Origin: Minisyncoccota bacterium
GTDB lineage: Bacteria > Patescibacteriota > Minisyncoccia > Phycocordibacterales > UBA2100
Direction of reading: 5' to 3'
Length of the DNA: 64,000 nt
Assembly (NCBI GenBank): GCA_031291875.1
Contig: JARLIE010000040.1
Coordinates: forward strand, 67,011-131,010
The notes beneath the pieces are model-generated. The model was not told the origin of the DNA, did not search any database, and saw only the letters and a list, made by a program, of their open reading frames with translations. Each line of letters starts with the position of its first letter. The stretch's first letter is position 1. The position numbers and the translations under genes are program-made. Of this stretch, positions 1 to 64,000 are shown piece after piece.

Positions 1-6
1 GGAGCT

Positions 7-2454
7 ATGTATTCATCGCCGCGCACGAACCGCGGAACTTCCATTATCGCGGCGCTTGTTTTCGCCGCCGTGCTCGGAGCGATCGCCCTCAGCCTCAATG
101 CGTTTCAATTAAACTCGGTAACAAACTCATCATTGCCTGCCGCTGCCGCAACGGTTACTCAATCTGATGAAACTTGCCAAGACGGCCAGGATTTCAACTA
201 CACGGTAAGCGCTCAAACGTCGTCAGTCTCGCCGACCTATTCTGAATTCGATGCGTATTTTCCAGTCACCCAGAGCCAAAACGCCGTGAGTGCGCCGAAA
301 ATCGTACAGGTATGTCCGACAGATGCGCAGGCGCTGGAGCAGGCAAAACAGCAGCCGGGAGTCTATTTGTACCAAGGCCAGTATGTTGGATTGCCTGCCT
401 CTCTTTCGCTTTCTCCAAATGTTTCTTCTCGTGCCGGAACGAGCTGCGTCAACGGAAAGCCTGAAACTGCAAATCTATCTTCGGGTTACAAATGTACTTA
501 CATCAAACAAGCCAATAACACCTATACATTACAAAATTGGAAATGCCGCGTCACGTTTACCAATCCTACTCCGGGAGCCCCTCAGGCAGACGCTTGTTGG
601 ATAAAGGACGTACCGGTACAGGGGTCGGTTACGGCGTCGACGCCGGACGCAAGTCAAACTCCGTCTTCGGGGGCGACTCCAAATTCATCGAGTGCAGGCA
701 ACTCTACGATTACCGCAAACCAAACCCTTCCGCCCGCCTGTCAGGCTGACGCAAATTCGGCTGCGTGTCAGGCAGCGCTTGCGACCGCCGGTACCCAAAG
801 CGGATACCAAGGACCTTGTCCGAATGGTCAGACAATTAATGCAAGTACAGGCGCTTGTGAAGCATTTCAAGGACCTTGTCCGAACGGACAAGTTATGGAC
901 GCAACCACAGGCGCCTGCCAAACCCAGGCTGGCTTTCAGGGGCCTTGTCCCAATGGCCAAGTGATGAATAGTGCGGGCCAATGTGGTGCAACGCAACAAC
1001 AAACGCAGACGGGAACGTGCACTGCCAACGGCCAAACGGGCACGTATATGAATGGTCAGTGTGTCGCGCAGGAGGGTGGCACTCAAACCGTAACAACCCA
1101 GACACCGAGTTCAGTAACTACGCAACCGCCAAAAACAAACGGCAGCACTGGCAGCAGCCTTGGAGCGCTTACGTCGTTGCTTGGAGGCCTCACTCGAGGG
1201 CTATCTTCTCCATGTGCGCAAACCGGGATCCAAAATCCGTACACTGGCGGCAACGGAACGTCGTTGGTACCGGTGCAGGTTTACAATCCGACCACCGGTA
1301 CGTATTCGACTACCTATGTCCAGCAGAACAGCACGGCTAACGCCTACGGCACTTCGCAGCCGTGTGCACAGCAACAACAGACTCCGTATGGCGTCGGTTC
1401 CAATGGTGCTGCGTGCGCAGCACCGCCTGCGGCTCCGACCTGCGCTTCAGGTTCGACAGCGCAGCCTGTTTCGGCAAGCGGCAATGGCTGTGTAACCGGT
1501 TATCAATGTGTACCCACAAATTCCACAATCGCTCAGACGCCGACACCGCAGCTTTCGTGTTCGCCGCAAATAGCCGATGTGGGACAACCGGTCGCAATAT
1601 CGTACTCGTGCACGAACGCGACGGCATCTACCGGTTCGGGATTCTCGACCGATAATCAAATGTCTGGTTCCGCAACGGTCACCGTCCAAGCTCCGCCCTC
1701 CGGCACCAACTCTGCGAGCTACGGTCTCACCTGCACCAACAACGGCCAGAACGCGAGCGCGCAATGTCACATCCAGATCAACCAGCCAGCAATTGATCTA
1801 GTCGCGAATCCGCAATCGGTACCGTCGGGACAAACCGCAACGATCGGCTGGGTCACCGCCGGTATGAAATCCTGCGTCATATCGAGTCCGCAAGACACGA
1901 GCTTCACGCAACAAAACGCGAGCAATACCAACGTCAACGGCGCGGCGCAGAGTGATGCGCTCAGTAGCAGCACGGAATTTGATCTGACCTGCACAACGCT
2001 CGGCGGTCAAACGAAGACTGCGTCTACCGTCGTTACGATTGGCGCGACTTCGACCGCCGCGAGTGTAAACGTCAGCTCAACTATCGACGGTCAAAGTGTC
2101 AATCATGGCGGCACGGCGACGATCACCTGGAGTGTCTCGAATCCTCCGAGCAACTCGGCTGTCGCCCTTTGGCTCATCGACCTACGCAGTGAGCAGGCGA
2201 CAGCACTCATCGCTAGCAATCAGTCAATGAGCGGCACCTACCAATGGCAATTGCCGGCGGCAGGAAGCTCGTGCGACCAAAATTCTCTCGCGCCATGTGC
2301 GGCAGATATCGTTGCCGGAAATTCTTACGGCATTGAAGCTTCCGTCTACACGCCGCCGAATGCGTATTTTGGATCATCCGTTCCATCCGGTTCTGTCGGA
2401 CCGAACTACTTGGATTACGGCTACACCGCGAACCCGTTTACGGTCGGCCAATAA
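7..2454 (+). CDS. secreted Cys-repeat / Ser-Thr-Gln-rich surface protein
   Basis: 815-aa ORF. N-terminal signal/TM (IIAALVFAAVLGAIALSL). Three tandem Cys repeats QGPCPNGQ-x-TGAC. Low-complexity S/T/Q region, then C-terminal Cys-paired Ig-like repeats. Confidence 0.6.
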   Translation: MYSSPRTNRGTSIIAALVFAAVLGAIALSLNAFQLNSVTNSSLPAAAATVTQSDETCQDGQDFNYTVSAQTSSVSPTYSEFDAYFPVTQSQNAVSAPKIVQVCPTDAQALEQAKQQPGVYLYQGQYVGLPASLSLSPNVSSRAGTSCVNGKPETANLSSGYKCTYIKQANNTYTLQNWKCRVTFTNPTPGAPQADACWIKDVPVQGSVTASTPDASQTPSSGATPNSSSAGNSTITANQTLPPACQADANSAACQAALATAGTQSGYQGPCPNGQTINASTGACEAFQGPCPNGQVMDATTGACQTQAGFQGPCPNGQVMNSAGQCGATQQQTQTGTCTANGQTGTYMNGQCVAQEGGTQTVTTQTPSSVTTQPPKTNGSTGSSLGALTSLLGGLTRGLSSPCAQTGIQNPYTGGNGTSLVPVQVYNPTTGTYSTTYVQQNSTANAYGTSQPCAQQQQTPYGVGSNGAACAAPPAAPTCASGSTAQPVSASGNGCVTGYQCVPTNSTIAQTPTPQLSCSPQIADVGQPVAISYSCTNATASTGSGFSTDNQMSGSATVTVQAPPSGTNSASYGLTCTNNGQNASAQCHIQINQPAIDLVANPQSVPSGQTATIGWVTAGMKSCVISSPQDTSFTQQNASNTNVNGAAQSDALSSSTEFDLTCTTLGGQTKTASTVVTIGATSTAASVNVSSTIDGQSVNHGGTATITWSVSNPPSNSAVALWLIDLRSEQATALIASNQSMSGTYQWQLPAAGSSCDQNSLAPCAADIVAGNSYGIEASVYTPPNAYFGSSVPSGSVGPNYLDYGYTANPFTVGQ

Positions 2455-2478
2455 ATTCCCGGTGCTACAATAGAAGCG

Positions 2479-2952
2479 ATGCCGCCGCAACGACACGTCT
2501 TGCGCTGGAGCGCGTACGAGCACGAATTCAACGAGCGAGGAGCCGATTGGTTTTGGGCGCTCGGCATTATTGCTGTGTGCGGCGCAGCACTCAGCGTACT
2601 CTTTCAAGACACGCTCTTTGGAATTTTGATTCTTATCGCGGCATTCGCATTCGGCTTGCTTGCCAATACGCCGCCCGAGCTCGCGACTTTCGAAATTTCC
2701 GATAGGGGAATTCGCATCAATGGTATTTTGCATCGGTACGATGAGATTATTTCGTTTTGGGTGGAAGACGAACATCACAAGGGGCGTCCGCTCTTGCTCG
2801 TCGACACCACAAAATTCATGTCGCCGAATTTCATTATCCCGATCGAAGGCATCGATTCACACCTCGTTCGTCGTTTTCTCAAACAACATGCCAAAGAGTT
2901 GCCGATGAAGGAGCCGCTTTCGCACAAGATCGTGGAGTTTTTCGGACTCTAG
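2479..2952 (+). CDS. hypothetical membrane protein (2 TM + small soluble domain)
   Basis: 157-aa ORF with two hydrophobic helices (WFWALGIIAVCGAALSVLF, ILILIAAFAFGLLA). No recognisable catalytic motif. Confidence 0.45.
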   Translation: MPPQRHVLRWSAYEHEFNERGADWFWALGIIAVCGAALSVLFQDTLFGILILIAAFAFGLLANTPPELATFEISDRGIRINGILHRYDEIISFWVEDEHHKGRPLLLVDTTKFMSPNFIIPIEGIDSHLVRRFLKQHAKELPMKEPLSHKIVEFFGL

Positions 2953-2985
2953 GTTCGTGGTACAACTGGATGCGCAAGCACATAG

Positions 2986-3073
2986 GGAGGGGTGGCAGAG
3001 CGGTCTATTGCACCTGTCTTGAAAACAGGAGTGTCGCAAGGCACCATGAGTTCGAATCTCATCCCCTCCGCCA
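2986..3073 (+). tRNA. tRNA-Ser (anticodon TGA)
   Basis: Cloverleaf by hand: acceptor GGAGGGG/CCCCTCC, U8, anticodon loop cTTGAaa, long variable arm, T-loop GTTCGAATC, encoded CCA. Confidence 0.85.
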
Positions 3074-3172
3074 ATAGTTTTTATCGGAGACGCTGAATCA
3101 ACGGATTTTTCTTGAAAAGCAGTGCTGGTAACTGCATTCATCCGCATCTATAAAGCTAGTCTTTGCTATAGG

Positions 3173-4219
3173 TCAGAAAAGTTTGGTATTGGGATAGGAG
3201 AGCGATACGTTGGTCCCGCTGCTGTTGCTTATCACAACTAGCTCGGCACTGAGCTGTTTTGCAAGGGACGCGACGATACTTGTCCCGAGCCCTTGATTGT
3301 CGGGGTTCTTAATGTACCCGACGCCATTATCTTCTATGGTCAATTTCCACCCTGCACCCTTAGTTTGAAAACTCACGAGGATTTTTCCTTCTCCGCGCGG
3401 GAAGGCGTACTTAAGGGCGTTTATGACAAGCTCCGTGGTCGCAAGTCCAAAACTAATTGCCTGCTCCGAACTCACGCGACCTGCCTGCGCCGCCACTTCG
3501 AGAACTATAGGTTTGCGACCCCCGATCATGGATTTGGCGAGACTTTCACACAGTCCGGTCAAATACGGTCCGACCTCAACCTTGTCAGCCAACAACCCCA
3601 CCGGATCAAGATGCCGCTGGACCGTAGCAATCGAGAGGATCCGCTCATGTGCATCCGTCAAATGCAGGCGTGCCTCCTCCGAACCGACCGAGTCTGCCTT
3701 TAGAAGAAGGATGCTGGCAATTAACTGTAAGCTGTTTGCAATACGATGCCGCATCTCTTGTAAGAGAAGATTTTTTTGTTCGATTAACTTTTCTAACTCC
3801 TTTTCAATGTTTCGTTGGTCTGTAATATCATCGATCGAGAGAAGCATTTTCTTTCTTCCGTTTTCGTACCGAATTTCGCAAGCATTCACCAGCATCGTGC
3901 GCTTGCCGAGGGTTACAAAATCGTGGACGACCTCATAGTCTTCAACAATCGTATGTTCTGGAATTACTTGTTCAAGTAATTTCCGAAGTGCAGGTACATT
4001 CCACTCGCCATTTCCAAGTTCGTAGAACATTTTGTCGTATGTAGCCTCATGCGATACGCCAAATTTTTTATAAAAAGAGCGACTTGCGGCAATAATTCGC
4101 AATTCTTCGTCGAGTACTATAAGCGGCTCGCGAATGGTGTCTATGATCGCCCGTGTGAGTATGTGACCATCCTTTGGGTCGCCTAAGGGGTCTCGAACCC
4201 CTTCGCGCTTGTCCATCAC
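3173..4219 (-). CDS. sensor histidine kinase (PAS + HisKA_2/HWE-type + HATPase)
   Basis: 348-aa ORF. H-box HRIANSLQLIASIL. ATPase G-boxes DNGVGY...GLGTSIV. No cognate regulator adjacent. Confidence 0.75.
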   Translation of the reverse strand: MMDKREGVRDPLGDPKDGHILTRAIIDTIREPLIVLDEELRIIAASRSFYKKFGVSHEATYDKMFYELGNGEWNVPALRKLLEQVIPEHTIVEDYEVVHDFVTLGKRTMLVNACEIRYENGRKKMLLSIDDITDQRNIEKELEKLIEQKNLLLQEMRHRIANSLQLIASILLLKADSVGSEEARLHLTDAHERILSIATVQRHLDPVGLLADKVEVGPYLTGLCESLAKSMIGGRKPIVLEVAAQAGRVSSEQAISFGLATTELVINALKYAFPRGEGKILVSFQTKGAGWKLTIEDNGVGYIKNPDNQGLGTSIVASLAKQLSAELVVISNSSGTNVSLSYPNTKLF

Positions 4220-4962
4220 TCACTCAATAGTATACCTATTCTGCATGAGAGCTAGGTGAAGACTTAATGATGAGCCTCCCCACTATATATTCATCTGCGA
4301 ACGTGTACACTGCGCTCCTATGAAAGAAATTCGCACGCATCGAAAAGATGAACGTCACGCTATGTGGAAACCTGCCCGTCTCGAAGGAAAGGTGAGAAAC
4401 AAAGGAATAAATCCCATTAAGAAGTCCAAGAAAATGTCGCTTAAAACGGCAAGATAAAATTACCACCACTGTCTATCGAAGAGGGAAACGGATCTGCGAT
4501 GATAGCTCCTTGGCGAACCAGGTGCCATCAACCGCGCACCTGATTTTGTGAGCGTGTGGTTCCCGACAAGGAAAAATTCTTCGCTTGCTTGTGTGTTTTT
4601 ACTTTCTTTGCGGGTCAAAAAGAGATATTCCATACCGTAGAGCCTATCGTAGCAAGCGTGTGGTGAAGGCATGGTGAGTGTTGCGAGGCGCTGGCCTCAC
4701 GCTTGCTTCATGGGTGATACGGTACGTTGAATACGTCGAACGTATTCTAAATCCAAAGCGGCACATTTGTTGTTGTCGCGTACGTGTACAATCCGGAAAT
4801 AGTCAGCCGAGAGTCTCGGCTCGCTCATCTCTCCTTTGCACTAACAATCATCGGAAGGCTGGCGCGTCTTGCCTTTATTCCTTTTACCAGTGGGCTATCC
4901 GCCCGCGTTATCCTTGCGTATTTCCTAGTACGCTCCACGTTACCAAAACAAGTACCATCCGC

Positions 4963-6678
4963 ATGAAAAAAACAATTTTAAGACGCATTACTAAATCCTT
5001 GTCGATGCTCGCGGCCTCAGCGCTCGTGCTCGGCACGTTCGGGGCAGTTGCTCCGCTCGCGTTCGCCGCAACTGCCCCGACGACCGGCACGCCGACGAAC
5101 ATTACAACCAGTGACGCAACCCTCAACGGAACAAACGGCGATACGGCCGCTACTGCTTCCTCATTCTGGGTCTCAACGAGCACCTTCTCAACAGCAACTC
5201 CGACGTTGCCGGCAGGTGTCTACTCGACCGCGGATCTCGGGCCTCAAGCGGTAGGTGCCGCATACGCTGCCGCTCTTTCCTCGACAGTAGGACTTCCCAC
5301 GGTGACAGCTGACACGACCTACTACTACGCTGCCTGGACTGATGTTGGCGGCACCTGGTCGCCTGGCTCGATAGTGCAATTCACCACTGTTTCTTCGCCG
5401 ACGATCACGAGTGCCAATCCGGCTTCAGGGTCTACGGCGGGAGGCACCGCCATCACGATCACGGGCACCGAATTCAATAGCGGTGCGAGCGTGATGATCG
5501 GCGGAGCGGCAGCGACGAATGTCGTTGTTGCGAGCTCCACGTCGATTACGGCAACGACGCCAGCCGGTACAGCTGGTTCGCAAAACGTTGTCGTCACCAA
5601 CACCGATGGGGGAACCACTACCTCGACGGGTGCATTCACGTACATGACACCGGTAAACTCCTCAGTGACGACCACTCCGGCAAGTTCAGTGACCTCCACA
5701 GACGCAACTCTTAATGGGCTTATGGGAGCCTCTGCAGCGACCGGCCACTCATTTTGGGTTTCCACCAGCACATTCAGCACGGCTAGTGCGACAATTCCGG
5801 CCGGTGTCTACTCCACTGCCGATTTGGGTCCGATTGCGGCAGCAACCGCATTCTCAGCTGCGCTTAGCTCAGCGACGGGACTTCCTACAGTCACGGCAAG
5901 CACAACCTACTACTTCGCTGCCTGGGCTAATGTCGGTGGCATGTGGTCTCCGGGTGCAGTTCTAAGCTTCACGACCGCTAGCAGTGGCACAGCGCTCGCT
6001 CCGACTGTCTCTTCTATTGCTCCGACATCAGGAACAACAGCTGGCGGCACCTCGGTAACGATTACGGGCACCGGATTCACTGGTGCAACAGCAGTACACT
6101 TCGGTTCTTCCCTTGCCACAATTACGGGAACGACAAGCAGTACTTCGATAACAGCGACCTCTCCCGCAACAACGACCGCGGGTATCGTTGATGTGACGGT
6201 CACGACGCCGGCAGGCAGTAGTGCCACTAGCTCGGCCGACCACTACACCTACCAGATTGGCGGAACAGTAACTGGCGGCACCCAACCAGGTGGCACCCTC
6301 GCGGTGACGTCGATTACGCCGGTACAAACGAGCGGAACTGCTGACGGCACCTATGCGAATGGTTGGAGCTACATCTTCAACATCACGGTACCGACAAGCG
6401 AACCGAATCTCTCAATGGAGTTCTCGAACTGGCTTGACTCGGCATCCGACACAATTCCGGTTGCAGGCAATATGCAGATTTCTTCTGCGCAGGCCTCCAA
6501 CACGGCTCCGGTCACCATTAGCGCTGCGAACACGTTTTCGTCACCGCTCCACATGATCGGTAACCTCTCCACCTCAACACCGGGACTGCACGTGCAGGTT
6601 TTGGTACAGGTGAAGATTCCTCTGAACACGGTGAATGGTTCGTACACGACAAATTACGGCGTTCAGACACTTCAGTAA
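4963..6678 (+). CDS. secreted IPT/TIG-repeat surface protein with internal tandem duplication
   Basis: ATG at 4963 gives signal peptide MKKTILRRITKSLSMLAASALVLGTFGAVAPLAFA. Ser/Thr/Gly-rich. Two ~194-aa tandem units (TLNG...FTT module + IPT-like ITGTxF domain). The ORF-track start at 4678 has no signal peptide. Confidence 0.65.
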   Translation: MKKTILRRITKSLSMLAASALVLGTFGAVAPLAFAATAPTTGTPTNITTSDATLNGTNGDTAATASSFWVSTSTFSTATPTLPAGVYSTADLGPQAVGAAYAAALSSTVGLPTVTADTTYYYAAWTDVGGTWSPGSIVQFTTVSSPTITSANPASGSTAGGTAITITGTEFNSGASVMIGGAAATNVVVASSTSITATTPAGTAGSQNVVVTNTDGGTTTSTGAFTYMTPVNSSVTTTPASSVTSTDATLNGLMGASAATGHSFWVSTSTFSTASATIPAGVYSTADLGPIAAATAFSAALSSATGLPTVTASTTYYFAAWANVGGMWSPGAVLSFTTASSGTALAPTVSSIAPTSGTTAGGTSVTITGTGFTGATAVHFGSSLATITGTTSSTSITATSPATTTAGIVDVTVTTPAGSSATSSADHYTYQIGGTVTGGTQPGGTLAVTSITPVQTSGTADGTYANGWSYIFNITVPTSEPNLSMEFSNWLDSASDTIPVAGNMQISSAQASNTAPVTISAANTFSSPLHMIGNLSTSTPGLHVQVLVQVKIPLNTVNGSYTTNYGVQTLQ

Positions 6679-6697
6679 TATCGCTCATAGTAACTGT

Positions 6698-7243
6698 ATG
6701 ACTCACATCATTAGGAACTTACTGGTGAGCGCCACGATCGTCGTGGCGCTCACCGCGGGCTGCACAACGATCGCATCCGCTTCTGTTGTAACCGGCACCC
6801 TTACTTCAACTGGTGGTTCGACAAGCGGTGGTTCCATCGTCACCGGAACGATCACTGGTGGTACCGGGACGGGTTCTACCGCAACGGGCACGATAACCGG
6901 CACAACTAATCCTAGCGGCTCACTCTCCGGTACCGTAACTGGCGGATCCTCAGCGGGAGGTGGCGGAGGAGGTGGAAGTAGTGGCGGCGGGGGGAACGGC
7001 CCGATCGTCGGTTCCGGAGGCACCGTTGGAACGCCGGCAGGACAGGTACTCGGCGCGTCCACTGGACCACTCGGACTAGGCTCTTCGGCTTCTGGCTCAG
7101 CTGTTCCGGGGAGTCCCGATACGGGTGCAGGTGGGACCGCTCCATTGAATGACCTTGCGCTTGCTCTTTCTGGATTGGTTGCGCTCTCTAGCATTACGGC
7201 GCTCGTTCTCAAGAGAAAGAGCCCGGCAGTTCGATTCATCTAA
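6698..7243 (+). CDS. secreted Gly/Thr/Ser-rich protein with C-terminal sorting-signal-like tail
   Basis: ATG at 6698, N-terminal TM/signal, poly-Gly/Thr low complexity. C-terminus SPDTG + hydrophobic helix + KRKS resembles an LPXTG-type tripartite signal. Confidence 0.55.
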   Translation: MTHIIRNLLVSATIVVALTAGCTTIASASVVTGTLTSTGGSTSGGSIVTGTITGGTGTGSTATGTITGTTNPSGSLSGTVTGGSSAGGGGGGGSSGGGGNGPIVGSGGTVGTPAGQVLGASTGPLGLGSSASGSAVPGSPDTGAGGTAPLNDLALALSGLVALSSITALVLKRKSPAVRFI

Positions 7244-7309
7244 CACACTTAACTCGTGCGAGCGTAGTACGAGTTCGATGAAAAATTACACAAATTCAAA
7301 AAATAAACT

Positions 7310-7429
7310 ATGGCACTCACTACCGTTGAAGAGAAAGAGATCGCAGATAAGAAGGCTGCGGAAGATCGCGAAAAGATGGAAGCGGACAATAAAAAGAAAA
7401 ACGAAGAGAAGCCGACACCATCGAAGTAG
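7310..7429 (+). CDS. small charged hypothetical protein (39 aa)
   Basis: ATG..TAG ORF MALTTVEEKEIADKKAAEDREKMEADNKKKNEEKPTPSK, immediately followed by a strong terminator. No RBS. Below the ORF-track size cut-off. Confidence 0.25.
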   Translation: MALTTVEEKEIADKKAAEDREKMEADNKKKNEEKPTPSK

Positions 7430-7431
7430 CC

Positions 7432-7458
7432 AAAAGCCCCCTACCCAGGGGGCTTTTG
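7432..7458 (+). terminator. rho-independent terminator
   Basis: GCCCCCT-accc-AGGGGGC stem followed by TTTT. Confidence 0.6.
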
Positions 7459-7513
7459 ATAGGTGAGGCCATCGGAGGATTACAACCATGCCGCTCGTGC
7501 CATACTGTATTTT

Positions 7514-8566
7514 ATGGATCCTTGGAAGACGTTCGCGCATTACTTCGTCCCGAACAAACGCAATAGATACAAGCCACTCTTTTTGCGTATCGAAACGGCG
7601 AGCGTCGTCGCGTTCACGATCGTCGCGCTGTTTGTTCTCTCTGTAGTGATGCAGCGCATCCTCGTCGTCAACCGTTCGCCTCAAGTCGCCGCTGTCGTTG
7701 TATCGACGCTGATTGATCTTGCCAACTCTGACCGCATACAAAATGATCTGCCGCCCCTTACCGCAAGCCCCGAGCTACAAGCGGCGGCGCAGATGAAAGC
7801 AAACGATATGGTTGCCAAGGGATATTTCGCGCATGAGTCTCCCGATGGGTACGATCCATGGTATTGGTTCACGCAGGCGGGATACAATTTTGTATACGCG
7901 GGTGAGAATCTTGCCGTCTATTTTTCTGATTCTACCGCCGTGAATACCGCATGGATGAATTCGCCGGAGCATCGCGCGAACATCCTAAATATTCATTTCA
8001 CTCAGATCGGTATTGCTACCGCCGAGGGTATGTACAAAGGGCAGCAAACGACGTTTGTCGTGCAAGAATTTGGAACCCCGACCACTGCTGCGAACACTGC
8101 AACAGAAGCCCCGGTAGTGGCACAGGGGAGTGCAACCGTGTCTGCTACGACTACGCAATCGGCTAGCAGTGCTACCTTACGATCCCCAAAAGTCGACGGG
8201 GCAACAATCCACAAGCAGAATCTGAAGGTGATCACTCAAGACGCAAATTTCATTGCGGTTGAAAATCTGAATAGCAATGTGGCAAGCACGGTAGTGGCAA
8301 ATGTTGCCTTGGCAGATATGACGCCGGCCCCCAACACAATCTCATTGTTCTTTCTTAGCTTGATAACTTCACCCGAAAACGATCTCACTATCGCCTATGT
8401 GATCATCGCAGCGATCATCATTCTTGCGCTCCTCCTTGAGGTTGGTATTGAACTCAAGCGTCAGCACCCGCACAGGATAGTTCTTGGACTTTCACTCGTC
8501 GGCCTCATGCTTGCGCTACTTTTTGTTGGCCATGCCTTCGTTTTTGGGCACTTGGCAATCGCATAG
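7514..8566 (+). CDS. CAP/SCP (PR-1-like, YkwD-type) domain membrane protein
   Basis: CAP signature GYFAHESPDG...NSPEHRANIL. N- and C-terminal TM segments. ATG at 7514 preferred over the GTG at 7463, which lies inside the terminator hairpin. Confidence 0.6.
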   Translation: MDPWKTFAHYFVPNKRNRYKPLFLRIETASVVAFTIVALFVLSVVMQRILVVNRSPQVAAVVVSTLIDLANSDRIQNDLPPLTASPELQAAAQMKANDMVAKGYFAHESPDGYDPWYWFTQAGYNFVYAGENLAVYFSDSTAVNTAWMNSPEHRANILNIHFTQIGIATAEGMYKGQQTTFVVQEFGTPTTAANTATEAPVVAQGSATVSATTTQSASSATLRSPKVDGATIHKQNLKVITQDANFIAVENLNSNVASTVVANVALADMTPAPNTISLFFLSLITSPENDLTIAYVIIAAIIILALLLEVGIELKRQHPHRIVLGLSLVGLMLALLFVGHAFVFGHLAIA

Positions 8567-8670
8567 GAGAAGGCTGTAAGTAGTTTCGCCGCCTAAGCAA
8601 GAAAGAAAGGGTAGTTTGACTTTTGCCTGTAATTAGGTAAGTTACTTACATAGTAAGCGTCTTACCTTCT

Positions 8671-9108
8671 ATGACCACCCGAAAAGAACTTATCGATCAG
8701 CTCATCCAAGAGCTCCGGCCCGTTAAGCGTTTTTTGAGTCCGGTTGCTTCACATAAAGGGGATATTACCCCTTCGCAGTGGGCGGTGCTTGGCCTTTTAC
8801 GGCAGGGACCCCTCACGGTCAAAGAAGTAGCCGCGACACTCGGCATTAGTTCGAGCGCCGCTACGCAGCTTGTTGACGCCCTAGTCAAAGCCGGCCATAT
8901 CGACCGCGCGGAAAGTGCAGAGGATCGACGGGCCGTCACGCTTACCATGAGCAAAAAGACAGCCGTTCATGTCGCAAAAATGAGAGAGGAACACGTGTCC
9001 CGCCTCTCCGTCATGTTTGAAATCTTGAGCGACACAGAATTAAAAACCTACGTTGCCCTTACGAAGAAAATCGCTGAAGCGGTAACGAATAAAACTTCTA
9101 CTCTATGA
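8671..9108 (+). CDS. MarR-family transcriptional regulator
   Basis: 145 aa, winged-HTH core LTVKEVAATLGISSSAATQLVDALVKAGHIDRAESAEDRRAV. Confidence 0.75.
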   Translation: MTTRKELIDQLIQELRPVKRFLSPVASHKGDITPSQWAVLGLLRQGPLTVKEVAATLGISSSAATQLVDALVKAGHIDRAESAEDRRAVTLTMSKKTAVHVAKMREEHVSRLSVMFEILSDTELKTYVALTKKIAEAVTNKTSTL

Positions 9109-10757
9109 TAGACACCACCACCAGCACCGGATTGCGCAAATGGATGCCGCTTGTCGTCCTCGCGTTTGCGCTCCTCATCATTATTCTCGACACCACGATC
9201 TTGAACGTGTCTTTGCGCACGATCATCATCGATTTGCATACCAACATCCAAGGCATTCAATGGGTTATCACCGCCTACTCGCTCATGCTTGCCGCATTCA
9301 CGATTACCGGCGGTAGACTCGGCGACCTCTTCGGACGCAAGCGAATGTTTATTCTCGGGGCGTCCATATTCGCGCTGGGATCTTTTATTACCTCGATCAG
9401 CACGTCGGTGGGCATGATGATTCTCGGCGAAGCCATCATTGAAGGTATTGGCGCGGCTCTTATGATACCCGCCACCACATCGCTTCTCGTTTCCAATTAC
9501 CAGGGTCGCGATCGCCAAATTGGCTTTGGCGTTTGGGGCGGTATAGCGGGCGCAGGTGCCGCGCTCGGCCCTGTCGTGGGCGGCTTTCTCACCACGTACT
9601 ATTCGTGGCGCTGGGCGTTTCGTATCAACCTCGTTGTTGCGGCACTGCTCGTGCTCGGCTCGTTCGTCATCAAAGAAGCGCGAGATACGAAAGAGAAACC
9701 GCAGCTCGATTATCTCGGCGTCGTGCTCTCCTCGCTCGCAATGTTCCTCATAGTGTTCGGTGTTATCGAGTCTTCCAGTTACGGCTGGCTCGCAGCAAAG
9801 CAGGTGTTCACGATCGGATCGGTATCGTTCGGCTTTCTCGGCAGCGTCTCTATCGTCGTTCCGAGCATCGCGCTGGGTTTACTTTTGCTCGGAACGTTCG
9901 CACTTTGGCAGGGTCGTCGTGAAAAGAGCGGCAAGACGCCGCTCGTATCGCTCGCACTCTTTAAAAACTCCGTGTTTATTCGAAGCGCTATGATCGTCGC
10001 CATCCTCTCGCTGGGGCAGGCCGGTGTCAGCTTTGCGCTCCCTGTTTTCTTCCAGAGCGTGCTCGGGCTTTCTGCCGTACAAACGGGCGTTGCGATGCTC
10101 CCGATGTCGCTCACACTGCTCGCGGTTTCGTTTTTCACGGCATACCTTTCGAAGTTCGTGACTCCGAAGCGGATTATCCAAGTGGCACTCATGGTAGACG
10201 CGGTGGCCTTTTGGGCCCTTAGTTTTGGCGTCGGGACTGGGAGTGGCGCGTGGGCGCTCGTGCCGGGATTACTACTCTTTGGTCTTGGAATGGGTCTGCT
10301 TATGTCGCAAGCAAGCAACATGACGCTCTCGGCCGTCTCCGTGAAGCAATCTGGAGAAGCCTCGGGTGTGAACAGCACCCTGCGCCAACTCGGCGCATCA
10401 CTCGGCTCCGCGATCATGGGGGCGGTGCTACTCACCACGCTGAGTTCCAATCTTGCAACTGGTGTGCAGACCTCTTCGGTCATTCCTGCTAATGAAAAAC
10501 CTGGCATCATCCAAACCGTGCAAAGCGAGACGTCGAGCATTGAATTCGGAAGCGGATCCGGAGCGGCGACTATCGGCATCCCGCCCTCGCTTGGAAACGA
10601 AATTGCTTCGATTTCCAAAACCGCAACGACAAACGCCAGCCGCGATACGCTTCTCGTTGGCATCATCTTTGCTGTGCTTGCATTCATTCTTTCGCTGCGG
10701 CTCCCGAATCGAAAATCGGTAGTACCGGAACCTGCGATCGCGACAGCGGGACACTAA
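9105..10757 (+). CDS. MFS drug:H+ antiporter, DHA2 (EmrB/QacA) family, 14 TM
   Basis: 550 aa with the GDLFGRKRMFILG motif and 14 hydrophobic segments. 4-nt overlap with marR stop. Confidence 0.8.
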   Translation: MIDTTTSTGLRKWMPLVVLAFALLIIILDTTILNVSLRTIIIDLHTNIQGIQWVITAYSLMLAAFTITGGRLGDLFGRKRMFILGASIFALGSFITSISTSVGMMILGEAIIEGIGAALMIPATTSLLVSNYQGRDRQIGFGVWGGIAGAGAALGPVVGGFLTTYYSWRWAFRINLVVAALLVLGSFVIKEARDTKEKPQLDYLGVVLSSLAMFLIVFGVIESSSYGWLAAKQVFTIGSVSFGFLGSVSIVVPSIALGLLLLGTFALWQGRREKSGKTPLVSLALFKNSVFIRSAMIVAILSLGQAGVSFALPVFFQSVLGLSAVQTGVAMLPMSLTLLAVSFFTAYLSKFVTPKRIIQVALMVDAVAFWALSFGVGTGSGAWALVPGLLLFGLGMGLLMSQASNMTLSAVSVKQSGEASGVNSTLRQLGASLGSAIMGAVLLTTLSSNLATGVQTSSVIPANEKPGIIQTVQSETSSIEFGSGSGAATIGIPPSLGNEIASISKTATTNASRDTLLVGIIFAVLAFILSLRLPNRKSVVPEPAIATAGH

Positions 10758-10780
10758 AGTCCTCTAAAAGGGGCTAAAAA

Positions 10781-10811
10781 TAGCACGCACTGTGCGTGCT
10801 ATTCTTTTTTC
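10781..10811 (+). terminator. palindromic hairpin + T-tract abutting the cydA start
   Basis: Perfect 10-bp inverted repeat TAGCACGCAC-t-GTGCGTGCTA followed by TTCTTTTTTC, then ATG of cydA at 10812. Confidence 0.5.
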
Positions 10812-12176
10812 ATGAGCCCGCTCATTCTCTCGCGAATACAATTCGGCGATACGGCCGCATTCCATATTCTCTGGCCGGTTATGTCGATCGGCATCGCGCT
10901 CTATATGGTTGTCATGGAGTCCATGTGGCTCTATACCAAAGAAGAATCGTACTACCGTCAGTTGCGTTTTTGGACAAAAATCTTTGTGCTCACGTTCGCC
11001 ATTGGCACCGCGAGCGGCCTGCCACTTTCGCTCGAATTCGGAACCAATTGGTCGCAGTTCGCGCAGGCGGCCGGTGATTTTATGGGTAATATTCTTGGGT
11101 TTGAAACTACGATCGCTTTCGCGCTTGAATCGGCATTTCTCGCGATACTTATATTCGGCTGGAAGCGGGTTCATCCGCTCATGCACCTTTTTTCGACCTT
11201 TATGGTCTTTATCGGTGCCTCGATCTCAGCCTTTTGGATCATGGTCGCCAACTCCTGGATGCAGGTGCCCGAGGGAATAACCGTTCAAAACGGACTCATC
11301 GTCGTTACGAACTACTCGCAGGCTATTTTTAATCCCGACTCCGTTGTTTCGTTTATGCACATGATGGGCGCGTGCGTCGAATCCTCGCTCTTCCTTATCG
11401 GCGGCATCGCGGCATGGCAACTACTAACAACTGAAGCGGGTCCGGTTCGAGATTTCTTTCGACAAACACTCGTGTATTGTCTTGCGATCGCGCTCTTTGT
11501 CGCGCCGCTGCAGGTAGTGATTGGTGACATGAGCGGACTCGTCGTCGCTCAGTATCAGCCGGAGAAGTTGGCGGCGCTTGAATTACAGTGGGACACGAAC
11601 GCTCCGGGTGAGGGAGCGGCATGGGATGTGGTCGCATGGCCGAATTCGACCAACAATGGTAACGCATTCGCCGTTTCGATCCCCAATGGATTGAGTCTCC
11701 TCACGACGCATTCGATGGAGGGGACGGTGCAAGGATTGAACGATTTTCAGGCAAGCGATCGACCAAGCGAAATGGAAGCCGTCATTACGTTTTATGGTTT
11801 TCGCTTGATGATGGTGATTGGTTTTTTGCTTGTCGCGCTCGCGCTCTGGAGCATCGTTTTGTGGTGGAAAGGGGGATTGTCGTCCGAGCGTATTGCACGT
11901 CATCGTGCTTGGCTTAGATGCTGGGTCGCGTCGATTCCGCTTGGTTTTATCGCGACGGAAGCTGGTTGGATGGTGCGCGAGATCGGTAGGCAACCCTGGA
12001 CCGTATATCACTTGATGCGTACCGCAGACAGCGTCTCAATCGGACTCACCAGTTACGAGGTAGGCACGACGACGCTCGTTGTTACCGCCGCTTACCTGGT
12101 ATTTGCTGGCGTATTCATCTATCTAAGTTATCGAATCGTTCGATCCGGTCCGGATCTCGTATCGCCGCTGCCATGA
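10812..12176 (+). CDS. cydA: cytochrome bd ubiquinol oxidase subunit I
   Basis: N-terminus LSRIQFGDTAAFHILWPVMSIGIALYM and Q-loop GWMVREIGRQPW match CydA. Confidence 0.85.
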   Translation: MSPLILSRIQFGDTAAFHILWPVMSIGIALYMVVMESMWLYTKEESYYRQLRFWTKIFVLTFAIGTASGLPLSLEFGTNWSQFAQAAGDFMGNILGFETTIAFALESAFLAILIFGWKRVHPLMHLFSTFMVFIGASISAFWIMVANSWMQVPEGITVQNGLIVVTNYSQAIFNPDSVVSFMHMMGACVESSLFLIGGIAAWQLLTTEAGPVRDFFRQTLVYCLAIALFVAPLQVVIGDMSGLVVAQYQPEKLAALELQWDTNAPGEGAAWDVVAWPNSTNNGNAFAVSIPNGLSLLTTHSMEGTVQGLNDFQASDRPSEMEAVITFYGFRLMMVIGFLLVALALWSIVLWWKGGLSSERIARHRAWLRCWVASIPLGFIATEAGWMVREIGRQPWTVYHLMRTADSVSIGLTSYEVGTTTLVVTAAYLVFAGVFIYLSYRIVRSGPDLVSPLP

Positions 12177-13165
12177 CCCCGACGCTACTCGCCCAAATTT
12201 GGTTCGCGATCATCTGCCTCGAAGCGGCCTTGTACGTGGTACTGGATGGCGGCAATCTAGGAATCGGCATGCTTTCGCTCGTGCCGCAGCCCGAACACGA
12301 GCGAGAAACGATCATGCGAGCGTTCGGGCCGATGTGGGATGCCAACGAGACATGGCTGCTTATCGCGGCCGCGACGACCTACGGCGCATTTCCTATGGTG
12401 TACAGCATCGCGCTCAATGCGCTCTATATTCCTGCATTCGTTTTCGGCGTCGGATTGGTACTGCGTGTTGCTTCGTACGAGTTTTATTGCAGCAGCGGAC
12501 AGCGGCTTTGGCGATTTCTCTTTGGGGTGGCGAGCCTCCTCGCTGTCGTGGGGCAGGGGTTTCTTCTGGGTGGTTTCATCAGCGGTATCTCGATTGCGAA
12601 CGGTCACTTTGCGGGTGGACCTTTAGACTGGGCGACGCCGGTTACCGCACTCTTTACGCTAGGCATCGTATTTGGCTACCTCGTGCTCGGTTATACGCGC
12701 CTTATCAACTTCGCGTCATACGAACTTTCGCCGAACGCGCTGCTCCAACTCTCGAGTGCGACCGTCATCGCCGCGTGCGCACTTATCGCCGGCGCGCTCC
12801 TTCTTCCGCATGCCAATTATCTGTATTTCGACCGCTGGACGGTACTACCAAGCGCATACATTCTCTATGTCATAGCCGCATGTATTGCGATTGTTTGCGC
12901 GGCGTTTGCGTACAACGTACTCACGAAGACCCACGTGCGAGAGTTGTATTACCTCAGTATGGCGATTTTCGCGCTCGGGTTTGTCGGCATGATCGTCGGT
13001 GTCTATCCGTATATTTTGCCGCCGAACGTCACTATCTTCGAGGCGGCCTCATCACCGGCAACGCAAGTGTTCATGCTTTGGGGGATCGGTCCGATTTTGC
13101 CGATAGTTCTCGTCTACAACTATTACATTCGCCGAATTTTCCGGCAGGACGGACCCGAATATTGA
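12173..13165 (+). CDS. cydB: cytochrome bd ubiquinol oxidase subunit II
   Basis: 330-aa polytopic protein. 4-nt overlap with cydA. N-terminus ...VVLDGGNLGIGML is typical of CydB. Confidence 0.8.
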   Translation: MTPTLLAQIWFAIICLEAALYVVLDGGNLGIGMLSLVPQPEHERETIMRAFGPMWDANETWLLIAAATTYGAFPMVYSIALNALYIPAFVFGVGLVLRVASYEFYCSSGQRLWRFLFGVASLLAVVGQGFLLGGFISGISIANGHFAGGPLDWATPVTALFTLGIVFGYLVLGYTRLINFASYELSPNALLQLSSATVIAACALIAGALLLPHANYLYFDRWTVLPSAYILYVIAACIAIVCAAFAYNVLTKTHVRELYYLSMAIFALGFVGMIVGVYPYILPPNVTIFEAASSPATQVFMLWGIGPILPIVLVYNYYIRRIFRQDGPEY

Positions 13166-13185
13166 AATCCCTCAGGAGGTACCTA

Positions 13186-13605
13186 CTACTGCGCGATTTT
13201 TTGCAGCAAAGTATTGAGCGTTGCTTTCTCGTGCTCGGAAAGGTTTGAAAGTTGGAGTGCGTTTGAACTCTCGATGCGCGTGACAATCTCTTCTCGCAAA
13301 GCGAGGCCCTTTTCTGTCAGCATAATCGTTTTGACGCGACGATCCGTCGGATTTTCCGCGCGCTCAAGGTAGGAGGCTCCGACGAGCTTGTCGACGATAC
13401 CGGTTACATTCGAAGGGTCGCAGCTTAAGATTGTCGAAATCGAGTGCATGGGAACCTGCACGTGATCTTCCAAGAAAAGCACCGTGTAGAGCTGCATGAC
13501 GGAGAGGTCGTACTCTTCGGCGATACGAATAAGTTCTTTTTTGGCCTGCAGAGAAATCTTCAGGAGAAGCCAGCTTGTGCTTTCTTTGACGGCAGGGGAG
13601 TTCAT
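13186..13605 (-). CDS. MarR-family transcriptional regulator
   Basis: 139 aa, wHTH with DRR motif (ERAENPTDRRVKTIMLTEKG). Divergent from the MFS gene. Confidence 0.7.
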   Translation of the reverse strand: MNSPAVKESTSWLLLKISLQAKKELIRIAEEYDLSVMQLYTVLFLEDHVQVPMHSISTILSCDPSNVTGIVDKLVGASYLERAENPTDRRVKTIMLTEKGLALREEIVTRIESSNALQLSNLSEHEKATLNTLLQKIAQ

Positions 13606-13691
13606 ACAAGCACTATACGACTTTGATTGACCTAGTCAATACATGGGAACTTCACTTGTTGAATAGTAAAATATTTGATATACTCAAGTAT

Positions 13692-15140
13692 ATGGCTACT
13701 CACACCAAACAAGGGCGTTCGCCCTGGATCGTCTTTTTACTCGTAACCGTGGCTCAGTTCATGGTTGTTTTGGACATTTCAATCACGAATGTTGCGTTGC
13801 CAGTCATCAAATCTCAGCTCAATTTTACCGATAGCTCGCTGCAATGGGTGATCACGGCTTATGCGCTTGCCTTCGGCGGATTCCTCCTTCTAGGTGGTCG
13901 CGCAGCCGACCTTTACGGACGACGAACCGTCCTCCTGACCGGTCTCATCGCGTTCAGCTCGACCTCGTTCCTGATCGGCATGTCCTCGTCGGCAGCTGAG
14001 TTGATAGTTTTGCGAGCAATTCAAGGTCTTGCAGCCGCGTTTATGTCTCCCTCCGCACTCTCAATCGTGCTTACGACCTTCGGCGAAGGACCGGATCGCA
14101 ACCGCGCGCTCGCGTATTGGACTCTTGTCGCGACAGGGGGTGCAGCTGTCGGATTACTACTCGGCGGCTTTCTCACTGAATTCGTCAACTGGCGTTGGAA
14201 CTTTTTTATCAACGTTCCGATCGGTATCGTCGATGCAATCTTAATCTTGCGTATGGTTCCGAAACACGAAAAAGAAGAGCGCAATAAAAGTCTCGATTTG
14301 CCGGGAGCAACACTCGTCACTTCTAGCTTGATCGCGTTCGTCTTCGGATTCAGCCAGGGTCCGGCATGGGGATGGCTTTCGTTCCCGGTGCTCGGCGTCC
14401 TGGGGCTCGCCGTCTTGCTGCTCGTGGGATTCATCTACAACGAGTCTCGAAGCTCGCACCCGCTCATGCCGCTTTCGATCTTTAAGATTCGAAACGTAAG
14501 CGGCGCCAATCTCATGATGGCTCCGATTTACGCGGGTATGTTGGGAACCTTCTTCCTAACGACGCTCTACTTGCAAAACGTGCTCGGCTACTCACCGGCG
14601 ATCGCAGGCTTGAGTTACTTGCCGTTCCCGATCATCCTCGCAGTCATGTCCACCCGTATTCCGAAGCTCGTCGAGCGCTATGGCTTCAAGCGATTCCTCA
14701 TTATCGGTCCGTTACTTGCTGCGGCAGGAATGCTCTTGATGGGGTTCCTTCCGGTCCATGGCGACTATTTCCTCAACCTGCTTCCAACCTTCATTCTCGT
14801 ACCGCTTGGAATGGGAGTGACCTTCATGCCCGTCATCGCGGCAGCGACCTCTGGCGTGCCGGCACACGAAGCGGGGCTTGCCTCTGGTCTCATTACGACC
14901 TCTCAGCAAATGGGCGGCGCGCTCGGACTCTCGATTCTCTCTGGGGTTGCGACTTCGGTCGCGGCTGCGAGCACCGGTTTGGATCCGGCAACCGCGCTCG
15001 TACATGGATTCAATGCGGCATTCTTCACCGCTGCAGGATTTATGTTCTTCGCGATGCTGCTCGGTGCGCTGGTCATCAAACAACCAAAGGGCGCGCAAGG
15101 ACGCGTTTCGGCTCAGCAAATCGCCGAAGCGATGGTGTAA
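13692..15140 (+). CDS. MFS transporter, DHA2 family
   Basis: ATG at 13692 (MATHTKQGRSPWIVF...) preferred over 13623. 14 TM. Motif ADLYGRRTVLLTG. Confidence 0.75.
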   Translation: MATHTKQGRSPWIVFLLVTVAQFMVVLDISITNVALPVIKSQLNFTDSSLQWVITAYALAFGGFLLLGGRAADLYGRRTVLLTGLIAFSSTSFLIGMSSSAAELIVLRAIQGLAAAFMSPSALSIVLTTFGEGPDRNRALAYWTLVATGGAAVGLLLGGFLTEFVNWRWNFFINVPIGIVDAILILRMVPKHEKEERNKSLDLPGATLVTSSLIAFVFGFSQGPAWGWLSFPVLGVLGLAVLLLVGFIYNESRSSHPLMPLSIFKIRNVSGANLMMAPIYAGMLGTFFLTTLYLQNVLGYSPAIAGLSYLPFPIILAVMSTRIPKLVERYGFKRFLIIGPLLAAAGMLLMGFLPVHGDYFLNLLPTFILVPLGMGVTFMPVIAAATSGVPAHEAGLASGLITTSQQMGGALGLSILSGVATSVAAASTGLDPATALVHGFNAAFFTAAGFMFFAMLLGALVIKQPKGAQGRVSAQQIAEAMV

Positions 15141-15143
15141 GGG

Positions 15144-15616
15144 CTACCAGCTCGAAGCAGAGAACGCTCCTTTGAGTAGGGAATCAACACTGTACGTTCG
15201 CCACGATTTGCCTGCGATGAGTGAGAGATGCACAAAGATATAAATGATACCGGTTCCGATATCCGTGGAGCCGGGAGCGTAGGGTCCGCCGAAGCCTTCG
15301 GCTGTCGACCAAATGGCGAGTGCGAGCGCTATGCCGCCCCAGTTGGCGATTCGCGTGAAAATGCCGAAGATAAGGCCGATCGCGATCGCCGTTTCCGCAA
15401 ACGCAACGACTAAAGCGAACGTGTGCGGTTGGATGTTGGCGACTGTGACCCACAGGTTGATCCAGGTTTGCACGAGCGCTGGTTGGCCTTGCGCGCCGTC
15501 GCTGATGTAACCGACAAAATTATCCTGGAACGCGGGTAACCATTTGAACATCGCGTCGATACCCCAGACACACCCAAATGCGATTCGCAGCAATGCGAAG
15601 CTTTTGTCCTGAGCAC
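15144..15616 (-). CDS. DoxX-family membrane protein
   Basis: Start MQASAQDKSFALLRIAFG... chosen at the internal ATG. 4 TM. DoxX-like LRIAFG...W motif. Divergent from cyoA. Confidence 0.5.
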
Positions 15617-15678
15617 TGGCTTGCATGGCTCCAGTATAGCCCGAATGCTGGCTAGCTGCGGTGCTACACTGAAGAGAC

Positions 15679-16587
15679 ATGCGTCGCTCGACGATCGTTC
15701 TCTTGAGTATTTTTGTGCTCGCGCTTGCAGCAGCGACGTTCCTCTATGTCCGAAGTGCAACCATAGCCGTGCTCGATCCGGCTGGTCCCGTCGCCCTCGC
15801 CGAGAAAAACATCATCATTACGGCGACGTTTTTGTGTGCGCTGGTCGTTGTGCCGGTTTTCTTTTTGTTGTTTTTCTTTGCATGGAAGTATCGGGCCGAC
15901 AGTCCGCAGGCACAGCAATCCCACAAGCCGGATTGGGACCATGACAGCATTCTCGCGGAAGTGATTTGGTGGCTTGTTCCGGCCGTAATTATCGCTATCC
16001 TCGGCGTCATCGCGTGGAATAGTTCGCACGCGCTCGACCCGTATCGACCGCTCGAATCCGACGTTGCCACAATACCGATCGACGTCGTCGCGCTCGACTG
16101 GAAATGGCTCTTTATCTATCCGCAACAGGGAATCGCGAGCGTAAATCTTGTCGAATTTCCCGCAGGAACGCCGGTGCATTTCTATCTGACGGCAGACGCA
16201 CCGATGAACACGTTTTGGATACCGCAGCTTGCGGGGCAGGTTATGGTTATGCCCGGCATGACAACGCAGCTTAACCTGGCAGCGAGCAAAACGGGGGATT
16301 TCAACGGCTTCTCCGGAAACATCAGCGGAAAAGGATTTTCGGGCATGGCGTTTACCGCTCGTGCGGTAGATCAGCAAACGTTCAATACTTGGATCGCTTC
16401 AATAAAAGCTTCTTCGACACCGCTTACGCAAGAAGCCTACATAATGTTGGCGGCGCCAAGTGAATATAATCCGGTCGCGTATTACGACCTCGCGGAACCA
16501 AATCTCTTTGGTGCGATAGAATCCACCTATATGAATCCCGGATCGGCGATGCCGCAGGTGTCGCAAGGTATGACCGTGACACCATGA
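15679..16587 (+). CDS. cyoA: cytochrome o ubiquinol oxidase subunit II
   Basis: Two N-terminal TM helices plus a cupredoxin-like domain. FWIPQLAGQVMVMPGMTTQLNL...GFSG matches CyoA (quinol oxidase, no CuA ligands). Confidence 0.8.
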   Translation: MRRSTIVLLSIFVLALAAATFLYVRSATIAVLDPAGPVALAEKNIIITATFLCALVVVPVFFLLFFFAWKYRADSPQAQQSHKPDWDHDSILAEVIWWLVPAVIIAILGVIAWNSSHALDPYRPLESDVATIPIDVVALDWKWLFIYPQQGIASVNLVEFPAGTPVHFYLTADAPMNTFWIPQLAGQVMVMPGMTTQLNLAASKTGDFNGFSGNISGKGFSGMAFTARAVDQQTFNTWIASIKASSTPLTQEAYIMLAAPSEYNPVAYYDLAEPNLFGAIESTYMNPGSAMPQVSQGMTVTP

Positions 16588-18563
16588 ACTGGCAAACCTT
16601 GATCTTCGGGAATCTCTCGTGGTCGGTACTGCCCGAAAACGCGATCGCATGGTTCGGTGCGCTTACCGTTATCGCCGGTGTGCTCGCAGTGGTCGGCGTC
16701 GTTACGTATCTGGGCCGCTGGCAGTGGCTTTGGGACGAATGGTTCACATCGCTCGATCCGAAGAAAATCGGCGTTATGTACATCGTTGTCGCTCTCGTTA
16801 TGCTGGTGCGCGGCGGCTCCGACGCGCTCCTCATGCGCGCGCAACAGGCAACCTCGGTCGGCGATTCGTACGGCATTTTGACCTCGACGCACTTTCAAGA
16901 AATTTTCTCGGCGCATGGCTCGATCATGATCTTTTTCCTCGCGATGGGGTTTATGTTCGGACTTATCAACTTGATTGTCCCGCTGCAGATCGGATCGCGG
17001 GACGTCGCGTTCCCGTTTTTGAATTCGCTTAGCTTTTGGCTCTTCTTTGCCGGCGCGGCCCTGATCAACTGCTCACTCATTTTTGGCGATTTTTCTACGG
17101 CAGGTTGGCTCGCGTACCCGCCGCTTTCTGAATTGCGATATTCGCCGACTAGCGGCGTCGATTATTGGATCTGGTCGCTACAGATTGGCGGCCTAGGATC
17201 GCTGCTTTCGGGCGTGAACTTTTTTGCGACCATCGTGAAAATGCGTACGAAGGGGATGAACTGGATGCGTTTGCCGATGTTCAGCTGGACCGTGCTCGGC
17301 TCCATGACCCTCGTTATTTTCGCGTTCCCGATTCTCACCGTCACGCTCGCGCTGCTCTACCTCGATCGCACCGCCGGCATGCACTTTTTCACAGCAGAGC
17401 TCGGCGGCAATATGATGATGTACGTAAACTTGATCTGGGCGTGGGGACATCCGGAGGTGTATATTCTGATTCTTCCGGCCTTTGGCGTCTTTTCGGAAGT
17501 GGTGCCGGTTTTTTCGGGGAAGAAACTCGCCGGGTATACCTCGATGGTATTCTCTGTGTGGGCGATCGTGGTGCTCTCATTTATCGTATGGCTGCACCAC
17601 TTTTTCACGATGGGCGCGGGAGCGGACGTCAATGCGTTCTTCGGTATTATGACGGCCGTCATCGCCGTTCCCACCGGTGTCAAAATTTTCAACTGGCTTT
17701 TCACGATGTACCGCGGTCGCATTCGATTCGAGAGTCCGATGCTGTGGTTTATGGGATTCGTCGTGCTCTTTACGCTCGGCGGGGTCGCGGGTGTCGTGAT
17801 GGCGGAGCCACCGGCCGACTATCAGCTGCACAACTCTCTCTTTCTCGTCGCGCACTTCCACACGATGATCGTCTCCGGCGTGCTGTTCGGGTACTTTGCA
17901 GGGCTCACGTTCTGGTTTCCAAAAATATTCGGATTCAAAATGAACGAAAAGTGGGGGATTCGTGCGTTTTGGTTCTGGCTGATCGGCTTTATTCTCGCGT
18001 TCGGGCCGCTCTACTTGCTTGGCTTTGAGGGTGCGACCAGACGGCTCGACCATTATTCTTCTTCGCTCGGATGGCAGCCCCTTTTTATCGTCGCCGGCAT
18101 CGGTGCGATTTCTATAGCCATCGGTTTTTCATGCCAGGTGGCGCAGCTTGTCGCGACGTTTCGCGACTACAAGCGTAATCGCGTCGGCAACGATCCGTGG
18201 GACGGTCGCACGCTCGAGTGGTCGGTCGCTTCTCCAGCGCCCTCGTACAACTTCGCCGCCCTCCCGATTGTGCACTCGCGCGATGAGTTCTGGGAAGAAA
18301 AACACGGCGCGAGCACCCAGGAGCAAAAATTTGAGGATTTTTCTATGCCAAAAAATACCGGTGCCGCGGTTATTGTCAGTAGTTTTGTGTTCTTGCTGGG
18401 GTTTGGCGCCGTATGGCATATCTGGTGGCTCGTTATCGCCGCGCTGCTTGGTGCAACGATCGCGGTGCTCGTCCATGTTTTCAACGAAGACTCCGAATAC
18501 GCAGTGAGCGGCGCGCAGCTTGCACACCGCGAAGCGGGACTGCAGTATCCGACCAGCCTATGA
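16584..18563 (+). CDS. cyoB: cytochrome o ubiquinol oxidase subunit I (heme-copper oxidase)
   Basis: 659 aa. WAWGHPEVYILILPAFGVFSEVV, HHFFTMG and other heme-copper subunit I signatures. Confidence 0.9.
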   Translation: MNWQTLIFGNLSWSVLPENAIAWFGALTVIAGVLAVVGVVTYLGRWQWLWDEWFTSLDPKKIGVMYIVVALVMLVRGGSDALLMRAQQATSVGDSYGILTSTHFQEIFSAHGSIMIFFLAMGFMFGLINLIVPLQIGSRDVAFPFLNSLSFWLFFAGAALINCSLIFGDFSTAGWLAYPPLSELRYSPTSGVDYWIWSLQIGGLGSLLSGVNFFATIVKMRTKGMNWMRLPMFSWTVLGSMTLVIFAFPILTVTLALLYLDRTAGMHFFTAELGGNMMMYVNLIWAWGHPEVYILILPAFGVFSEVVPVFSGKKLAGYTSMVFSVWAIVVLSFIVWLHHFFTMGAGADVNAFFGIMTAVIAVPTGVKIFNWLFTMYRGRIRFESPMLWFMGFVVLFTLGGVAGVVMAEPPADYQLHNSLFLVAHFHTMIVSGVLFGYFAGLTFWFPKIFGFKMNEKWGIRAFWFWLIGFILAFGPLYLLGFEGATRRLDHYSSSLGWQPLFIVAGIGAISIAIGFSCQVAQLVATFRDYKRNRVGNDPWDGRTLEWSVASPAPSYNFAALPIVHSRDEFWEEKHGASTQEQKFEDFSMPKNTGAAVIVSSFVFLLGFGAVWHIWWLVIAALLGATIAVLVHVFNEDSEYAVSGAQLAHREAGLQYPTSL

Positions 18564-19165
18564 CCGACGAATTCGACCGCAGCGGCATACTTTCCGTCGA
18601 CGAAAAGTCCAAGGACTCGACGATCGTTTTCGGATTTTGGATGTACCTAATGACCGATCTCGTACTCTTCGCGAGCCTCTTTGTCGTTTTCGTCGTACTG
18701 CGTGGGCCCGAGTATGGCGGGGCATCGATCAAAAATACTTTCGATTTGCAGTATGTTTTTATCGAAACGATCGCGCTCTTGGTAAGCAGCTTCACGTGCG
18801 GACTCGCGCTTTTGTTCGCGCGCGAAGGGAATGTTCGGGGCACGGTATCATGGCTCTTAGCCACGTTCGTGCTTGGCGCCGCGTTCGTCGCGATGGAGGT
18901 TTCTGAATTTTCTCGTCTTCTTGCGCAAGGACTCGCACCCGCTCGCGACGGATTTCTCTCCGGTTATTTCACGCTCGTCGGAACGCACGGTGCGCACGTA
19001 ACCGTCGGGCTCCTCTGGCTCCTCGCGATGGTCGTGGCGATTGCCGGCAGGGGACTCTCCCGCGGGAATATGCGCAAGCTCGCGCTCTTTGCGATGTTTT
19101 GGCACTTCCTCGATGTGATCTGGATTTTTATCTTTACCATTGTGTACCTGATGGGCGTGCTATGA
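18560..19165 (+). CDS. cyoC: cytochrome o ubiquinol oxidase subunit III
   Basis: ATG at 18560 overlaps cyoB stop (ATGA). MTDEFDRSG...FGFWMYLMTDLVLFASLF and 5 TM are typical of CyoC. Confidence 0.8.
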   Translation: MTDEFDRSGILSVDEKSKDSTIVFGFWMYLMTDLVLFASLFVVFVVLRGPEYGGASIKNTFDLQYVFIETIALLVSSFTCGLALLFAREGNVRGTVSWLLATFVLGAAFVAMEVSEFSRLLAQGLAPARDGFLSGYFTLVGTHGAHVTVGLLWLLAMVVAIAGRGLSRGNMRKLALFAMFWHFLDVIWIFIFTIVYLMGVL

Positions 19166-19542
19166 AAAACTATTTCGAAGAAATCGGTGCTTGGCCTCGC
19201 TCACACAACATCGCCGGTTCGTACGCCGTCGGCTTCGCGCTCTCGCTCATGCTGACATTCGCGGCGTATGAGTTCGTCGTGCAAAACGCGCTGCCCCATG
19301 GGTGGCTCGTAGCAGTAGTCGTGGGTGCCGCAATTTTGCAGTTCATCGTGCAGGTATATTGTTTTCTCCACATAGGAACCGACTCGAGTACGCGCGAGCG
19401 ACTTTTCGCGCTTTCGTTTGCAGGACTCTTGATGCTGATTCTCGTCTCCGGATCACTCTGGATCATGTTCGATCTCAATGGTCGTATGAGGCCGGATAGC
19501 ACGCAGATGGTGCAATATATGAACGACCAAGGTGGTTTCTAA
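19162..19542 (+). CDS. cyoD: cytochrome o ubiquinol oxidase subunit IV
   Basis: 126 aa, 3 TM. ATGA overlap with cyoC. Position in operon. Confidence 0.65.
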   Translation: MKNYFEEIGAWPRSHNIAGSYAVGFALSLMLTFAAYEFVVQNALPHGWLVAVVVGAAILQFIVQVYCFLHIGTDSSTRERLFALSFAGLLMLILVSGSLWIMFDLNGRMRPDSTQMVQYMNDQGGF

Positions 19543-19545
19543 CCT

Positions 19546-20412
19546 ATGATCAAAGCCTACTATCGTCTCTCGAAGCCTGGCATCGTATACGGGAATTTGC
19601 TCACGACGATCGCCGCATTTTTGTACGCTTCGCGTTGGGGACTGGTTTCATGGGATGCGTGGATCGTGTTTCTTGCAACCGTCTTTGGACTCGGGCTTGT
19701 TATTGCCTCCGCCTGCGTGTTCAATAATTTTATCGATCGGGACATTGATCGAAAAATGAAACGCACGAAGAATCGCGCACTCGCAACCGGCGAGCTATCC
19801 AACGAGAACGCGCTTCTGTTTGCCACAATCATCGGTCTTATCGGCTTAACTCTCCTCATCGCCTTCGTGAACCTGCTGAGTGCGTTCATCGCGTTCGTCG
19901 GTTTCGCGGTCTATGTCTTCGCCTACACGCTTCTGAAACGCACCACGGCGTGGGCGACGGAAATTGGAAGTATCTCCGGAGCCGTTCCGATTCTTGTCGG
20001 TTACACGGCCGTGACGAATCGTTTCGATCTGGTCGCACTCATGCTCTTCGCGATCATGATTTTCTGGCAGATGCCGCATTTTTTTGCGATCGCACTCTTT
20101 CGTTTCGACGACTATGCTGCGGCGAATATTCCGACGCTGCCGCTCAAAAAAGGCGCACGTGTTACTAATATTCGCGCGCTCATCTATATCGTGCTCTTTG
20201 CAATTGGCGTGCTCGCGCTCACGGTACTTGGTTACGCCGGGTACTGGTATCTCGTGGTAGTGGAGATCGCGGCAGTCGTATGGTTTTGGCGAGGCACGCA
20301 AGGATTCGCTGCGGTGCATACTGAAGCCTGGGCCCGTAAATTTTTCTTCACCTCACTTGTCGTGCTTCTGGTTTTTGCAGCGATGCTTTCAATCGCGAAT
20401 CTCGTATTCTAG
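19546..20412 (+). CDS. cyoE: protoheme IX farnesyltransferase (heme O synthase)
   Basis: UbiA-family motifs NNFIDRDIDRKMKRTKNRALATGEL. 288 aa polytopic. Confidence 0.85.
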   Translation: MIKAYYRLSKPGIVYGNLLTTIAAFLYASRWGLVSWDAWIVFLATVFGLGLVIASACVFNNFIDRDIDRKMKRTKNRALATGELSNENALLFATIIGLIGLTLLIAFVNLLSAFIAFVGFAVYVFAYTLLKRTTAWATEIGSISGAVPILVGYTAVTNRFDLVALMLFAIMIFWQMPHFFAIALFRFDDYAAANIPTLPLKKGARVTNIRALIYIVLFAIGVLALTVLGYAGYWYLVVVEIAAVVWFWRGTQGFAAVHTEAWARKFFFTSLVVLLVFAAMLSIANLVF

Positions 20413-20428
20413 GGCGGCAAAAAGAAAG

Positions 20429-20455
20429 CGGCGCGAACCGAAGGTTCGCGCCGCG
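20429..20455. terminator. bidirectional hairpin terminator between convergent genes
   Basis: Perfect 12-bp stem GCGGCGCGAACC-gaa-GGTTCGCGCCGC. A-rich upstream, which is a T-tract for the minus-strand PLP-enzyme transcript. Confidence 0.55.
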
Positions 20456-20461
20456 TTGGTT

Positions 20462-21505
20462 TCAGGAAGCTTCAAGTAATCGCTCGATCGGAATGTTCGA
20501 GGAAAAGAAGTCCCGATGTTCGTTCAAGGTGCTGCGGTACAAGTCCCCGTAGGGCCGGTAGTCGTCCGGACAGAGGAACACGAGGTTGATTCTCTCGTCC
20601 GGACCGCGGAATTGCTCGAGCGTTTCCGAGAGTGCATGCTGGTGCAGAAAACGCAGGGCAACCGAGTAGGCGAGACCGGAAGTCGGGCCGCCCGGCGTCC
20701 ATTCGACCTCCGGGAACATCGCATAGCTAGCCAGAAACGCTTGGTAGCGCGTCGCCGTCATTTGATGCTCGAAGGTATCCGGCGTGGCGAAGCGCACGTC
20801 GCGCATCACTCGAACTTTGTCGCGAGCTCCGGGGATCTCGTGACCGTTTTCGCACAACGCGAGCACGAGTTTGGTTTTCAGCTCATGCTCCTCGATATAG
20901 CGCTGCAGCCCGGTGATCGTGCCCAGCGTGCCGCCGGCGACGACGACGAGATCGATTCTTCCATTGTTCTCGTCGAAGAGCTGCGGGGCAAGATACTTCA
21001 TCTGCGCGATGGGGTTTGCTTGCTCCGAATACTGGTCGACATTGCACCAGCCGGGTTGTTCTCCCTGTTCGCGTGCGTACTGCACGGTGCTGGAAGTGAC
21101 CTGCCGGGTATTGATCGGGTCGCCGAGAGCCGTGATGACGCCGACCTTGCTGCTGGGCGTGTCGTTCTGCATCACGAGTTCGCAATACAGTCCGAGCGCT
21201 TTGCACAGCTGTGCGATGCCGAGGCCGGTATTGCCGCTCGTGGCGGCAACGATCTTGGTCGATTTGTGAATCTTCTCGGCCCGAATCAGGGCGCTGATCA
21301 GCTCGTACGCCACAGGAGCTTTCGAGTTGAAAGTATCCCCGTACAGGAATCCCGGCCGGATCGTCACGTTCGCTTTCGCAAAGAAAGCCGAAGCGCTCTC
21401 GATTTTTGACCCCAGGCGCACGAGGGTGCGCCGAGCCGGATTGAAGCGTTCGAGGGCAGGGTGGAAGGTAAGATCGTCCATGTTGGACCTCTCTTGGTTG
21501 CACAC
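20462..21505 (-). CDS. pyridoxal-phosphate-dependent enzyme, Trp-synthase-beta superfamily (cysteine synthase-like)
   Basis: 347 aa. PLP-lysine region and glycine loop (TSGNTGLGIAQLCKALGL, GGTLGTITG). Confidence 0.65.
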   Translation of the reverse strand: MCNQERSNMDDLTFHPALERFNPARRTLVRLGSKIESASAFFAKANVTIRPGFLYGDTFNSKAPVAYELISALIRAEKIHKSTKIVAATSGNTGLGIAQLCKALGLYCELVMQNDTPSSKVGVITALGDPINTRQVTSSTVQYAREQGEQPGWCNVDQYSEQANPIAQMKYLAPQLFDENNGRIDLVVVAGGTLGTITGLQRYIEEHELKTKLVLALCENGHEIPGARDKVRVMRDVRFATPDTFEHQMTATRYQAFLASYAMFPEVEWTPGGPTSGLAYSVALRFLHQHALSETLEQFRGPDERINLVFLCPDDYRPYGDLYRSTLNEHRDFFSSNIPIERLLEAS

Positions 21506-21585
21506 GATGTGACCGCGCTTGCGGTCCTGCGGGGATACTACTCTCCTGGGTCGGCTTTCGCAAAGCCTGTGCTACGATGCCCGAA

Positions 21586-21924
21586 ATGAGATACAAGGGC
21601 ATTGTTCAAAAAGGCAGAGAGTACGGCAAAACGCTCGGTTTTCCGACGCTTAACATAAAAATCGACGGCGATGCCGTCTCGGGCATTTTTGCGGCCAATG
21701 TAACGATTGAGGCGAAAACGTATCCGGCCGCCGCCTACACCGACCTTTCACGCGGTGTTCTTGAGGCATATCTTCTGGATTACTCGGGAGATTTGTACGG
21801 CAAGGAAATTGAAATCGAGCTCTTAAAAAAGATTCGCGAAGACGAAACATTTGCCGACGAGGCCTCGCTCAAGACGGCGATCGCCGCTGATGTTGCAAAG
21901 ATCCGAGAATACTTTACTTTGTAA
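21586..21924 (+). CDS. riboflavin kinase (stand-alone RibF C-terminal-type domain)
   Basis: GKTLGFPTLNI (PTAN motif) and E..LLDYSGDLYG..IEIELLKKIREDETF. Second ATG (21586) chosen because the -10-like TGCTACGAT overlaps the first ATG at 21577. Confidence 0.7.
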   Translation: MRYKGIVQKGREYGKTLGFPTLNIKIDGDAVSGIFAANVTIEAKTYPAAAYTDLSRGVLEAYLLDYSGDLYGKEIEIELLKKIREDETFADEASLKTAIAADVAKIREYFTL

Positions 21925-21927
21925 ACC

Positions 21928-22512
21928 ATGTTCGCAGGCATCGTGCAGGCTAGCGCGCGCGTCAAAGCGCTCGAAGAAGAGAAGAGAATACTTCGCGCAC
22001 GAATCGAAGCACCTCGAAGCTGGAAACTCGAACTCGGCGCGAGTGTGAATATCGACGGTATCTGTTCGACCGTGGTGAAAAAGGGAAGGGGGTATTTCGA
22101 CGTCGAATATATGGCGCAAACACTTTCCAAAACCACCGCGGCTTCGTTTACGAAAGGCCGATTGGTAAACCTCGAGCGCTCCCTCAAGTACGGCCAGTCA
22201 ATCGATGGTCATCCGGTGCAAGGACACGTCGACTGCACAGCGCCGATTACGGAGATCGCAAGGAAAGGAGCTTCTCGGGAGTTGACCATACGACCAAACG
22301 CAAAGCTCGCGCGGCAGGCGGCGCTGCACGGTTCCATCGCGATCAACGGCGTTTCGCTTACGATCGCGAAGAAACACGGCCCGAACATTACCGTCGCGCT
22401 CATTCCATATACGCTCAAACACACGAACCTCGGCACTCTCAAAGCAGGCGATGTGGTCAATGTCGAATTTGACCACTCGCGGGCCTACCTGGATAAGGTG
22501 CGCGGAAGGTGA
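21928..22512 (+). CDS. ribE: riboflavin synthase alpha chain
   Basis: MFAGIVQ... N-terminus and duplicated lumazine-binding halves (GASVNIDGICSTVV / GSIAINGVSLTI). Confidence 0.8.
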   Translation: MFAGIVQASARVKALEEEKRILRARIEAPRSWKLELGASVNIDGICSTVVKKGRGYFDVEYMAQTLSKTTAASFTKGRLVNLERSLKYGQSIDGHPVQGHVDCTAPITEIARKGASRELTIRPNAKLARQAALHGSIAINGVSLTIAKKHGPNITVALIPYTLKHTNLGTLKAGDVVNVEFDHSRAYLDKVRGR

Positions 22513-22524
22513 TACCGTTCCGAT

Positions 22525-22986
22525 ATGCAAACAGAAGAATTTTTGAAAAAAATAAAAGCTCGCGACGCTTCGAAGCTCAAAGTCTCCATTGTCGCCTCCA
22601 GGTTCCACTCGGACATTACCGACCCAATGGTTGAAGGTGCGCTCGGGACGCTGAAAGAGTGGAAGGTTAAGGATAAAAACATCACGGTTCGCCGCGTATA
22701 CGGCTCGTTCGACCTTTCGTTCGCCGCTGCTCGCGCGATAAAAAAAGACAAGCCGCATGCAGTCATTGCGATCGGCTGCATCGTGAAGGGAGAAACAAGG
22801 CACGATGAATATATCGCGAACGCGGTATTCAAAGGCCTGACGGATCTCTCGATACAACACGTCATTCCTGTTTCGCTCGGTGTACTCACCGTCAACGATC
22901 TGGCACAAGCGAAAGTCCGCTCGAGCGGAGCGACGAACCACGGCGAAAAAGCCGCAGTCGCAGCGCTCGAAGCCGCGCTTTCGTAG
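22525..22986 (+). CDS. ribH: 6,7-dimethyl-8-ribityllumazine synthase
   Basis: KVSIVASRFHSDIT...AIGCIVKGETRHDEYIANAV...SLGVLTV match RibH. Confidence 0.85.
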   Translation: MQTEEFLKKIKARDASKLKVSIVASRFHSDITDPMVEGALGTLKEWKVKDKNITVRRVYGSFDLSFAAARAIKKDKPHAVIAIGCIVKGETRHDEYIANAVFKGLTDLSIQHVIPVSLGVLTVNDLAQAKVRSSGATNHGEKAAVAALEAALS

Positions 22987-22988
22987 CT

Positions 22989-23963
22989 ATGCGGTCTACC
23001 TCGTTTGCGGTACTCGGTCCCTTGATCGTGTTCGTCGCGGCGATGCTGTGGGCCTCCGACGCTCCGTTTCGTCTGCATCTCACGCTGGCGCTCTCGTCGA
23101 ACTTCATCGTGTTCGGCGAGCATTTTTTTGATTGTCTCGTAGCGCTTCCGATTCTGTTTTTCAACTGGAACGATATAACAAAGCTCTCATGGCGCGAGTG
23201 GCTTGCGGTCGGCTTTATCGCAATCGGCGGCTCGGCACTCGCGTCGATTCTCTTTACGGAATCGTTCCACTACGTGAATCCATCGGTCGCTATCGTGCTC
23301 CAGAAAGTGCAGCCGCTCATCGCGATTGCACTCGCATGGGCAGTCCTTGGAGAAAAACTCCACCCGCGCTTTTGGCTTTGGGGTAGTATCGCGCTCGTTG
23401 GCGCGTATCTCGTGAGTTTCCCGAACCTGGTTCCCCAAACGTATGCGGGAGAAACGTTCAACCCCAACCTTCTCGGCGCGCTCTATGCGCTTTCTGCGGC
23501 CGCACTCTGGGGCGCATCGACTGTTTTCGGCAAGTACGTGTTGCAAAAGGCAGCGTTCCAAACGATGACTGGACTGCGTTTCGTTGTTGCCTTCGTCTTT
23601 CTTGGAGTTCTCAACGGCGTACAGGGGACCTTTCCCGATTTTGCGACACTAACGTCCACCGACTATTTCTTTATCGCTATCATCGCCCTGTGTTCGGGAG
23701 TTTTTTCCCTCTATTTATATTACTTCGGGCTCAAATACACCCGCGCCTCGATCGCTACTATCGCGGAGCTTGGCTTCCCGCTCGCTGCTGTATTCGTCAA
23801 CGCCTACTTCATACCGGGCAATTGGGCGCCGGGCTCGACGCTCGGCTTGTATGCGGGCCAGTGGGCAGGGACGTTGATTCTACTGCTCTCCATGTTCATG
23901 CTTTCTCGAGTTAATCGAGAGGAATCCTCCCTGGCCGAAGGCAGGTCCCTCCAAACCATATGA
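22989..23963 (+). CDS. DMT/EamA-superfamily transporter (10 TM), candidate riboflavin-related transporter
   Basis: 324 aa, 10 hydrophobic helices with two-repeat EamA-like organisation. Embedded between ribH and ribL. Confidence 0.5.
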
Positions 23964-24382
23964 CTCGGATCATGGTGTTCGGCACGTTCGATATGGTTCA
24001 TCCGGGCCATGAAAATCTTTTCCAACAGGCAAGAGCGCTTGCACAGGAGCCGCACTTGATTGTCTCGATCGCGACCGACAAAAACGTCGAACGCATAAAA
24101 GGCAAAAAGCCGCGGCATTCGCAAACCGAGCGTCGAGCGCTCGTGGCCGCGAACCCGCTGGTCGACGAGGCGGTGATAGGAGACGAAGCGGGGTACGTTG
24201 AGCATATTCGCGCGCTACGGCCGGACATAATCGCGCTTGGTTACGATCAGACCGGGGAATACGTGGATACACTGCAGGAAGATTTGACGAAGGCAGGACT
24301 TAGCGTCAATGTTATGAGATTGCAGGCATTTGAACCGGAGCGGTTCAAGACCTCCAAACTTCATGACGAACGAAACCGATGA
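23960..24382 (+). CDS. archaeal-type FAD synthetase (RibL-like cytidylyltransferase-fold FMN adenylyltransferase)
   Basis: [11 protein letters not shown] nucleotidyltransferase motif. [23 protein letters not shown] and [13 protein letters not shown] are collinear with RibL as I recall it. Confidence 0.7.
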
Positions 24383-24923
24383 GATGATCGCTGCACGCGT
24401 GCAAAACGGAGACGTTGAAAGCTTCAGTGCGCTCGTGGAGCGCTATGAGGACAAGCTTACGCGCTACGCACGCAAATTCTTGCGCGATCCGGACGACGCC
24501 AAAGACATCATCCAGGAGGTGTTCATTAAGGCATTCGAAAATATCCAGAGTTTCGACGCGACGCGACGTTTTTCCCCATGGATCTACCGCATCGCGCACA
24601 ATGAATTCGTAAATGCCATCAAAAAGCGAGCCAGGGGTCCCGTACTCGGCATAGATTTCGATGTTGTATTTCCGCATCTTGCGGCGACCGACACCGCCGA
24701 CGATACGGCACTCGAGCGCGACACGAAGGAATTGCTCGAGCAGTGCCTCGACGAACTAGAACCGAAATATCGGGAGCCGCTGGTTTTGTATTATTACGAA
24801 GGGGTAAGTTACAAAGATATGGCTGATATTTTGCGTATACCGATGTCGACGGTTGGCGTGCGACTCGCAAGAGGGAAGGCGCAGCTACGGAAAGTTGCAG
24901 CAAAGAAAAACCTATATGATTGA
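24363..24923 (+). CDS. ECF-subfamily RNA polymerase sigma factor
   Basis: Sigma70 region 2 ([14 protein letters not shown]...[19 protein letters not shown]) and region 4 ([37 protein letters not shown]). Overlaps ribL-like gene by 20 nt. Confidence 0.8.
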
Positions 24924-25623
24924 ACAAGATCCCAAAAAAGCGCTTACTCGGGGCGTAATGGACGCTATCCACTCGGGACGCGTACAAATGCGTCCGCGCT
25001 GGAAGTTCGTACTTTCGGGTGTTTTGGCTGCGCTCGGCGTCGCGATTTTACTGTTCACACTGCTTTTCATTGTAAGTTTCGCGATTTTCACCCTGCGTCA
25101 AACGGGCGCGTTGTTCGTGCCTGAATTCGGTATGCGCGGCGTTTTCGTGTTTTTCGCGGCTCTGCCGTTCATACTCCTCGCACTCCTTCTAGTCTTCGTT
25201 ATCGTTCTCGAGGTATTGGTTAGGCGGTACCGGGTAGGGTACCGTACCCCGCTTCTCGTTTCGGTACTCGCTATTTTGATCATTATTGGACTCGGCGGGC
25301 TAGGTATTGAGCGTACCCGCGTTCATGAAATGATTTTGCGGGAGGCAATGATGCCCGGAGAGCTTCCGCCACCGATCGCGATCATGTATCGCACCGGCGC
25401 ACAGCATATACCCGACGTGTACCGCGGAACGATTGTTGCGATGATGCCGGGAGGATTCGTGCTCTTGGACGAAAACGGCGCCGGTACCACCAGCGTGCTT
25501 TTAAGCCCGCTCACCCAGCTTCCGCCCGGGACAATTCTGCAGCCTTCCGAACAGGTGGTGGTCTTCGGCGATGGAGATTCCACGACCATACGCGCGATGG
25601 GCATCGTGCAGATTACGGATTGA
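24917..25623 (+). CDS. membrane protein, putative anti-sigma factor
   Basis: Immediately downstream of and overlapping the ECF sigma gene. 3-4 TM. No zinc-finger anti-sigma motif seen. Confidence 0.4.
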
Positions 25624-25780
25624 AATAATCTGCACGAGGCGGTAGTAGTAGAGATAGCTGGCATCCCTTCGCGCCTCTTGCGCAGAAGGACCCAGCGATT
25701 GGGGTTCCACAAGAATTCCAAGCGAGCGCCTGTCTCCTGACCCCGAGGCAGGCGATTCGCATTTGTGCTATGTTCATCGA

Positions 25781-26179
25781 ATGAAATACTTAGGTATCGA
25801 CTTCGGCTCGAAGCGTATTGGCATTGCCGTCTCGAACGCCGAGGGCTCGATTGCGTTTCCTCGCTCAACACTTTTGAATGATGACAAGCTTTTTGCCGGA
25901 CTCGGGAAACTCATCGAATCCGAAAAGATAGAACGGATCGTCGTCGGCGACACTCGTTCGCATGGCGGAGGCGAAAACCCAGTGACGGCTCAAGCGGAGA
26001 AGTTCATGGAACGTCTTGCACAAGAGACGGGCAAGCCGGTTGCGCCTGCTTTTGAGGTTTTTTCATCCATAGAAGCTTCGCGCTACGCGCCCTATACGCC
26101 CGGAGCAAGACAGCATGATGATTCCGCAGCTGCAGCGGTTATTTTGCAAAGATTTTTAGATATGCACGGCTCGCGGTAG
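25781..26179 (+). CDS. ruvX: Holliday-junction resolvase-like RNase H-fold nuclease RuvX/YqgF
   Basis: MKYLGIDFGSKRIGIAVS...IVVGDTRSHGG. Confidence 0.8.
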   Translation: MKYLGIDFGSKRIGIAVSNAEGSIAFPRSTLLNDDKLFAGLGKLIESEKIERIVVGDTRSHGGGENPVTAQAEKFMERLAQETGKPVAPAFEVFSSIEASRYAPYTPGARQHDDSAAAAVILQRFLDMHGSR

Positions 26180-26188
26180 AATCCTGCT

Positions 26189-26521
26189 ATGCCAGAGAAG
26201 ATCTCCTACGATGATTTCGCGAAGCTCGACATTCGAATCGGGCGAGTGATTGCCGCCGAAATGGTTCCGGATGCCGATAAGCTCATCAAATGCACCGTCG
26301 ATTTCGGCGAGCTTGGACAACGCACCATCGTTTCGGGCATCGCGCTCTGGAAAAAGCCTGAAGAATTGGTCGGCAAACAACTCCCGTACATCGTCAATCT
26401 CGAGCCTCGCATGCTGCGCGGTGTCGAAAGTGCGGGCATGCTGATCGCTGCTTCCGATGAGCAAGGCGTCGCACTCCTCCAACCGGAGCGTGAGATTCCC
26501 CCAGGTACCAAACTCAAGTAA
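26189..26521 (+). CDS. tRNA-binding protein (CsaA/Trbp111-type OB fold, MetRS C-terminal-like)
   Basis: 110 aa. KLDIRIGRVIAAEMVPDADKLIKCTVDFGE...IVSGIA matches the EMAP/Trbp111 domain. Confidence 0.75.
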   Translation: MPEKISYDDFAKLDIRIGRVIAAEMVPDADKLIKCTVDFGELGQRTIVSGIALWKKPEELVGKQLPYIVNLEPRMLRGVESAGMLIAASDEQGVALLQPEREIPPGTKLK

Positions 26522-26605
26522 GCGAGTGCAGCTCGATGATATAATTTGAAGATGCATCGCGCTCTTTCTGAACGCGCAAGCGGAGTCGGCCAGACGCTCT
26601 CGCGC

Positions 26606-27664
26606 ATGTTCCCGACTCCGAAATTCCTCATGCCGCACGCTGCCGGCGTGGACATTTCTGATGCGTCGATCAAATGGATTGTATTGAGCGAAACGCAGCC
26701 GGGAAAACGTCGCGTCGAAGCGTGGGGCCAAGAACAGCTCCCTGAAGGAGTCGTCTCTTCTGGGGTTATCAACGACGAAGCCCGTCTGATAGAGGTGCTT
26801 AAAACGGTTCGACGAAAGATGCCTCGGGTCGCGGGCGTGCACGTTGCGTTGCCGGAGGAACCGGCGTTCGTCTTCGGCATGAACGTCCCGCTCGGATCCA
26901 CCCGTAAAGAGATTATCGATCTCATTGGGTTTGAGTTCGAGACGCGAGTACCGATCCCTCCCGCGGAGGCCGTGTACGATTTCGATATAATTCCGTGGCA
27001 GGAAGGGGAGTCCCAGGAAGTCGGTGTGGTGGTATTTCCTCGAGAACTCTCAGAGAGTTACGCGCACTGCCTCGCTGAAGCGGGATTCTTGGTGTTTTCG
27101 TTTGAAATTGAACCCCGTGCAATTGCCCGCGCGACCGTTTCGCGAGAGCAGGCCACCAAGGTCGCACTTCTCGTAGATTTCGGCGCCAAACGTTCCGGGC
27201 TTGCCGTATTGAAGGCCGGGATTCCAATCTTTACCTCCACGGTCGATGTCGGCGTCGACCGCATTGATCAGGTGCTTTCGGAGCAGCTCCACCTTTCGCC
27301 CGAGCAGCTGCGCGTTTGGAAAAACGAACAGGGACTTTTACCGTCTGAGGGTCAGAAATCGGGCTTGGAAGTTCTCTCGGGTGTCGCAAGCTCGCTCGGC
27401 AGCGAGGTGGCGAGGCATTTCAATTACTGGGATACACGACGCAACGACCGCGGCGAGCGGGTGACGCCTGTTTCGACCGTACTCTTGGTCGGGGGAGGCG
27501 CGAATTTGAAAGGTCTCGGCGATTACATTGCGGGACGCGTGCAGGCTGAAGTGGTGCGGCCCAACGTATGGCAGCACGTTTGTTCGTTCGAGGAATATAT
27601 TCCACCCATCAACCGACGTACGTCGCTGCAATACGCAACGGCGATCGGGCTCGCGCTGCGCTAA
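26606..27664 (+). CDS. pilM: type IV pilus assembly protein PilM (actin-like ATPase)
   Basis: Actin-like ATPase phosphate motifs (VALLVDFGAKRSGLAVL, LLVGGGANLKGL). Start uncertain (26546/26606/26633). Confidence 0.7.
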   Translation: MFPTPKFLMPHAAGVDISDASIKWIVLSETQPGKRRVEAWGQEQLPEGVVSSGVINDEARLIEVLKTVRRKMPRVAGVHVALPEEPAFVFGMNVPLGSTRKEIIDLIGFEFETRVPIPPAEAVYDFDIIPWQEGESQEVGVVVFPRELSESYAHCLAEAGFLVFSFEIEPRAIARATVSREQATKVALLVDFGAKRSGLAVLKAGIPIFTSTVDVGVDRIDQVLSEQLHLSPEQLRVWKNEQGLLPSEGQKSGLEVLSGVASSLGSEVARHFNYWDTRRNDRGERVTPVSTVLLVGGGANLKGLGDYIAGRVQAEVVRPNVWQHVCSFEEYIPPINRRTSLQYATAIGLALR

Positions 27665-27668
27665 TGCT

Positions 27669-28175
27669 ATGAACCTGCTTCCGCAAGAATTTCAAAAAAA
27701 TATCCGCGGCGAACTCCGCGCGCGCTTTTTGCTCATGTTTTCGATCGTGCTTTTTTGCGCGGCAGCGCTCTCCGCACTCGCGCTCGCACCGGCTGAAGTG
27801 GGGCTCCTGTTCTCCTCGACCCCGACCGTCGACACAACCCAAAGTAGCATCGACGCGAAGCAAGATGCTGCAGCCGTTGCGCATACCAAGGCGCTCCTTG
27901 CTCTCGTTAGTACGTTCACTGCCACGTCATCACTCGACGATATTTTGGCAGCGCTTTCGCAAGAAGGTCCTGGCACGAAGATCGATAACATTGCGTACTC
28001 GATCAGCGGCTCCACGCTCACCCTCGCTGGCCGCTCGGCGACACCTGATGAGGTCAATACGTTTCGTCAAAATCTGGAAAGTGATTTGCGATTCACCCAA
28101 GTCTCTGTCCCGGTTTCCGCGCTCCTTGGTTCTCAGAATGGCGATTTCACGATCACTATGAAAGTCACACAATAA
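27669..28175 (+). CDS. pilN: type IV pilus assembly protein PilN-like
   Basis: MNLLPQEFQKNIRGELRARFLLMFSIVLFCAAAL: N-terminal basic segment plus single TM, typical of PilN. Confidence 0.6.
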   Translation: MNLLPQEFQKNIRGELRARFLLMFSIVLFCAAALSALALAPAEVGLLFSSTPTVDTTQSSIDAKQDAAAVAHTKALLALVSTFTATSSLDDILAALSQEGPGTKIDNIAYSISGSTLTLAGRSATPDEVNTFRQNLESDLRFTQVSVPVSALLGSQNGDFTITMKVTQ

Positions 28176-28178
28176 TCT

Positions 28179-28718
28179 ATGCGCAATTCACTTACCGTAC
28201 TTTCGATTGCCGCGTTCGTGATCGCGATCGTCGCCTGGCTTGGCGTTTGGTTCTTGTTTAGCGACATTTCGTCGCGGCTTGTCGCGCGAGCGCAAAGCAT
28301 CTCTTCGGTGAGTTCGCAGAGCGCAAAGCAGGCGAGCGCAATCGCGACCCATACGTTTCTCGGCAACAGCGTGTCGCAGCGCTCGACGCTCGACGCGGCC
28401 GTTGGGACGGACGTGGTCGGGATCGCTAATCAGATTACCGCGGCGAGCAAAGCTGCCGGCGTACAAAGTACGATCGGATCCGCGACCGTTATATCGACAT
28501 CGGCTTCTGCCGGAGTAAGCGAGGTTGAGTTTGTCGTACAATCGAGCGGAACGTTCGCACAAATCTGGCGGGCCGCTGAATTATTCCAATCGCTCCCGCT
28601 CGCCTCGAAGGTGAGCGAGCTCGATTTTCAAGAACAACCGAACACTCCGGGCAAAAGCACGCAGTGGCAACTCACTTCGCGTATCGACGTGCTGACCAGC
28701 TCGCAACTATCATCATGA
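28179..28718 (+). CDS. PilO-like membrane protein
   Basis: Single N-terminal TM plus periplasmic domain. Operon position after pilMN. Confidence 0.45.
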   Translation: MRNSLTVLSIAAFVIAIVAWLGVWFLFSDISSRLVARAQSISSVSSQSAKQASAIATHTFLGNSVSQRSTLDAAVGTDVVGIANQITAASKAAGVQSTIGSATVISTSASAGVSEVEFVVQSSGTFAQIWRAAELFQSLPLASKVSELDFQEQPNTPGKSTQWQLTSRIDVLTSSQLSS

Positions 28719-29044
28719 ACCTAAATCCATTTCATTCGTTTCGAATACAGCAGGCCTGGGAGTATCGCAGCGAACCTGAATCGCTGCGCACGCTCGCGCC
28801 GGTCTTTTGGCACGCGTTGCTTACGGTCGTCTTCCTTGCGCTTGTTTGCGCTTTCTGGTTTGGCTACCAAGAATTGCAGGCTGCTTCCCAAGCGGAGGCG
28901 ACACCCACGAATGCTTCAGTATTTACACCGCCGTGGCCCGCGACGCAGCTCCAAGCGACGATAGACGCGTACAATACTCGTCAGAGTTCGTACCAGACAC
29001 TTTCGCAGTCACCGCTCCCCGTGGTCGCCGACCCTTCGAAGTAA
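28715..29044 (+). CDS. small membrane protein of the pilus-assembly operon
   Basis: ATGA overlap with the previous gene. One TM (VFWHALLTVVFLALVCAFWFGY). Confidence 0.4.
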   Translation: MNLNPFHSFRIQQAWEYRSEPESLRTLAPVFWHALLTVVFLALVCAFWFGYQELQAASQAEATPTNASVFTPPWPATQLQATIDAYNTRQSSYQTLSQSPLPVVADPSK

Positions 29045-29092
29045 ATCGTTTTGAAAAGCAGAAATATCGGATATTCTGATTTGGTTCCACCC

Positions 29093-29164
29093 GCCCTTGT
29101 AGTTCAATGGATAGAACACCGGACTTCTAAGCCGGTTATGTTGGTTCGATTCCAACCGAGGGCA
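29093..29164 (+). tRNA. tRNA-Arg (anticodon TCT)
   Basis: Acceptor GCCCTTG/CGAGGGC, D-arm GTTC-aatggata-GAAC, anticodon loop cTTCTaa, T-arm GTTGG-ttcgatt-CCAAC. No encoded CCA. One A-G mismatch at the base of the anticodon stem. Confidence 0.75.
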
Positions 29165-29199
29165 ATGACGAAGTACTTGACCTCGGTTGGAATCGAACC
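29143..29199. repeat. perfect 19-bp inverted repeat: tRNA-Arg 3' end and its reverse complement 19 nt downstream
   Basis: GGTTCGATTCCAACCGAGG at 29143-29161 and CCTCGGTTGGAATCGAACC at 29181-29199. Confidence 0.7.
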
Positions 29200-29282
29200 A
29201 GGAGGGGGTCGGGGAACCTGCTGGTTCCCTGTGGAGGAAGGCTTGGGAAAACCGTGGGTTTCCCAGGAGTTCCATTCCAACT

Positions 29283-29372
29283 CAGGAGCGATGTTTCGCC
29301 AGCAGGCGAAACTGGCGAGCAGGGGTCGCGGAAATCTCCTCGCTGGCGACAAAATTATCCGTGACCATGACG
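29283..29372 (+). repeat. conserved structured intergenic element, copy 1
   Basis: GAGCGATGTTTCGCC-agca-GGCGAAACTGGCGAG...GGGTCGCGGAAAT...TATCCGTGACCA. Shares ~85 nt with copy 2 and the stem arms with copy 3. Confidence 0.6.
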
Positions 29373-29426
29373 GTGTGTCCGAGTAACTATTCGATTCTAA
29401 GTCCACATCTGCTATATTGATCCCGC

Positions 29427-29501
29427 GCGCGCTTAGCTCAGTGGTAGAGCAGCGCTTTTACACAGCGAAGGTCAGGGGTTCGAATCCCTTAGCGCGCACC
29501 A
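29427..29501 (+). tRNA. tRNA-Val (anticodon TAC)
   Basis: Acceptor GCGCGCT/AGCGCGC, D-arm GCTC-agtggta-GAGC, anticodon loop ttTACac, T-loop TTCGAAT, encoded CCA. Confidence 0.85.
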
Positions 29502-29546
29502 ATGACACAAGGACGTGCCCTGCGGCAAGTCCTTGTGCTTTGGGGC

Positions 29547-29636
29547 GGGCCGGAGCGATCTTTCGCCAGCAGGCGAAACTAGCGAGGCCGGGTCGCGGAA
29601 ATTTGCATCTGGATGCAAAGTATCCGTGACCACAAA
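29547..29636 (+). repeat. conserved structured intergenic element, copy 2
   Basis: GAGCGATCTTTCGCC-agca-GGCGAAACTAGCGAG...GGGTCGCGGAAAT...TATCCGTGACCA. Confidence 0.6.
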
Positions 29637-29717
29637 ACAAACGAGACCGATGCATGCCATCGGTCGACTAGGGAAAATTTGCCCAATCAGCCCCCTGATG
29701 CTATAGTGCCGCGACTT

Positions 29718-30191
29718 ATGGCATTCAAGATTTCACCGGTCGACACGGAGGCCCGCAGCAGGCTCGATATTCGAGCCGGCGACACTGTCCGTGTACACCA
29801 GAAAATCGAAGAAAAGGGGAAGTTTCGTATCCAGATCTTCGAGGGCTTGGTGCTTGCCCGCAAGCACGGCCGCGAAGCCGGGGGCACCTTTACTGTTCGC
29901 CGCGTCCTATCGGGCGTCGGTGTTGAGAAGATTTTCCCGCTCTACTCTCCAATGATCGACAAGATCGAGATCGTGAAGCGCTCCCGCGTACGCCGCGCGA
30001 AGCTCTACTTCATCCGCGAGAAGGTTGCCCGCGAAGCTCGCCGCCAGTTGCGCCGCACGCGCATGATGACCAGCGACGAAATGCAGGCGGAATTTGCCAA
30101 CGAAAGCGAGGCACAAAAGGAAAAGATCGTCGAAGAGATGACTGCTCCGACCAACGACGCGGTCGAAACGACTGGCGAGAAATCCGAATAG
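29718..30191 (+). CDS. rplS: 50S ribosomal protein L19
   Basis: [51 protein letters not shown]...[44 protein letters not shown], with an acidic C-terminal extension. ATG 10 nt after TGCTATAGT. Confidence 0.85.
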
Positions 30192-30227
30192 CGCATACAA
30201 TAGCAACGCTCCGATTTGGAGCGAGAA

Positions 30228-30314
30228 GCGCAGGTGGCGAAATTGGTAGACGTACTACCTTGAGGTGGTAGCGCCCTCACGGGCATGGGAGTTCGAGTCT
30301 CCCCCTGCGCACCA
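30228..30314 (+). tRNA. tRNA-Leu (anticodon GAG)
   Basis: Acceptor GCGCAGG/CCTGCGC, long variable arm, anticodon loop tTGAGgt, T-arm GGGAG-ttcgagt-CTCCC, encoded CCA. Confidence 0.85.
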
Positions 30315-30321
30315 AACTGCC

Positions 30322-30355
30322 AAAGCCGGAGACACACTCCGGCTTTGTGCTTTCC
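30322..30355 (+). terminator. rho-independent terminator after tRNA-Leu
   Basis: AAAGCCGGA-gacacac-TCCGGCTTT followed by gtgcTTTcc. Confidence 0.5.
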
Positions 30356-30543
30356 AAAATCCTCGTTCGCGGTGGGATACCGAGGCTCTTACCGAATCGT
30401 AATCATCGATTCCCCGAATCCGGTATCTTCTTCCTCTACGTTATTGAGATAGAGTAAGGATGCCGCGACAAGCATGAAAACTATTTTGATCGCGAGGCCG
30501 GTACCCATGCTGTCGAGGATATTTGAGGGTGCGACAGTTCCCC

Positions 30544-31203
30544 TTAGTACCAATTTCCCGTGTAGGGATCTTGCACCCACTGCTGCGGGTCTTTGCCGCA
30601 GGGCGCGTACGTCGGATAATCCGACCAGTAGCAAAGCTGCGTGCCAAAAGGACCGTATGTACCGGAAGGGTAGGAGTACGATTGCGGCTGTGAAGTGTAG
30701 GAGTTTGTGTTGTATCCGGTGGAGTACCCGTAGTTGGGCGTCGAGTTTTGGTATCCGCTCGTATAGCCGTAGTTGGAATTAGTTTGGTATTGCGACGACG
30801 AAGGATAGTAATTGTAGGAAGGTGCCGCGTAGCTTTGGTACTGCTGCGCGATCTGGAGACCGTACGCGACATATGGCATCGCTGAGCTCGGGATGTAGGA
30901 GGTGTAGTTGTTTTGTTGCGGAGCCGTTTGGTACGACGTGGGCTGACTGTAGTACTGGGAGGTGGGGTAGTACGCAGAGCTCGGAGTGTTGTACGAATTT
31001 TGATTCGGGTACGAATAGTAGTTCGGGCTTGTATTTGAATAGTACTGCGCTGTAGTGCCGCCGCAGGTCATAGATTCGTTCATTTCGTCGTTGCACGAAC
31101 CCTCTCCCGACTCGTTGTCGTACGATTGCGCGAGCGCAAGCGCCGGCATCACAATAAAGGCGAGCGCGATCGCGCCAGCGAAGTGTTTCTTGAATGTATT
31201 CAT
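30544..31203 (-). CDS. secreted Tyr/Asn/Gln/Ser/Pro-rich low-complexity protein
   Basis: Signal peptide MNTFKKHFAGAIALAFIVMPALALA, then extreme Y/N/Q/S/P composition with Cys at both ends of the mature region. Own TTGACT-16-TAGAAT promoter on the minus strand. Confidence 0.5.
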   Translation of the reverse strand: MNTFKKHFAGAIALAFIVMPALALAQSYDNESGEGSCNDEMNESMTCGGTTAQYYSNTSPNYYSYPNQNSYNTPSSAYYPTSQYYSQPTSYQTAPQQNNYTSYIPSSAMPYVAYGLQIAQQYQSYAAPSYNYYPSSSQYQTNSNYGYTSGYQNSTPNYGYSTGYNTNSYTSQPQSYSYPSGTYGPFGTQLCYWSDYPTYAPCGKDPQQWVQDPYTGNWY

Positions 31204-31260
31204 AACGCCGGAATTCTACATCAAAGATGCAATAAGTCAAGTATCTGCTATAGTACTCGC

Positions 31261-32358
31261 ATGATTCGTCGGTATCTCCCAAAAAACGTGAAGGAGCTTG
31301 TGCACTGGTATGAGCGCTACGTCTCACCGATCTCGCTGGTCGCGGGATTCATTTCGGACAACCTCATTTTGCTGCGCCGCGTAGATCTTTGGACGACCGA
31401 TGCACTCTTTATCTTCTACCTGGTGCTCTCAAGTGCCGGGATCCTGCTCATCAACGCGCTCGAGGCAGGGAAGATAAAGCAGAAATTTCTCGTCGAGTCG
31501 GCTCCCGCGATCCCGATCGTCGTGCAGTTCGCGGTCGGTGGTCTTTTCAGTGGATTCCTCTCGCTCTATTCAAGAAGCGCAGGCTACGCGGCGAGCTGGA
31601 TTTTTGTCCTGATTGTCGCAGCGCTTTTGTTGGGCAACGAGCGATTCGCGCGCTTCTATGTGCGCGTTCCCGTGCAGATCTCGATTCTTTTCACGACGCT
31701 CTTCGCGTTCCTGATCTTCTTTTTGCCGGTTGAATTCCACAAGATCGGTCCGTGGATGTTTGCGCTTAGCGGCGCCACGGCACTCGTACTGATCTCGCTC
31801 TTCCTCGCGCTGATGCTCAAGTTGATACCGCCGTTGCGTAGGCAACTCACTGCGTGCGCGCGAGCCATCGCCATCATCTATCTGGCGTTTAACGCGCTGT
31901 ATTTTACCAGCGCGATCCCGCCGTTGCCGCTTTCGCTCAAAGATGCGGGCGTCTACCACGATGTTGTGCACGATACGACGACCGGCGATTACGTCGTGAG
32001 TGGCGAAGAACAACCATGGTACGACTCGATCTATCCATTTGATGTGACCTATCACGAAGTGCAGGGCGACAATGTGTTTGTGTATACCTCCATCTTCGCG
32101 CCATCCGGACTTTCGACGCAAATATTGCACCAATGGCAGTACAACGATGGCGGTACCTGGGTTACGAAAGCCACGATCGAGTATCCGATCATCGGCGGAC
32201 GCGACGGGGGGTACGAGGGGTATTCTGAAATAGCGAACCCTGCCCCGGGAAAGTGGCGTGTAAACGTGATTACCCAGTATGGACAGCTGATCGGGCGAAT
32301 CTCGTTTGCCATTGTCGCTGCGACAGACACGCCGGAGCTTATAACAGCCACGAAATAG
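31261..32358 (+). CDS. hypothetical polytopic membrane protein with C-terminal extracytoplasmic domain
   Basis: ATG at 31261 lies 6 nt after TGCTATAGT. ~7 TM followed by a ~150-aa soluble domain. Confidence 0.5.
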   Translation: MIRRYLPKNVKELVHWYERYVSPISLVAGFISDNLILLRRVDLWTTDALFIFYLVLSSAGILLINALEAGKIKQKFLVESAPAIPIVVQFAVGGLFSGFLSLYSRSAGYAASWIFVLIVAALLLGNERFARFYVRVPVQISILFTTLFAFLIFFLPVEFHKIGPWMFALSGATALVLISLFLALMLKLIPPLRRQLTACARAIAIIYLAFNALYFTSAIPPLPLSLKDAGVYHDVVHDTTTGDYVVSGEEQPWYDSIYPFDVTYHEVQGDNVFVYTSIFAPSGLSTQILHQWQYNDGGTWVTKATIEYPIIGGRDGGYEGYSEIANPAPGKWRVNVITQYGQLIGRISFAIVAATDTPELITATK

Positions 32359-32447
32359 CAACCCACTGATTCGACTTGACGGCGCGGGCGTTAGCGTCAC
32401 AATATATATGAACGGCAGCCAATTGCTGCGGAATTGCGCATACCACC

Positions 32448-32834
32448 ATGATCCAAAAACTCGCTTGGGCATACGCCATTGTTTTCGTCGTGATAGGGCT
32501 TCTCGGATTTATCCCGATGTTTGTTTCTGAGGATTTACTGCTGGGTGTTTTCTCTGTAACTGCAATGAATAACGTTTTGTATTTGCTTTCAGGGCTCTTG
32601 GCGATCGCGGCCGCTTGGGTCGGCGGTTCCTATCCGCGACTGTATTTCAAAGTATTCGGTATTCTGTACGCCTTTGCCGCGATCATCGGCTTCGCGCAAG
32701 GCGATACTGTTGTAGGACTTATGGCGGTTAATGCCGCAAATAACACGCTGCATCTCATTGCCGCGATCGTTGCGCTCTGGGCCGGATTCGGGGTCAAAGT
32801 GGAGGTTCCTGCGCGAGCGGGGGTGGCGGCGTAG
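32448..32834 (+). CDS. small 4-TM membrane protein
   Basis: 128 aa, four hydrophobic helices. Confidence 0.45.
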   Translation: MIQKLAWAYAIVFVVIGLLGFIPMFVSEDLLLGVFSVTAMNNVLYLLSGLLAIAAAWVGGSYPRLYFKVFGILYAFAAIIGFAQGDTVVGLMAVNAANNTLHLIAAIVALWAGFGVKVEVPARAGVAA

Positions 32835-32899
32835 AGTCGTTTACGACCTTGTGCGGTCGCAACATCGTCCACAATCTGTTATAACTGCACTGTTTGCAT

Positions 32900-32972
32900 G
32901 GCGATCGTGGTGTAAAGGTTAACACTGGAGCTTGTGGAGCTCTCAATCCGGGTTCAATTCCCGGCGATCGCC
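32900..32972 (+). tRNA. tRNA-His (anticodon GTG) with genome-encoded G-1
   Basis: Extra 5' G pairing with discriminator C73. Acceptor GCGATCG/CGATCGC, D-arm GTGT-aaaggtta-ACAC, anticodon loop ttGTGga, T-arm CCGGG-ttcaatt-CCCGG. Confidence 0.8.
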
Positions 32973-33044
32973 CCGACTTAGTGGGCAAGATCAGCTTACC
33001 TGATCGCCTAGGCATGACTCATGCGAAACGCCCACCTCTTTCAC

Positions 33045-33800
33045 TTAGGTGCGCCAGTCTGTGCGTATATCGATATACTCCTCGCTCCACGGTTTTTTTG
33101 TGAACGTCGTCCAAATGTAATTGAGCGCGTACCGCATACCCATTTTTACAATGCCTTCGTGTGCGAGCCGGCGGCCGGAGGCATATATCGGCAATCGGAA
33201 GGTCCAAACAACGTTGCCGACCGCGCTTAGGCGCCTTGCCACGTCGGTGTCTTCGCCGTAAAAGCGGATGGACGTATCGAATCCCTGGATCTTTTCCAGT
33301 GCGTCGCGTCGAACGACGAAGTTGCCACCCTGGAGCATCGCGCCGACACGCAATACATATTTATTAAAGAGGTAGGTGATATAACCAATGCCATAAAAAC
33401 ACGTCACCCAGAAGCGCGAGAGAGGGAAGAGGTCGTAGTACGTAAACGGACCAGAAAGCGCGACCAGCGACTTGTCGCGCTCAAATGCCCGTACGACGGT
33501 ATCGAGCCAGCCCGGTGGCACCATCGTGTCGGAGTCGACGTTGGCGATCAATTCCCCGTGCGAATGCTCAAAGCCGGCTTGGCGAGCAAAGGTCAAGCCT
33601 TTGCGCTGTTCGTCAACAACCGTGACACCAGGGAAGCTTTGCGCAATCTCTTTCGTGCGGTCGGTCGAGGCGTTGTTAACGACCACGATCTCCACCTGAC
33701 CCTCCATACCGGCGCGAACGATTTCCTTTTGGACCGATTCCAAACACCGGGCAATACGCTGCTCCTCGTTGTAGGCGGGGATCGAGAAGCTGATCTTCAT
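33045..33800 (-). CDS. family-2 glycosyltransferase
   Basis: MKISFSIPAYNEEQRI...IVVVNNASTDRT...ANVDSDT (GT2 DxD region). Confidence 0.75.
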   Translation of the reverse strand: MKISFSIPAYNEEQRIARCLESVQKEIVRAGMEGQVEIVVVNNASTDRTKEIAQSFPGVTVVDEQRKGLTFARQAGFEHSHGELIANVDSDTMVPPGWLDTVVRAFERDKSLVALSGPFTYYDLFPLSRFWVTCFYGIGYITYLFNKYVLRVGAMLQGGNFVVRRDALEKIQGFDTSIRFYGEDTDVARRLSAVGNVVWTFRLPIYASGRRLAHEGIVKMGMRYALNYIWTTFTKKPWSEEYIDIRTDWRT

Positions 33801-33948
33801 ACGTCGCCCTAGTATACCCAAAAGAAAACCGGACGGAACATTCTTCCACCTGATTTAAGGATTCGAACCACTGCCCCTCGCAGAGAGCAACAGGGCTCGA
33901 GTGCGCAGCCGCGAGTCGCATAGGCTTTTGGGTGGTACCATCTCGAGT

Positions 33949-34407
33949 ATGAGTCCGGCGCTTTTCTTTCTCATTATTCTTTGGACGGCGTATGTTTTTG
34001 CAAAAGTGGAGATTGCGATTGAAGGGAAGCACGGCTGGGCGGAGAATTTGCCGACGTGGCGGCTCCCGACGACCAACTGGGCGAGCATCATCTTCTTCAG
34101 TGGGAAGCCTGCGACGGGATACCACATTTGGATGGAAATTTTTATCCTCTCCATGCTTCACTCGGTTTACGTCTATGTAGAGCCGTCCTGGATGATCGAG
34201 CTGCAGATATTCGCGTACTTCTTTTTCTTCTCCATCAGTGAGGATTTTCTGTGGTTCGCGCTTAATCCCGCATTTGGCATCAAGAATTTCCGCAAAGAAA
34301 AGATTTGGTGGCACCGTAAACACTGGTGGTGGATCGCGCCGCGCGATTACTATCTTTTCCTCGTGATCGGTACCGGGCTCTACCTGCTTTCGTTCGTGGT
34401 TCGATAA
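33949..34407 (+). CDS. hypothetical Trp-rich membrane protein
   Basis: ATG at 33949 is 7 nt after TGGTACCAT. 4 TM. Confidence 0.4.
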   Translation: MSPALFFLIILWTAYVFAKVEIAIEGKHGWAENLPTWRLPTTNWASIIFFSGKPATGYHIWMEIFILSMLHSVYVYVEPSWMIELQIFAYFFFFSISEDFLWFALNPAFGIKNFRKEKIWWHRKHWWWIAPRDYYLFLVIGTGLYLLSFVVR

Positions 34408-36728
34408 CGGAGCAACATAAGCGCAAGTAAAAACATCGCCGCGGCCGTGATGAGCGCGAGAACGATCGTGAAGTACGCTCCCGCAGCCGTTGGCGGCGCG
34501 ATCATAAAGAATGTCTGGACCAGCGGAATCTGCAGCGTTACCAGCAGCACGATGCATTCGAAGATACCGAGCCCCGCGAGCTGCAGAGACTGTACCCAAT
34601 TGAGCCTCCCGGTGTGGAAGCTCGGCGCGAGCAGGAAATAGAAATAGCCGAGCGCGATGAAAAAGAGTACGAGGAGGGAACTTGAGGTGAGTCCATGTGT
34701 CAGAGAGAAATAGAACACGCCGATCGCGGCGGCGGTTTGCAAAAGGGCGAGCGCGAAGGGCAAGGGCAGCACTCGCTCGAGGAATGGTCGTTTACTTACT
34801 GCAATGGTGCGCTCGTGCGGTCGAATCGCCCAGTATGCGACGAGCGCTCCTGGCATTCCGATCGCGAAATAGTTGATGTACGAAATATTGAGCGGGGCGA
34901 GCGGGAAGTCGTGATTGAGGAGCGTGAGTATGAGGAAGAGGAAGAAGCTCAAAAATGTCTGGTTCATAAAAATACTCGCGTAAATCTCGATGTTTTCGAT
35001 CATGCTGTCGGCCAATTGCACGCCGCCGGGCAATTCGACGAAACTGTTTTTTGTGAGGATGACCGCCGATACCTGACGCGCAGCGGCTGCGCCCTCGGCC
35101 ATCGCGATACCCAAGTCTGCTTTCTTGAGCGAAAGTGCGTCGTTGGCGCCGTCGCCGACCATCGCGGTGAAGCCGTCTTGCTTGAGCGCCTCGATGATTC
35201 GTTCTTTTTGTTCCGGCTTGATGCGAGCGAAAACCGTGTAGTTTTTGGCGTGATTAAGATAGTGCTCGACATCCCAAGTGTTCATTTCGACGCCGGTGAT
35301 TACCTTGTCCGCATTGCGGATTCCGCATCTTTGCGCCACAACGTGTGCGGTCTCAGGGTGATCACCCGTGAGCACGCGGATAGTGACACCACGGTTTTGG
35401 AAGAACGCGATTGCATCCTGGATACCCTCACGCAATTTGTTGCTTTGGACGAATACGGCGACGATCGAGAGCTTCTCGCTCCCGAGGGTCCGCGGCACCT
35501 GCGGCGTCGATTCGGTCGCTCGCACAATGCAGGTAACATGCTTCCCATCTCGTGTTTGCTCGTCGATGACTGCCTGCAGCCACACTCGCTCGCTCGGCTC
35601 GAGCTTTCCAATAAATGCTTCTGGCGCGCCCGCGAGAATACATTCGCTCTTTGAGCCGGGAATACAGACGCCGCCATATTGTCGCCAAGAAGAAAAGGGA
35701 AGTGTGTCGGCGATCTCAGGCGCCTGCTCTCCCGCGAGATACTTTTCCATCGCGCTTACCAGCTGCGAGGAGTCCTGCGATCCTTGCACGTACGCGGCGG
35801 CGAATGTTCGTGCCCGTGAGAGATCTTCGTGAGCGGGGATCAGCATGCGCTCGACCGTCAGCTCGTTTTCCGTCAGGGTGCCCGTTTTGTCGACACAGAG
35901 ATTTTTAATATGACCGAACTTTTCCGTGGCATTCACTTCCTGCAGCAGTACGTGGCGATTGTAAAAATGCGCCCCGCCGAACGTGAAAAGCAGCGTGACG
36001 GTCACCACGAGCCCCTGTGGTACGAGTACGCTCGCGAGCGCGCCGATATTCTCCACGATTCGAAGTTGCGGCTCGTGCACCAGTGCACCTCGGATCACCA
36101 CGAGTGCGATTGTCGCAAGGAGCGTGTACACCGTGTATTCGATAATTTTTTGGATCGAAAGCTGGATAGGGCTTGGATTGGTCGTATAGCGTTTCAGGCC
36201 TTCCGCCATTTTTGCGACGCGACTTTCAGCGAATGGTGTTTCCACCTTAATGACCCCGCCGCCGGCGGTTATCACGCTTCCTGCGAGCAATTCGTCACCG
36301 GTTTTCTTTTGGATCGTGTCGCTTTCGCCGGTTATGAGGCCTTCGTTGATCTCCACGCCATTGCTAAGGAGCAGTGTCGAATCGCAGGGAACCTGATCGC
36401 CGAGTTTGATGCGCAAGCGATCGCCCTTACGGATTTCCGGCAGCATGACTTCGGTCTCGGTTCCGTCGTCGTTGATCCTGTGAATGCGCACAGCGGTCAG
36501 GATTTGTAGCTTTTCGAGCGTAAACCAGGCCCGCACGTCCTGACCAAAACCTAGGGCGATATTCACGAGCACCACTGCGCCCAGGAACAGGCCTTCCTGT
36601 GCGTCGCCAAATACAATAAGTAGGATTACGACGCCGAATATAATCGCATTGATCGGAAGAAATAAATGCCGCGCCGCGATACGAGCAATCTCAAGAGACT
36701 TTCGCTGCAGTGATTGGCGATCCGGCAT
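34380..36728 (-). CDS. cation-transporting P-type ATPase (P2/P3-like)
   Basis: DKTGTLTENEL, TGD and GDGANDALSLKKADLGIAMA motifs. 10 TM. Start taken at the internal ATG (MPDRQSLQ...) that abuts the upstream GT2 gene. Confidence 0.85.
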   Translation of the reverse strand: MPDRQSLQRKSLEIARIAARHLFLPINAIIFGVVILLIVFGDAQEGLFLGAVVLVNIALGFGQDVRAWFTLEKLQILTAVRIHRINDDGTETEVMLPEIRKGDRLRIKLGDQVPCDSTLLLSNGVEINEGLITGESDTIQKKTGDELLAGSVITAGGGVIKVETPFAESRVAKMAEGLKRYTTNPSPIQLSIQKIIEYTVYTLLATIALVVIRGALVHEPQLRIVENIGALASVLVPQGLVVTVTLLFTFGGAHFYNRHVLLQEVNATEKFGHIKNLCVDKTGTLTENELTVERMLIPAHEDLSRARTFAAAYVQGSQDSSQLVSAMEKYLAGEQAPEIADTLPFSSWRQYGGVCIPGSKSECILAGAPEAFIGKLEPSERVWLQAVIDEQTRDGKHVTCIVRATESTPQVPRTLGSEKLSIVAVFVQSNKLREGIQDAIAFFQNRGVTIRVLTGDHPETAHVVAQRCGIRNADKVITGVEMNTWDVEHYLNHAKNYTVFARIKPEQKERIIEALKQDGFTAMVGDGANDALSLKKADLGIAMAEGAAAARQVSAVILTKNSFVELPGGVQLADSMIENIEIYASIFMNQTFLSFFLFLILTLLNHDFPLAPLNISYINYFAIGMPGALVAYWAIRPHERTIAVSKRPFLERVLPLPFALALLQTAAAIGVFYFSLTHGLTSSSLLVLFFIALGYFYFLLAPSFHTGRLNWVQSLQLAGLGIFECIVLLVTLQIPLVQTFFMIAPPTAAGAYFTIVLALITAAAMFLLALMLLRYRTTNESR

Positions 36729-36730
36729 AC

Positions 36731-37432
36731 TTAGCGGATCTCCTCGTAGGTGAAGCGTCGCTGCCATGACGCGGGAAGCAACGCGACGAACGTCCAGTAG
36801 AAAAGGGTGTACCACCAGCCGAGCGCCTCGAAGCGGCGGATCGAGGTCGAGGCGTTTTTGGTCCACAGATAAAAGAATTTACCGTGACGCTCGGCCTGTC
36901 TGATCATGTCGATATCCTCCGCAGTCACCATGTGCTCGTTGTAGCGCAAAAGGGGGAAGAGCGAACGCTTCACGAGTTGCATGGTGAATGAGGTTCTCGA
37001 GAGCATGTGGCCGACGTTGTGCACCCAAAACCAGGCGCGGGCATACGCGGTATCGGGGAACGGACGCAGTGAAACGGTTCCTGTCGTGTAGCCAGTGCGG
37101 CGCGAAAGAAACGCATTCAGTTCTTTGAGAATGTCTTTCTCAAGAAAGGTGTCCGCATCGAGAAAAATAACCCAATCGCTTTGCGGTGAAAGATGATCGA
37201 TTCCCGTGTTTCTCGCGCGAGAGGCCCCCTTGTCGCTTTGAAGTACGTGAAAATTGCCGTCTTCGAATTTTTTCGCGAGAGCGAGCGTCCGATCGGTCGA
37301 TCCGTTCTCTATCACGAGCACTTCGTATTTCGATGTCGGATATTCCAAACGCTTGAGGTGTATCAGCGTGCTCTCGAGGTATCGTTCTTCATTGTGGGCG
37401 GGAATGACGAATGAAAAAAAGAGGGGCTCCAT
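36731..37432 (-). CDS. family-2 glycosyltransferase
   Basis: FSFVIPAHNEERYLESTL...VLVIENGSTDRT...IFLDADT. Confidence 0.7.
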   Translation of the reverse strand: MEPLFFSFVIPAHNEERYLESTLIHLKRLEYPTSKYEVLVIENGSTDRTLALAKKFEDGNFHVLQSDKGASRARNTGIDHLSPQSDWVIFLDADTFLEKDILKELNAFLSRRTGYTTGTVSLRPFPDTAYARAWFWVHNVGHMLSRTSFTMQLVKRSLFPLLRYNEHMVTAEDIDMIRQAERHGKFFYLWTKNASTSIRRFEALGWWYTLFYWTFVALLPASWQRRFTYEEIR

Positions 37433-37434
37433 AC

Positions 37435-38028
37435 TTACCAATCGACATGTTCAAGTCTTTTGTTGAGGTACCTCAGGCCGACGAAGAAGGTGATGATCAG
37501 TACGATGAACGAACCAATCTGAAACTGCTCAGGCACCAGCGAAAGCACGTTACCAAACGAGTAGCCTGCCCAAATAATTGCGGCGACCCACACGAAACTG
37601 CCGATCACATTGATGGCGAGGTAGCGAGAAAAGGGGACGCGCAGCATTCCGGCAGTCGTTAAAATCGGAACGGCGAGCCCGAATCCCATGGTGAGTTTCG
37701 ATATCACGAGGATGCGCAGGTGATATTTGTGAAAACGGCGCTCGAGCTTCGCGACCACTTCCGGCGTTGCATTAACGAAGTGACCCCATCGCATGACGAA
37801 TCGTCGCGCGCCAAGATACCCGACCCAGTACCACAAAATGTCGGAGAGAACGTCGCCGAGAATCAGCGCTACGTAGAGTGGCAAGAACTCGACTTGCCCG
37901 AGGCGCAGTAAGACGCCCCCCGTGAGCATGACGACCGTTCCTTCTATGAAAGATCCAAGGAAAAAAAGAGGGTATTTGGTCGCCTCCAAAAAGGCGATCA
38001 AGTTGGGGAGGAAAGGCACCATTTGCAT
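37435..38028 (-). CDS. DedA/TVP38-family membrane protein
   Basis: FFLGSFIEGTVVMLTGGVL...W.GY..G...R pattern of the SNARE-associated/DedA family. Confidence 0.75.
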   Translation of the reverse strand: MQMVPFLPNLIAFLEATKYPLFFLGSFIEGTVVMLTGGVLLRLGQVEFLPLYVALILGDVLSDILWYWVGYLGARRFVMRWGHFVNATPEVVAKLERRFHKYHLRILVISKLTMGFGLAVPILTTAGMLRVPFSRYLAINVIGSFVWVAAIIWAGYSFGNVLSLVPEQFQIGSFIVLIITFFVGLRYLNKRLEHVDW

Positions 38029-38049
38029 AATTATTGTAGTATACCTTGC

Positions 38050-38745
38050 ATGAGCACTGAGCTTCCGCTCTACTTTGAAAAATCGCCGAGACGGGCGCTT
38101 TGGACGCGATATCGCGGTTATTTTTCCCAGCGCGCTTTCAGATCAGAACTCTACACCTCGATGCTCTATTTTGCGGCGAGTGTCGTCGTTTCGTTCTACG
38201 CGATCAATTATGCCAACCAGGTCGCAAGCAATTACGTGACCGACATCGTGCTCTCGAATATTCCGGCATTCGATGTCGATGGGCTTTTCGGATACGGCAC
38301 CATCCTTCTCATCGCTTTCATCGCGCTGCTTTTGCTTTCGCACCCGCGTCGCATGCCGTTCTCACTCTACGCTATGGGGACATTCTTTTTGATTCGCTCT
38401 GTGTTTACCTCACTCACGCATCTCGGGCCGTTTCCAACATTGCCACCCAACGGTGATTGGGGGACGCTCATGTCGCATTTCCTCTTCGGCTCGGATTATT
38501 TCTTTTCGGGACACGTGGGCGTGTGTTTTCTGATGGCGCTCGTGTTTTGGGAAGATAAGATCTTGCGCTATGCGTTCCTTGCCTGGTCGCTCTACATGGC
38601 CCTCGTGGTACTTGCGGGGCATTATCACTACTCGATCGATGTCGCCTCGGCCTATTTCATCACTTACACGATCTTCTCGATGAGCGTATACTTCTTCCCG
38701 AAGGCACTCGCAATCTTCAGCACCGATCCGGTGCCGCTGCCCTAA
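38050..38745 (+). CDS. PAP2_C / sphingomyelin-synthase-like membrane phosphotransferase
   Basis: C2/C3 phosphatase motifs FSGHVGV and HYHYSIDVASAY embedded in 6 TM. Start at the ATG giving MSTELPLYFEK. Confidence 0.5.
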   Translation: MSTELPLYFEKSPRRALWTRYRGYFSQRAFRSELYTSMLYFAASVVVSFYAINYANQVASNYVTDIVLSNIPAFDVDGLFGYGTILLIAFIALLLLSHPRRMPFSLYAMGTFFLIRSVFTSLTHLGPFPTLPPNGDWGTLMSHFLFGSDYFFSGHVGVCFLMALVFWEDKILRYAFLAWSLYMALVVLAGHYHYSIDVASAYFITYTIFSMSVYFFPKALAIFSTDPVPLP

Positions 38746-38752
38746 CTAATCT

Positions 38753-39241
38753 ATGAATCCTACCTTCGGTAAACGTATCCACGAGTTTTTCGAGATCGGC
38801 GTGATCTTGAAGGGCTTGAATGCTGCGGCGGAGCTTCTCCTCGGCATCTTGTTCCTTTTCGTAAACGTTTCGGGAATCATCCAAAAAATGATCGGGGACG
38901 AGCTCATTGAAGATCCCGACAATTTTCTTGCTCGCCACCTCCACTCGCTTACCGCGCACTTCACGCCGCAAGCCGAGTATTACAGCGCCATTTATCTGAT
39001 TTCACACGGCATCATCAAGATATTCCTGGTATTCGGACTCTTGCGCGGCTATGTGTGGTCGTACCCGGCGTCGCTCGCCGTCCTTGTTCTCTTCGTCGTC
39101 TATCAATGTATGCAAATCTTGATGACCTTCTCCATCGGCATGATCGCGCTGACGGTTTTCGATCTCATCGTTATGTGGCTCATTTGGGAAGAGTGGACTC
39201 GTGTGACTGCAGGGAAGAAAGACAGCGTCGAAAAGGCATAG
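38753..39241 (+). CDS. DUF2127-like membrane protein
   Basis: 162 aa, 4 TM. Family assignment is from sequence gestalt and is weak. Confidence 0.4.
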   Translation: MNPTFGKRIHEFFEIGVILKGLNAAAELLLGILFLFVNVSGIIQKMIGDELIEDPDNFLARHLHSLTAHFTPQAEYYSAIYLISHGIIKIFLVFGLLRGYVWSYPASLAVLVLFVVYQCMQILMTFSIGMIALTVFDLIVMWLIWEEWTRVTAGKKDSVEKA

Positions 39242-39253
39242 GGCAATCGAGTG

Positions 39254-39362
39254 GCCGGAGAGGAAAGGAATACTTTTTACCGTCTGCGGGTGATACAAGC
39301 TTGATGCAAGGCTTTAACCGCGGCCATCCTCGCCGGAAAAAAGTATTCCCTTCCTCTCCGGC
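39254..39362. repeat. long inverted repeat: ~25-bp arms, one mismatch, 56-nt spacer
   Basis: GCCGGAGAGGAAAGGAATACTTTTT ... AAAAAGTATTCCCTTCCTCTCCGGC. Confidence 0.6.
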
Positions 39363-39387
39363 GCTACCCACATGCTATCCTTTTTGC

Positions 39388-39606
39388 ATGGATGAAGATC
39401 TCAACCGCCGACTCATGGCGATGGAGCAACAAATGACGCAGGTGTATGCGATGGCACAGCGACTTTACAAGCTTATCTACTGGACGATCATTGCTTCCAT
39501 CATCGTGACCGTCGTATTCGTCGTGGTACCGCTGGTTGCGCTCCTGTTTGAACTTCCAAGTTTTATCGGAACATACACAAGCCTCGGTTCAATCGGCGGG
39601 TTTTGA
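39388..39606 (+). CDS. small single-TM protein (72 aa)
   Basis: MDEDLNRRLMAMEQQMTQVYAMAQRLYKLIYWTIIASIIVTVVFVVVPLVALLF. Confidence 0.35.
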   Translation: MDEDLNRRLMAMEQQMTQVYAMAQRLYKLIYWTIIASIIVTVVFVVVPLVALLFELPSFIGTYTSLGSIGGF

Positions 39607-39626
39607 CGGGTGTATACTGAGTACAT

Positions 39627-40451
39627 ATGGAAGAACGATCTGTGCAAGAGATTATTACTGCCAGCCACTGGCCGCGTGTCATGGCTGCCACGGCGCTCGG
39701 AATGCTCGCGCTCTTTTTATTCGTACTTACCGTGAGCGCGGTTAAGAGCTATCACTATATCGGTGTTGGCATCTCGCCGAGCAATACCATTCAGGTAACC
39801 GGAGAGGGAACGGTCTATGCGATTCCCGACACTGCGACGTTTACAGTAACCGTACAGAACACGGCCGCCGATGTCCAAACGGCTCAAACAAAGTCGACTA
39901 CTCAGGCCAATACGATTCTCGCGTACCTCAAGGCTCAGGGCATCGCGGATACGGATATTCAAACGACCGACTACGAGATTCAGCCGCAATACTCTTACAG
40001 CGACGCGGCTTGTCCCGCTGCGGTTGGCACGACGGTCGTCTACTGTCCGCCGGGCAAGCAGACGCTGACCGGGTACCAAGTGAGTCAAACGCTCACGGTG
40101 AAGGTGCACGACACCTCGAAAGCCGGAGCCATTCTCGCGGGCGTCGGGTCAAATGGCGCATCTTCGGTGAGTTCGCTTTCCTTCACTGCCTCAAACCAGG
40201 ACGATCTTCAGGCACAGGCTCGAGACAAGGCGATCGCTGCAGCGCAGGCTAAGGCGAATGATCTCGCGAAAGCGCTTGGCGTACACCTCGTCGGTGTCGT
40301 TAGCTTTAACGAAAATAACGGTGGAACGGTCTACCCGATGGCTTACGCAACTGCAGACGGTGCGGCAATGAAATCGCAGGTTGCTCCGAATATTCCGACC
40401 GGCCAGAACAAGATTACGGACGACGTGACGGTGACGTACGAAATCCAGTAA
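39627..40451 (+). CDS. SIMPL-domain (DUF541) secreted/periplasmic protein
   Basis: N-terminal TM, then the beta-rich SIMPL pattern ...GTVYAIPDTATFTVTVQ...DIQTTDYEIQPQY.... Confidence 0.7.
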   Translation: MEERSVQEIITASHWPRVMAATALGMLALFLFVLTVSAVKSYHYIGVGISPSNTIQVTGEGTVYAIPDTATFTVTVQNTAADVQTAQTKSTTQANTILAYLKAQGIADTDIQTTDYEIQPQYSYSDAACPAAVGTTVVYCPPGKQTLTGYQVSQTLTVKVHDTSKAGAILAGVGSNGASSVSSLSFTASNQDDLQAQARDKAIAAAQAKANDLAKALGVHLVGVVSFNENNGGTVYPMAYATADGAAMKSQVAPNIPTGQNKITDDVTVTYEIQ

Positions 40452-40533
40452 GAAACTAAGAAACGAGCAAGCGGCAGGACACTGAGTGCTGCCGCTTGAC
40501 TCCCCCTCGGCAGAGGACTATGATACTGAAATA

Positions 40534-40552
40534 ACCCCCGCAGGGGGTTTTA
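40534..40552 (+). terminator. rho-independent terminator (plus an upstream 10-bp hairpin at 40467-40497)
   Basis: CCCCCG-ca-GGGGG followed by TTTT. Preceded by CAAGCGGCAG-gacactgagtg-CTGCCGCTTG. Confidence 0.5.
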
Positions 40553-40569
40553 AAATGCAAAAATAACGT

Positions 40570-40881
40570 ATGGCAAACCCCTTTACCCAATACCTCAAAG
40601 ATACGCGAAACGAGCTCAACCACGTCGCCTGGCCGACCCAGCGCCAGACGATCGTTTTCACGGCGCTCGTCGTTGTGATTTCGCTCGGCATTGCCGCGTA
40701 CGTCGGTCTTCTCGACTACGGACTTCGCATTACGCTTCTCGATATCGTTACTTCGAGCGGCAATCCGAACGCTTCCAACGCGGTTCAGGTAACCCAACAG
40801 CCGACCGTTTCAACCTCTACGGCGACCGGCGCCAACCCCACCTTCAACCTCAACGGTGGTTCGACTAACTCGACCAAATAA
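40570..40881 (+). CDS. secE: preprotein translocase subunit SecE with Ser/Thr-rich C-terminal extension
   Basis: SecE-type single TM (TQRQTIVFTALVVVISLGIAAYVGLLDYGL) directly before nusG. ~40-aa S/T/N-rich tail. Confidence 0.8.
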   Translation: MANPFTQYLKDTRNELNHVAWPTQRQTIVFTALVVVISLGIAAYVGLLDYGLRITLLDIVTSSGNPNASNAVQVTQQPTVSTSTATGANPTFNLNGGSTNSTK

Positions 40882-40886
40882 TTCGT

Positions 40887-41432
40887 ATGGCTAAACAAAC
40901 ACACGGAACAGAACGCCAGTGGTACGCGGTCCACACGTACTCGGGCTACGAAGACGCAGTTGCTCGCAACTTGAAACAGCGCGTCGAGTCTTTTGGCATG
41001 AGCGGCCTCATCTTCAATGTCGTGGTCCCGACCGAAAAGAAGATCAAGATTAAGAACGGCCGTAAGACGGAAGCTAAGGAGAAAATTTTCCCGGGCTACC
41101 TGCTGGTCGACATGATCGCGACCGATGAGGCGTGGTCGGTCGTTCGTAACACGCCGCAGGTCACCGGTTTCGTCGGCACCGCCAACCAGGCCGTTCCGCT
41201 TTCAGTCGAAGAGGTCGACAAGATCCTGAGGCGCTCGACGGGCGAGCAGGTCCGTCACGCGATTGATCTTGCGCCGGGCGACGCTGTCTCAATCATCGAC
41301 GGTCCGTTCAAAGATTTGGAAGGAAAAGTCGGCGAGATTGACGAAGAGCGAGGAAAAGTTAAAGTGTTGGTTCCTATGTTCGGTCGCGAGACTCCCGTGG
41401 AGCTCGAAGCCGATCAGGTACAGCGACTCTAA
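40887..41432 (+). CDS. nusG: transcription termination/antitermination factor NusG
   Basis: WYAVHTYSGYE...KIFPGYLLVDM...FKDLEGKV (NGN + KOW). Confidence 0.9.
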   Translation: MAKQTHGTERQWYAVHTYSGYEDAVARNLKQRVESFGMSGLIFNVVVPTEKKIKIKNGRKTEAKEKIFPGYLLVDMIATDEAWSVVRNTPQVTGFVGTANQAVPLSVEEVDKILRRSTGEQVRHAIDLAPGDAVSIIDGPFKDLEGKVGEIDEERGKVKVLVPMFGRETPVELEADQVQRL

Positions 41433-41444
41433 ATCAGAAATTCT

Positions 41445-41867
41445 ATGGCAAAAGAAGTAACCAAAATCATCAAATTGCAGATCGAAGCGGGGAAGGCTAC
41501 GCCTGCGCCGCCGGTTGGTACGGCCCTCGGGCCCGCCGGCGTCAACATCGGCGAGTTCGTGAACCAGTTCAACAACCAGACTCGCGAGCTTATGGGCAAT
41601 ATCGTCCCGGTGTTGCTTACGGTCTACAAAGACCGTTCCTTCACCTTCATCGTGAAGAAGCCGCCGGCCTCGCGTCTTATCCTCAAGAAACTTGGCATGG
41701 AGAAGGGTTCTCCGAAGCCGCAAAACAAGGTGGGCAAGCTCACCAAGCAGCAGCTTGAAGAAATCGCGCAAGAGAAGATGGAAGACCTGAACGCGCCTGA
41801 TCTCGAGCAAGCCAAGAAGGTCATCGCGGGCACCGCTCGCTCGATGGGGATTGACTCTGAGATATAA
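41445..41867 (+). CDS. rplK: 50S ribosomal protein L11
   Basis: [43 protein letters not shown].... Confidence 0.9.
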
Positions 41868-41893
41868 ATGTAGTATTTAATACGACAGCTTAG

Positions 41894-41918
41894 TTCCTCG
41901 GTAACACGAGGAATTTTG
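41894..41918 (+). terminator. rho-independent terminator directly after rplK
   Basis: TTCCTCG-gtaacac-CGAGGAA followed by TTTTG. Confidence 0.6.
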
Positions 41919-41944
41919 CTATCTGGTTCTCTAGGAGAGATAGC

Positions 41945-42493
41945 ATGATCTTTGAAGTAAAACTGCGACGCAAGCTCCGGGCTTGGCTCGGTACGAGGCC
42001 TGTAATCTCAACGACTTCACAGGCAGCAGTCAGGCAATTTCCCTGGCTTATAGACCTCGTTCCGCTACGAAGCCGCATCGAATGCGAAGAGCACATGGTG
42101 CAGTATCTGGATGATCCGTTGATCAAGAAGATCACGCAGGTGAACCAGCCGTGTGTTGATCGGCACATTCAGTGCGCATACCTGGTGACGGCGACGGGAA
42201 AAGTTGCCGGCGACGTGAGAGCTCGTCTGCGTCCCGATCGAAGCTACCACTTCCCGCTAACCTGGAGCGATATCTTCGGCGCCGTCATCGAGACGCCGGA
42301 GGTGGTCCAGTACGTCGTTGCCGTCGACACTTCGAAAAGCTTTACTCGTCTGCATGTCTTCATCATGCCGGAGAACGTGAAGCCCCGTGAGTTGGCACGA
42401 AAGTGTCTGCGGGTGACGATAGCCGACGCGTGGACCTCCGATACGAGAGCTGTCGTATCGACCCGGCTTCGCTCTCAAGCGAGTCGAATCTAA
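41945..42493 (+). CDS. hypothetical protein occupying the position where rplA is normally found
   Basis: 182-aa ORF with a good AGGAG Shine-Dalgarno 8 nt upstream (rare in this window). Bounded by terminators at 41894-41918 and 42505-42545. No recognisable domain. Confidence 0.45.
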   Translation: MIFEVKLRRKLRAWLGTRPVISTTSQAAVRQFPWLIDLVPLRSRIECEEHMVQYLDDPLIKKITQVNQPCVDRHIQCAYLVTATGKVAGDVRARLRPDRSYHFPLTWSDIFGAVIETPEVVQYVVAVDTSKSFTRLHVFIMPENVKPRELARKCLRVTIADAWTSDTRAVVSTRLRSQASRI

Positions 42494-42561
42494 GGCGCCT
42501 TGCGCGTGACCTGTCCCCGAATCGCTCTAGCGATTCGGGGACTTTTTTGCATAATCAGCAT

Positions 42562-43200
42562 ATGAAAAACAAATTCGTTGCCTTCGAGGGCATCGACGGC
42601 GCGGGAAAAGGGACGCAAATTGCCATGCTGGCGAAGCGACTAAAGAAGGAAGGTGTGCGCTTCACGCTCGTTAGCGCTCCGCGCTATTCGTCACCGACGG
42701 GTCAGCTGGTACGCCGAGCGCTCTTTGGAGAGTTTGGCAATTTTGTCGGCCTGAACGGGTATCTTTCGGCAATGCCGTACTTGTTGGACTTCGTCGCAGC
42801 GCAACCGAAACTTGAAGCGGCGCTCAAACAGGGAACAGTGCTGTCCGACCGATACATCTTCTCGACGCTCGCGTTCCAGGGCGCGAAAGTTCCTTCCAGA
42901 AATCGAGCGGAATTCCTGAAACTTATTGAAAACCTGCTTTATAAGGAGTTTCATCTTCCGAAACCGGACAGGGTCATCTATTTCGATGTGCCGGTCGAAC
43001 AAGCGCAGAAAAACATTCGTTCAAAACGAAAAGATCAGCATGAGAAAGACGTCGCCTACCAAAAACGTGTCGCAAATCTTTATCATGAGTTAGCGAAGCG
43101 CAAAGAATGGCGTGTCGTTCCATGCACCAAGGGCGCCGCTATGCGTTCGCCGGAAGAGATTCACGAATTAGTGTGGAAAGCCTTGCCTCCGATGAGATAG
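42562..43200 (+). CDS. tmk: thymidylate kinase
   Basis: P-loop FEGIDGAGKGTQIAMLAKRL, DRY motif (SDRYIFSTLAFQG). Confidence 0.85.
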   Translation: MKNKFVAFEGIDGAGKGTQIAMLAKRLKKEGVRFTLVSAPRYSSPTGQLVRRALFGEFGNFVGLNGYLSAMPYLLDFVAAQPKLEAALKQGTVLSDRYIFSTLAFQGAKVPSRNRAEFLKLIENLLYKEFHLPKPDRVIYFDVPVEQAQKNIRSKRKDQHEKDVAYQKRVANLYHELAKRKEWRVVPCTKGAAMRSPEEIHELVWKALPPMR

Positions 43201-43238
43201 GGCGAGACGACCGCATTCTGACGGGGTACAATAGCTCC

Positions 43239-44888
43239 GTGGAAGCGAAAAAGACCATACAACAAGCCCTATCCGAGGCGCTGCGACAATGCGGCGTCGC
43301 TTTGGAGTCCAAAGACGTTCCGCTTGAATTTCCGGCGGAGCTCTCTCATGGCGATTACGCTTCCGGCGTTGCTTTGCGATATGCCAAGCAGGCGGGAGTG
43401 AATTCTAGCGAACTCGCACAAAAGATCGTCGATGTAATAGGGAAGGTATCGGGTGTTTCAAAAATAGATATCGCAGGGCCGGGATTCGTCAATTTTCATC
43501 TCGCCCCGGCGACGCTCACTCGGTCGCTCGAGAGCGCATCCAGGGTAGATGGCTGGGGCGTCAATTCTGAGCTCGGCGGACAGAAAATACTGATCGAGTA
43601 CACCGACCCCAATCCGTTCAAGGAATTTCACATAGGGCATCTCATGGCTAACGCGATCGGCGAGTCGATTTCGCGTCTCGTCCAATGCTCTGGAGCTCAA
43701 ACGAAACGCGCCAACTACCAGGGCGACGTCGGGCCCCACGTTGCCAAAGCGCTTTGGGGAAAGATGCAAAAACCGGAGCTTTCATGGGGGCAAGCCTACG
43801 CCTTCGGCTCGAAAGAATACGAGGCGCACAAAGAAGAGATTGATGCCATCAACGCGCGAGTGTATGCGCGAGACGACGAGCGGATAAACGAGTTGTATGA
43901 CGCAGGCCGCAAAGAATCGCTCGCGCACTTCGAAGAGCTCTACAAGATCCTCGGCACAAAATTCGATTACTACTTCTTTGAAAGCGAGACGGCGTTTCGC
44001 GGTCTCGGGCTCGTCGGCGCGCATTCGGATGTCTTTGAAAAAAGCGACGGAGCGGTCGTCTACAAGGGCGAGCAGGACGGGCTGCACACTCGCGTATTCA
44101 TCACGTCAAAAGGCTTGCCGACGTACGAGACCAAGGAGCTCGGACTCGCACAGCTCAAAGACGAGACCTGGAATTCGGATATTTCGATCACTATCACGGC
44201 GCAAGAGCAGGCCGACTATTTTTCGGTCGTTCTCGCGGTGATGCGGCGAATCATGCCCGAAAGCGCCGCCAAGATACGGCATATTTCGCACGGCATGATG
44301 CGACTCCCGAGCGGCAAAATGTCCTCCCGCACCGGCGACGTGATCACCGGCGAGTCTCTCTTGAATGACCTTATCGAGCAGGCGAAAGTTCGTGCTGCGG
44401 AAAGCCGCGCCGACGATCATGAGAAGCTCGCACAGGAGGTTGCTGTCGCGGCCATCAAGTATCAAATTTTGAAACAAGCCTCCGGCAAGGACATTGTGTT
44501 TGATCGAGAACGAGCGCTTTCGCTCGAAGGCGATTCCGGGCCGTATTTGCAATACGCGCACGCTCGCACGCGAGCAATTTTGGAAAAGGCGAAGGAGCAG
44601 GGGGTCACCCCTGATATCGGCGAATATCAAGATGCTGCCTTGGGGTTGGCGCGAATGCTCCATCGTTTTCCGGAGGTGGTGGAGCGTGCGGCATCTCTGT
44701 ACGAACCGCATCTGGTTACCAACTACTTGCTCCAGATCGCGAGCGAATTCAACAGCTGGTACGCGCAAGAGCAAATTCTCGATGGTACCCCGAATGCGGG
44801 ACATAAAGTCGCGCTCACTGCTGCTGTGGCGCAAACGCTCAAGAACGGTTTGTGGATTCTCGGCATTCCGGCGCCCGAAAAGATGTAG
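43239..44888 (+). CDS. argS: arginyl-tRNA synthetase
   Basis: HIGH region FKEFHIGHLMANAIGESI. N-terminal add-1 domain aligns from KKTIQQALSEALRQ. GTG start at 43239 proposed because the ORF-track start 43107 overlaps tmk by 94 nt. Confidence 0.85.
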   Translation: MEAKKTIQQALSEALRQCGVALESKDVPLEFPAELSHGDYASGVALRYAKQAGVNSSELAQKIVDVIGKVSGVSKIDIAGPGFVNFHLAPATLTRSLESASRVDGWGVNSELGGQKILIEYTDPNPFKEFHIGHLMANAIGESISRLVQCSGAQTKRANYQGDVGPHVAKALWGKMQKPELSWGQAYAFGSKEYEAHKEEIDAINARVYARDDERINELYDAGRKESLAHFEELYKILGTKFDYYFFESETAFRGLGLVGAHSDVFEKSDGAVVYKGEQDGLHTRVFITSKGLPTYETKELGLAQLKDETWNSDISITITAQEQADYFSVVLAVMRRIMPESAAKIRHISHGMMRLPSGKMSSRTGDVITGESLLNDLIEQAKVRAAESRADDHEKLAQEVAVAAIKYQILKQASGKDIVFDRERALSLEGDSGPYLQYAHARTRAILEKAKEQGVTPDIGEYQDAALGLARMLHRFPEVVERAASLYEPHLVTNYLLQIASEFNSWYAQEQILDGTPNAGHKVALTAAVAQTLKNGLWILGIPAPEKM

Positions 44889-44929
44889 ATTTCGGGCCTT
44901 CAAATCGATCGAATTGGTACAATAGCGCG

Positions 44930-45478
44930 ATGATCGATTACACGATTCGCGAAAACCGGCGCGCGCGGCGCATCAACGTCACCGTACGACGCGACGGATC
45001 GGTGCTCGTCACAAAACCCCGGCGCGCTTCTATGCGCGATGTTGAGACGTTCATACGGCAGTGCGAACAGTGGATTTTGCGTACGCAGGAGAAGTTTTCA
45101 AAATTTCGGAGAACAACGCGGGTCGAACCCTCGAAGCAGCAGTACGAAAAATATAAACAGACCGCGCTATGCCTCGCACGTCAGCGTATTGCGTACTTCA
45201 ATACATTCTATCGATTTCCGTTCTCCAGTATCACCATTCGCAACCAGAAGAGTCGATGGGGAAGCTGCTCGCCCAAAGGCGTTCTTTCGTTCAATTACCG
45301 CATTCTCTTTTTGCCGCCGCATTTGGCCGACTATCTCGTTGTGCATGAGCTTTGCCATTTACAGGAAATGAATCACTCGAGCCGTTTTTGGGAGCTGGTC
45401 GCGCGGTCGATTCCCGATTACCTCGAACGACCCAAGGAATTACGTTCAATGGAGCGTGGCCTTTTGATAGATTCGTGA
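44930..45478 (+). CDS. YgjP-like (DUF45) zinc metalloprotease-fold protein
   Basis: HExxH in VVHELCHLQEMNHS. Overall YgjP/WLM-like architecture. Confidence 0.7.
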   Translation: MIDYTIRENRRARRINVTVRRDGSVLVTKPRRASMRDVETFIRQCEQWILRTQEKFSKFRRTTRVEPSKQQYEKYKQTALCLARQRIAYFNTFYRFPFSSITIRNQKSRWGSCSPKGVLSFNYRILFLPPHLADYLVVHELCHLQEMNHSSRFWELVARSIPDYLERPKELRSMERGLLIDS

Positions 45479-45566
45479 GATACTGTGCAGCGACTCCCGC
45501 GCAAGCGAATTACTCCTAAGTACGTTTTTTGATAGACCGCGCCTCTACGGCGGGTACACTGCATGT

Positions 45567-47156
45567 ATGACGCAGGATGAAACTTTCGCAATTCTGAAAA
45601 CTGGTCTCAATGTATTCCTGACTGGTGAGCCGGGAAGCGGCAAGACGCACACCATCAATCGTTACGTGGAGTGGTTGCGAGCGCGCGGCGTAGAGCCCGC
45701 AGTAACCGCTTCGACCGGTATTGCCGCGACGCATATCAATGGCATGACGATCCACTCATGGAGTGGAATCGGTATCAAATCCAACATTTCAAAGTACGAT
45801 ATTGAGCTGATCCAAAGCCGCGAAAAAACCGCGATGCGGATCGTGCAGGCTAAGGTTTTGATCATCGACGAAATATCGATGCTCGACGCGGCGACGCTCG
45901 ATAGTGTCGATCGCGTCTTGCGATCACTGCGCCGCAGGCCGCTTCGCGAAGAAGAACCCTTCGGCGGGCTGCAGGTCGTGTTCGTCGGCGACTTTTTCCA
46001 ACTCCCTCCTGTTTCAAGAAAAGATGAAGCCAAATTTGCCTTTGAATCTGTGGCGTGGAAGGCAGCGAATCCGGTTATCTGCTATTTGAATGAACAGCAC
46101 CGGCAAGAGGACGGTGAGTTTTTGCAATTACTCGGCGAATTTCGCCGCGGAACGCTAACTGCCGCGCATCGCGCAAGGCTGCGGGCTCGCGCGGGCGCAT
46201 ATTCAGAGGCAACAGTCGCGACACGTCTGTATCCGCACAACGACAACGTCGATCGTATCAATCAAGAGTCGCTCGCGAAGATTGAAGGGAACCTGCACGT
46301 CTATCACATGCTTTCGCGCGGACCGAAAAATCTCGTCGATTCACTCAAGCAACAATGCCTTTCTCCGGAAAGGCTAGAACTCAAAGAAGGCGCCAAGGTG
46401 CTTTTTACGCGCAATAATTTCGATGCGGGGTACGTGAACGGCACGCTTGGCGAGGTGATCGATTTCACAGCGCTTGGCGCCCCGATCGTAAAGACGAAAA
46501 AGACGACGATTACCGTCGAGCCGATTGATTGGGCGATCCAAGACGGCAACAAGTTGCTTGCGAAGATCACCCAGGTACCGCTGCGGCTTGCTTGGGCGAT
46601 CACCGTGCATAAGTCGCAAGGCATGTCGCTCGATGCCGCGGTCATCGATCTTTCTCAGGCATTCGAATATGGCCAAGGGTACGTCGCCATTTCGCGCGTC
46701 CGAACTCTGGATGGACTGTATCTCGAAGGTTTCAACGAACGAGCGCTCGAACTGCACCCGAGGGTCGCGGCCGCGGATCGCCATTTCCGTGCCTACTCCG
46801 ACGCCGCGCGCAAAAAATTCGCCGCATTACCGCAAGACGAAAAAGACAAGTTGGAACATAACTTCTTGCGGGCGATCGGTGCGCACGAGCCGCAGGAGAT
46901 CGAGACTCTTGAACCGCAAAAAAGCAAATTGGAAACGCTGCGAGAAAAATTTCCGAACGCGGGAAAGCCTTGGAGCAAGGAAGATGATGCCAAACTCGCG
47001 AACATGTTCGCCGCGAAGAAAAAGTACGACGAGATCGGACTGGAGTTTGGTCGGAAAGCTTCCGCGATCGAGGCTCGGCTCGCGCACCTCGGGTTGATAG
47101 AGCAAACCTGGTTCCAAAAGCGCGATCAAAAGAAGGGTGGTGAGGCACTTGCATAA
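45567..47156 (+). CDS. PIF1-family 5'-3' DNA helicase with C-terminal extension
   Basis: Walker A TGEPGSGKTHT, Walker B LIIDEISML, PIF1 signature VFVGDFFQLPPV. ~90-aa C-terminal helical extension. Confidence 0.8.
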   Translation: MTQDETFAILKTGLNVFLTGEPGSGKTHTINRYVEWLRARGVEPAVTASTGIAATHINGMTIHSWSGIGIKSNISKYDIELIQSREKTAMRIVQAKVLIIDEISMLDAATLDSVDRVLRSLRRRPLREEEPFGGLQVVFVGDFFQLPPVSRKDEAKFAFESVAWKAANPVICYLNEQHRQEDGEFLQLLGEFRRGTLTAAHRARLRARAGAYSEATVATRLYPHNDNVDRINQESLAKIEGNLHVYHMLSRGPKNLVDSLKQQCLSPERLELKEGAKVLFTRNNFDAGYVNGTLGEVIDFTALGAPIVKTKKTTITVEPIDWAIQDGNKLLAKITQVPLRLAWAITVHKSQGMSLDAAVIDLSQAFEYGQGYVAISRVRTLDGLYLEGFNERALELHPRVAAADRHFRAYSDAARKKFAALPQDEKDKLEHNFLRAIGAHEPQEIETLEPQKSKLETLREKFPNAGKPWSKEDDAKLANMFAAKKKYDEIGLEFGRKASAIEARLAHLGLIEQTWFQKRDQKKGGEALA

Positions 47157-47226
47157 TATAGGGCTCGTGGTGTAACATAATCGGAGCTTTGGGGTAATTG
47201 AGCCCCATTGTTTCTGGGAGGAATCT

Positions 47227-47406
47227 ATGATTAATGCGACTGAGCCGACGCAGGCGTCGAATAGCGACAACCGCTTCTTTCTGGCCGTCAGAGGGGGAGC
47301 GGTTATCGAAGGGACGCGCCATTCCGAAGCTGAAGTGCGGAAAGTCGTCGACACGCTGACTCACAGCGGGAAAGACTCGCACTATCTGTACCACGATCGG
47401 CAGTAG
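47227..47406 (+). CDS. small protein (59 aa), paralog A
   Basis: Strong SD GGGAGG 7 nt upstream. Followed by terminator hairpin GGCCGGTGCA-gtcaa-TGCACCGGCC. Shares the NRFFLAVRGGAVIEG / DRNLVTIAGEIAGRY pattern with the next ORF. Confidence 0.35.
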   Translation: MINATEPTQASNSDNRFFLAVRGGAVIEGTRHSEAEVRKVVDTLTHSGKDSHYLYHDRQ

Positions 47407-47588
47407 CTCATCCGCGCAAGTATCGATTCATTCTTCCTACAGGCCGGTGCGTCAATGCACCGGCCTTTCAGTATCGTCTTGCGGCTTGTGTGGTATAACC
47501 ATGCGGGCTGGTATCGCGTCCTGTAGTCGTGTTGCGTTCGTGCGCGGGGCAGAGGGCTACGTCACAAAGCAAAGCATGGGGAATTGAA

Positions 47589-47783
47589 ATGGAAGGGCTT
47601 GTCTTTTCAGAGGTCAAGAACGATAGAAATCTCGTTACGATCGCTGGAGAAATAGCCGGAAGATATGTCCTGAAGAGCTGCACCAATTCGCAGTGCGGAC
47701 GCATCCTGGAGGAACTCTTGGAAACGATGGGGTACGACCCTCAGAGAGATCACATTCGAATCAGCAGGCATGACGCCTGGTAG
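47589..47783 (+). CDS. small protein (64 aa), paralog B
   Basis: ATG preceded by GGGGA. Followed by a strong terminator. Sequence similarity to 47227-47406. Confidence 0.35.
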   Translation: MEGLVFSEVKNDRNLVTIAGEIAGRYVLKSCTNSQCGRILEELLETMGYDPQRDHIRISRHDAW

Positions 47784-47793
47784 AGTCACCATG

Positions 47794-47828
47794 AGGCCGG
47801 CGCCGTTTCGCGCCGGCCTTATTTTTTT
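47794..47828 (+). terminator. rho-independent terminator
   Basis: AGGCCGGCGC-cgtttc-GCGCCGGCCT followed by TATTTTTTTGC. Confidence 0.7.
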
Positions 47829-47844
47829 GCTACCATAGATTCAA

Positions 47845-50688
47845 ATGGCTGAAAATCAACAAAAATCGGAGGTGGCGAAACGCGAAGAGGAAGTCCTCGC
47901 GTTCTGGGACGAGCGAGAAATTTTCAAAAAATCGATAGAAAAAGAAGCTCTTAAGGGCGAGTATGTTTTTTACGATGGCCCGCCTTTTGCGACCGGATTG
48001 CCGCACTACGGCCACATTGTTGCTTCGGTACTCAAGGATGTCGTGCCGCGCTATCGCACGATGCAGGGATATCGCGTGCCGCGCGTTTGGGGGTGGGATT
48101 GCCACGGACTTCCGATCGAGAACATCGTCGAAAAGGAGCTCGGCTTCAAACATAAAAAAGATATTCGCGCCTACGGCATCGAGAAGTTCAATGAAATGTG
48201 CCGACAGCGCGTGCTCACGTATGTGCACGAATGGGAGCGAATCATCCCGCGCATCGGGCGTTGGGCCGACATGGAGCACGCCTACAAAACAATGGACATG
48301 CCGTTTATGGAATCGGTGTGGTGGGTTTTCAAATCGATCTATGACAAGGGGTTGGTATACGAGGACTATCGCGTAATGCACATCTGCCCGCGTTGTGAGA
48401 CGACGCTGAGCCAACAGGAGGTTTCGGAAGGGTACAAGGATGTGAAAGATATCGCGGTCAGCGTTAGTTTCAAACTAAAGAATCCCGAAAAGATCGGCCT
48501 CTCGGGCGAGGTGTACCTGCTCGCGTGGACGACGACACCGTGGACATTGCCGGGCAATGTCGCGCTCGCAGTAGGCGAGGGCATCATCTACCGGGTTTTT
48601 GAAAGGGACGGTAAAAAATATATCGCAGCGCTCGATCGGAGTGAATCGCTCGGCATACAGGATCAAAAGATGGGCCATCAATTTATGGGCAAAGAACTCG
48701 TGGGGCTGGAGTACGAGCCGCTGTTCGACTACTACGTCACCGACGAGCATTTGAAGAATCGCGAGAATGGCTGGAAGGTTTACGCCGCGGATTTCGTTAC
48801 GGCGGACGAGGGTACCGGCATCGCGCACGAAGCGCCGGCGTTTGGCGCCGACGACTGGGCGCTTTTGAAAAAATACAACTTGCCGTTCGTGCAGCACGTG
48901 AATTACGACGGCACGTTCAAGCCGGAGGTAAAAGCATTCGCCGGCATGGAGGTAAAGCCGCTTGGCGAAGACAGTGTGCGGCTCGCGGCTGATATCGCCG
49001 TGTTGAAGTATTTGCAGGAGCATGGTTTCCTCTTCGCAAAGCAAAACATCGTGCACTCGTATCCGCATTGCTGGCGCTGTGATTCGCCGCTTCTCAACTA
49101 CGCCACCTCATCCTGGTTTGTGAAGGTCGAAGAGCAAAAGGTGGAACTTTTGAAAAATGCTGAGCCGATCAACTGGTCGCCCGAACACGTCAAAAGCGGG
49201 CGTTGGGGGAAATGGCTCGAAGGCGCGCGCGATTGGTCTATTTCGCGCCAGCGCTTCTGGGCGAGCGTGCTACCGATTTGGGTATGCGAAACGTGTAAAG
49301 AAAAGCGCGTTTTTGGAAGCGCAGCGGAGCTCGAAGCGGCAAGCGGCAAAAAGGTCACGGATTTGCACAAACACGTCGTCGACGAGATTCTCGTACCGTG
49401 CGCCTGCGGCGGCTCGATGAAGCGCGTACCCGATGTGCTCGACACCTGGTTCGATTCTGGTTCGATGCCTTATGGCGAAGAACACTATCCGTTTGAAAAT
49501 AAAGAGTCGTTCGAACACACATTTCCCGCGCAATTTATCGCGGAAGGACAAGATCAAACGCGCGCATGGTTTTACTACCTACACCTGCTCGGGACGTCGC
49601 TCTTCGACAAAAACGCGTTCCAGAACGTGATCGTGAACGGTATCGTGCTCGCCGAAGACGGCAAAAAGATGTCGAAGCGACTCCAAAATTACCCTGACCC
49701 GATGGAGGTCGTCGAGAAATACGGTGCCGACGCCCTGCGTCTCTACTTGCTCGCAAGCCCCGTCATGCAGGCGGAAAATCTGAACTTTTCTGAAAAAGGC
49801 GTTGCGGAATGGAAAGGGGTGCTCACACGTCTTGAAAATGTACTTTCCTTTTACCAGCTCTATCGTAATGAGTTGGTGCACGAAGCGAGCGACGAGAGCG
49901 CTCAGGTGCTCGATCGTTGGATCGTCGCGCGATTGCGACAGACCCAAGCTGAAGTAACGAGCGCAATGGAGGCATACAACCTTACCGCTGCGACACGACC
50001 GTTTGCGGCTCTTGTGGATGATCTTTCCACCTGGTATTTGCGCCGTTCTCGTGATCGCATCAAAGGCGACGACGAAGCAGACAAAAAAGCGGCGCTTGCA
50101 ACAACGTTGTACGTTTTGCGCGAAGTATCGAAACTCATCGCCCCGTTCGCCCCGTTCGTGGCCGATTATATTTGGCAGGCACTCAAAGAAACCGGCGATG
50201 TCGAAAGTGTGCATCTTGCGCACTGGCCGAGCGCGCCGAGCGCTAGATTCCTCTCGAAGCTCTTTGGCGGCGCGGCGGATCAGAATATCGAACATATGAC
50301 GCTTGCTCGTGGATTTGTTACGCAGGCGCTGGAGGCGCGCGAAAAGGCGGGGATCAAGGTTCGTCAGCCCCTTTCGCTGCTTACCATTCCCGCCGACTCC
50401 AATCTTCCCGAGGAGTATTTTACGATCGTCGCCGAGGAAGTGAATGTTAAGAGGGTTGAATCGAAGGGCGAAACGGTGGCGCTGGACACCAATCTCACCG
50501 ACGAACTTCGAGAAGAAGGTGTCGTTCGCGACGCGATTCGTGAGATTCAATCATTCCGCAAAGAAAGGGGACTCAAGCCGGGCGAACATGCGACGTATAA
50601 GGGCGAATTTTCGGACGTACAGCGGAAGGTTATCGAAAAGAATCTCGATCTCATTCAAAAGGCCACCACAACCACGATAGAATTGTAG
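47845..50688 (+). CDS. ileS: isoleucyl-tRNA synthetase (type 2, eukaryote/archaeal-like)
   Basis: PPFATGLPHYGHI (HYGH), KMSKR (KMSKS), editing and anticodon-binding domains. 947 aa. Confidence 0.9.
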   Translation: MAENQQKSEVAKREEEVLAFWDEREIFKKSIEKEALKGEYVFYDGPPFATGLPHYGHIVASVLKDVVPRYRTMQGYRVPRVWGWDCHGLPIENIVEKELGFKHKKDIRAYGIEKFNEMCRQRVLTYVHEWERIIPRIGRWADMEHAYKTMDMPFMESVWWVFKSIYDKGLVYEDYRVMHICPRCETTLSQQEVSEGYKDVKDIAVSVSFKLKNPEKIGLSGEVYLLAWTTTPWTLPGNVALAVGEGIIYRVFERDGKKYIAALDRSESLGIQDQKMGHQFMGKELVGLEYEPLFDYYVTDEHLKNRENGWKVYAADFVTADEGTGIAHEAPAFGADDWALLKKYNLPFVQHVNYDGTFKPEVKAFAGMEVKPLGEDSVRLAADIAVLKYLQEHGFLFAKQNIVHSYPHCWRCDSPLLNYATSSWFVKVEEQKVELLKNAEPINWSPEHVKSGRWGKWLEGARDWSISRQRFWASVLPIWVCETCKEKRVFGSAAELEAASGKKVTDLHKHVVDEILVPCACGGSMKRVPDVLDTWFDSGSMPYGEEHYPFENKESFEHTFPAQFIAEGQDQTRAWFYYLHLLGTSLFDKNAFQNVIVNGIVLAEDGKKMSKRLQNYPDPMEVVEKYGADALRLYLLASPVMQAENLNFSEKGVAEWKGVLTRLENVLSFYQLYRNELVHEASDESAQVLDRWIVARLRQTQAEVTSAMEAYNLTAATRPFAALVDDLSTWYLRRSRDRIKGDDEADKKAALATTLYVLREVSKLIAPFAPFVADYIWQALKETGDVESVHLAHWPSAPSARFLSKLFGGAADQNIEHMTLARGFVTQALEAREKAGIKVRQPLSLLTIPADSNLPEEYFTIVAEEVNVKRVESKGETVALDTNLTDELREEGVVRDAIREIQSFRKERGLKPGEHATYKGEFSDVQRKVIEKNLDLIQKATTTTIEL

Positions 50689-50689
50689 G

Positions 50690-51262
50690 ATGTACCAGAA
50701 ATACCACACGGAGGCGCTTATTCTCGGCAGCCGCGAATACGGCGAGTCGGATAAGGTGTTCGCGCTCTACACGAGCGACTTCGGGTTGGTGCGTGCTCGC
50801 GCCTCCTCGGTGCGCAGTGAGAGTTCCAAAATGCGGTTCGCGTTGCAAAAGTACGCGCGCGCACGCGTTTCGCTGGTGAAGGGGAAACGTGGTTGGCGCG
50901 TGGCGGGAGCGACAGCGCTGCAAAATACGAGTGGCGACGTGCGCGGCGTCGCGACATTTGCGCGAATTTCCGAGCTTGTGTTGCGGCTCGTACACGGAGA
51001 AGAAAAGAACGACTACCTCTTTGCGGCGCTCGCCGAAGCGCACGAGGCGCTCATGGTTGCGCAGTGCGACGTATGGGCGACGATCGAGATCGTCTGCGTC
51101 GCGCGCACACTTTTCGCGCTCGGCTACATTTCGAGCGAGGCGCTTTCGACCGCGCTTTTCACACATACCGCTTATACGGGCGAATCGCTTCTTGAAGCGG
51201 AAACCATGAAAGACAAGCTCTTACACTCGATCAATAAGGCGATTGCGGAAACGCAATTGTAG
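50690..51262 (+). CDS. recO: DNA repair protein RecO (short form)
   Basis: N-terminal OB-fold region matches RecO (HTEALILGSREYGESDKVFALYTSDFGLVRARA...). Shorter than canonical RecO. Confidence 0.6.
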   Translation: MYQKYHTEALILGSREYGESDKVFALYTSDFGLVRARASSVRSESSKMRFALQKYARARVSLVKGKRGWRVAGATALQNTSGDVRGVATFARISELVLRLVHGEEKNDYLFAALAEAHEALMVAQCDVWATIEIVCVARTLFALGYISSEALSTALFTHTAYTGESLLEAETMKDKLLHSINKAIAETQL

Positions 51263-51277
51263 CGGTACGCTCTCGAC

Positions 51278-51709
51278 ATGCTCCGTATTTCCCACATCAA
51301 AACCGTTACCGATTCGCAGTGGGAAAATATCGTTTCACTCGAACAAGAGCTCCATGAGTCGAGCAAACAGTATCCGCGTGAAAACTTAAACGCGATGCTC
51401 GCGAACGATCAGGTTTTTGTGTTGGCCGTGCAAGATGGCGAGCGCATCATCGGCATGGCAACGTTGTACCTTCAACAGAAAATCGATAATCGCGCCGCGT
51501 GGGTCGAAGACGTGATTGTGAGTGACGAGTATCGCGGTCGCGGTCTGGGGAAGCAGCTTATGGAAGAGCTCATAAAAACAGCGAGGGAAGAGGGTGTTCT
51601 GACGCTGAACCTGACATCACGATCATCGCGCGTCGCTGCGAACGCGTTGTATCAAAAATTAGGGTTCGAACAACGAGATACGAACGTCTATAAAATGAAG
51701 TTGTTGTAG
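51278..51709 (+). CDS. GNAT-family N-acetyltransferase
   Basis: Acetyl-CoA binding motif RGRGLGKQLMEELIKTAREEG. Confidence 0.75.
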   Translation: MLRISHIKTVTDSQWENIVSLEQELHESSKQYPRENLNAMLANDQVFVLAVQDGERIIGMATLYLQQKIDNRAAWVEDVIVSDEYRGRGLGKQLMEELIKTAREEGVLTLNLTSRSSRVAANALYQKLGFEQRDTNVYKMKLL

Positions 51710-51710
51710 T

Positions 51711-52862
51711 ATGGCTCGCGTAAAGATAAGCGAATATCGAGCCAAAAAGATTTTACTTGGCGATTCGTACAAGGGTATTTTGGTTCGCACTGAAGAAAAG
51801 CAAAAGATGCCCAAGGGCGGGACCTGGGTGGCCAAAGTCGACCAGGGCGTCAAAAAGCGCTTTAAACAAGGACTTGTTGCCGTCGGTGTAACGCCGGCGC
51901 AGGCGGCGAAGAAGTTTGCGCTCTGGCAAAAGGAAGGCTTCTCGCAGTTCCTGCTCGAACCGCTCGTCCCGCACAAATCGGAAGAAGAACAGTACCTTTC
52001 GCTCGACCGTGTTCGCGAGGGGATTCGCGTGCTGCATGCAGGCGAGGGCGGAATCGACATCGAAACACATCCGGAGAAAGTCGGCACGTATACCATTGCG
52101 AACGATGAAGATCTCGCAATAGTTTCGAGTGCGACAAATATCCCGCAAACGTTTTTACGACACGTTCTGGAAGTATTCGATAAAAACTTTTTCGCCTTTC
52201 TTGAAATCAATCCGCTGGTCATCCAAGGCGGTAAGGCGCACTTGCTCGATGCCGCGTGCCTCGTTGACAGTGCTGGAGAATTTTTCGTTACGTCATGGGG
52301 GCAAGACGATATCGTGAAGTCGAGAGCCGCGCATGAGTCGGAAGCTCGCGTTGAAGAATTACAAAACACGACGCCGGCCTCACTCAAGCTCTCCGTCATC
52401 AACCCGAACGGTTCGCTGTTTTTCCTGCTCTCGGGTGGCGGCGGCTCGATCGTCATTGCCGACGAAGCGGAGCTTGAAGGCGCAGGGAAGCTCATCGGCA
52501 ATTACGGCGAATACAGCGGCGGTCCGACGCGGCAAGAGACCTATTTATATGCAAAAGAAGTGATTGCGCTCATGCTCAAGTCGAACGCGAAGAAGAAGGC
52601 ACTGGTGATCGCAGGGGGCGTGGCGAACTTTACCGACGTTCAAAAAACATTCGCCGGCATCATCGACGCGCTTTCTGAGTTTGCGCCCAAGCTACGCGAA
52701 CAAAAGGTGAAAGTATTCGTCCGTCGAGGAGGTCCGAATGAGAAAGCGGGACTCGAACTCATGTGTGCATTTTTGGACCGCGAAAAGCTGTTCGGCTCGA
52801 TTCACGGATCAGATGATGTGATTACAAGTGCGGTTGCCGATGCTATCAAATTTGCTGTATGA
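51711..52862 (+). CDS. aclB: ATP-citrate lyase, ATP-grasp (beta) subunit
   Basis: Collinear with the N-terminus of eukaryotic ACLY/AclB: ISEYRAKKIL, FLLEPLVPH, FLEINPLV, ASLKLSVINPNGSLFFLLSGGGGSIV, GNYGEYSGGPTRQETYLYAK, VFVRRGGPN. Confidence 0.85.
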   Translation: MARVKISEYRAKKILLGDSYKGILVRTEEKQKMPKGGTWVAKVDQGVKKRFKQGLVAVGVTPAQAAKKFALWQKEGFSQFLLEPLVPHKSEEEQYLSLDRVREGIRVLHAGEGGIDIETHPEKVGTYTIANDEDLAIVSSATNIPQTFLRHVLEVFDKNFFAFLEINPLVIQGGKAHLLDAACLVDSAGEFFVTSWGQDDIVKSRAAHESEARVEELQNTTPASLKLSVINPNGSLFFLLSGGGGSIVIADEAELEGAGKLIGNYGEYSGGPTRQETYLYAKEVIALMLKSNAKKKALVIAGGVANFTDVQKTFAGIIDALSEFAPKLREQKVKVFVRRGGPNEKAGLELMCAFLDREKLFGSIHGSDDVITSAVADAIKFAV

Positions 52863-54643
52863 ACTTTATCGACGCAACACGAAAGGGGAAAGAGGGCATT
52901 CTTGTTTTGGGGAACCATCCGCAGATCGTGCAGTCGATCCTCGATTTTGATTTCGTGTGCGGCAAGCGCGAACCGTCGGTCGTGGCAGTGATCGGAGGAG
53001 CAAGGCGAGCGCAGAAATTTTTTTTCGGCCCATCCGAACTATTGATCCCGTGTTTCGCCGACGTTTCGAAAGTTCCTCAAGGCCTGCGCGGCAAGATCTT
53101 CTGGATGCTGAACGTGCAGTCTGGACGACGTTCATTCGACTCGACGGTTTCATTTTTTGAAACGTTCCCTCATGCGCTCGGTGGACATCTCTTCGCCGAA
53201 AACATTCCCGAGCGGCATTCCACCGAACTCATTAGGCGTTTTGGCGCTACAAAGCTGCTCGCCGGCCCCTCCGGCGTCGGCTTTCTTGTGCCCGGCTATC
53301 TGAAATTGGGGGCGATCGGTGGAACGGACGCAGCGATGTTAGAAGCATCCAAGCTGGCGACTGAGGGAACGATTGCGGTTGTTTCCACCTCCGGCGGCAT
53401 GACCAACGAGCTTATACGCGCGGTCGCGAACGCGGGGAAGCGGCTTTCGTTCGCTATTTCGATTGGTGGAGATCGTTTCCCGGTAACCTCGCTTTCCGAG
53501 GTGCTCCTGCTCGCGCAAAGCGATTCCAAAACGAAAGCCATCGTGTATTTTGGCGAACTCGGCGGCGTCGATGAATACGAGATCGTGGAGCTGATCGAAA
53601 AGAAAAAGCTCACGAAGCCGGTGTTGGCGTATGTTGCTGGGATCATCGACGAGGCATTCGACGAACATATGCAGTTTGGACACGCCAAAGCGCTCGTCGC
53701 CCGGCCGAGCGAAAGCGCGCGCGCAAAACGCGACGCCCTGCGCAAGGCGGGAGCGCTCGCCCCAGAAACCTTTCCGGAATTCCTCGCACGCATGAAAAAA
53801 CTCCCAGGCACGACCGTTCGGGACATGGCGCTTCCCATGGACGCGCTGCAAAAACGCCGTGCGAGCGTCCTCTCCACGCGTCAGGTCGTCGATCTCGACG
53901 AAACTCCGATATTCGTCAAAGCCAAAAAACTCGTTTCGCAAAAAGAAGGATTCGCGACGAAGATTTTTGAGTCACTACTTGATCGAAAGCTCCGCTCTCC
54001 AAGTACTGCTGGCTTTGCCGAGGCGGTATTCGGTCTTTTGATAGACCATGGCGGGGAAGTCTCGGGCGCGGTCAATACTATGATTTCGGCGCGCGCGGGC
54101 AGAGACCTTGTTTCATCGCTCGCGAGCGGTCTTCTGACGATCGGGCCCCGTTTTGGCGGCGCAGTGAACGCTGCTGCGGGGCAATGGCTCGATGGCGTCT
54201 GTGGCGCCGAATCTGCTGCCGAGTTCGTCGAAAAAAGAACGAAGGGCGGGAATCTTCTCGCCGGCATCGGGCACCGCAAATACAGGGTCGGCATTCCCGA
54301 CCCGCGTGTCGCGGCACTCGCGGATTTTGCGACGCTCTTGAAGCAACACCCTTATTACGATTTTGCCCGTGAGGTAGAGAAAGTGACAACGGCAAAGAAC
54401 GGCTCCCTTATTTTGAATGTCGACGGCGTCATGGCGGCGCTCGCGCTCGATATCTTTGCGCAGTGCGAGCAACTCTCTCAAGATGAATTGCGTGAACTCG
54501 TAACGACGGAGTTCTTCAATGCACTTTTCGTGATTCCGCGAACCGTCGGATTTATTGCGCATTTTATGGAGCAAAAGAAGAACGACGAAGGATTGTTCCG
54601 CTTGCCGGAGGAATTGCTTTTCGTGCGAAGGAAAAAGAAGTAG
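52859..54643 (+). CDS. aclA: ATP-citrate lyase, CoA-binding/citrate-synthase-like (alpha) subunit
   Basis: LDFDFVCGKREPSVVAV, phosphohistidine loop QFGHAKA, IDHGGEVSGAVNTMISARAGRDLVSSLASGLLTIGPRFGGA, GIGHRKYRVGIPDPRV, C-terminal GFIAHFMEQKK...LFRLPEE. All collinear with ACLY/AclA. Confidence 0.85.
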   Translation: MNFIDATRKGKEGILVLGNHPQIVQSILDFDFVCGKREPSVVAVIGGARRAQKFFFGPSELLIPCFADVSKVPQGLRGKIFWMLNVQSGRRSFDSTVSFFETFPHALGGHLFAENIPERHSTELIRRFGATKLLAGPSGVGFLVPGYLKLGAIGGTDAAMLEASKLATEGTIAVVSTSGGMTNELIRAVANAGKRLSFAISIGGDRFPVTSLSEVLLLAQSDSKTKAIVYFGELGGVDEYEIVELIEKKKLTKPVLAYVAGIIDEAFDEHMQFGHAKALVARPSESARAKRDALRKAGALAPETFPEFLARMKKLPGTTVRDMALPMDALQKRRASVLSTRQVVDLDETPIFVKAKKLVSQKEGFATKIFESLLDRKLRSPSTAGFAEAVFGLLIDHGGEVSGAVNTMISARAGRDLVSSLASGLLTIGPRFGGAVNAAAGQWLDGVCGAESAAEFVEKRTKGGNLLAGIGHRKYRVGIPDPRVAALADFATLLKQHPYYDFAREVEKVTTAKNGSLILNVDGVMAALALDIFAQCEQLSQDELRELVTTEFFNALFVIPRTVGFIAHFMEQKKNDEGLFRLPEELLFVRRKKK

Positions 54644-54698
54644 GGAAGGTGAGGTAGTACCGTACCGCCTCGCTGGGCCTCGCGGTATACTAGGGGAC

Positions 54699-56729
54699 AT
54701 GGGCCCAGGAGAGAATCCGGAAGACAGCCAAAAGATCGATCGCTTGCGACAAGCGATGTATTCGCGACGACTTTCCGAGCAGCTGACAGCTCGCGATCGC
54801 AGGAATTTGGAACCTTCTCAACACGTAGTCGGCGACGATTTTGTGCATTCAAGCGATCCACTTCCGCAATCAATGGTCGCGCCGAGGGGAATCGGCATCG
54901 CACGCAAAGCGCTGTGGTGGGTGCTCGCAATTGCGATTCTTTTCTTTATCGCGGCACTCGGCTTCTTTGGCTACTACTTCATCTTCGGCGGAGGGACGCT
55001 CGCGTCTTCTCCTCAAAATATCGATATTGCGGTCTCGGGACCGCCCGAAGTGCAAAGCGGCGGCATTACCGAGCTGCAAGTCATCGTGACGAATCGCAAC
55101 AATGTTCCGCTCAGCCTTTCAACGCTGATCGTCAATTTCCCGCAAGGCACACGTTCGGCGGCCAACCTCTCGCAAGATGAACCAACGCTCACGCAAGATC
55201 TCGGTACGATTGCACCCGGCGCAAGTGTTCAAGGCGAAATTCCGGCAGTCTTTTCCGGGGTCGCGGGCCAGCAGTCCGACGTGAAATTCCAATTGCAGTA
55301 CCACTTGCCGGGCTCCAACGGCGTCTTCATCGCCTCGAGCGACTACGCCATTAAGTTTGGAACATCACCGCTTTCGATCTCGGTCGATGGTAATTCGCAA
55401 ACAGTTTCGGGCCAGCCGATTCAATTCACAGTGAACGTCGCCTCAAACGCCACTCAGCCGATCCAAGGCGCGCTGCTTTCGATCTCGTATCCATTCGGCT
55501 TTTCGCTGACCTCTGCGACGCCGCCCTCGAGCGCGCCGGGTGTTTGGAACCTCGGTACGTTAAGTCCGGGGCAATCGAAATCGGTAACCGTCCAAGGGAC
55601 ACTGACCGGTTCTCCAGGCGATACGCGCACGTTTAATATCGTGACCGGTACGGGATCAACCTCCGCGGCAACCAACCTATCGACTACGCTTTCGAGCGAA
55701 AGTTATGCGATGAACATCACCAGCTCCTTCCTCGGCCTTTCAATCTCGGTCAATGGTGCTTCTTCGACAACCACCGTCGCGCCGGGCGACAGTGTCTCTG
55801 TTTCGATCAACTACACCAACAACCTGCCGACCGCGATACAAAACGCCATCATTGTCGCGAAGCTCTCCGGCGTGCAGATCGACGGCTCGACCGTACGCTC
55901 GTCCAATGGTTTCTATCGATCAAGCGATGCCTCGATGTATTGGGATCAATCGACGACCAACGGACTTTTGACCTCCATTCCGGCGGGTGGCTCTGGAACG
56001 CTTAAGTTCACCTTCACGGCGCCGACCTCGGCGATGCTCACGAACACCACGAACCCGCATCTGGTGATCTCGCTGAGTGCCGCCGGACAGCGCACCGATC
56101 AGACAGGCGCTGTAAAGAACTTGCAGGGAACAGCGCAACAGACGATTGGGATTACGAGCGGACTCGAACTTGCCGCGCAAGGTCTCTACTACGCCGATCC
56201 GTTCGGTTCGACCGGCCCCATGCCGCCGAAGGCCGGCTCGGAGACCACCTATGCGATCGTGTTTACGGTAACGAATACGACGGATCAGATCAAGAACGCG
56301 AAACTCACCGCATACCTCCCGCCGTATGTTCGGTGGCTTGGCACTTATTCTCCGGCGAGCGAAAATATCTCCGTTGATCCGGTGAGCGGAGAAGTCACCT
56401 GGAATCTCGGCACGATCGCCCCAAATTCGGGGGTCAATGGAAACCAGCCGCGCCAGGCGGCGATAGCGATCGGCTTCACCCCTTCGACGTCCCAAATCGG
56501 CTCCCAACCGGCGCTCTTGCAGCACATCGCCCTTTCGGGCCTTGATACGGGCGCAACGACGCCGGTGTCGGCCGGCAATCCCTTCGCCGCGACCAGCTCC
56601 TCGGCGGTCAATCTGAGTGTAAGCGACGTTACAACCAATCTTTCGCAGGTCTCCGAGTCTTCGAGCGGCATGAATATCGGCACTGATCCGGGTTTCACAC
56701 CTACGAGTGCTACGGTTGTCTCCCAATAG
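54699..56729 (+). CDS. large single-pass surface protein with repeated beta-rich (DUF11/CARDB-like) domains
   Basis: ATG at 54699 after AGGGGAC. Cytoplasmic N-tail, one TM (ALWWVLAIAILFFIAALGFFGYYFIF), ~600-aa extracellular region with repeated ~100-aa modules. Confidence 0.55.
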   Translation: MGPGENPEDSQKIDRLRQAMYSRRLSEQLTARDRRNLEPSQHVVGDDFVHSSDPLPQSMVAPRGIGIARKALWWVLAIAILFFIAALGFFGYYFIFGGGTLASSPQNIDIAVSGPPEVQSGGITELQVIVTNRNNVPLSLSTLIVNFPQGTRSAANLSQDEPTLTQDLGTIAPGASVQGEIPAVFSGVAGQQSDVKFQLQYHLPGSNGVFIASSDYAIKFGTSPLSISVDGNSQTVSGQPIQFTVNVASNATQPIQGALLSISYPFGFSLTSATPPSSAPGVWNLGTLSPGQSKSVTVQGTLTGSPGDTRTFNIVTGTGSTSAATNLSTTLSSESYAMNITSSFLGLSISVNGASSTTTVAPGDSVSVSINYTNNLPTAIQNAIIVAKLSGVQIDGSTVRSSNGFYRSSDASMYWDQSTTNGLLTSIPAGGSGTLKFTFTAPTSAMLTNTTNPHLVISLSAAGQRTDQTGAVKNLQGTAQQTIGITSGLELAAQGLYYADPFGSTGPMPPKAGSETTYAIVFTVTNTTDQIKNAKLTAYLPPYVRWLGTYSPASENISVDPVSGEVTWNLGTIAPNSGVNGNQPRQAAIAIGFTPSTSQIGSQPALLQHIALSGLDTGATTPVSAGNPFAATSSSAVNLSVSDVTTNLSQVSESSSGMNIGTDPGFTPTSATVVSQ

Positions 56730-56762
56730 CTGCGGCGCTTATTTTGCGCTACACTCTTTCGC

Positions 56763-58070
56763 ATGGCGGACGATAAAATGGAAAAAATAGTCTCGCTCTG
56801 CAAGCGTCGCGGCTTTATCTATCCCGGTTCGGAGATCTACGGAGGCCTTTCGGGCACCTGGGATTACGGTCCCTTGGGTATCGAGCTGAAGAAAAATATC
56901 GAAAATCTCTGGTGGCGGATGTTTGTGCAAGAGCGCGACGACATGTACGGGCTCGACGCGGCCATTTTGATGAACGCGGAGGTTTGGAAAGCGAGCGGCC
57001 ACGTTGCCGGTTTTTCCGACCCGCTCGTTGAATGCAAAAAGTGCAAACGACGGTTCCGAGCGGATCAAGTAGGGCAGAGGTGCCCGGAATGCGGCGGCGA
57101 ATTCGGCCCGGTTCGCCAATTCAATATGATGTTTAAGACGCAGGTCGGCGCCGTTCCGGAAGACGAAGCATCCATCGTGTACTTGCGCCCGGAAACGGCC
57201 GGCGGCATCTTCGTGAATTTCAAAAATGTCGTCGATTCGTTCCATCCGAAGTTGCCTTTTGGCATCGCGCAGGTAGGGAAGGCGTTTCGTAATGAAATCG
57301 CACCGCGCGATTTTACGTTCCGTTCGCGAGAATTTCAGCAAATGGAAATTGAGTATTTCGTACGCCCCGGCGAGTGGGAAGCGTCGTTTGAAATGTGGCG
57401 CCAAAACGTCCATGCCTTCAACAAAGCCGTAGGAATCCCCCAATCCGAAGTACACGAGCTCGAGGTCGCGCCGGAGGATCGCGCACACTACTCGAAGCGG
57501 ACGATTGATTTCGAGTTCGAATTTCCGTTCGGTCGCAAGGAGCTCTACGGCCTCGCGTACCGCACCGATTTCGATCTCACGGCGCACGCGAGTGCTTCGG
57601 GCAAGGATCTTTCATATCTGGACGAAGCGACAGCGGAGCGGTTCGCGCCTCATGTCATCGAGCCTTCTTTTGGTGTCGATCGCACAGTGCTCGCAGTTCT
57701 TTCTTCGGCATACCGCGAAGACGAGCTTGGCGGTGAGAAGCGAATCTATCTTGCGTTCAACAAAGCTGCTGCGCCGATCAAAGCCGCCGTATTCCCGCTG
57801 CTTAAAAACAAGCCCCAACTCGTAGCGAAAGCCCGCGAGGTATATCAACTGCTCAAAAAAGTCGAACCGCGCATCATGTGGGACGACAACGGCAACATCG
57901 GCAAACGCTACCGTCGCCAGGACGAGATTGGTACACCGTACTGCATCACCATCGACTTCGACACGCTCGGCGAAAAGCCGGAATTGATCGACACTGTCAC
58001 ACTCCGCGATCGCGATTCGGGCGAGCAGGAGCGTGTTGCGGTATCAGAGCTTGCGTCCCGCATTGCATAG
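56763..58070 (+). CDS. glyQS: glycyl-tRNA synthetase (dimeric alpha2 type)
   Basis: IVSLCKRRGFIYPGSEIYGGLSGTWDYGPLG and class II motifs. 435 aa. Confidence 0.9.
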   Translation: MADDKMEKIVSLCKRRGFIYPGSEIYGGLSGTWDYGPLGIELKKNIENLWWRMFVQERDDMYGLDAAILMNAEVWKASGHVAGFSDPLVECKKCKRRFRADQVGQRCPECGGEFGPVRQFNMMFKTQVGAVPEDEASIVYLRPETAGGIFVNFKNVVDSFHPKLPFGIAQVGKAFRNEIAPRDFTFRSREFQQMEIEYFVRPGEWEASFEMWRQNVHAFNKAVGIPQSEVHELEVAPEDRAHYSKRTIDFEFEFPFGRKELYGLAYRTDFDLTAHASASGKDLSYLDEATAERFAPHVIEPSFGVDRTVLAVLSSAYREDELGGEKRIYLAFNKAAAPIKAAVFPLLKNKPQLVAKAREVYQLLKKVEPRIMWDDNGNIGKRYRRQDEIGTPYCITIDFDTLGEKPELIDTVTLRDRDSGEQERVAVSELASRIA

Positions 58071-58074
58071 CTCT

Positions 58075-58470
58075 ATGGAACCGAAATCCGGACCAATCGT
58101 GCTCCTGGTCGACGACGACCAACTGCTTTCCAGTATCATCGCTCGCCGGTTTGCGGCTGAATCGTTTTTGGTAGAACAAGCCGGTTCGGCGGAAGAGGCG
58201 CTGCAGATGCTCCAAAAAGAGGGGAAGCCGGATCTCCTCCTGCTCGACATCCACTTGCCAGGCATGAACGGTTTCGATTTTCTGGAGAAATTGCGGGCGA
58301 CACCCGGTATGGAACACTTACCGGTTATCGTGCTTTCAAATTTCGTCGATCCCGAAGATGTCGAACGCAGCAAACAATTCGGTGTCCTGCAGCATATCCA
58401 AAAGGTAAGTATGACGCCTGCCGAAGTAGTGGAAACGGTAAAAAAGACCATCCAAGAACATCGTAAATAG
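58075..58470 (+). CDS. single-domain response regulator (CheY-like receiver)
   Basis: IVLLVDDD...LLLLDIHLPGMNGFDFLEKLR...PVIVLSN. Phospho-acceptor Asp context present. Confidence 0.75.
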   Translation: MEPKSGPIVLLVDDDQLLSSIIARRFAAESFLVEQAGSAEEALQMLQKEGKPDLLLLDIHLPGMNGFDFLEKLRATPGMEHLPVIVLSNFVDPEDVERSKQFGVLQHIQKVSMTPAEVVETVKKTIQEHRK

Positions 58471-58531
58471 GTTGCTGTCCGAGCCGCCGAGTCCTCGACG
58501 TTGAGGAATTTGAATATGCTAGGATGGCGCT

Positions 58532-59605
58532 ATGGACAAGGACACTACGATCTCCATCACCTCCGGAACGATTGTCAAAACCCTCCTCATTCTCGCGCTC
58601 GCATGGTTTCTCTATGTGATTCGCGACATTGTTCTTATCGTGCTGACGGCGGTCGTGATCGCCTCTGCCGTTGAGCCCGGGGTTGCTGCGCTGATTAAGC
58701 GAAAGTTTCCGCGCGTCGTTTCTGTTATCATCGTATACCTCACGCTCTTTACCGTCGGTTTCGTCATATTCTATTTCTTCGTTCCGACACTGCTCGCCGA
58801 TTTCGCTACGTTCGTCGTATCGCTTCCGACGTATCTAGACACCTTTACGCACGCGGGCAGTATCAATCAATACGCACAGATTCTCGGTCTTCCGGAGCCC
58901 TCAACTATCACGGCAGCCGACCTTTGGAGCGGCATAACGACCGCATTCAATTTGAATACGGCATTCGGCAACGCGCTCACGGCCGCAACGACGATTTTCG
59001 GCGGCGTCTTTTCGTTCTTCCTTATCATGATTTTTTCGTTCTACTTCGCCGTGCTCGAAACGGGGGTAGACGATTTCCTTCGCATTGTCGTTCCTCGTCA
59101 GCATTCCAAGTATGTCCTCGGGCTTTGGCGCCGTTCGCAGCATAAAATCGGCCTGTGGATGCAGGGGCAGCTGTTGCTCGGCTTCATTATGGGCATTTTG
59201 ATCTACCTGATGCTCACTGTCTTTGGTGTTCCCAACGCGCTCATTCTGGCAGTCATTGCCGCGGTTTTCGAAATCATTCCCGTCTTCGGACCGATCCTTG
59301 CGGCGGTACCGGCGATTATGATCGCGTTCGTGACCGGAGGAGTCCCGCTCGGCGTGATTACGATTTTCATCTATATCATCGCCCAGCAATTTGAAAGCCA
59401 ATTGATTTACCCGCTTGTTGTCTCTCGAGTCGTTGGCGTGCCGCCCTTGCTGGTCATTCTCGCCCTTATCGTAGGCGGTCAATTGGCAGGCTTTTTGGGC
59501 ATTATTCTTTCGGTGCCTGCCGCCGCGACCATCCAAGAGCTTGTGCGAGATATCGAAACAGGCCGTCTGGAGCGGCACGAAGAAGCCGTGGAGAAACATG
59601 CGTAG
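58532..59605 (+). CDS. AI-2E family transporter (PerM/UPF0118)
   Basis: 357 aa, 8 TM, characteristic profile. ATG 6 nt after TGCTAGGAT. Confidence 0.8.
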   Translation: MDKDTTISITSGTIVKTLLILALAWFLYVIRDIVLIVLTAVVIASAVEPGVAALIKRKFPRVVSVIIVYLTLFTVGFVIFYFFVPTLLADFATFVVSLPTYLDTFTHAGSINQYAQILGLPEPSTITAADLWSGITTAFNLNTAFGNALTAATTIFGGVFSFFLIMIFSFYFAVLETGVDDFLRIVVPRQHSKYVLGLWRRSQHKIGLWMQGQLLLGFIMGILIYLMLTVFGVPNALILAVIAAVFEIIPVFGPILAAVPAIMIAFVTGGVPLGVITIFIYIIAQQFESQLIYPLVVSRVVGVPPLLVILALIVGGQLAGFLGIILSVPAAATIQELVRDIETGRLERHEEAVEKHA

Positions 59606-59645
59606 CCTCTACAAGTGTCGTGCAACGAGCAACTATGTTTAAAAT

Positions 59646-61076
59646 ATGAGAACTTTTTACCTGACGACCACACTTCCGTATGTGAACGCCGATCCGCATA
59701 TCGGATTCGCACTTGAAATCGTGCAGGCCGATATCATCGCGCGCTATCGAAAGCTGCGGGGCGATGACGTCTTCTTCAACACCGGCACCGACGAGCACGG
59801 CCAAAAGCTCTTTGAGGCTGCTAAAAAAGCAGGGAAGACTCCGCAGGAGTACGTCGACGAGTACGCGGCAAAGTTCCGAACGCTGAAGGAGTCACTGAAC
59901 CTTTCGCCCGATCTCCATTTCATCCGAACCACCGATCCGCATCATATCGAAGCCGCGCAAGAAATTTGGCGCCGCTGCGCCGCTGCCGGCGATATCGAGA
60001 AACGAAGTTACAAAGGCCTCTACTGCGTCGGCGACGAGGCGTTCATCAAGGAGTCGGATCTTGTGAACGGCCGCTGCCCCAACCACCCCAATATGGATCC
60101 GGTTATGCTCGAAGAGGAAAATTATTTCTTTTTGCTCAGTAAGTACCAAAAGCCGCTGCTCGAATACCTTTCTCGGGAGGATGTTATTTTGCCGCAGTGG
60201 CGCAGGCAGGAGGCCATCAAGTTTGTCGAGCAAGGACTCGAAGATTTTTCGATTTCTCGCGTCAAAGAAAAGATGCCGTGGGGAATTCCTGTTCCAAACG
60301 ATGAATCGCAAGTCATGTACGTGTGGTTCGACGCGCTTACCAACTATATTTCCACACTCGGTTGGCCCGAAGACGCCGAGGGTAATTTCAAAAAATTCTG
60401 GCAGGAGGGCGAGGTCATGCAGGTGGCGGGGAAGGACCAGGTGCGATTTCAGTCAATTATGTGGCAGGCGATGCTTATGTCGGCCGGAATCAAGACTACC
60501 GATAAGGTTCTTTATCACGGTTTTATAACGAGCGGTGGGCAGAAAATGTCGAAATCACTCGGGAACGTCATCGACCCGATGAATCTCGTGCAGGAATACG
60601 GGGCCGATGCGCTGCGCTATTTTCTCGCCAGACACATTTCGGCCTTCGAGGATTCTGACTTCACGTTGGATCGTTTTGCCGAGGCGTACAACGCGGATAT
60701 GGCCAACGGCTTGGGCAATCTCGTTTCGCGGGTCATGACGCTGGCGCAGAGGAATCTCGATGGTCCTGTTGAGCTACCGGAGCTCGATTTCCCGCAGGAT
60801 TATCGCGAAGCGCTCGATCATTTTGAATTCAGTCGCGCGATGGAACTTGTCGCCGAACGCATTCATGCTGCCGATCAAAAGATCAACGCGACCGAACCCT
60901 TCAAGCTCGTGAAGACCGACCCTGAGAAGGGAAATGCGATTATTCGCGATCTCGTTATCGAGCTCGCCGTGATTCTCTACATGTTGTGGCCGATTATACC
61001 GGAGAAAGGGCATGTCATTTGGGAGGCGATCAAGACGAATACAAAGCCCGAAAACCTCTTTCCGCGCAAAGAATAA
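59646..61076 (+). CDS. metG: methionyl-tRNA synthetase, minimal form lacking the C-terminal tRNA-binding domain
   Basis: YLTTTLPYVNADPHIGFALE (the HIGH motif reads HIGF) and QKMSKSLGNVIDP (KMSKS). 476 aa. Confidence 0.85.
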   Translation: MRTFYLTTTLPYVNADPHIGFALEIVQADIIARYRKLRGDDVFFNTGTDEHGQKLFEAAKKAGKTPQEYVDEYAAKFRTLKESLNLSPDLHFIRTTDPHHIEAAQEIWRRCAAAGDIEKRSYKGLYCVGDEAFIKESDLVNGRCPNHPNMDPVMLEEENYFFLLSKYQKPLLEYLSREDVILPQWRRQEAIKFVEQGLEDFSISRVKEKMPWGIPVPNDESQVMYVWFDALTNYISTLGWPEDAEGNFKKFWQEGEVMQVAGKDQVRFQSIMWQAMLMSAGIKTTDKVLYHGFITSGGQKMSKSLGNVIDPMNLVQEYGADALRYFLARHISAFEDSDFTLDRFAEAYNADMANGLGNLVSRVMTLAQRNLDGPVELPELDFPQDYREALDHFEFSRAMELVAERIHAADQKINATEPFKLVKTDPEKGNAIIRDLVIELAVILYMLWPIIPEKGHVIWEAIKTNTKPENLFPRKE

Positions 61077-61140
61077 AAGCTTCACCGTAGAGCTTGACAG
61101 CATCATAGTAATGATGCATTATCTTGTACAGATTGTGCAT

Positions 61141-61236
61141 TGACTCATGTTTCGCCCTAGCGCAGAGCTGCTTCTATACGGCAGGTGTGCGCTACGGCGA
61201 AACGGAATACTCCGCGAGCCCGCTGGCAGCTACCCT
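61141..61236 (+). repeat. conserved structured intergenic element, copy 3 (with insertion in the first hairpin loop)
   Basis: TCATGTTTCGCC-[40-nt insert]-GGCGAAACGG...CGCGAGC...CGCTGGC. Same stem arms and downstream GCGAGC/CGCTGGC blocks as copies 1 and 2. Lies in the 5' leader of the 61269 gene. Confidence 0.5.
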
Positions 61237-61268
61237 TCGGGAGTGGCGCTTACTAGGGATGGAAACCT

Positions 61269-61961
61269 ATGAGCAACCTCACTACGCTTTCACAAGCCAA
61301 GAGGCTCCTAACTCTGGTTGATGAGGCTGATCTTGATTCAGGCGCGTTACAGACGCTCTTCAGCGGCTACCTTTCCTCGCTCTTCAAATGCGTGAAAGAA
61401 AATAATTTGCCGACTCTAACCGTGTTCCGCGAGTTTATGAATGCTCGCCGCCAGCTAATTCCCACGTGGATGCTGCTTGCAAGCGACGGTTTCGAAAGTC
61501 TCGAAACGAGATTTGTCGGTAACCTCGTTGCTAAAACGAAGCAGGCGGGTTGGCAGATGAATCATCTTCTGTCGCAGGCAGATGTCGAGGCTTGTGCGAA
61601 ACTTCCTTTCGAACCGTTTCGCGGCCAGCTCGTGAAGATCTCGGCGAGCCAGCTTGGTGTTGATCCGGACCTATTCGGTACCCACGGTTTGACCAATGAA
61701 AACGCAAAATTCTATCTGGCTCGAAAGGCCAGGGAAAGAGGATTGCGGCCGGTGAGTCTGTCGGAAACGTTGCAGCTTTGTTTGCAGTTGTCCGAAGGTG
61801 AGTGTGTGACGTTGTTTTCAACGCTCTTGATTGGAGAGCGCTCGAATAAGATCGAGCTCATTCTCATTAAGGTGGATCGCAATCCGATTGCTCCTCCGTA
61901 TCTCGCGCTCGCGCGCTACGCAGTGGCGTACAAAGACGAGTACGTATTCGCTCGAATTTGA
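61269..61961 (+). CDS. hypothetical protein
   Basis: 230-aa ORF with RBS AGGGATGG. Own promoter-like TTGACA-17-CATTAT upstream and a strong terminator downstream. No recognisable domain. Confidence 0.5.
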   Translation: MSNLTTLSQAKRLLTLVDEADLDSGALQTLFSGYLSSLFKCVKENNLPTLTVFREFMNARRQLIPTWMLLASDGFESLETRFVGNLVAKTKQAGWQMNHLLSQADVEACAKLPFEPFRGQLVKISASQLGVDPDLFGTHGLTNENAKFYLARKARERGLRPVSLSETLQLCLQLSEGECVTLFSTLLIGERSNKIELILIKVDRNPIAPPYLALARYAVAYKDEYVFARI

Positions 61962-61978
61962 TTGCACTTTTATTCTTG

Positions 61979-62010
61979 GCCCCCGCGCGAATGGCGCGGG
62001 GGCTTTCTTT
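61979..62010 (+). terminator. rho-independent terminator
   Basis: GCCCCCGCGC-gaatg-GCGCGGGGGC followed by TTTCTTT. Confidence 0.7.
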
Positions 62011-62024
62011 GCTATACTTCCGAC

Positions 62025-62837
62025 GTGAAATACTTCGACGCACATACGCATGTGAATTTCGTCGCCTACAAAGACGACACGGAAGCGACCATGAAGCGTG
62101 CTGGGGATGCCGGCGTCGGCATGAATATCGTCGGAACCCAATTTGATACCTCCAAAGCCGCCGTAGAACTTGCGCAGAGCCACGAGAACGTGTGGGCGAC
62201 TATAGGGTTGCACCCGATCCACACGGCGAAGTCTTATCATGATGAAAAAGAGCTCGGCGAGGGTGGCAAGGAGTTTACGTCGCGCGGCGAGCGATTCGAC
62301 GCGAGCGCATACAAGGAATTGGGTTCGGACCCGAAGGTGATCGCGATAGGAGAGTGCGGACTCGATTACTATCGCGCTGATCAGAGCACTAAGAACGTGC
62401 AGATCGAGAATTTCGTAGCGCAGATCGAGGTGGCCAACGACCTCAATAAGCCCTTAATGCTTCATATTCGCAGTGCCTACGAAGACGCGCTCGAAGTACT
62501 CAAGGCCCACGCCGTCGTGAGGGGAGACGTACACTTTTTTGCCGGAGATTGGTCCATTGCTAGGAAGTTCCTCGATCTTGGCTTCACGCTCTCGTTTACA
62601 GGGGTGGTCACCTTCACTCACGATTACGATGAGGTGGTCAAAAACGCCCCGCTCGACATGATCCTGAGCGAAACCGACGCCCCCTACATCACCCCGGTGC
62701 CCCACCGAGGGCAGCGCAATGAGCCGGCATACGTCGCGTATGTCGTGAAAAAGATCGCAGAAATCAGAGGCGATGCTGAAGAGCGAGTTGGCGCTCAATT
62801 GCTCGAAAATGCCAGGAGGGTCTTCGGAATTGCCTAG
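62025..62837 (+). CDS. tatD: TatD-family metal-dependent hydrolase (DNase)
   Basis: YFDAHTHVNF metal-binding start and IGECGLDYY. GTG start at 62025 sits 6 nt after TGCTATACT. The ORF-track start 61962 lies inside the upstream terminator. Confidence 0.75.
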   Translation: MKYFDAHTHVNFVAYKDDTEATMKRAGDAGVGMNIVGTQFDTSKAAVELAQSHENVWATIGLHPIHTAKSYHDEKELGEGGKEFTSRGERFDASAYKELGSDPKVIAIGECGLDYYRADQSTKNVQIENFVAQIEVANDLNKPLMLHIRSAYEDALEVLKAHAVVRGDVHFFAGDWSIARKFLDLGFTLSFTGVVTFTHDYDEVVKNAPLDMILSETDAPYITPVPHRGQRNEPAYVAYVVKKIAEIRGDAEERVGAQLLENARRVFGIA

Positions 62838-62879
62838 CGTTTGCGCGGCGAATTCGCCTGTGGTAAAGTGCCCGAACTT

Positions 62880-63395
62880 ATGGCAGAAGCTGGTATTGAG
62901 AAAACACAGGAAATCGTCTCCGACGAGCGCCTTCCGCGCGTCTATGAAGTTGGCTATCTCGTCTCTTCGACCGTAAAAGAGGAGGAAGTCGAGAAGATCG
63001 TTACCGCTATCCGCCAGCAAATCGAGAAAGAAGGCGGTTCTTTTATTGCAGAAGGAGCCCCGTCGTTGACCCGCCTCGCCTACGAAATCTCTACCCGCGA
63101 GGAGGGCAAGCGCGTCGACCACGACCGCGCATCGTTCGGCTGGATCAAATTTGAAGCTCCGAGCTCTGCCGCGCAGGCCCTCGATGAATCGCTCAAAGCC
63201 AACAATTCCATCATCCGGTACATCGTATTCCGCACCGTTCGCGAAGAGACACGCGCTCACCTCAAGGCCCCGCAGTTGCGCGAAGTGCGTCGCACCGACA
63301 CGATCAAGACGACGGCCAAGCGTCCGGAAGAGCCGGCTGCGCCGGTCTCTGAAGCTGATCTCGACAAGGCTCTGGAAGATCTCACGCAGGAATAA
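62880..63395 (+). CDS. rpsF: 30S ribosomal protein S6 with acidic/charged C-terminal extension
   Basis: YEVGYLVSSTVKEEEVEKIVTAIRQQIEKEGGSF...RLAYEI...RYIVFRT. ATG 10 nt after TGGTAAAGT. Confidence 0.8.
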   Translation: MAEAGIEKTQEIVSDERLPRVYEVGYLVSSTVKEEEVEKIVTAIRQQIEKEGGSFIAEGAPSLTRLAYEISTREEGKRVDHDRASFGWIKFEAPSSAAQALDESLKANNSIIRYIVFRTVREETRAHLKAPQLREVRRTDTIKTTAKRPEEPAAPVSEADLDKALEDLTQE

Positions 63396-63397
63396 CT

Positions 63398-63847
63398 ATG
63401 TATCTCAACAAGGCGATGATTTTCGGCAATCTGACGCGTGACCCCGAAATACGGGCGCTTCCCAGTGGCATGAACGTTTGCAGCTTCTCGGTAGCGACCA
63501 ACCGCACCTTTAAGGACCGCGATGGCAAGAAGCAGGAGCAAACCGACTTCCACAACGTCGTCGTCTTTGGTCGCCAGGCAGACACCGTCTCGCAGTATTT
63601 GAAAAAGGGTTCTTCTGCGTTCGTCGAAGGTCGCATGCAGACTCGTAGCTGGGAGGGGAAAGACGGCGAGAAGAAGTACCGAACGGAGATCGTCGCCGAT
63701 CGTGTTCAGTTCGGTCCTCGCGCTTCTGGCTCAACAGGCGGTGGTCACAGCAGCAGTAGCGACGAACAGCCGATGGACGATATGGGCGCAGGCGCCGGTA
63801 TCGATTATCCGAAGGACGATATCAACCCGGATGACATTCCGTTTTAA
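63398..63847 (+). CDS. ssb: single-stranded DNA-binding protein
   Basis: NKAMIFGNLTRDPEIRALPSGMNVCSFSVATNRTFKDRDGKKQEQTDFHNVVVFGRQA...FVEGRMQTRSWE and acidic C-terminal tail DDIPF. Confidence 0.9.
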   Translation: MYLNKAMIFGNLTRDPEIRALPSGMNVCSFSVATNRTFKDRDGKKQEQTDFHNVVVFGRQADTVSQYLKKGSSAFVEGRMQTRSWEGKDGEKKYRTEIVADRVQFGPRASGSTGGGHSSSSDEQPMDDMGAGAGIDYPKDDINPDDIPF

Positions 63848-63857
63848 ATCATAATGT

Positions 63858-64000
63858 ATGAACAACATCCTCACGCAAAATGACATTCAGCAGGTAGACT
63901 ACAAAGACGTCGACCTCTTGAAGCAGTTCATCAACCCGCACGGTCGCGTCATGAGCCGCAACCGCACGAATCTCACTGCTAAGCAGCAGCGCCAGGTTGA
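63858..64000 (+). CDS. rpsR: 30S ribosomal protein S18 (5' part; runs off window end)
   Basis: [47 protein letters not shown]. Confidence 0.8.

Follow-up and report, generated by a model that had tools for sequence, protein, structure and literature searches.

ATP-citrate lyase (ACL) has been described before in CPR bacteria. In 2019, a study in mBio interpreted the ACL of a Gracilibacterium as an enzyme that splits citrate taken up from outside into acetyl-CoA and oxaloacetate (PMC6851277), and in 2025 an enrichment of aclAB was noted in Saccharimonadia (PMC12577380). Given these two reports, the core of what we present here, an ACL in a CPR genome that would use scavenged citrate, is not new, and the suggestion in a preliminary description of our locus that such an enzyme would be out of the ordinary in an organism of this kind was overstated, as dozens of species of the lineage itself also carry it. 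The Gracilibacterium ACL resembles the one found in our window (the whole 64-kb stretch of DNA analysed) in that it is encoded by two genes in a reduced CPR genome and was judged nearest to archaeal proteins, but it belongs to another CPR class, and the comparison made here is one of published descriptions. The canonical GHAGA motif on which that paper relied reads GHAKA in the clade of our window; putative transporters for citrate were among its findings, whereas no citrate carrier (CitMHS, 2-HCT or DASS) was recognised in the window; and the paper did not report the linkage to a GNAT-family N-acetyltransferase gene that is present in our clade (PMC6851277).

Other relatives are known from solved structures. 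Methanosaeta (Methanothrix) concilii ACLY-A/B and human ACLY (PDB 6hxi, 6hxh and 6uuz) share with the window enzyme the domain order, full-length collinearity, all tested catalytic and ligand-binding residues, and a common major branch of the tree, although identity is only about 34-36% and a Gly of their phosphohistidine loop is replaced by Lys in the window protein. The human enzyme also differs in that its parts are fused into one chain, which includes a regulatory linker, and the window AclB is ~40 residues shorter than the matching N-terminal part of that chain. The AclBA of Chlorobium limicola (PDB 6hxj), of the type found in the reductive TCA (rTCA) cycle, has the same heteromeric aclB-aclA arrangement and chemistry, but it operates inside an autotrophic cycle, is more distant (~28% identity) and sits on a separate branch with Nitrospinota. 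More distant still are citryl-CoA synthetase and lyase (CCS and CCL) of Hydrogenobacter (PDB 6hxq and 6hxp) and succinyl-CoA synthetase (SCS), which have homologous ATP-grasp, CoA-ligase and lyase modules; in Hydrogenobacter, however, the lyase is a separate protein, and these enzymes match ours at just 1e-10 to 1e-21 and miss the NCBIfam cutoffs.

The window comes from a Patescibacteria (Paceibacterota-type) MAG. On its + strand, aclB (positions 51711 to 52862, ATG start, 383 aa) encodes the ACL beta subunit with its ATP-grasp and citrate-binding domains, and aclA (52859 to 54643, ATG start, 594 aa) encodes the alpha subunit, with CoA-binding, CoA-ligase (phosphohistidine) and C-terminal citryl-CoA-lyase/citrate-synthase-homology domains. 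The two open reading frames and their 4-nt overlap were found as first described: the TGA stop of aclB and the ATG of aclA share the ATGA at 52859 to 52862 (...GCTGTATGAACTTT), an arrangement that suggests translational coupling and that recurs with the same -4 overlap in 30 of the 38 relatives scored. Every motif quoted in that description could also be located, namely ASLKLSVINPNG (aa 223-234), GNYGEYSGGP (263-272) and VFVRRGGPN (335-343) in AclB, and LDFDFVCGKREPSV (aa 28-41), FGHA (273-276), DHGGEVSGAVNTMISARAGRDLVSSLASGLLTIGPRFGGA (396-435) and GIGHR (469-473) in AclA. The pair lies in a long array on one strand, in the order ileS-recO-GNAT-aclB-aclA-DUF11-glyS, and its GC and GC3 agree with those of the adjoining genes.

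Domain content and similarity fully support, as far as sequence can, the assignment of the pair as a heteromeric ACL (EC 2.3.3.8), AclAB, of the archaeal/eukaryotic type, which is probably catalytically competent. AclB carries the ACL-specific Pfam domain Citrate_bind (170.5 bits against a cutoff of 26.8; E 3.4e-50) as well as Citrate_synth_N (93.7 bits against 83; E 1.5e-26), and AclA carries Ligase_CoA (residues 175-299), the Citrate_synt C-terminal domain (363-581) and Succ_CoA_lig. The collinearity with eukaryotic ACLY that had been proposed is borne out, AclB 39-353 aligning with human ACLY 55-393 (E 8e-56) and AclA 15-584 with human ACLY 500-1088 (E 2.4e-98), with the eukaryotic linker as the only missing part; neither match could plausibly arise by chance. 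M. concilii follows closely (3.9e-92 for AclA against ACLY-B, 3e-49 for AclB), then Chlorobium (2.6e-58 and 1.4e-31), while SCS alpha (~1e-21) and CCL (1.7e-13) for AclA and the CCS large subunit (4e-10) for AclB are far weaker; in terms of E-values, SCS, CCS and CCL lie 35-80 orders of magnitude below the solved ACLY structures.

That the pair might instead be an SCS, an ADP-forming acyl-CoA synthetase, a citryl-CoA synthetase/lyase or a citrate/2-methylcitrate synthase is suggested by the name citrate/2-methylcitrate synthase, which NCBI gives to an identical protein, and by the domains common to SCS and citrate synthase (CS). This reading is hardly credible. A search against the profiles of the competing families put ACL far ahead, with NCBIfam models for SCS, CCL and CS 3-10 times under their cutoffs (SucD 99 of 336 bits, SucC 40 of 376, CCL 68 of 212, and CS models at most 52 against at least 330). 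The CS profile matches in its C-terminal part alone (positions 147-355 of 357), and AclA fuses the citryl-CoA-lyase/citrate-synthase-homology module to an SCS-alpha-like CoA-ligase module in a single chain, as AclA proteins do and unlike CCS/CCL. The pair thus falls outside the SCS/ACD families. This corrects the annotation of these alpha subunits, which are ACL but are named "citrate/2-methylcitrate synthase" or "hypothetical protein" at NCBI.

The alignments also establish that the active sites are intact, with all tested catalytic and citrate-binding residues present in AclAB. AclB keeps the equivalents of human G309, N346-F347-T348 and R379, which we take to be the citrate-site residues of the human enzyme (3MWD structure). 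In AclA, His397, His472, Arg473, Asp522, Arg561 and Arg581 (54044 to 54601, + strand) correspond to human H900, H975, R976, D1026, R1065 and R1085; the equivalent of the catalytic Glu (human E599) is conserved, and a 3-nt site was placed by alignment at 53198 to 53200 (+ strand). The roles of E599, F347 and the citrate-synthase-homology residues in human ACLY are those given in PMC10115795. The equivalent of R976 is L or K in some members of the clade, but it is conserved in the window protein. Thus, domains, matches to solved structures, catalytic residues (the His and Asp of the lyase region among them) and phylogeny agree with the preliminary description of a two-subunit ACL in an organism with a reduced genome.

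The phosphohistidine loop of AclA (QFGHAKA, 53672 to 53692, + strand) departs from the usual pattern. His275, the equivalent of human H760, is kept as the catalytic phosphohistidine, but two residues further on Lys277 takes the place of the Gly of other ACLs and SCS (human G762), so that the motif reads GHAKA for GHAGA. GHAGA is near-invariant elsewhere, as in the Chlorobium, Nitrospinota, DPANN, Saccharibacteria-type and human sequences, whereas FGHAKA is found in 120 of 120 retrieved homologues and at all 44 of 44 loci. The variant extends to sister CPR lineages (P0123/L050, P0129/L052 and P0124/L048). It appears that this clade-wide GHAKA variant has not been described previously, and a natural replacement of Gly by Lys beside the catalytic His, in a motif conserved from SCS to human ACLY, could inform the enzymology of phosphoryl transfer.

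The genes are not peculiar to one genome. We found aclBA in at least 47 species genomes, all from Patescibacteria, and more than 120 protein clusters at 60-80% identity. Across the same loci, the median identity of AclA (66%) is like that of IleRS (65%) and MetRS (68%). On the AclA tree, the clade of the window has 100% bootstrap support and is nested in a wider CPR group with 93%; it lies on the archaeal/eukaryotic-type branch, away from the Chlorobium-type enzymes, which form a separate branch with those of Nitrospinota (100% bootstrap). Labels among the nearest relatives outside the clade include Dojkabacteria, Norongarragalinales (DPANN), Saccharibacteria, Chlorobiaceae and Nitrospinota. 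Judged from these sequences, ACL is stably maintained in the lineage by vertical descent and is shared by dozens of its species.

Directly upstream of aclB lies the gene for the GNAT-family N-acetyltransferase (51278 to 51709, + strand, 143 aa; Pfam Acetyltransf_1, 5.7e-22), which ends 1 nt ahead of the aclB start and encodes the acetyl-CoA-binding motif A (R/Q-x-x-G-x-G/A) as RGRGLG (aa 86-91, nt 51533-51550). Its best NCBIfam model is RimI, the ribosomal protein S18-alanine N-acetyltransferase (TIGR01575), but an assignment as RimI was rejected, the score of 64.8 bits being under the equivalog cutoff of 86.4. A search for its acceptor among NCBIfam models and solved structures returned generic matches only (RimI, polyamine and GlcN-6-P acetyltransferases, ~1e-8). 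Among the relatives, a homologue of this gene or a divergent GNAT, which we call f8, adjoins aclBA, co-oriented with it, in 39 of the 40 informative loci, a linkage that spans at least four neighbourhoods (IleRS-RecO, MltG-Prs, UvrB and f40/f70). Several members of f8 reach Pfam cutoffs, and its hhalign probability against the GNAT family is 91%. The two types fill one slot beside aclBA, are intermixed on the AclA tree and occur together in two loci, and no copies of either were found away from aclBA in ~880 kb of sampled loci. One clade locus (L035) is without a GNAT. In more distant ACL lineages (CPR, Saccharibacteria-type and others), loci L049-L054 gave no GNAT or f8 HMM match, and at the sister-lineage locus L048 an Acyl_transf_3 O-acyltransferase occupies the position of the GNAT. 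Like the loop variant, this linkage of a GNAT to aclBA appears to be new to the literature.

What, then, might the cassette do? In the scheme that we take from established ACLY enzymology, AclB would bind ATP through its ATP-grasp domain, together with citrate; His275 of AclA would be phosphorylated and hand the phosphate on to form citryl phosphate; attack by CoA would give citryl-CoA; and this would be cleaved to acetyl-CoA and oxaloacetate. The citrate would come from the surroundings or from a host, the acetyl-CoA would go to acetylation, initially through the GNAT encoded directly upstream in the same tight, co-directional array, and the oxaloacetate would be a by-product, free for other uses. 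We consider it probable that the enzyme provides acetyl-CoA in this way, by cleavage of scavenged citrate, and that it is coupled to acetylation by the adjacent GNAT. Cleavage is the most likely direction. We infer this flux, and likewise where the citrate comes from, what the GNAT acetylates and what becomes of the oxaloacetate. That ACL is nearly always in one cassette with an acetyltransferase points to acetyl-CoA from scavenged citrate and not to CO2 fixation, and the use of scavenged citrate envisaged in the preliminary description is plausible and gains support from this conserved link to an enzyme that uses acetyl-CoA. The reaction of ACL is reversible, and its direction cannot be read from sequence.

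The alternatives on direction can be weighed against the gene content of the window, 64 kb of a contig of at least 220 kb, and of ~20 kb around aclBA in each of 47 relatives; in other parts of the genome, PFOR/PDH, a TCA cycle or a further source of acetyl-CoA may be encoded. In the DNA sampled, the recurrent neighbours of aclBA appear to have housekeeping roles (UvrABC, Prs, MltG, Ddl, LexA, DinB, IF-3 and aminoacyl-tRNA synthetases), as read from representative sequences, with only f8 checked against Pfam; no metabolic partners were found beside aclBA in the 47 relatives, and neither the window nor the loci have a CS-like or SCS-like paralogue. The transporters of the window are two MFS proteins of unassigned specificity, one EamA and one AI-2E. 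In reverse, ACL would act as a citrate synthase that conserves ATP (acetyl-CoA + oxaloacetate + ADP + Pi -> citrate + ATP + CoA), serving an oxidative or reversed-oxidative cycle or a stand-alone substrate-level phosphorylation. There is a precedent, since Moller, Schauder, Fuchs and Thauer reportedly described in 1987 an ATP-yielding ACL in the acetate oxidation of Desulfobacter. Moreover, ACLY can run its retro-aldol and ligase steps both ways, citryl-CoA being made on the enzyme from acetyl-CoA and oxaloacetate (PMC10115795), no separate citrate synthase was seen in the window or the relatives' loci, and two sets of genes in the window, cydAB (cytochrome bd) and cyoABCDE (bo3-type), specify terminal quinol oxidases, so that some respiratory metabolism exists. 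Nevertheless, we hold reverse operation to be quite improbable: the window and the recurrent neighbours yielded no aconitase, IDH, OGDH/OGOR, SCS, SDH/FRD, fumarase or MDH, the conserved partner consumes acetyl-CoA and does not produce it, and CPR bacteria are generally reported to be without a TCA cycle (PMC12577380). Autotrophic CO2 fixation by the rTCA cycle would be the usual reading of an ACL gene, which annotation pipelines use as a key marker of this cycle (PMC12930757), but here it is very improbable, as the 64-kb window and the recurrent genes of the 47 relatives' flanks hold no OGOR, PFOR, fumarate reductase or other genes of the cycle, the enzyme is not on the Chlorobium/Nitrospinota branch, and genomes of the lineage are small, with near-complete contigs of relatives at 0.5-0.75 Mb. 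Here a whole clade of ultra-small Patescibacteria has ACL while the DNA sampled gives no hint of the cycle, which calls for caution in metagenome pipelines that rely on this marker.

Cleavage of scavenged citrate coupled to the GNAT also has to be set against other views of the acetyltransferase. The adjacency could be without functional meaning, a housekeeping enzyme such as RimI that compact genomes happen to keep next to aclBA. Genes are densely packed and co-directional in CPR bacteria, RimI is the best model even if its cutoff is missed, and the window cassette is embedded in a long housekeeping array without signals of its own: counts in a scan for a private promoter or terminator did not rise above background, and the one strong terminator-like site lies upstream of ileS, so that no private operon boundaries can be defined. 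We nevertheless think this explanation unlikely, because chance or hitch-hiking would not keep the linkage through at least four wider neighbourhoods, with two different GNAT types in the slot and no further copies in the DNA sampled. Alternatively, the GNAT could regulate ACL, instead of or besides consuming its product, by acetylating a lysine of AclA or AclB, possibly Lys277, as product feedback. In B. subtilis, the GNAT gene acuA adjoins acsA, whose product is an acyl-CoA-forming enzyme acetylated by AcuA; human ACLY undergoes lysine acetylation; and the feedback would resemble the control of acetyl-CoA synthetase by Pat/AcuA. With the near-obligate adjacency of the GNAT and a clade-invariant Lys so close to the catalytic His, these precedents make regulation conceivable, but it seems to us slightly less likely than hitch-hiking. 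Similarity to Pat or AcuA is limited to the generic GNAT fold, no deacetylase was seen near aclBA, and GHAKA and the GNAT are not co-distributed, since GHAKA occurs in the sister CPR lineages, without a GNAT at their loci, and at L035; Lys277 shows no variation that could follow the presence of the GNAT, being found in every clade member. More doubtful again is a combination of the two roles, a self-contained "citrate-to-acetyl-group" module in which a dedicated GNAT would use the acetyl-CoA made by ACL and acetylate Lys277 as feedback. If true, it would represent a new mode of control for an enzyme of the ACL/SCS superfamily and the main route by which these lipid- and TCA-deficient cells obtain and meter host-derived acetyl units.

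The coupling of citrate cleavage to acetylation that we favour offers a testable idea for the acetyl-CoA of some CPR cells, in which scavenged citrate would feed a genetically linked acetyltransferase. It also bears on the reduced, partly host-dependent lifestyle proposed in the preliminary description from the genes around aclBA. The reduced genome stands, and so, in part, do the genes named: in the 64-kb window, rplK (41445-41867) has no gene for L1 after it, the next ORF having no Pfam match, while PilM and TIG-domain and DUF11 proteins represent the surface and pilus genes, and MetRS has 476 aa. Nonetheless, the organism is less simply "host-dependent and minimal" in view of the upstream GNAT, the GHAKA loop and the pair of terminal oxidases, none of which that description mentioned, and with both a cytochrome bd and a bo3-type quinol oxidase in the window, this lineage has a richer metabolism than the fermentative one usually ascribed to CPR bacteria.

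Both open reading frames (ORFs) that the preliminary description had assigned to ATP-citrate lyase (ACL) are present on the forward strand, where the ORF listing places aclB, encoding the beta subunit (383 aa), at 51711-52862 and aclA, encoding the alpha subunit (594 aa), at 52859-54643. The claimed 4-nt overlap consists of the tetranucleotide ATGA, which combines the aclB stop with the aclA start, and all of the peptide motifs quoted earlier were found in the two proteins. Pfam searches assigned to AclB an ATP-grasp domain of the ACL type (Citrate_synth_N) together with a citrate-binding domain specific to ACL (3.4e-50); AclA matched CoA-ligase domains and, of the citrate-synthase fold, the C-terminal half. 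Among solved structures, the best matches were human ACLY (alpha E 2.4e-98, with residues 15-584 aligned to human 500-1088; beta E 8e-56), Methanosaeta concilii ACLY (alpha E 3.9e-92; beta E 3e-49), and Chlorobium ACL (alpha E 2.6e-58; beta E 1e-31), followed by succinyl-CoA synthetase (SCS) alpha (about 1e-21 for the alpha subunit), citryl-CoA synthetase (alpha E 2.5e-16; beta E 4e-10), and citryl-CoA lyase (alpha E 1.7e-13). An alignment with human ACLY and 50 other sequences showed that AclA keeps the equivalents of human E599, H760, H900, H975, R976, D1026, R1065, and R1085, while the citrate-site residues G309, N346-F347-T348, and R379 (human numbering) and the ATP-grasp segments LEINPL/LLDAA are conserved in AclB; the roles of H760, E599, F347, H900, R976, D1026, and R1065 in ACLY have been described (PMC10115795). 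Taken together, the domains, the structural matches, and the retained catalytic and citrate-site residues identify the pair, at the level of sequence, as an intact heteromeric ACL. A misidentification is extremely improbable: its matches to the NCBIfam models of citrate synthases, citryl-CoA lyase, and the SCS subunits are all partial, with scores three- to ten-fold under the curated cutoffs. The identity proposed in the preliminary description was thus right, as the pair neither falls among the SCS or acyl-CoA synthetases nor lacks catalytic residues.

The presence of ACL in the candidate phyla radiation (CPR) has been reported before. Sieber et al. (2019, PMC6851277) described a Gracilibacterium whose closed genome encodes a two-subunit ACL, a 2022 preprint described citrate-cleavage enzymes of CPR and DPANN mis-annotated as SCS or CS, and a 2025 groundwater study listed aclAB among the genes enriched in Saccharimonadia MAGs (PMC12577380). 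Thus, the core finding is not new in kind and will not surprise a specialist, and the earlier suggestion that such an enzyme would be unusual here was overstated. Our full-text literature search returned nothing on the ACL of the Paceibacterota/Kaiserbacteria clade, on its linkage to an acetyltransferase gene, or on the variant phosphohistidine motif discussed below; as far as these searches reach, the linkage and the motif have not been described.

An exhaustive profile-free search against 1.84 billion cluster representatives gave 132 matches below 1e-30, in which the Paceibacterota ACL clade corresponds to one single 50% cluster; the next relatives are two-subunit proteins with 43-48% identity, and then fused proteins of eukaryotic length with 33-38%. 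A tree was built by neighbour joining, a simple method, from 584 columns with 100 bootstraps, and its deeper nodes have weak support. It places AclA in a clade with 100% support, nested in a group with 93% support that includes a Dojkabacteria protein. This group shares its branch with a DPANN (Norongarragalinales) protein, a Saccharibacteria-type cluster, human ACLY, and a protein resembling that of M. concilii; the enzymes of Chlorobiaceae and Nitrospinota are placed together on another branch (100% support). In the phosphohistidine loop, all 120 homologues, 44 of 44 loci, and most of the CPR sister lineages have GHAKA, whereas GHAGA is retained in Chlorobium, Nitrospinota, DPANN, the Saccharibacteria-type sequences, and human ACLY; the difference is a Gly-to-Lys change.

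The best 120 database clusters show 65-80% identity to AclA, and their named members belong to Paceibacterota, Parcubacteria, Kaiserbacteria, Liptonbacteria, or Minisyncoccia. Names differ between databases: a 100%-identical protein is called "citrate/2-methylcitrate synthase" in NCBI, where related alpha subunits carry this label or "hypothetical protein", and related clusters in JGI are named ATP citrate (pro-S)-lyase. When each GTDB species was represented by one genome, scanning yielded 47 loci, all in Patescibacteria MAGs and some on contigs of 0.5-0.75 Mb. Wherever upstream sequence is available, aclB precedes aclA, with the -4 overlap in 30 of 38 loci. In GC and GC3, both genes of the window resemble neighbouring housekeeping genes. 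The median identity of AclA in syntenic loci (66%) is about equal to that of IleRS, ArgRS, and MetRS (62-68%), a pattern that fits prolonged, constrained vertical descent. One large catalogue gives many related MAGs the label "uncultured Candidatus Saccharibacteria" despite synteny and 60-70% identity with Kaiserbacteria/Paceibacterota, and these labels are probably unreliable. In the most divergent member of the clade (L035, 8591-9996), aclB is broken into two ORFs, and the stretch at the start of the second (…GYSYWTFSDIFEENYF…) bears no relation to AclB; mis-assembly may be responsible, or else an insertion or a frameshift.

A GNAT acetyltransferase gene (51278-51709, forward strand) ends 1 nt before aclB. 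HMMs of this family and of f8, an upstream family of roughly 200 aa, were run on the six frames of 44 aclA-containing loci, and every match adjoined aclBA on the same strand. One or the other is present in 39 of the 40 loci with readable flanks (38 upstream, one directly downstream); L035 is the sole informative locus without GNAT. Given an hhalign probability of 91% (E 9e-7) across the acetyl-CoA-binding motif and several members over Pfam gathering scores, f8 can be classified by sequence as a divergent GNAT. The idea that the adjacency is coincidental seems unlikely to us: the linkage persists although the wider gene neighbourhoods are of at least four unrelated kinds, and the two types, which occur together in two loci, do not separate on the AclA tree but are intermixed there. 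In more distant ACL lineages, the GNAT was looked for and not found. In one of these, a sister CPR lineage (P0124; locus L048, 1629-2729), a 366-aa Acyl_transf_3 membrane O-acyltransferase lies directly upstream of aclB; its fold is other than GNAT, yet it is also acetyl-CoA-dependent. Both the conserved GNAT-aclBA cassette and the GHAKA signature are of modest interest and lend themselves to direct testing.

The enzyme has a complete catalytic apparatus, it is stably inherited, and its genes are closely linked to one for an enzyme that uses acetyl-CoA. In the 64-kb window and about 880 kb of sequence flanking the loci of relatives, no citrate-synthase-like or SCS-like paralogue was found, nor was any TCA or reductive TCA gene recognisable among the annotated genes. 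We consider it reasonably probable that ACL cleaves citrate taken from outside the cell, that the resulting acetyl-CoA would supply acetylation reactions, and that oxaloacetate would be the co-product; the preliminary description had also held the citrate-cleaving direction possible, and it is plausible. No citrate carrier was recognised in the part of the genome read. The GNAT might regulate ACL through lysine acetylation, which we regard as rather unlikely and which is compatible with citrate cleavage. Operation in reverse, as an ATP-conserving citrate synthase, is a similarly doubtful proposal. A part in autotrophy through the reductive TCA cycle is highly improbable.

The ACL cassette lies inside a long co-directional array without private transcription signals. 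The sole convincing signal within 10 kb around the ACL genes is a strong intrinsic-terminator-like hairpin (47791-47822, forward strand; 13-bp stem, nine G-C pairs, T7 tail) just upstream of ileS. Downstream of aclA, a gene for a DUF11-domain surface protein (54555-56729) accompanies aclBA in 18 loci. As called, this ORF overlaps aclA by 89 nt; a start at ATG 54699, giving a 55-nt spacer, is more likely.

Elsewhere in the window, cydA (10812-12176; Pfam 1.5e-142) and a putative cydB (12173-13165), a hydrophobic 330-aa ORF overlapping the cydA stop by 4 nt, look like a complete cytochrome bd quinol oxidase. MFS transporter genes lie on either side (9105-10757 and 13623-15140), with the gene for a MarR regulator at 8671-9108. 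A bo3-type heme-copper quinol oxidase operon spans 15679-20412, with cyoA (15679-16587; COX_ARM motif), cyoB (16584-18563; 1e-144), a CyoC-like ORF in the 18413-19165 frame, cyoD (19099-19542), and a UbiA-family prenyltransferase gene (19546-20412) positioned like that of heme O synthase CyoE. Two terminal oxidases within one Patescibacteria genome are uncommon; cytochrome o oxidase genes were noted in only "a few" Parcubacteria MAGs (PMC12577380). At 41445-42493, the position after rplK (L11) is occupied not by rplA (L1) but by an ORF of 182 aa without a Pfam family, which agrees, for that locus only, with the earlier remark that rplA is missing. MetRS is a short 476-aa form (59646-61076), and a separate 110-aa ORF (26189-26521; MPEKISYDDFAKLDIRIGRV...), distinct from the MetRS gene, looks by eye like a putative stand-alone tRNA-binding domain (MetRS C-terminal/Trbp111-like).
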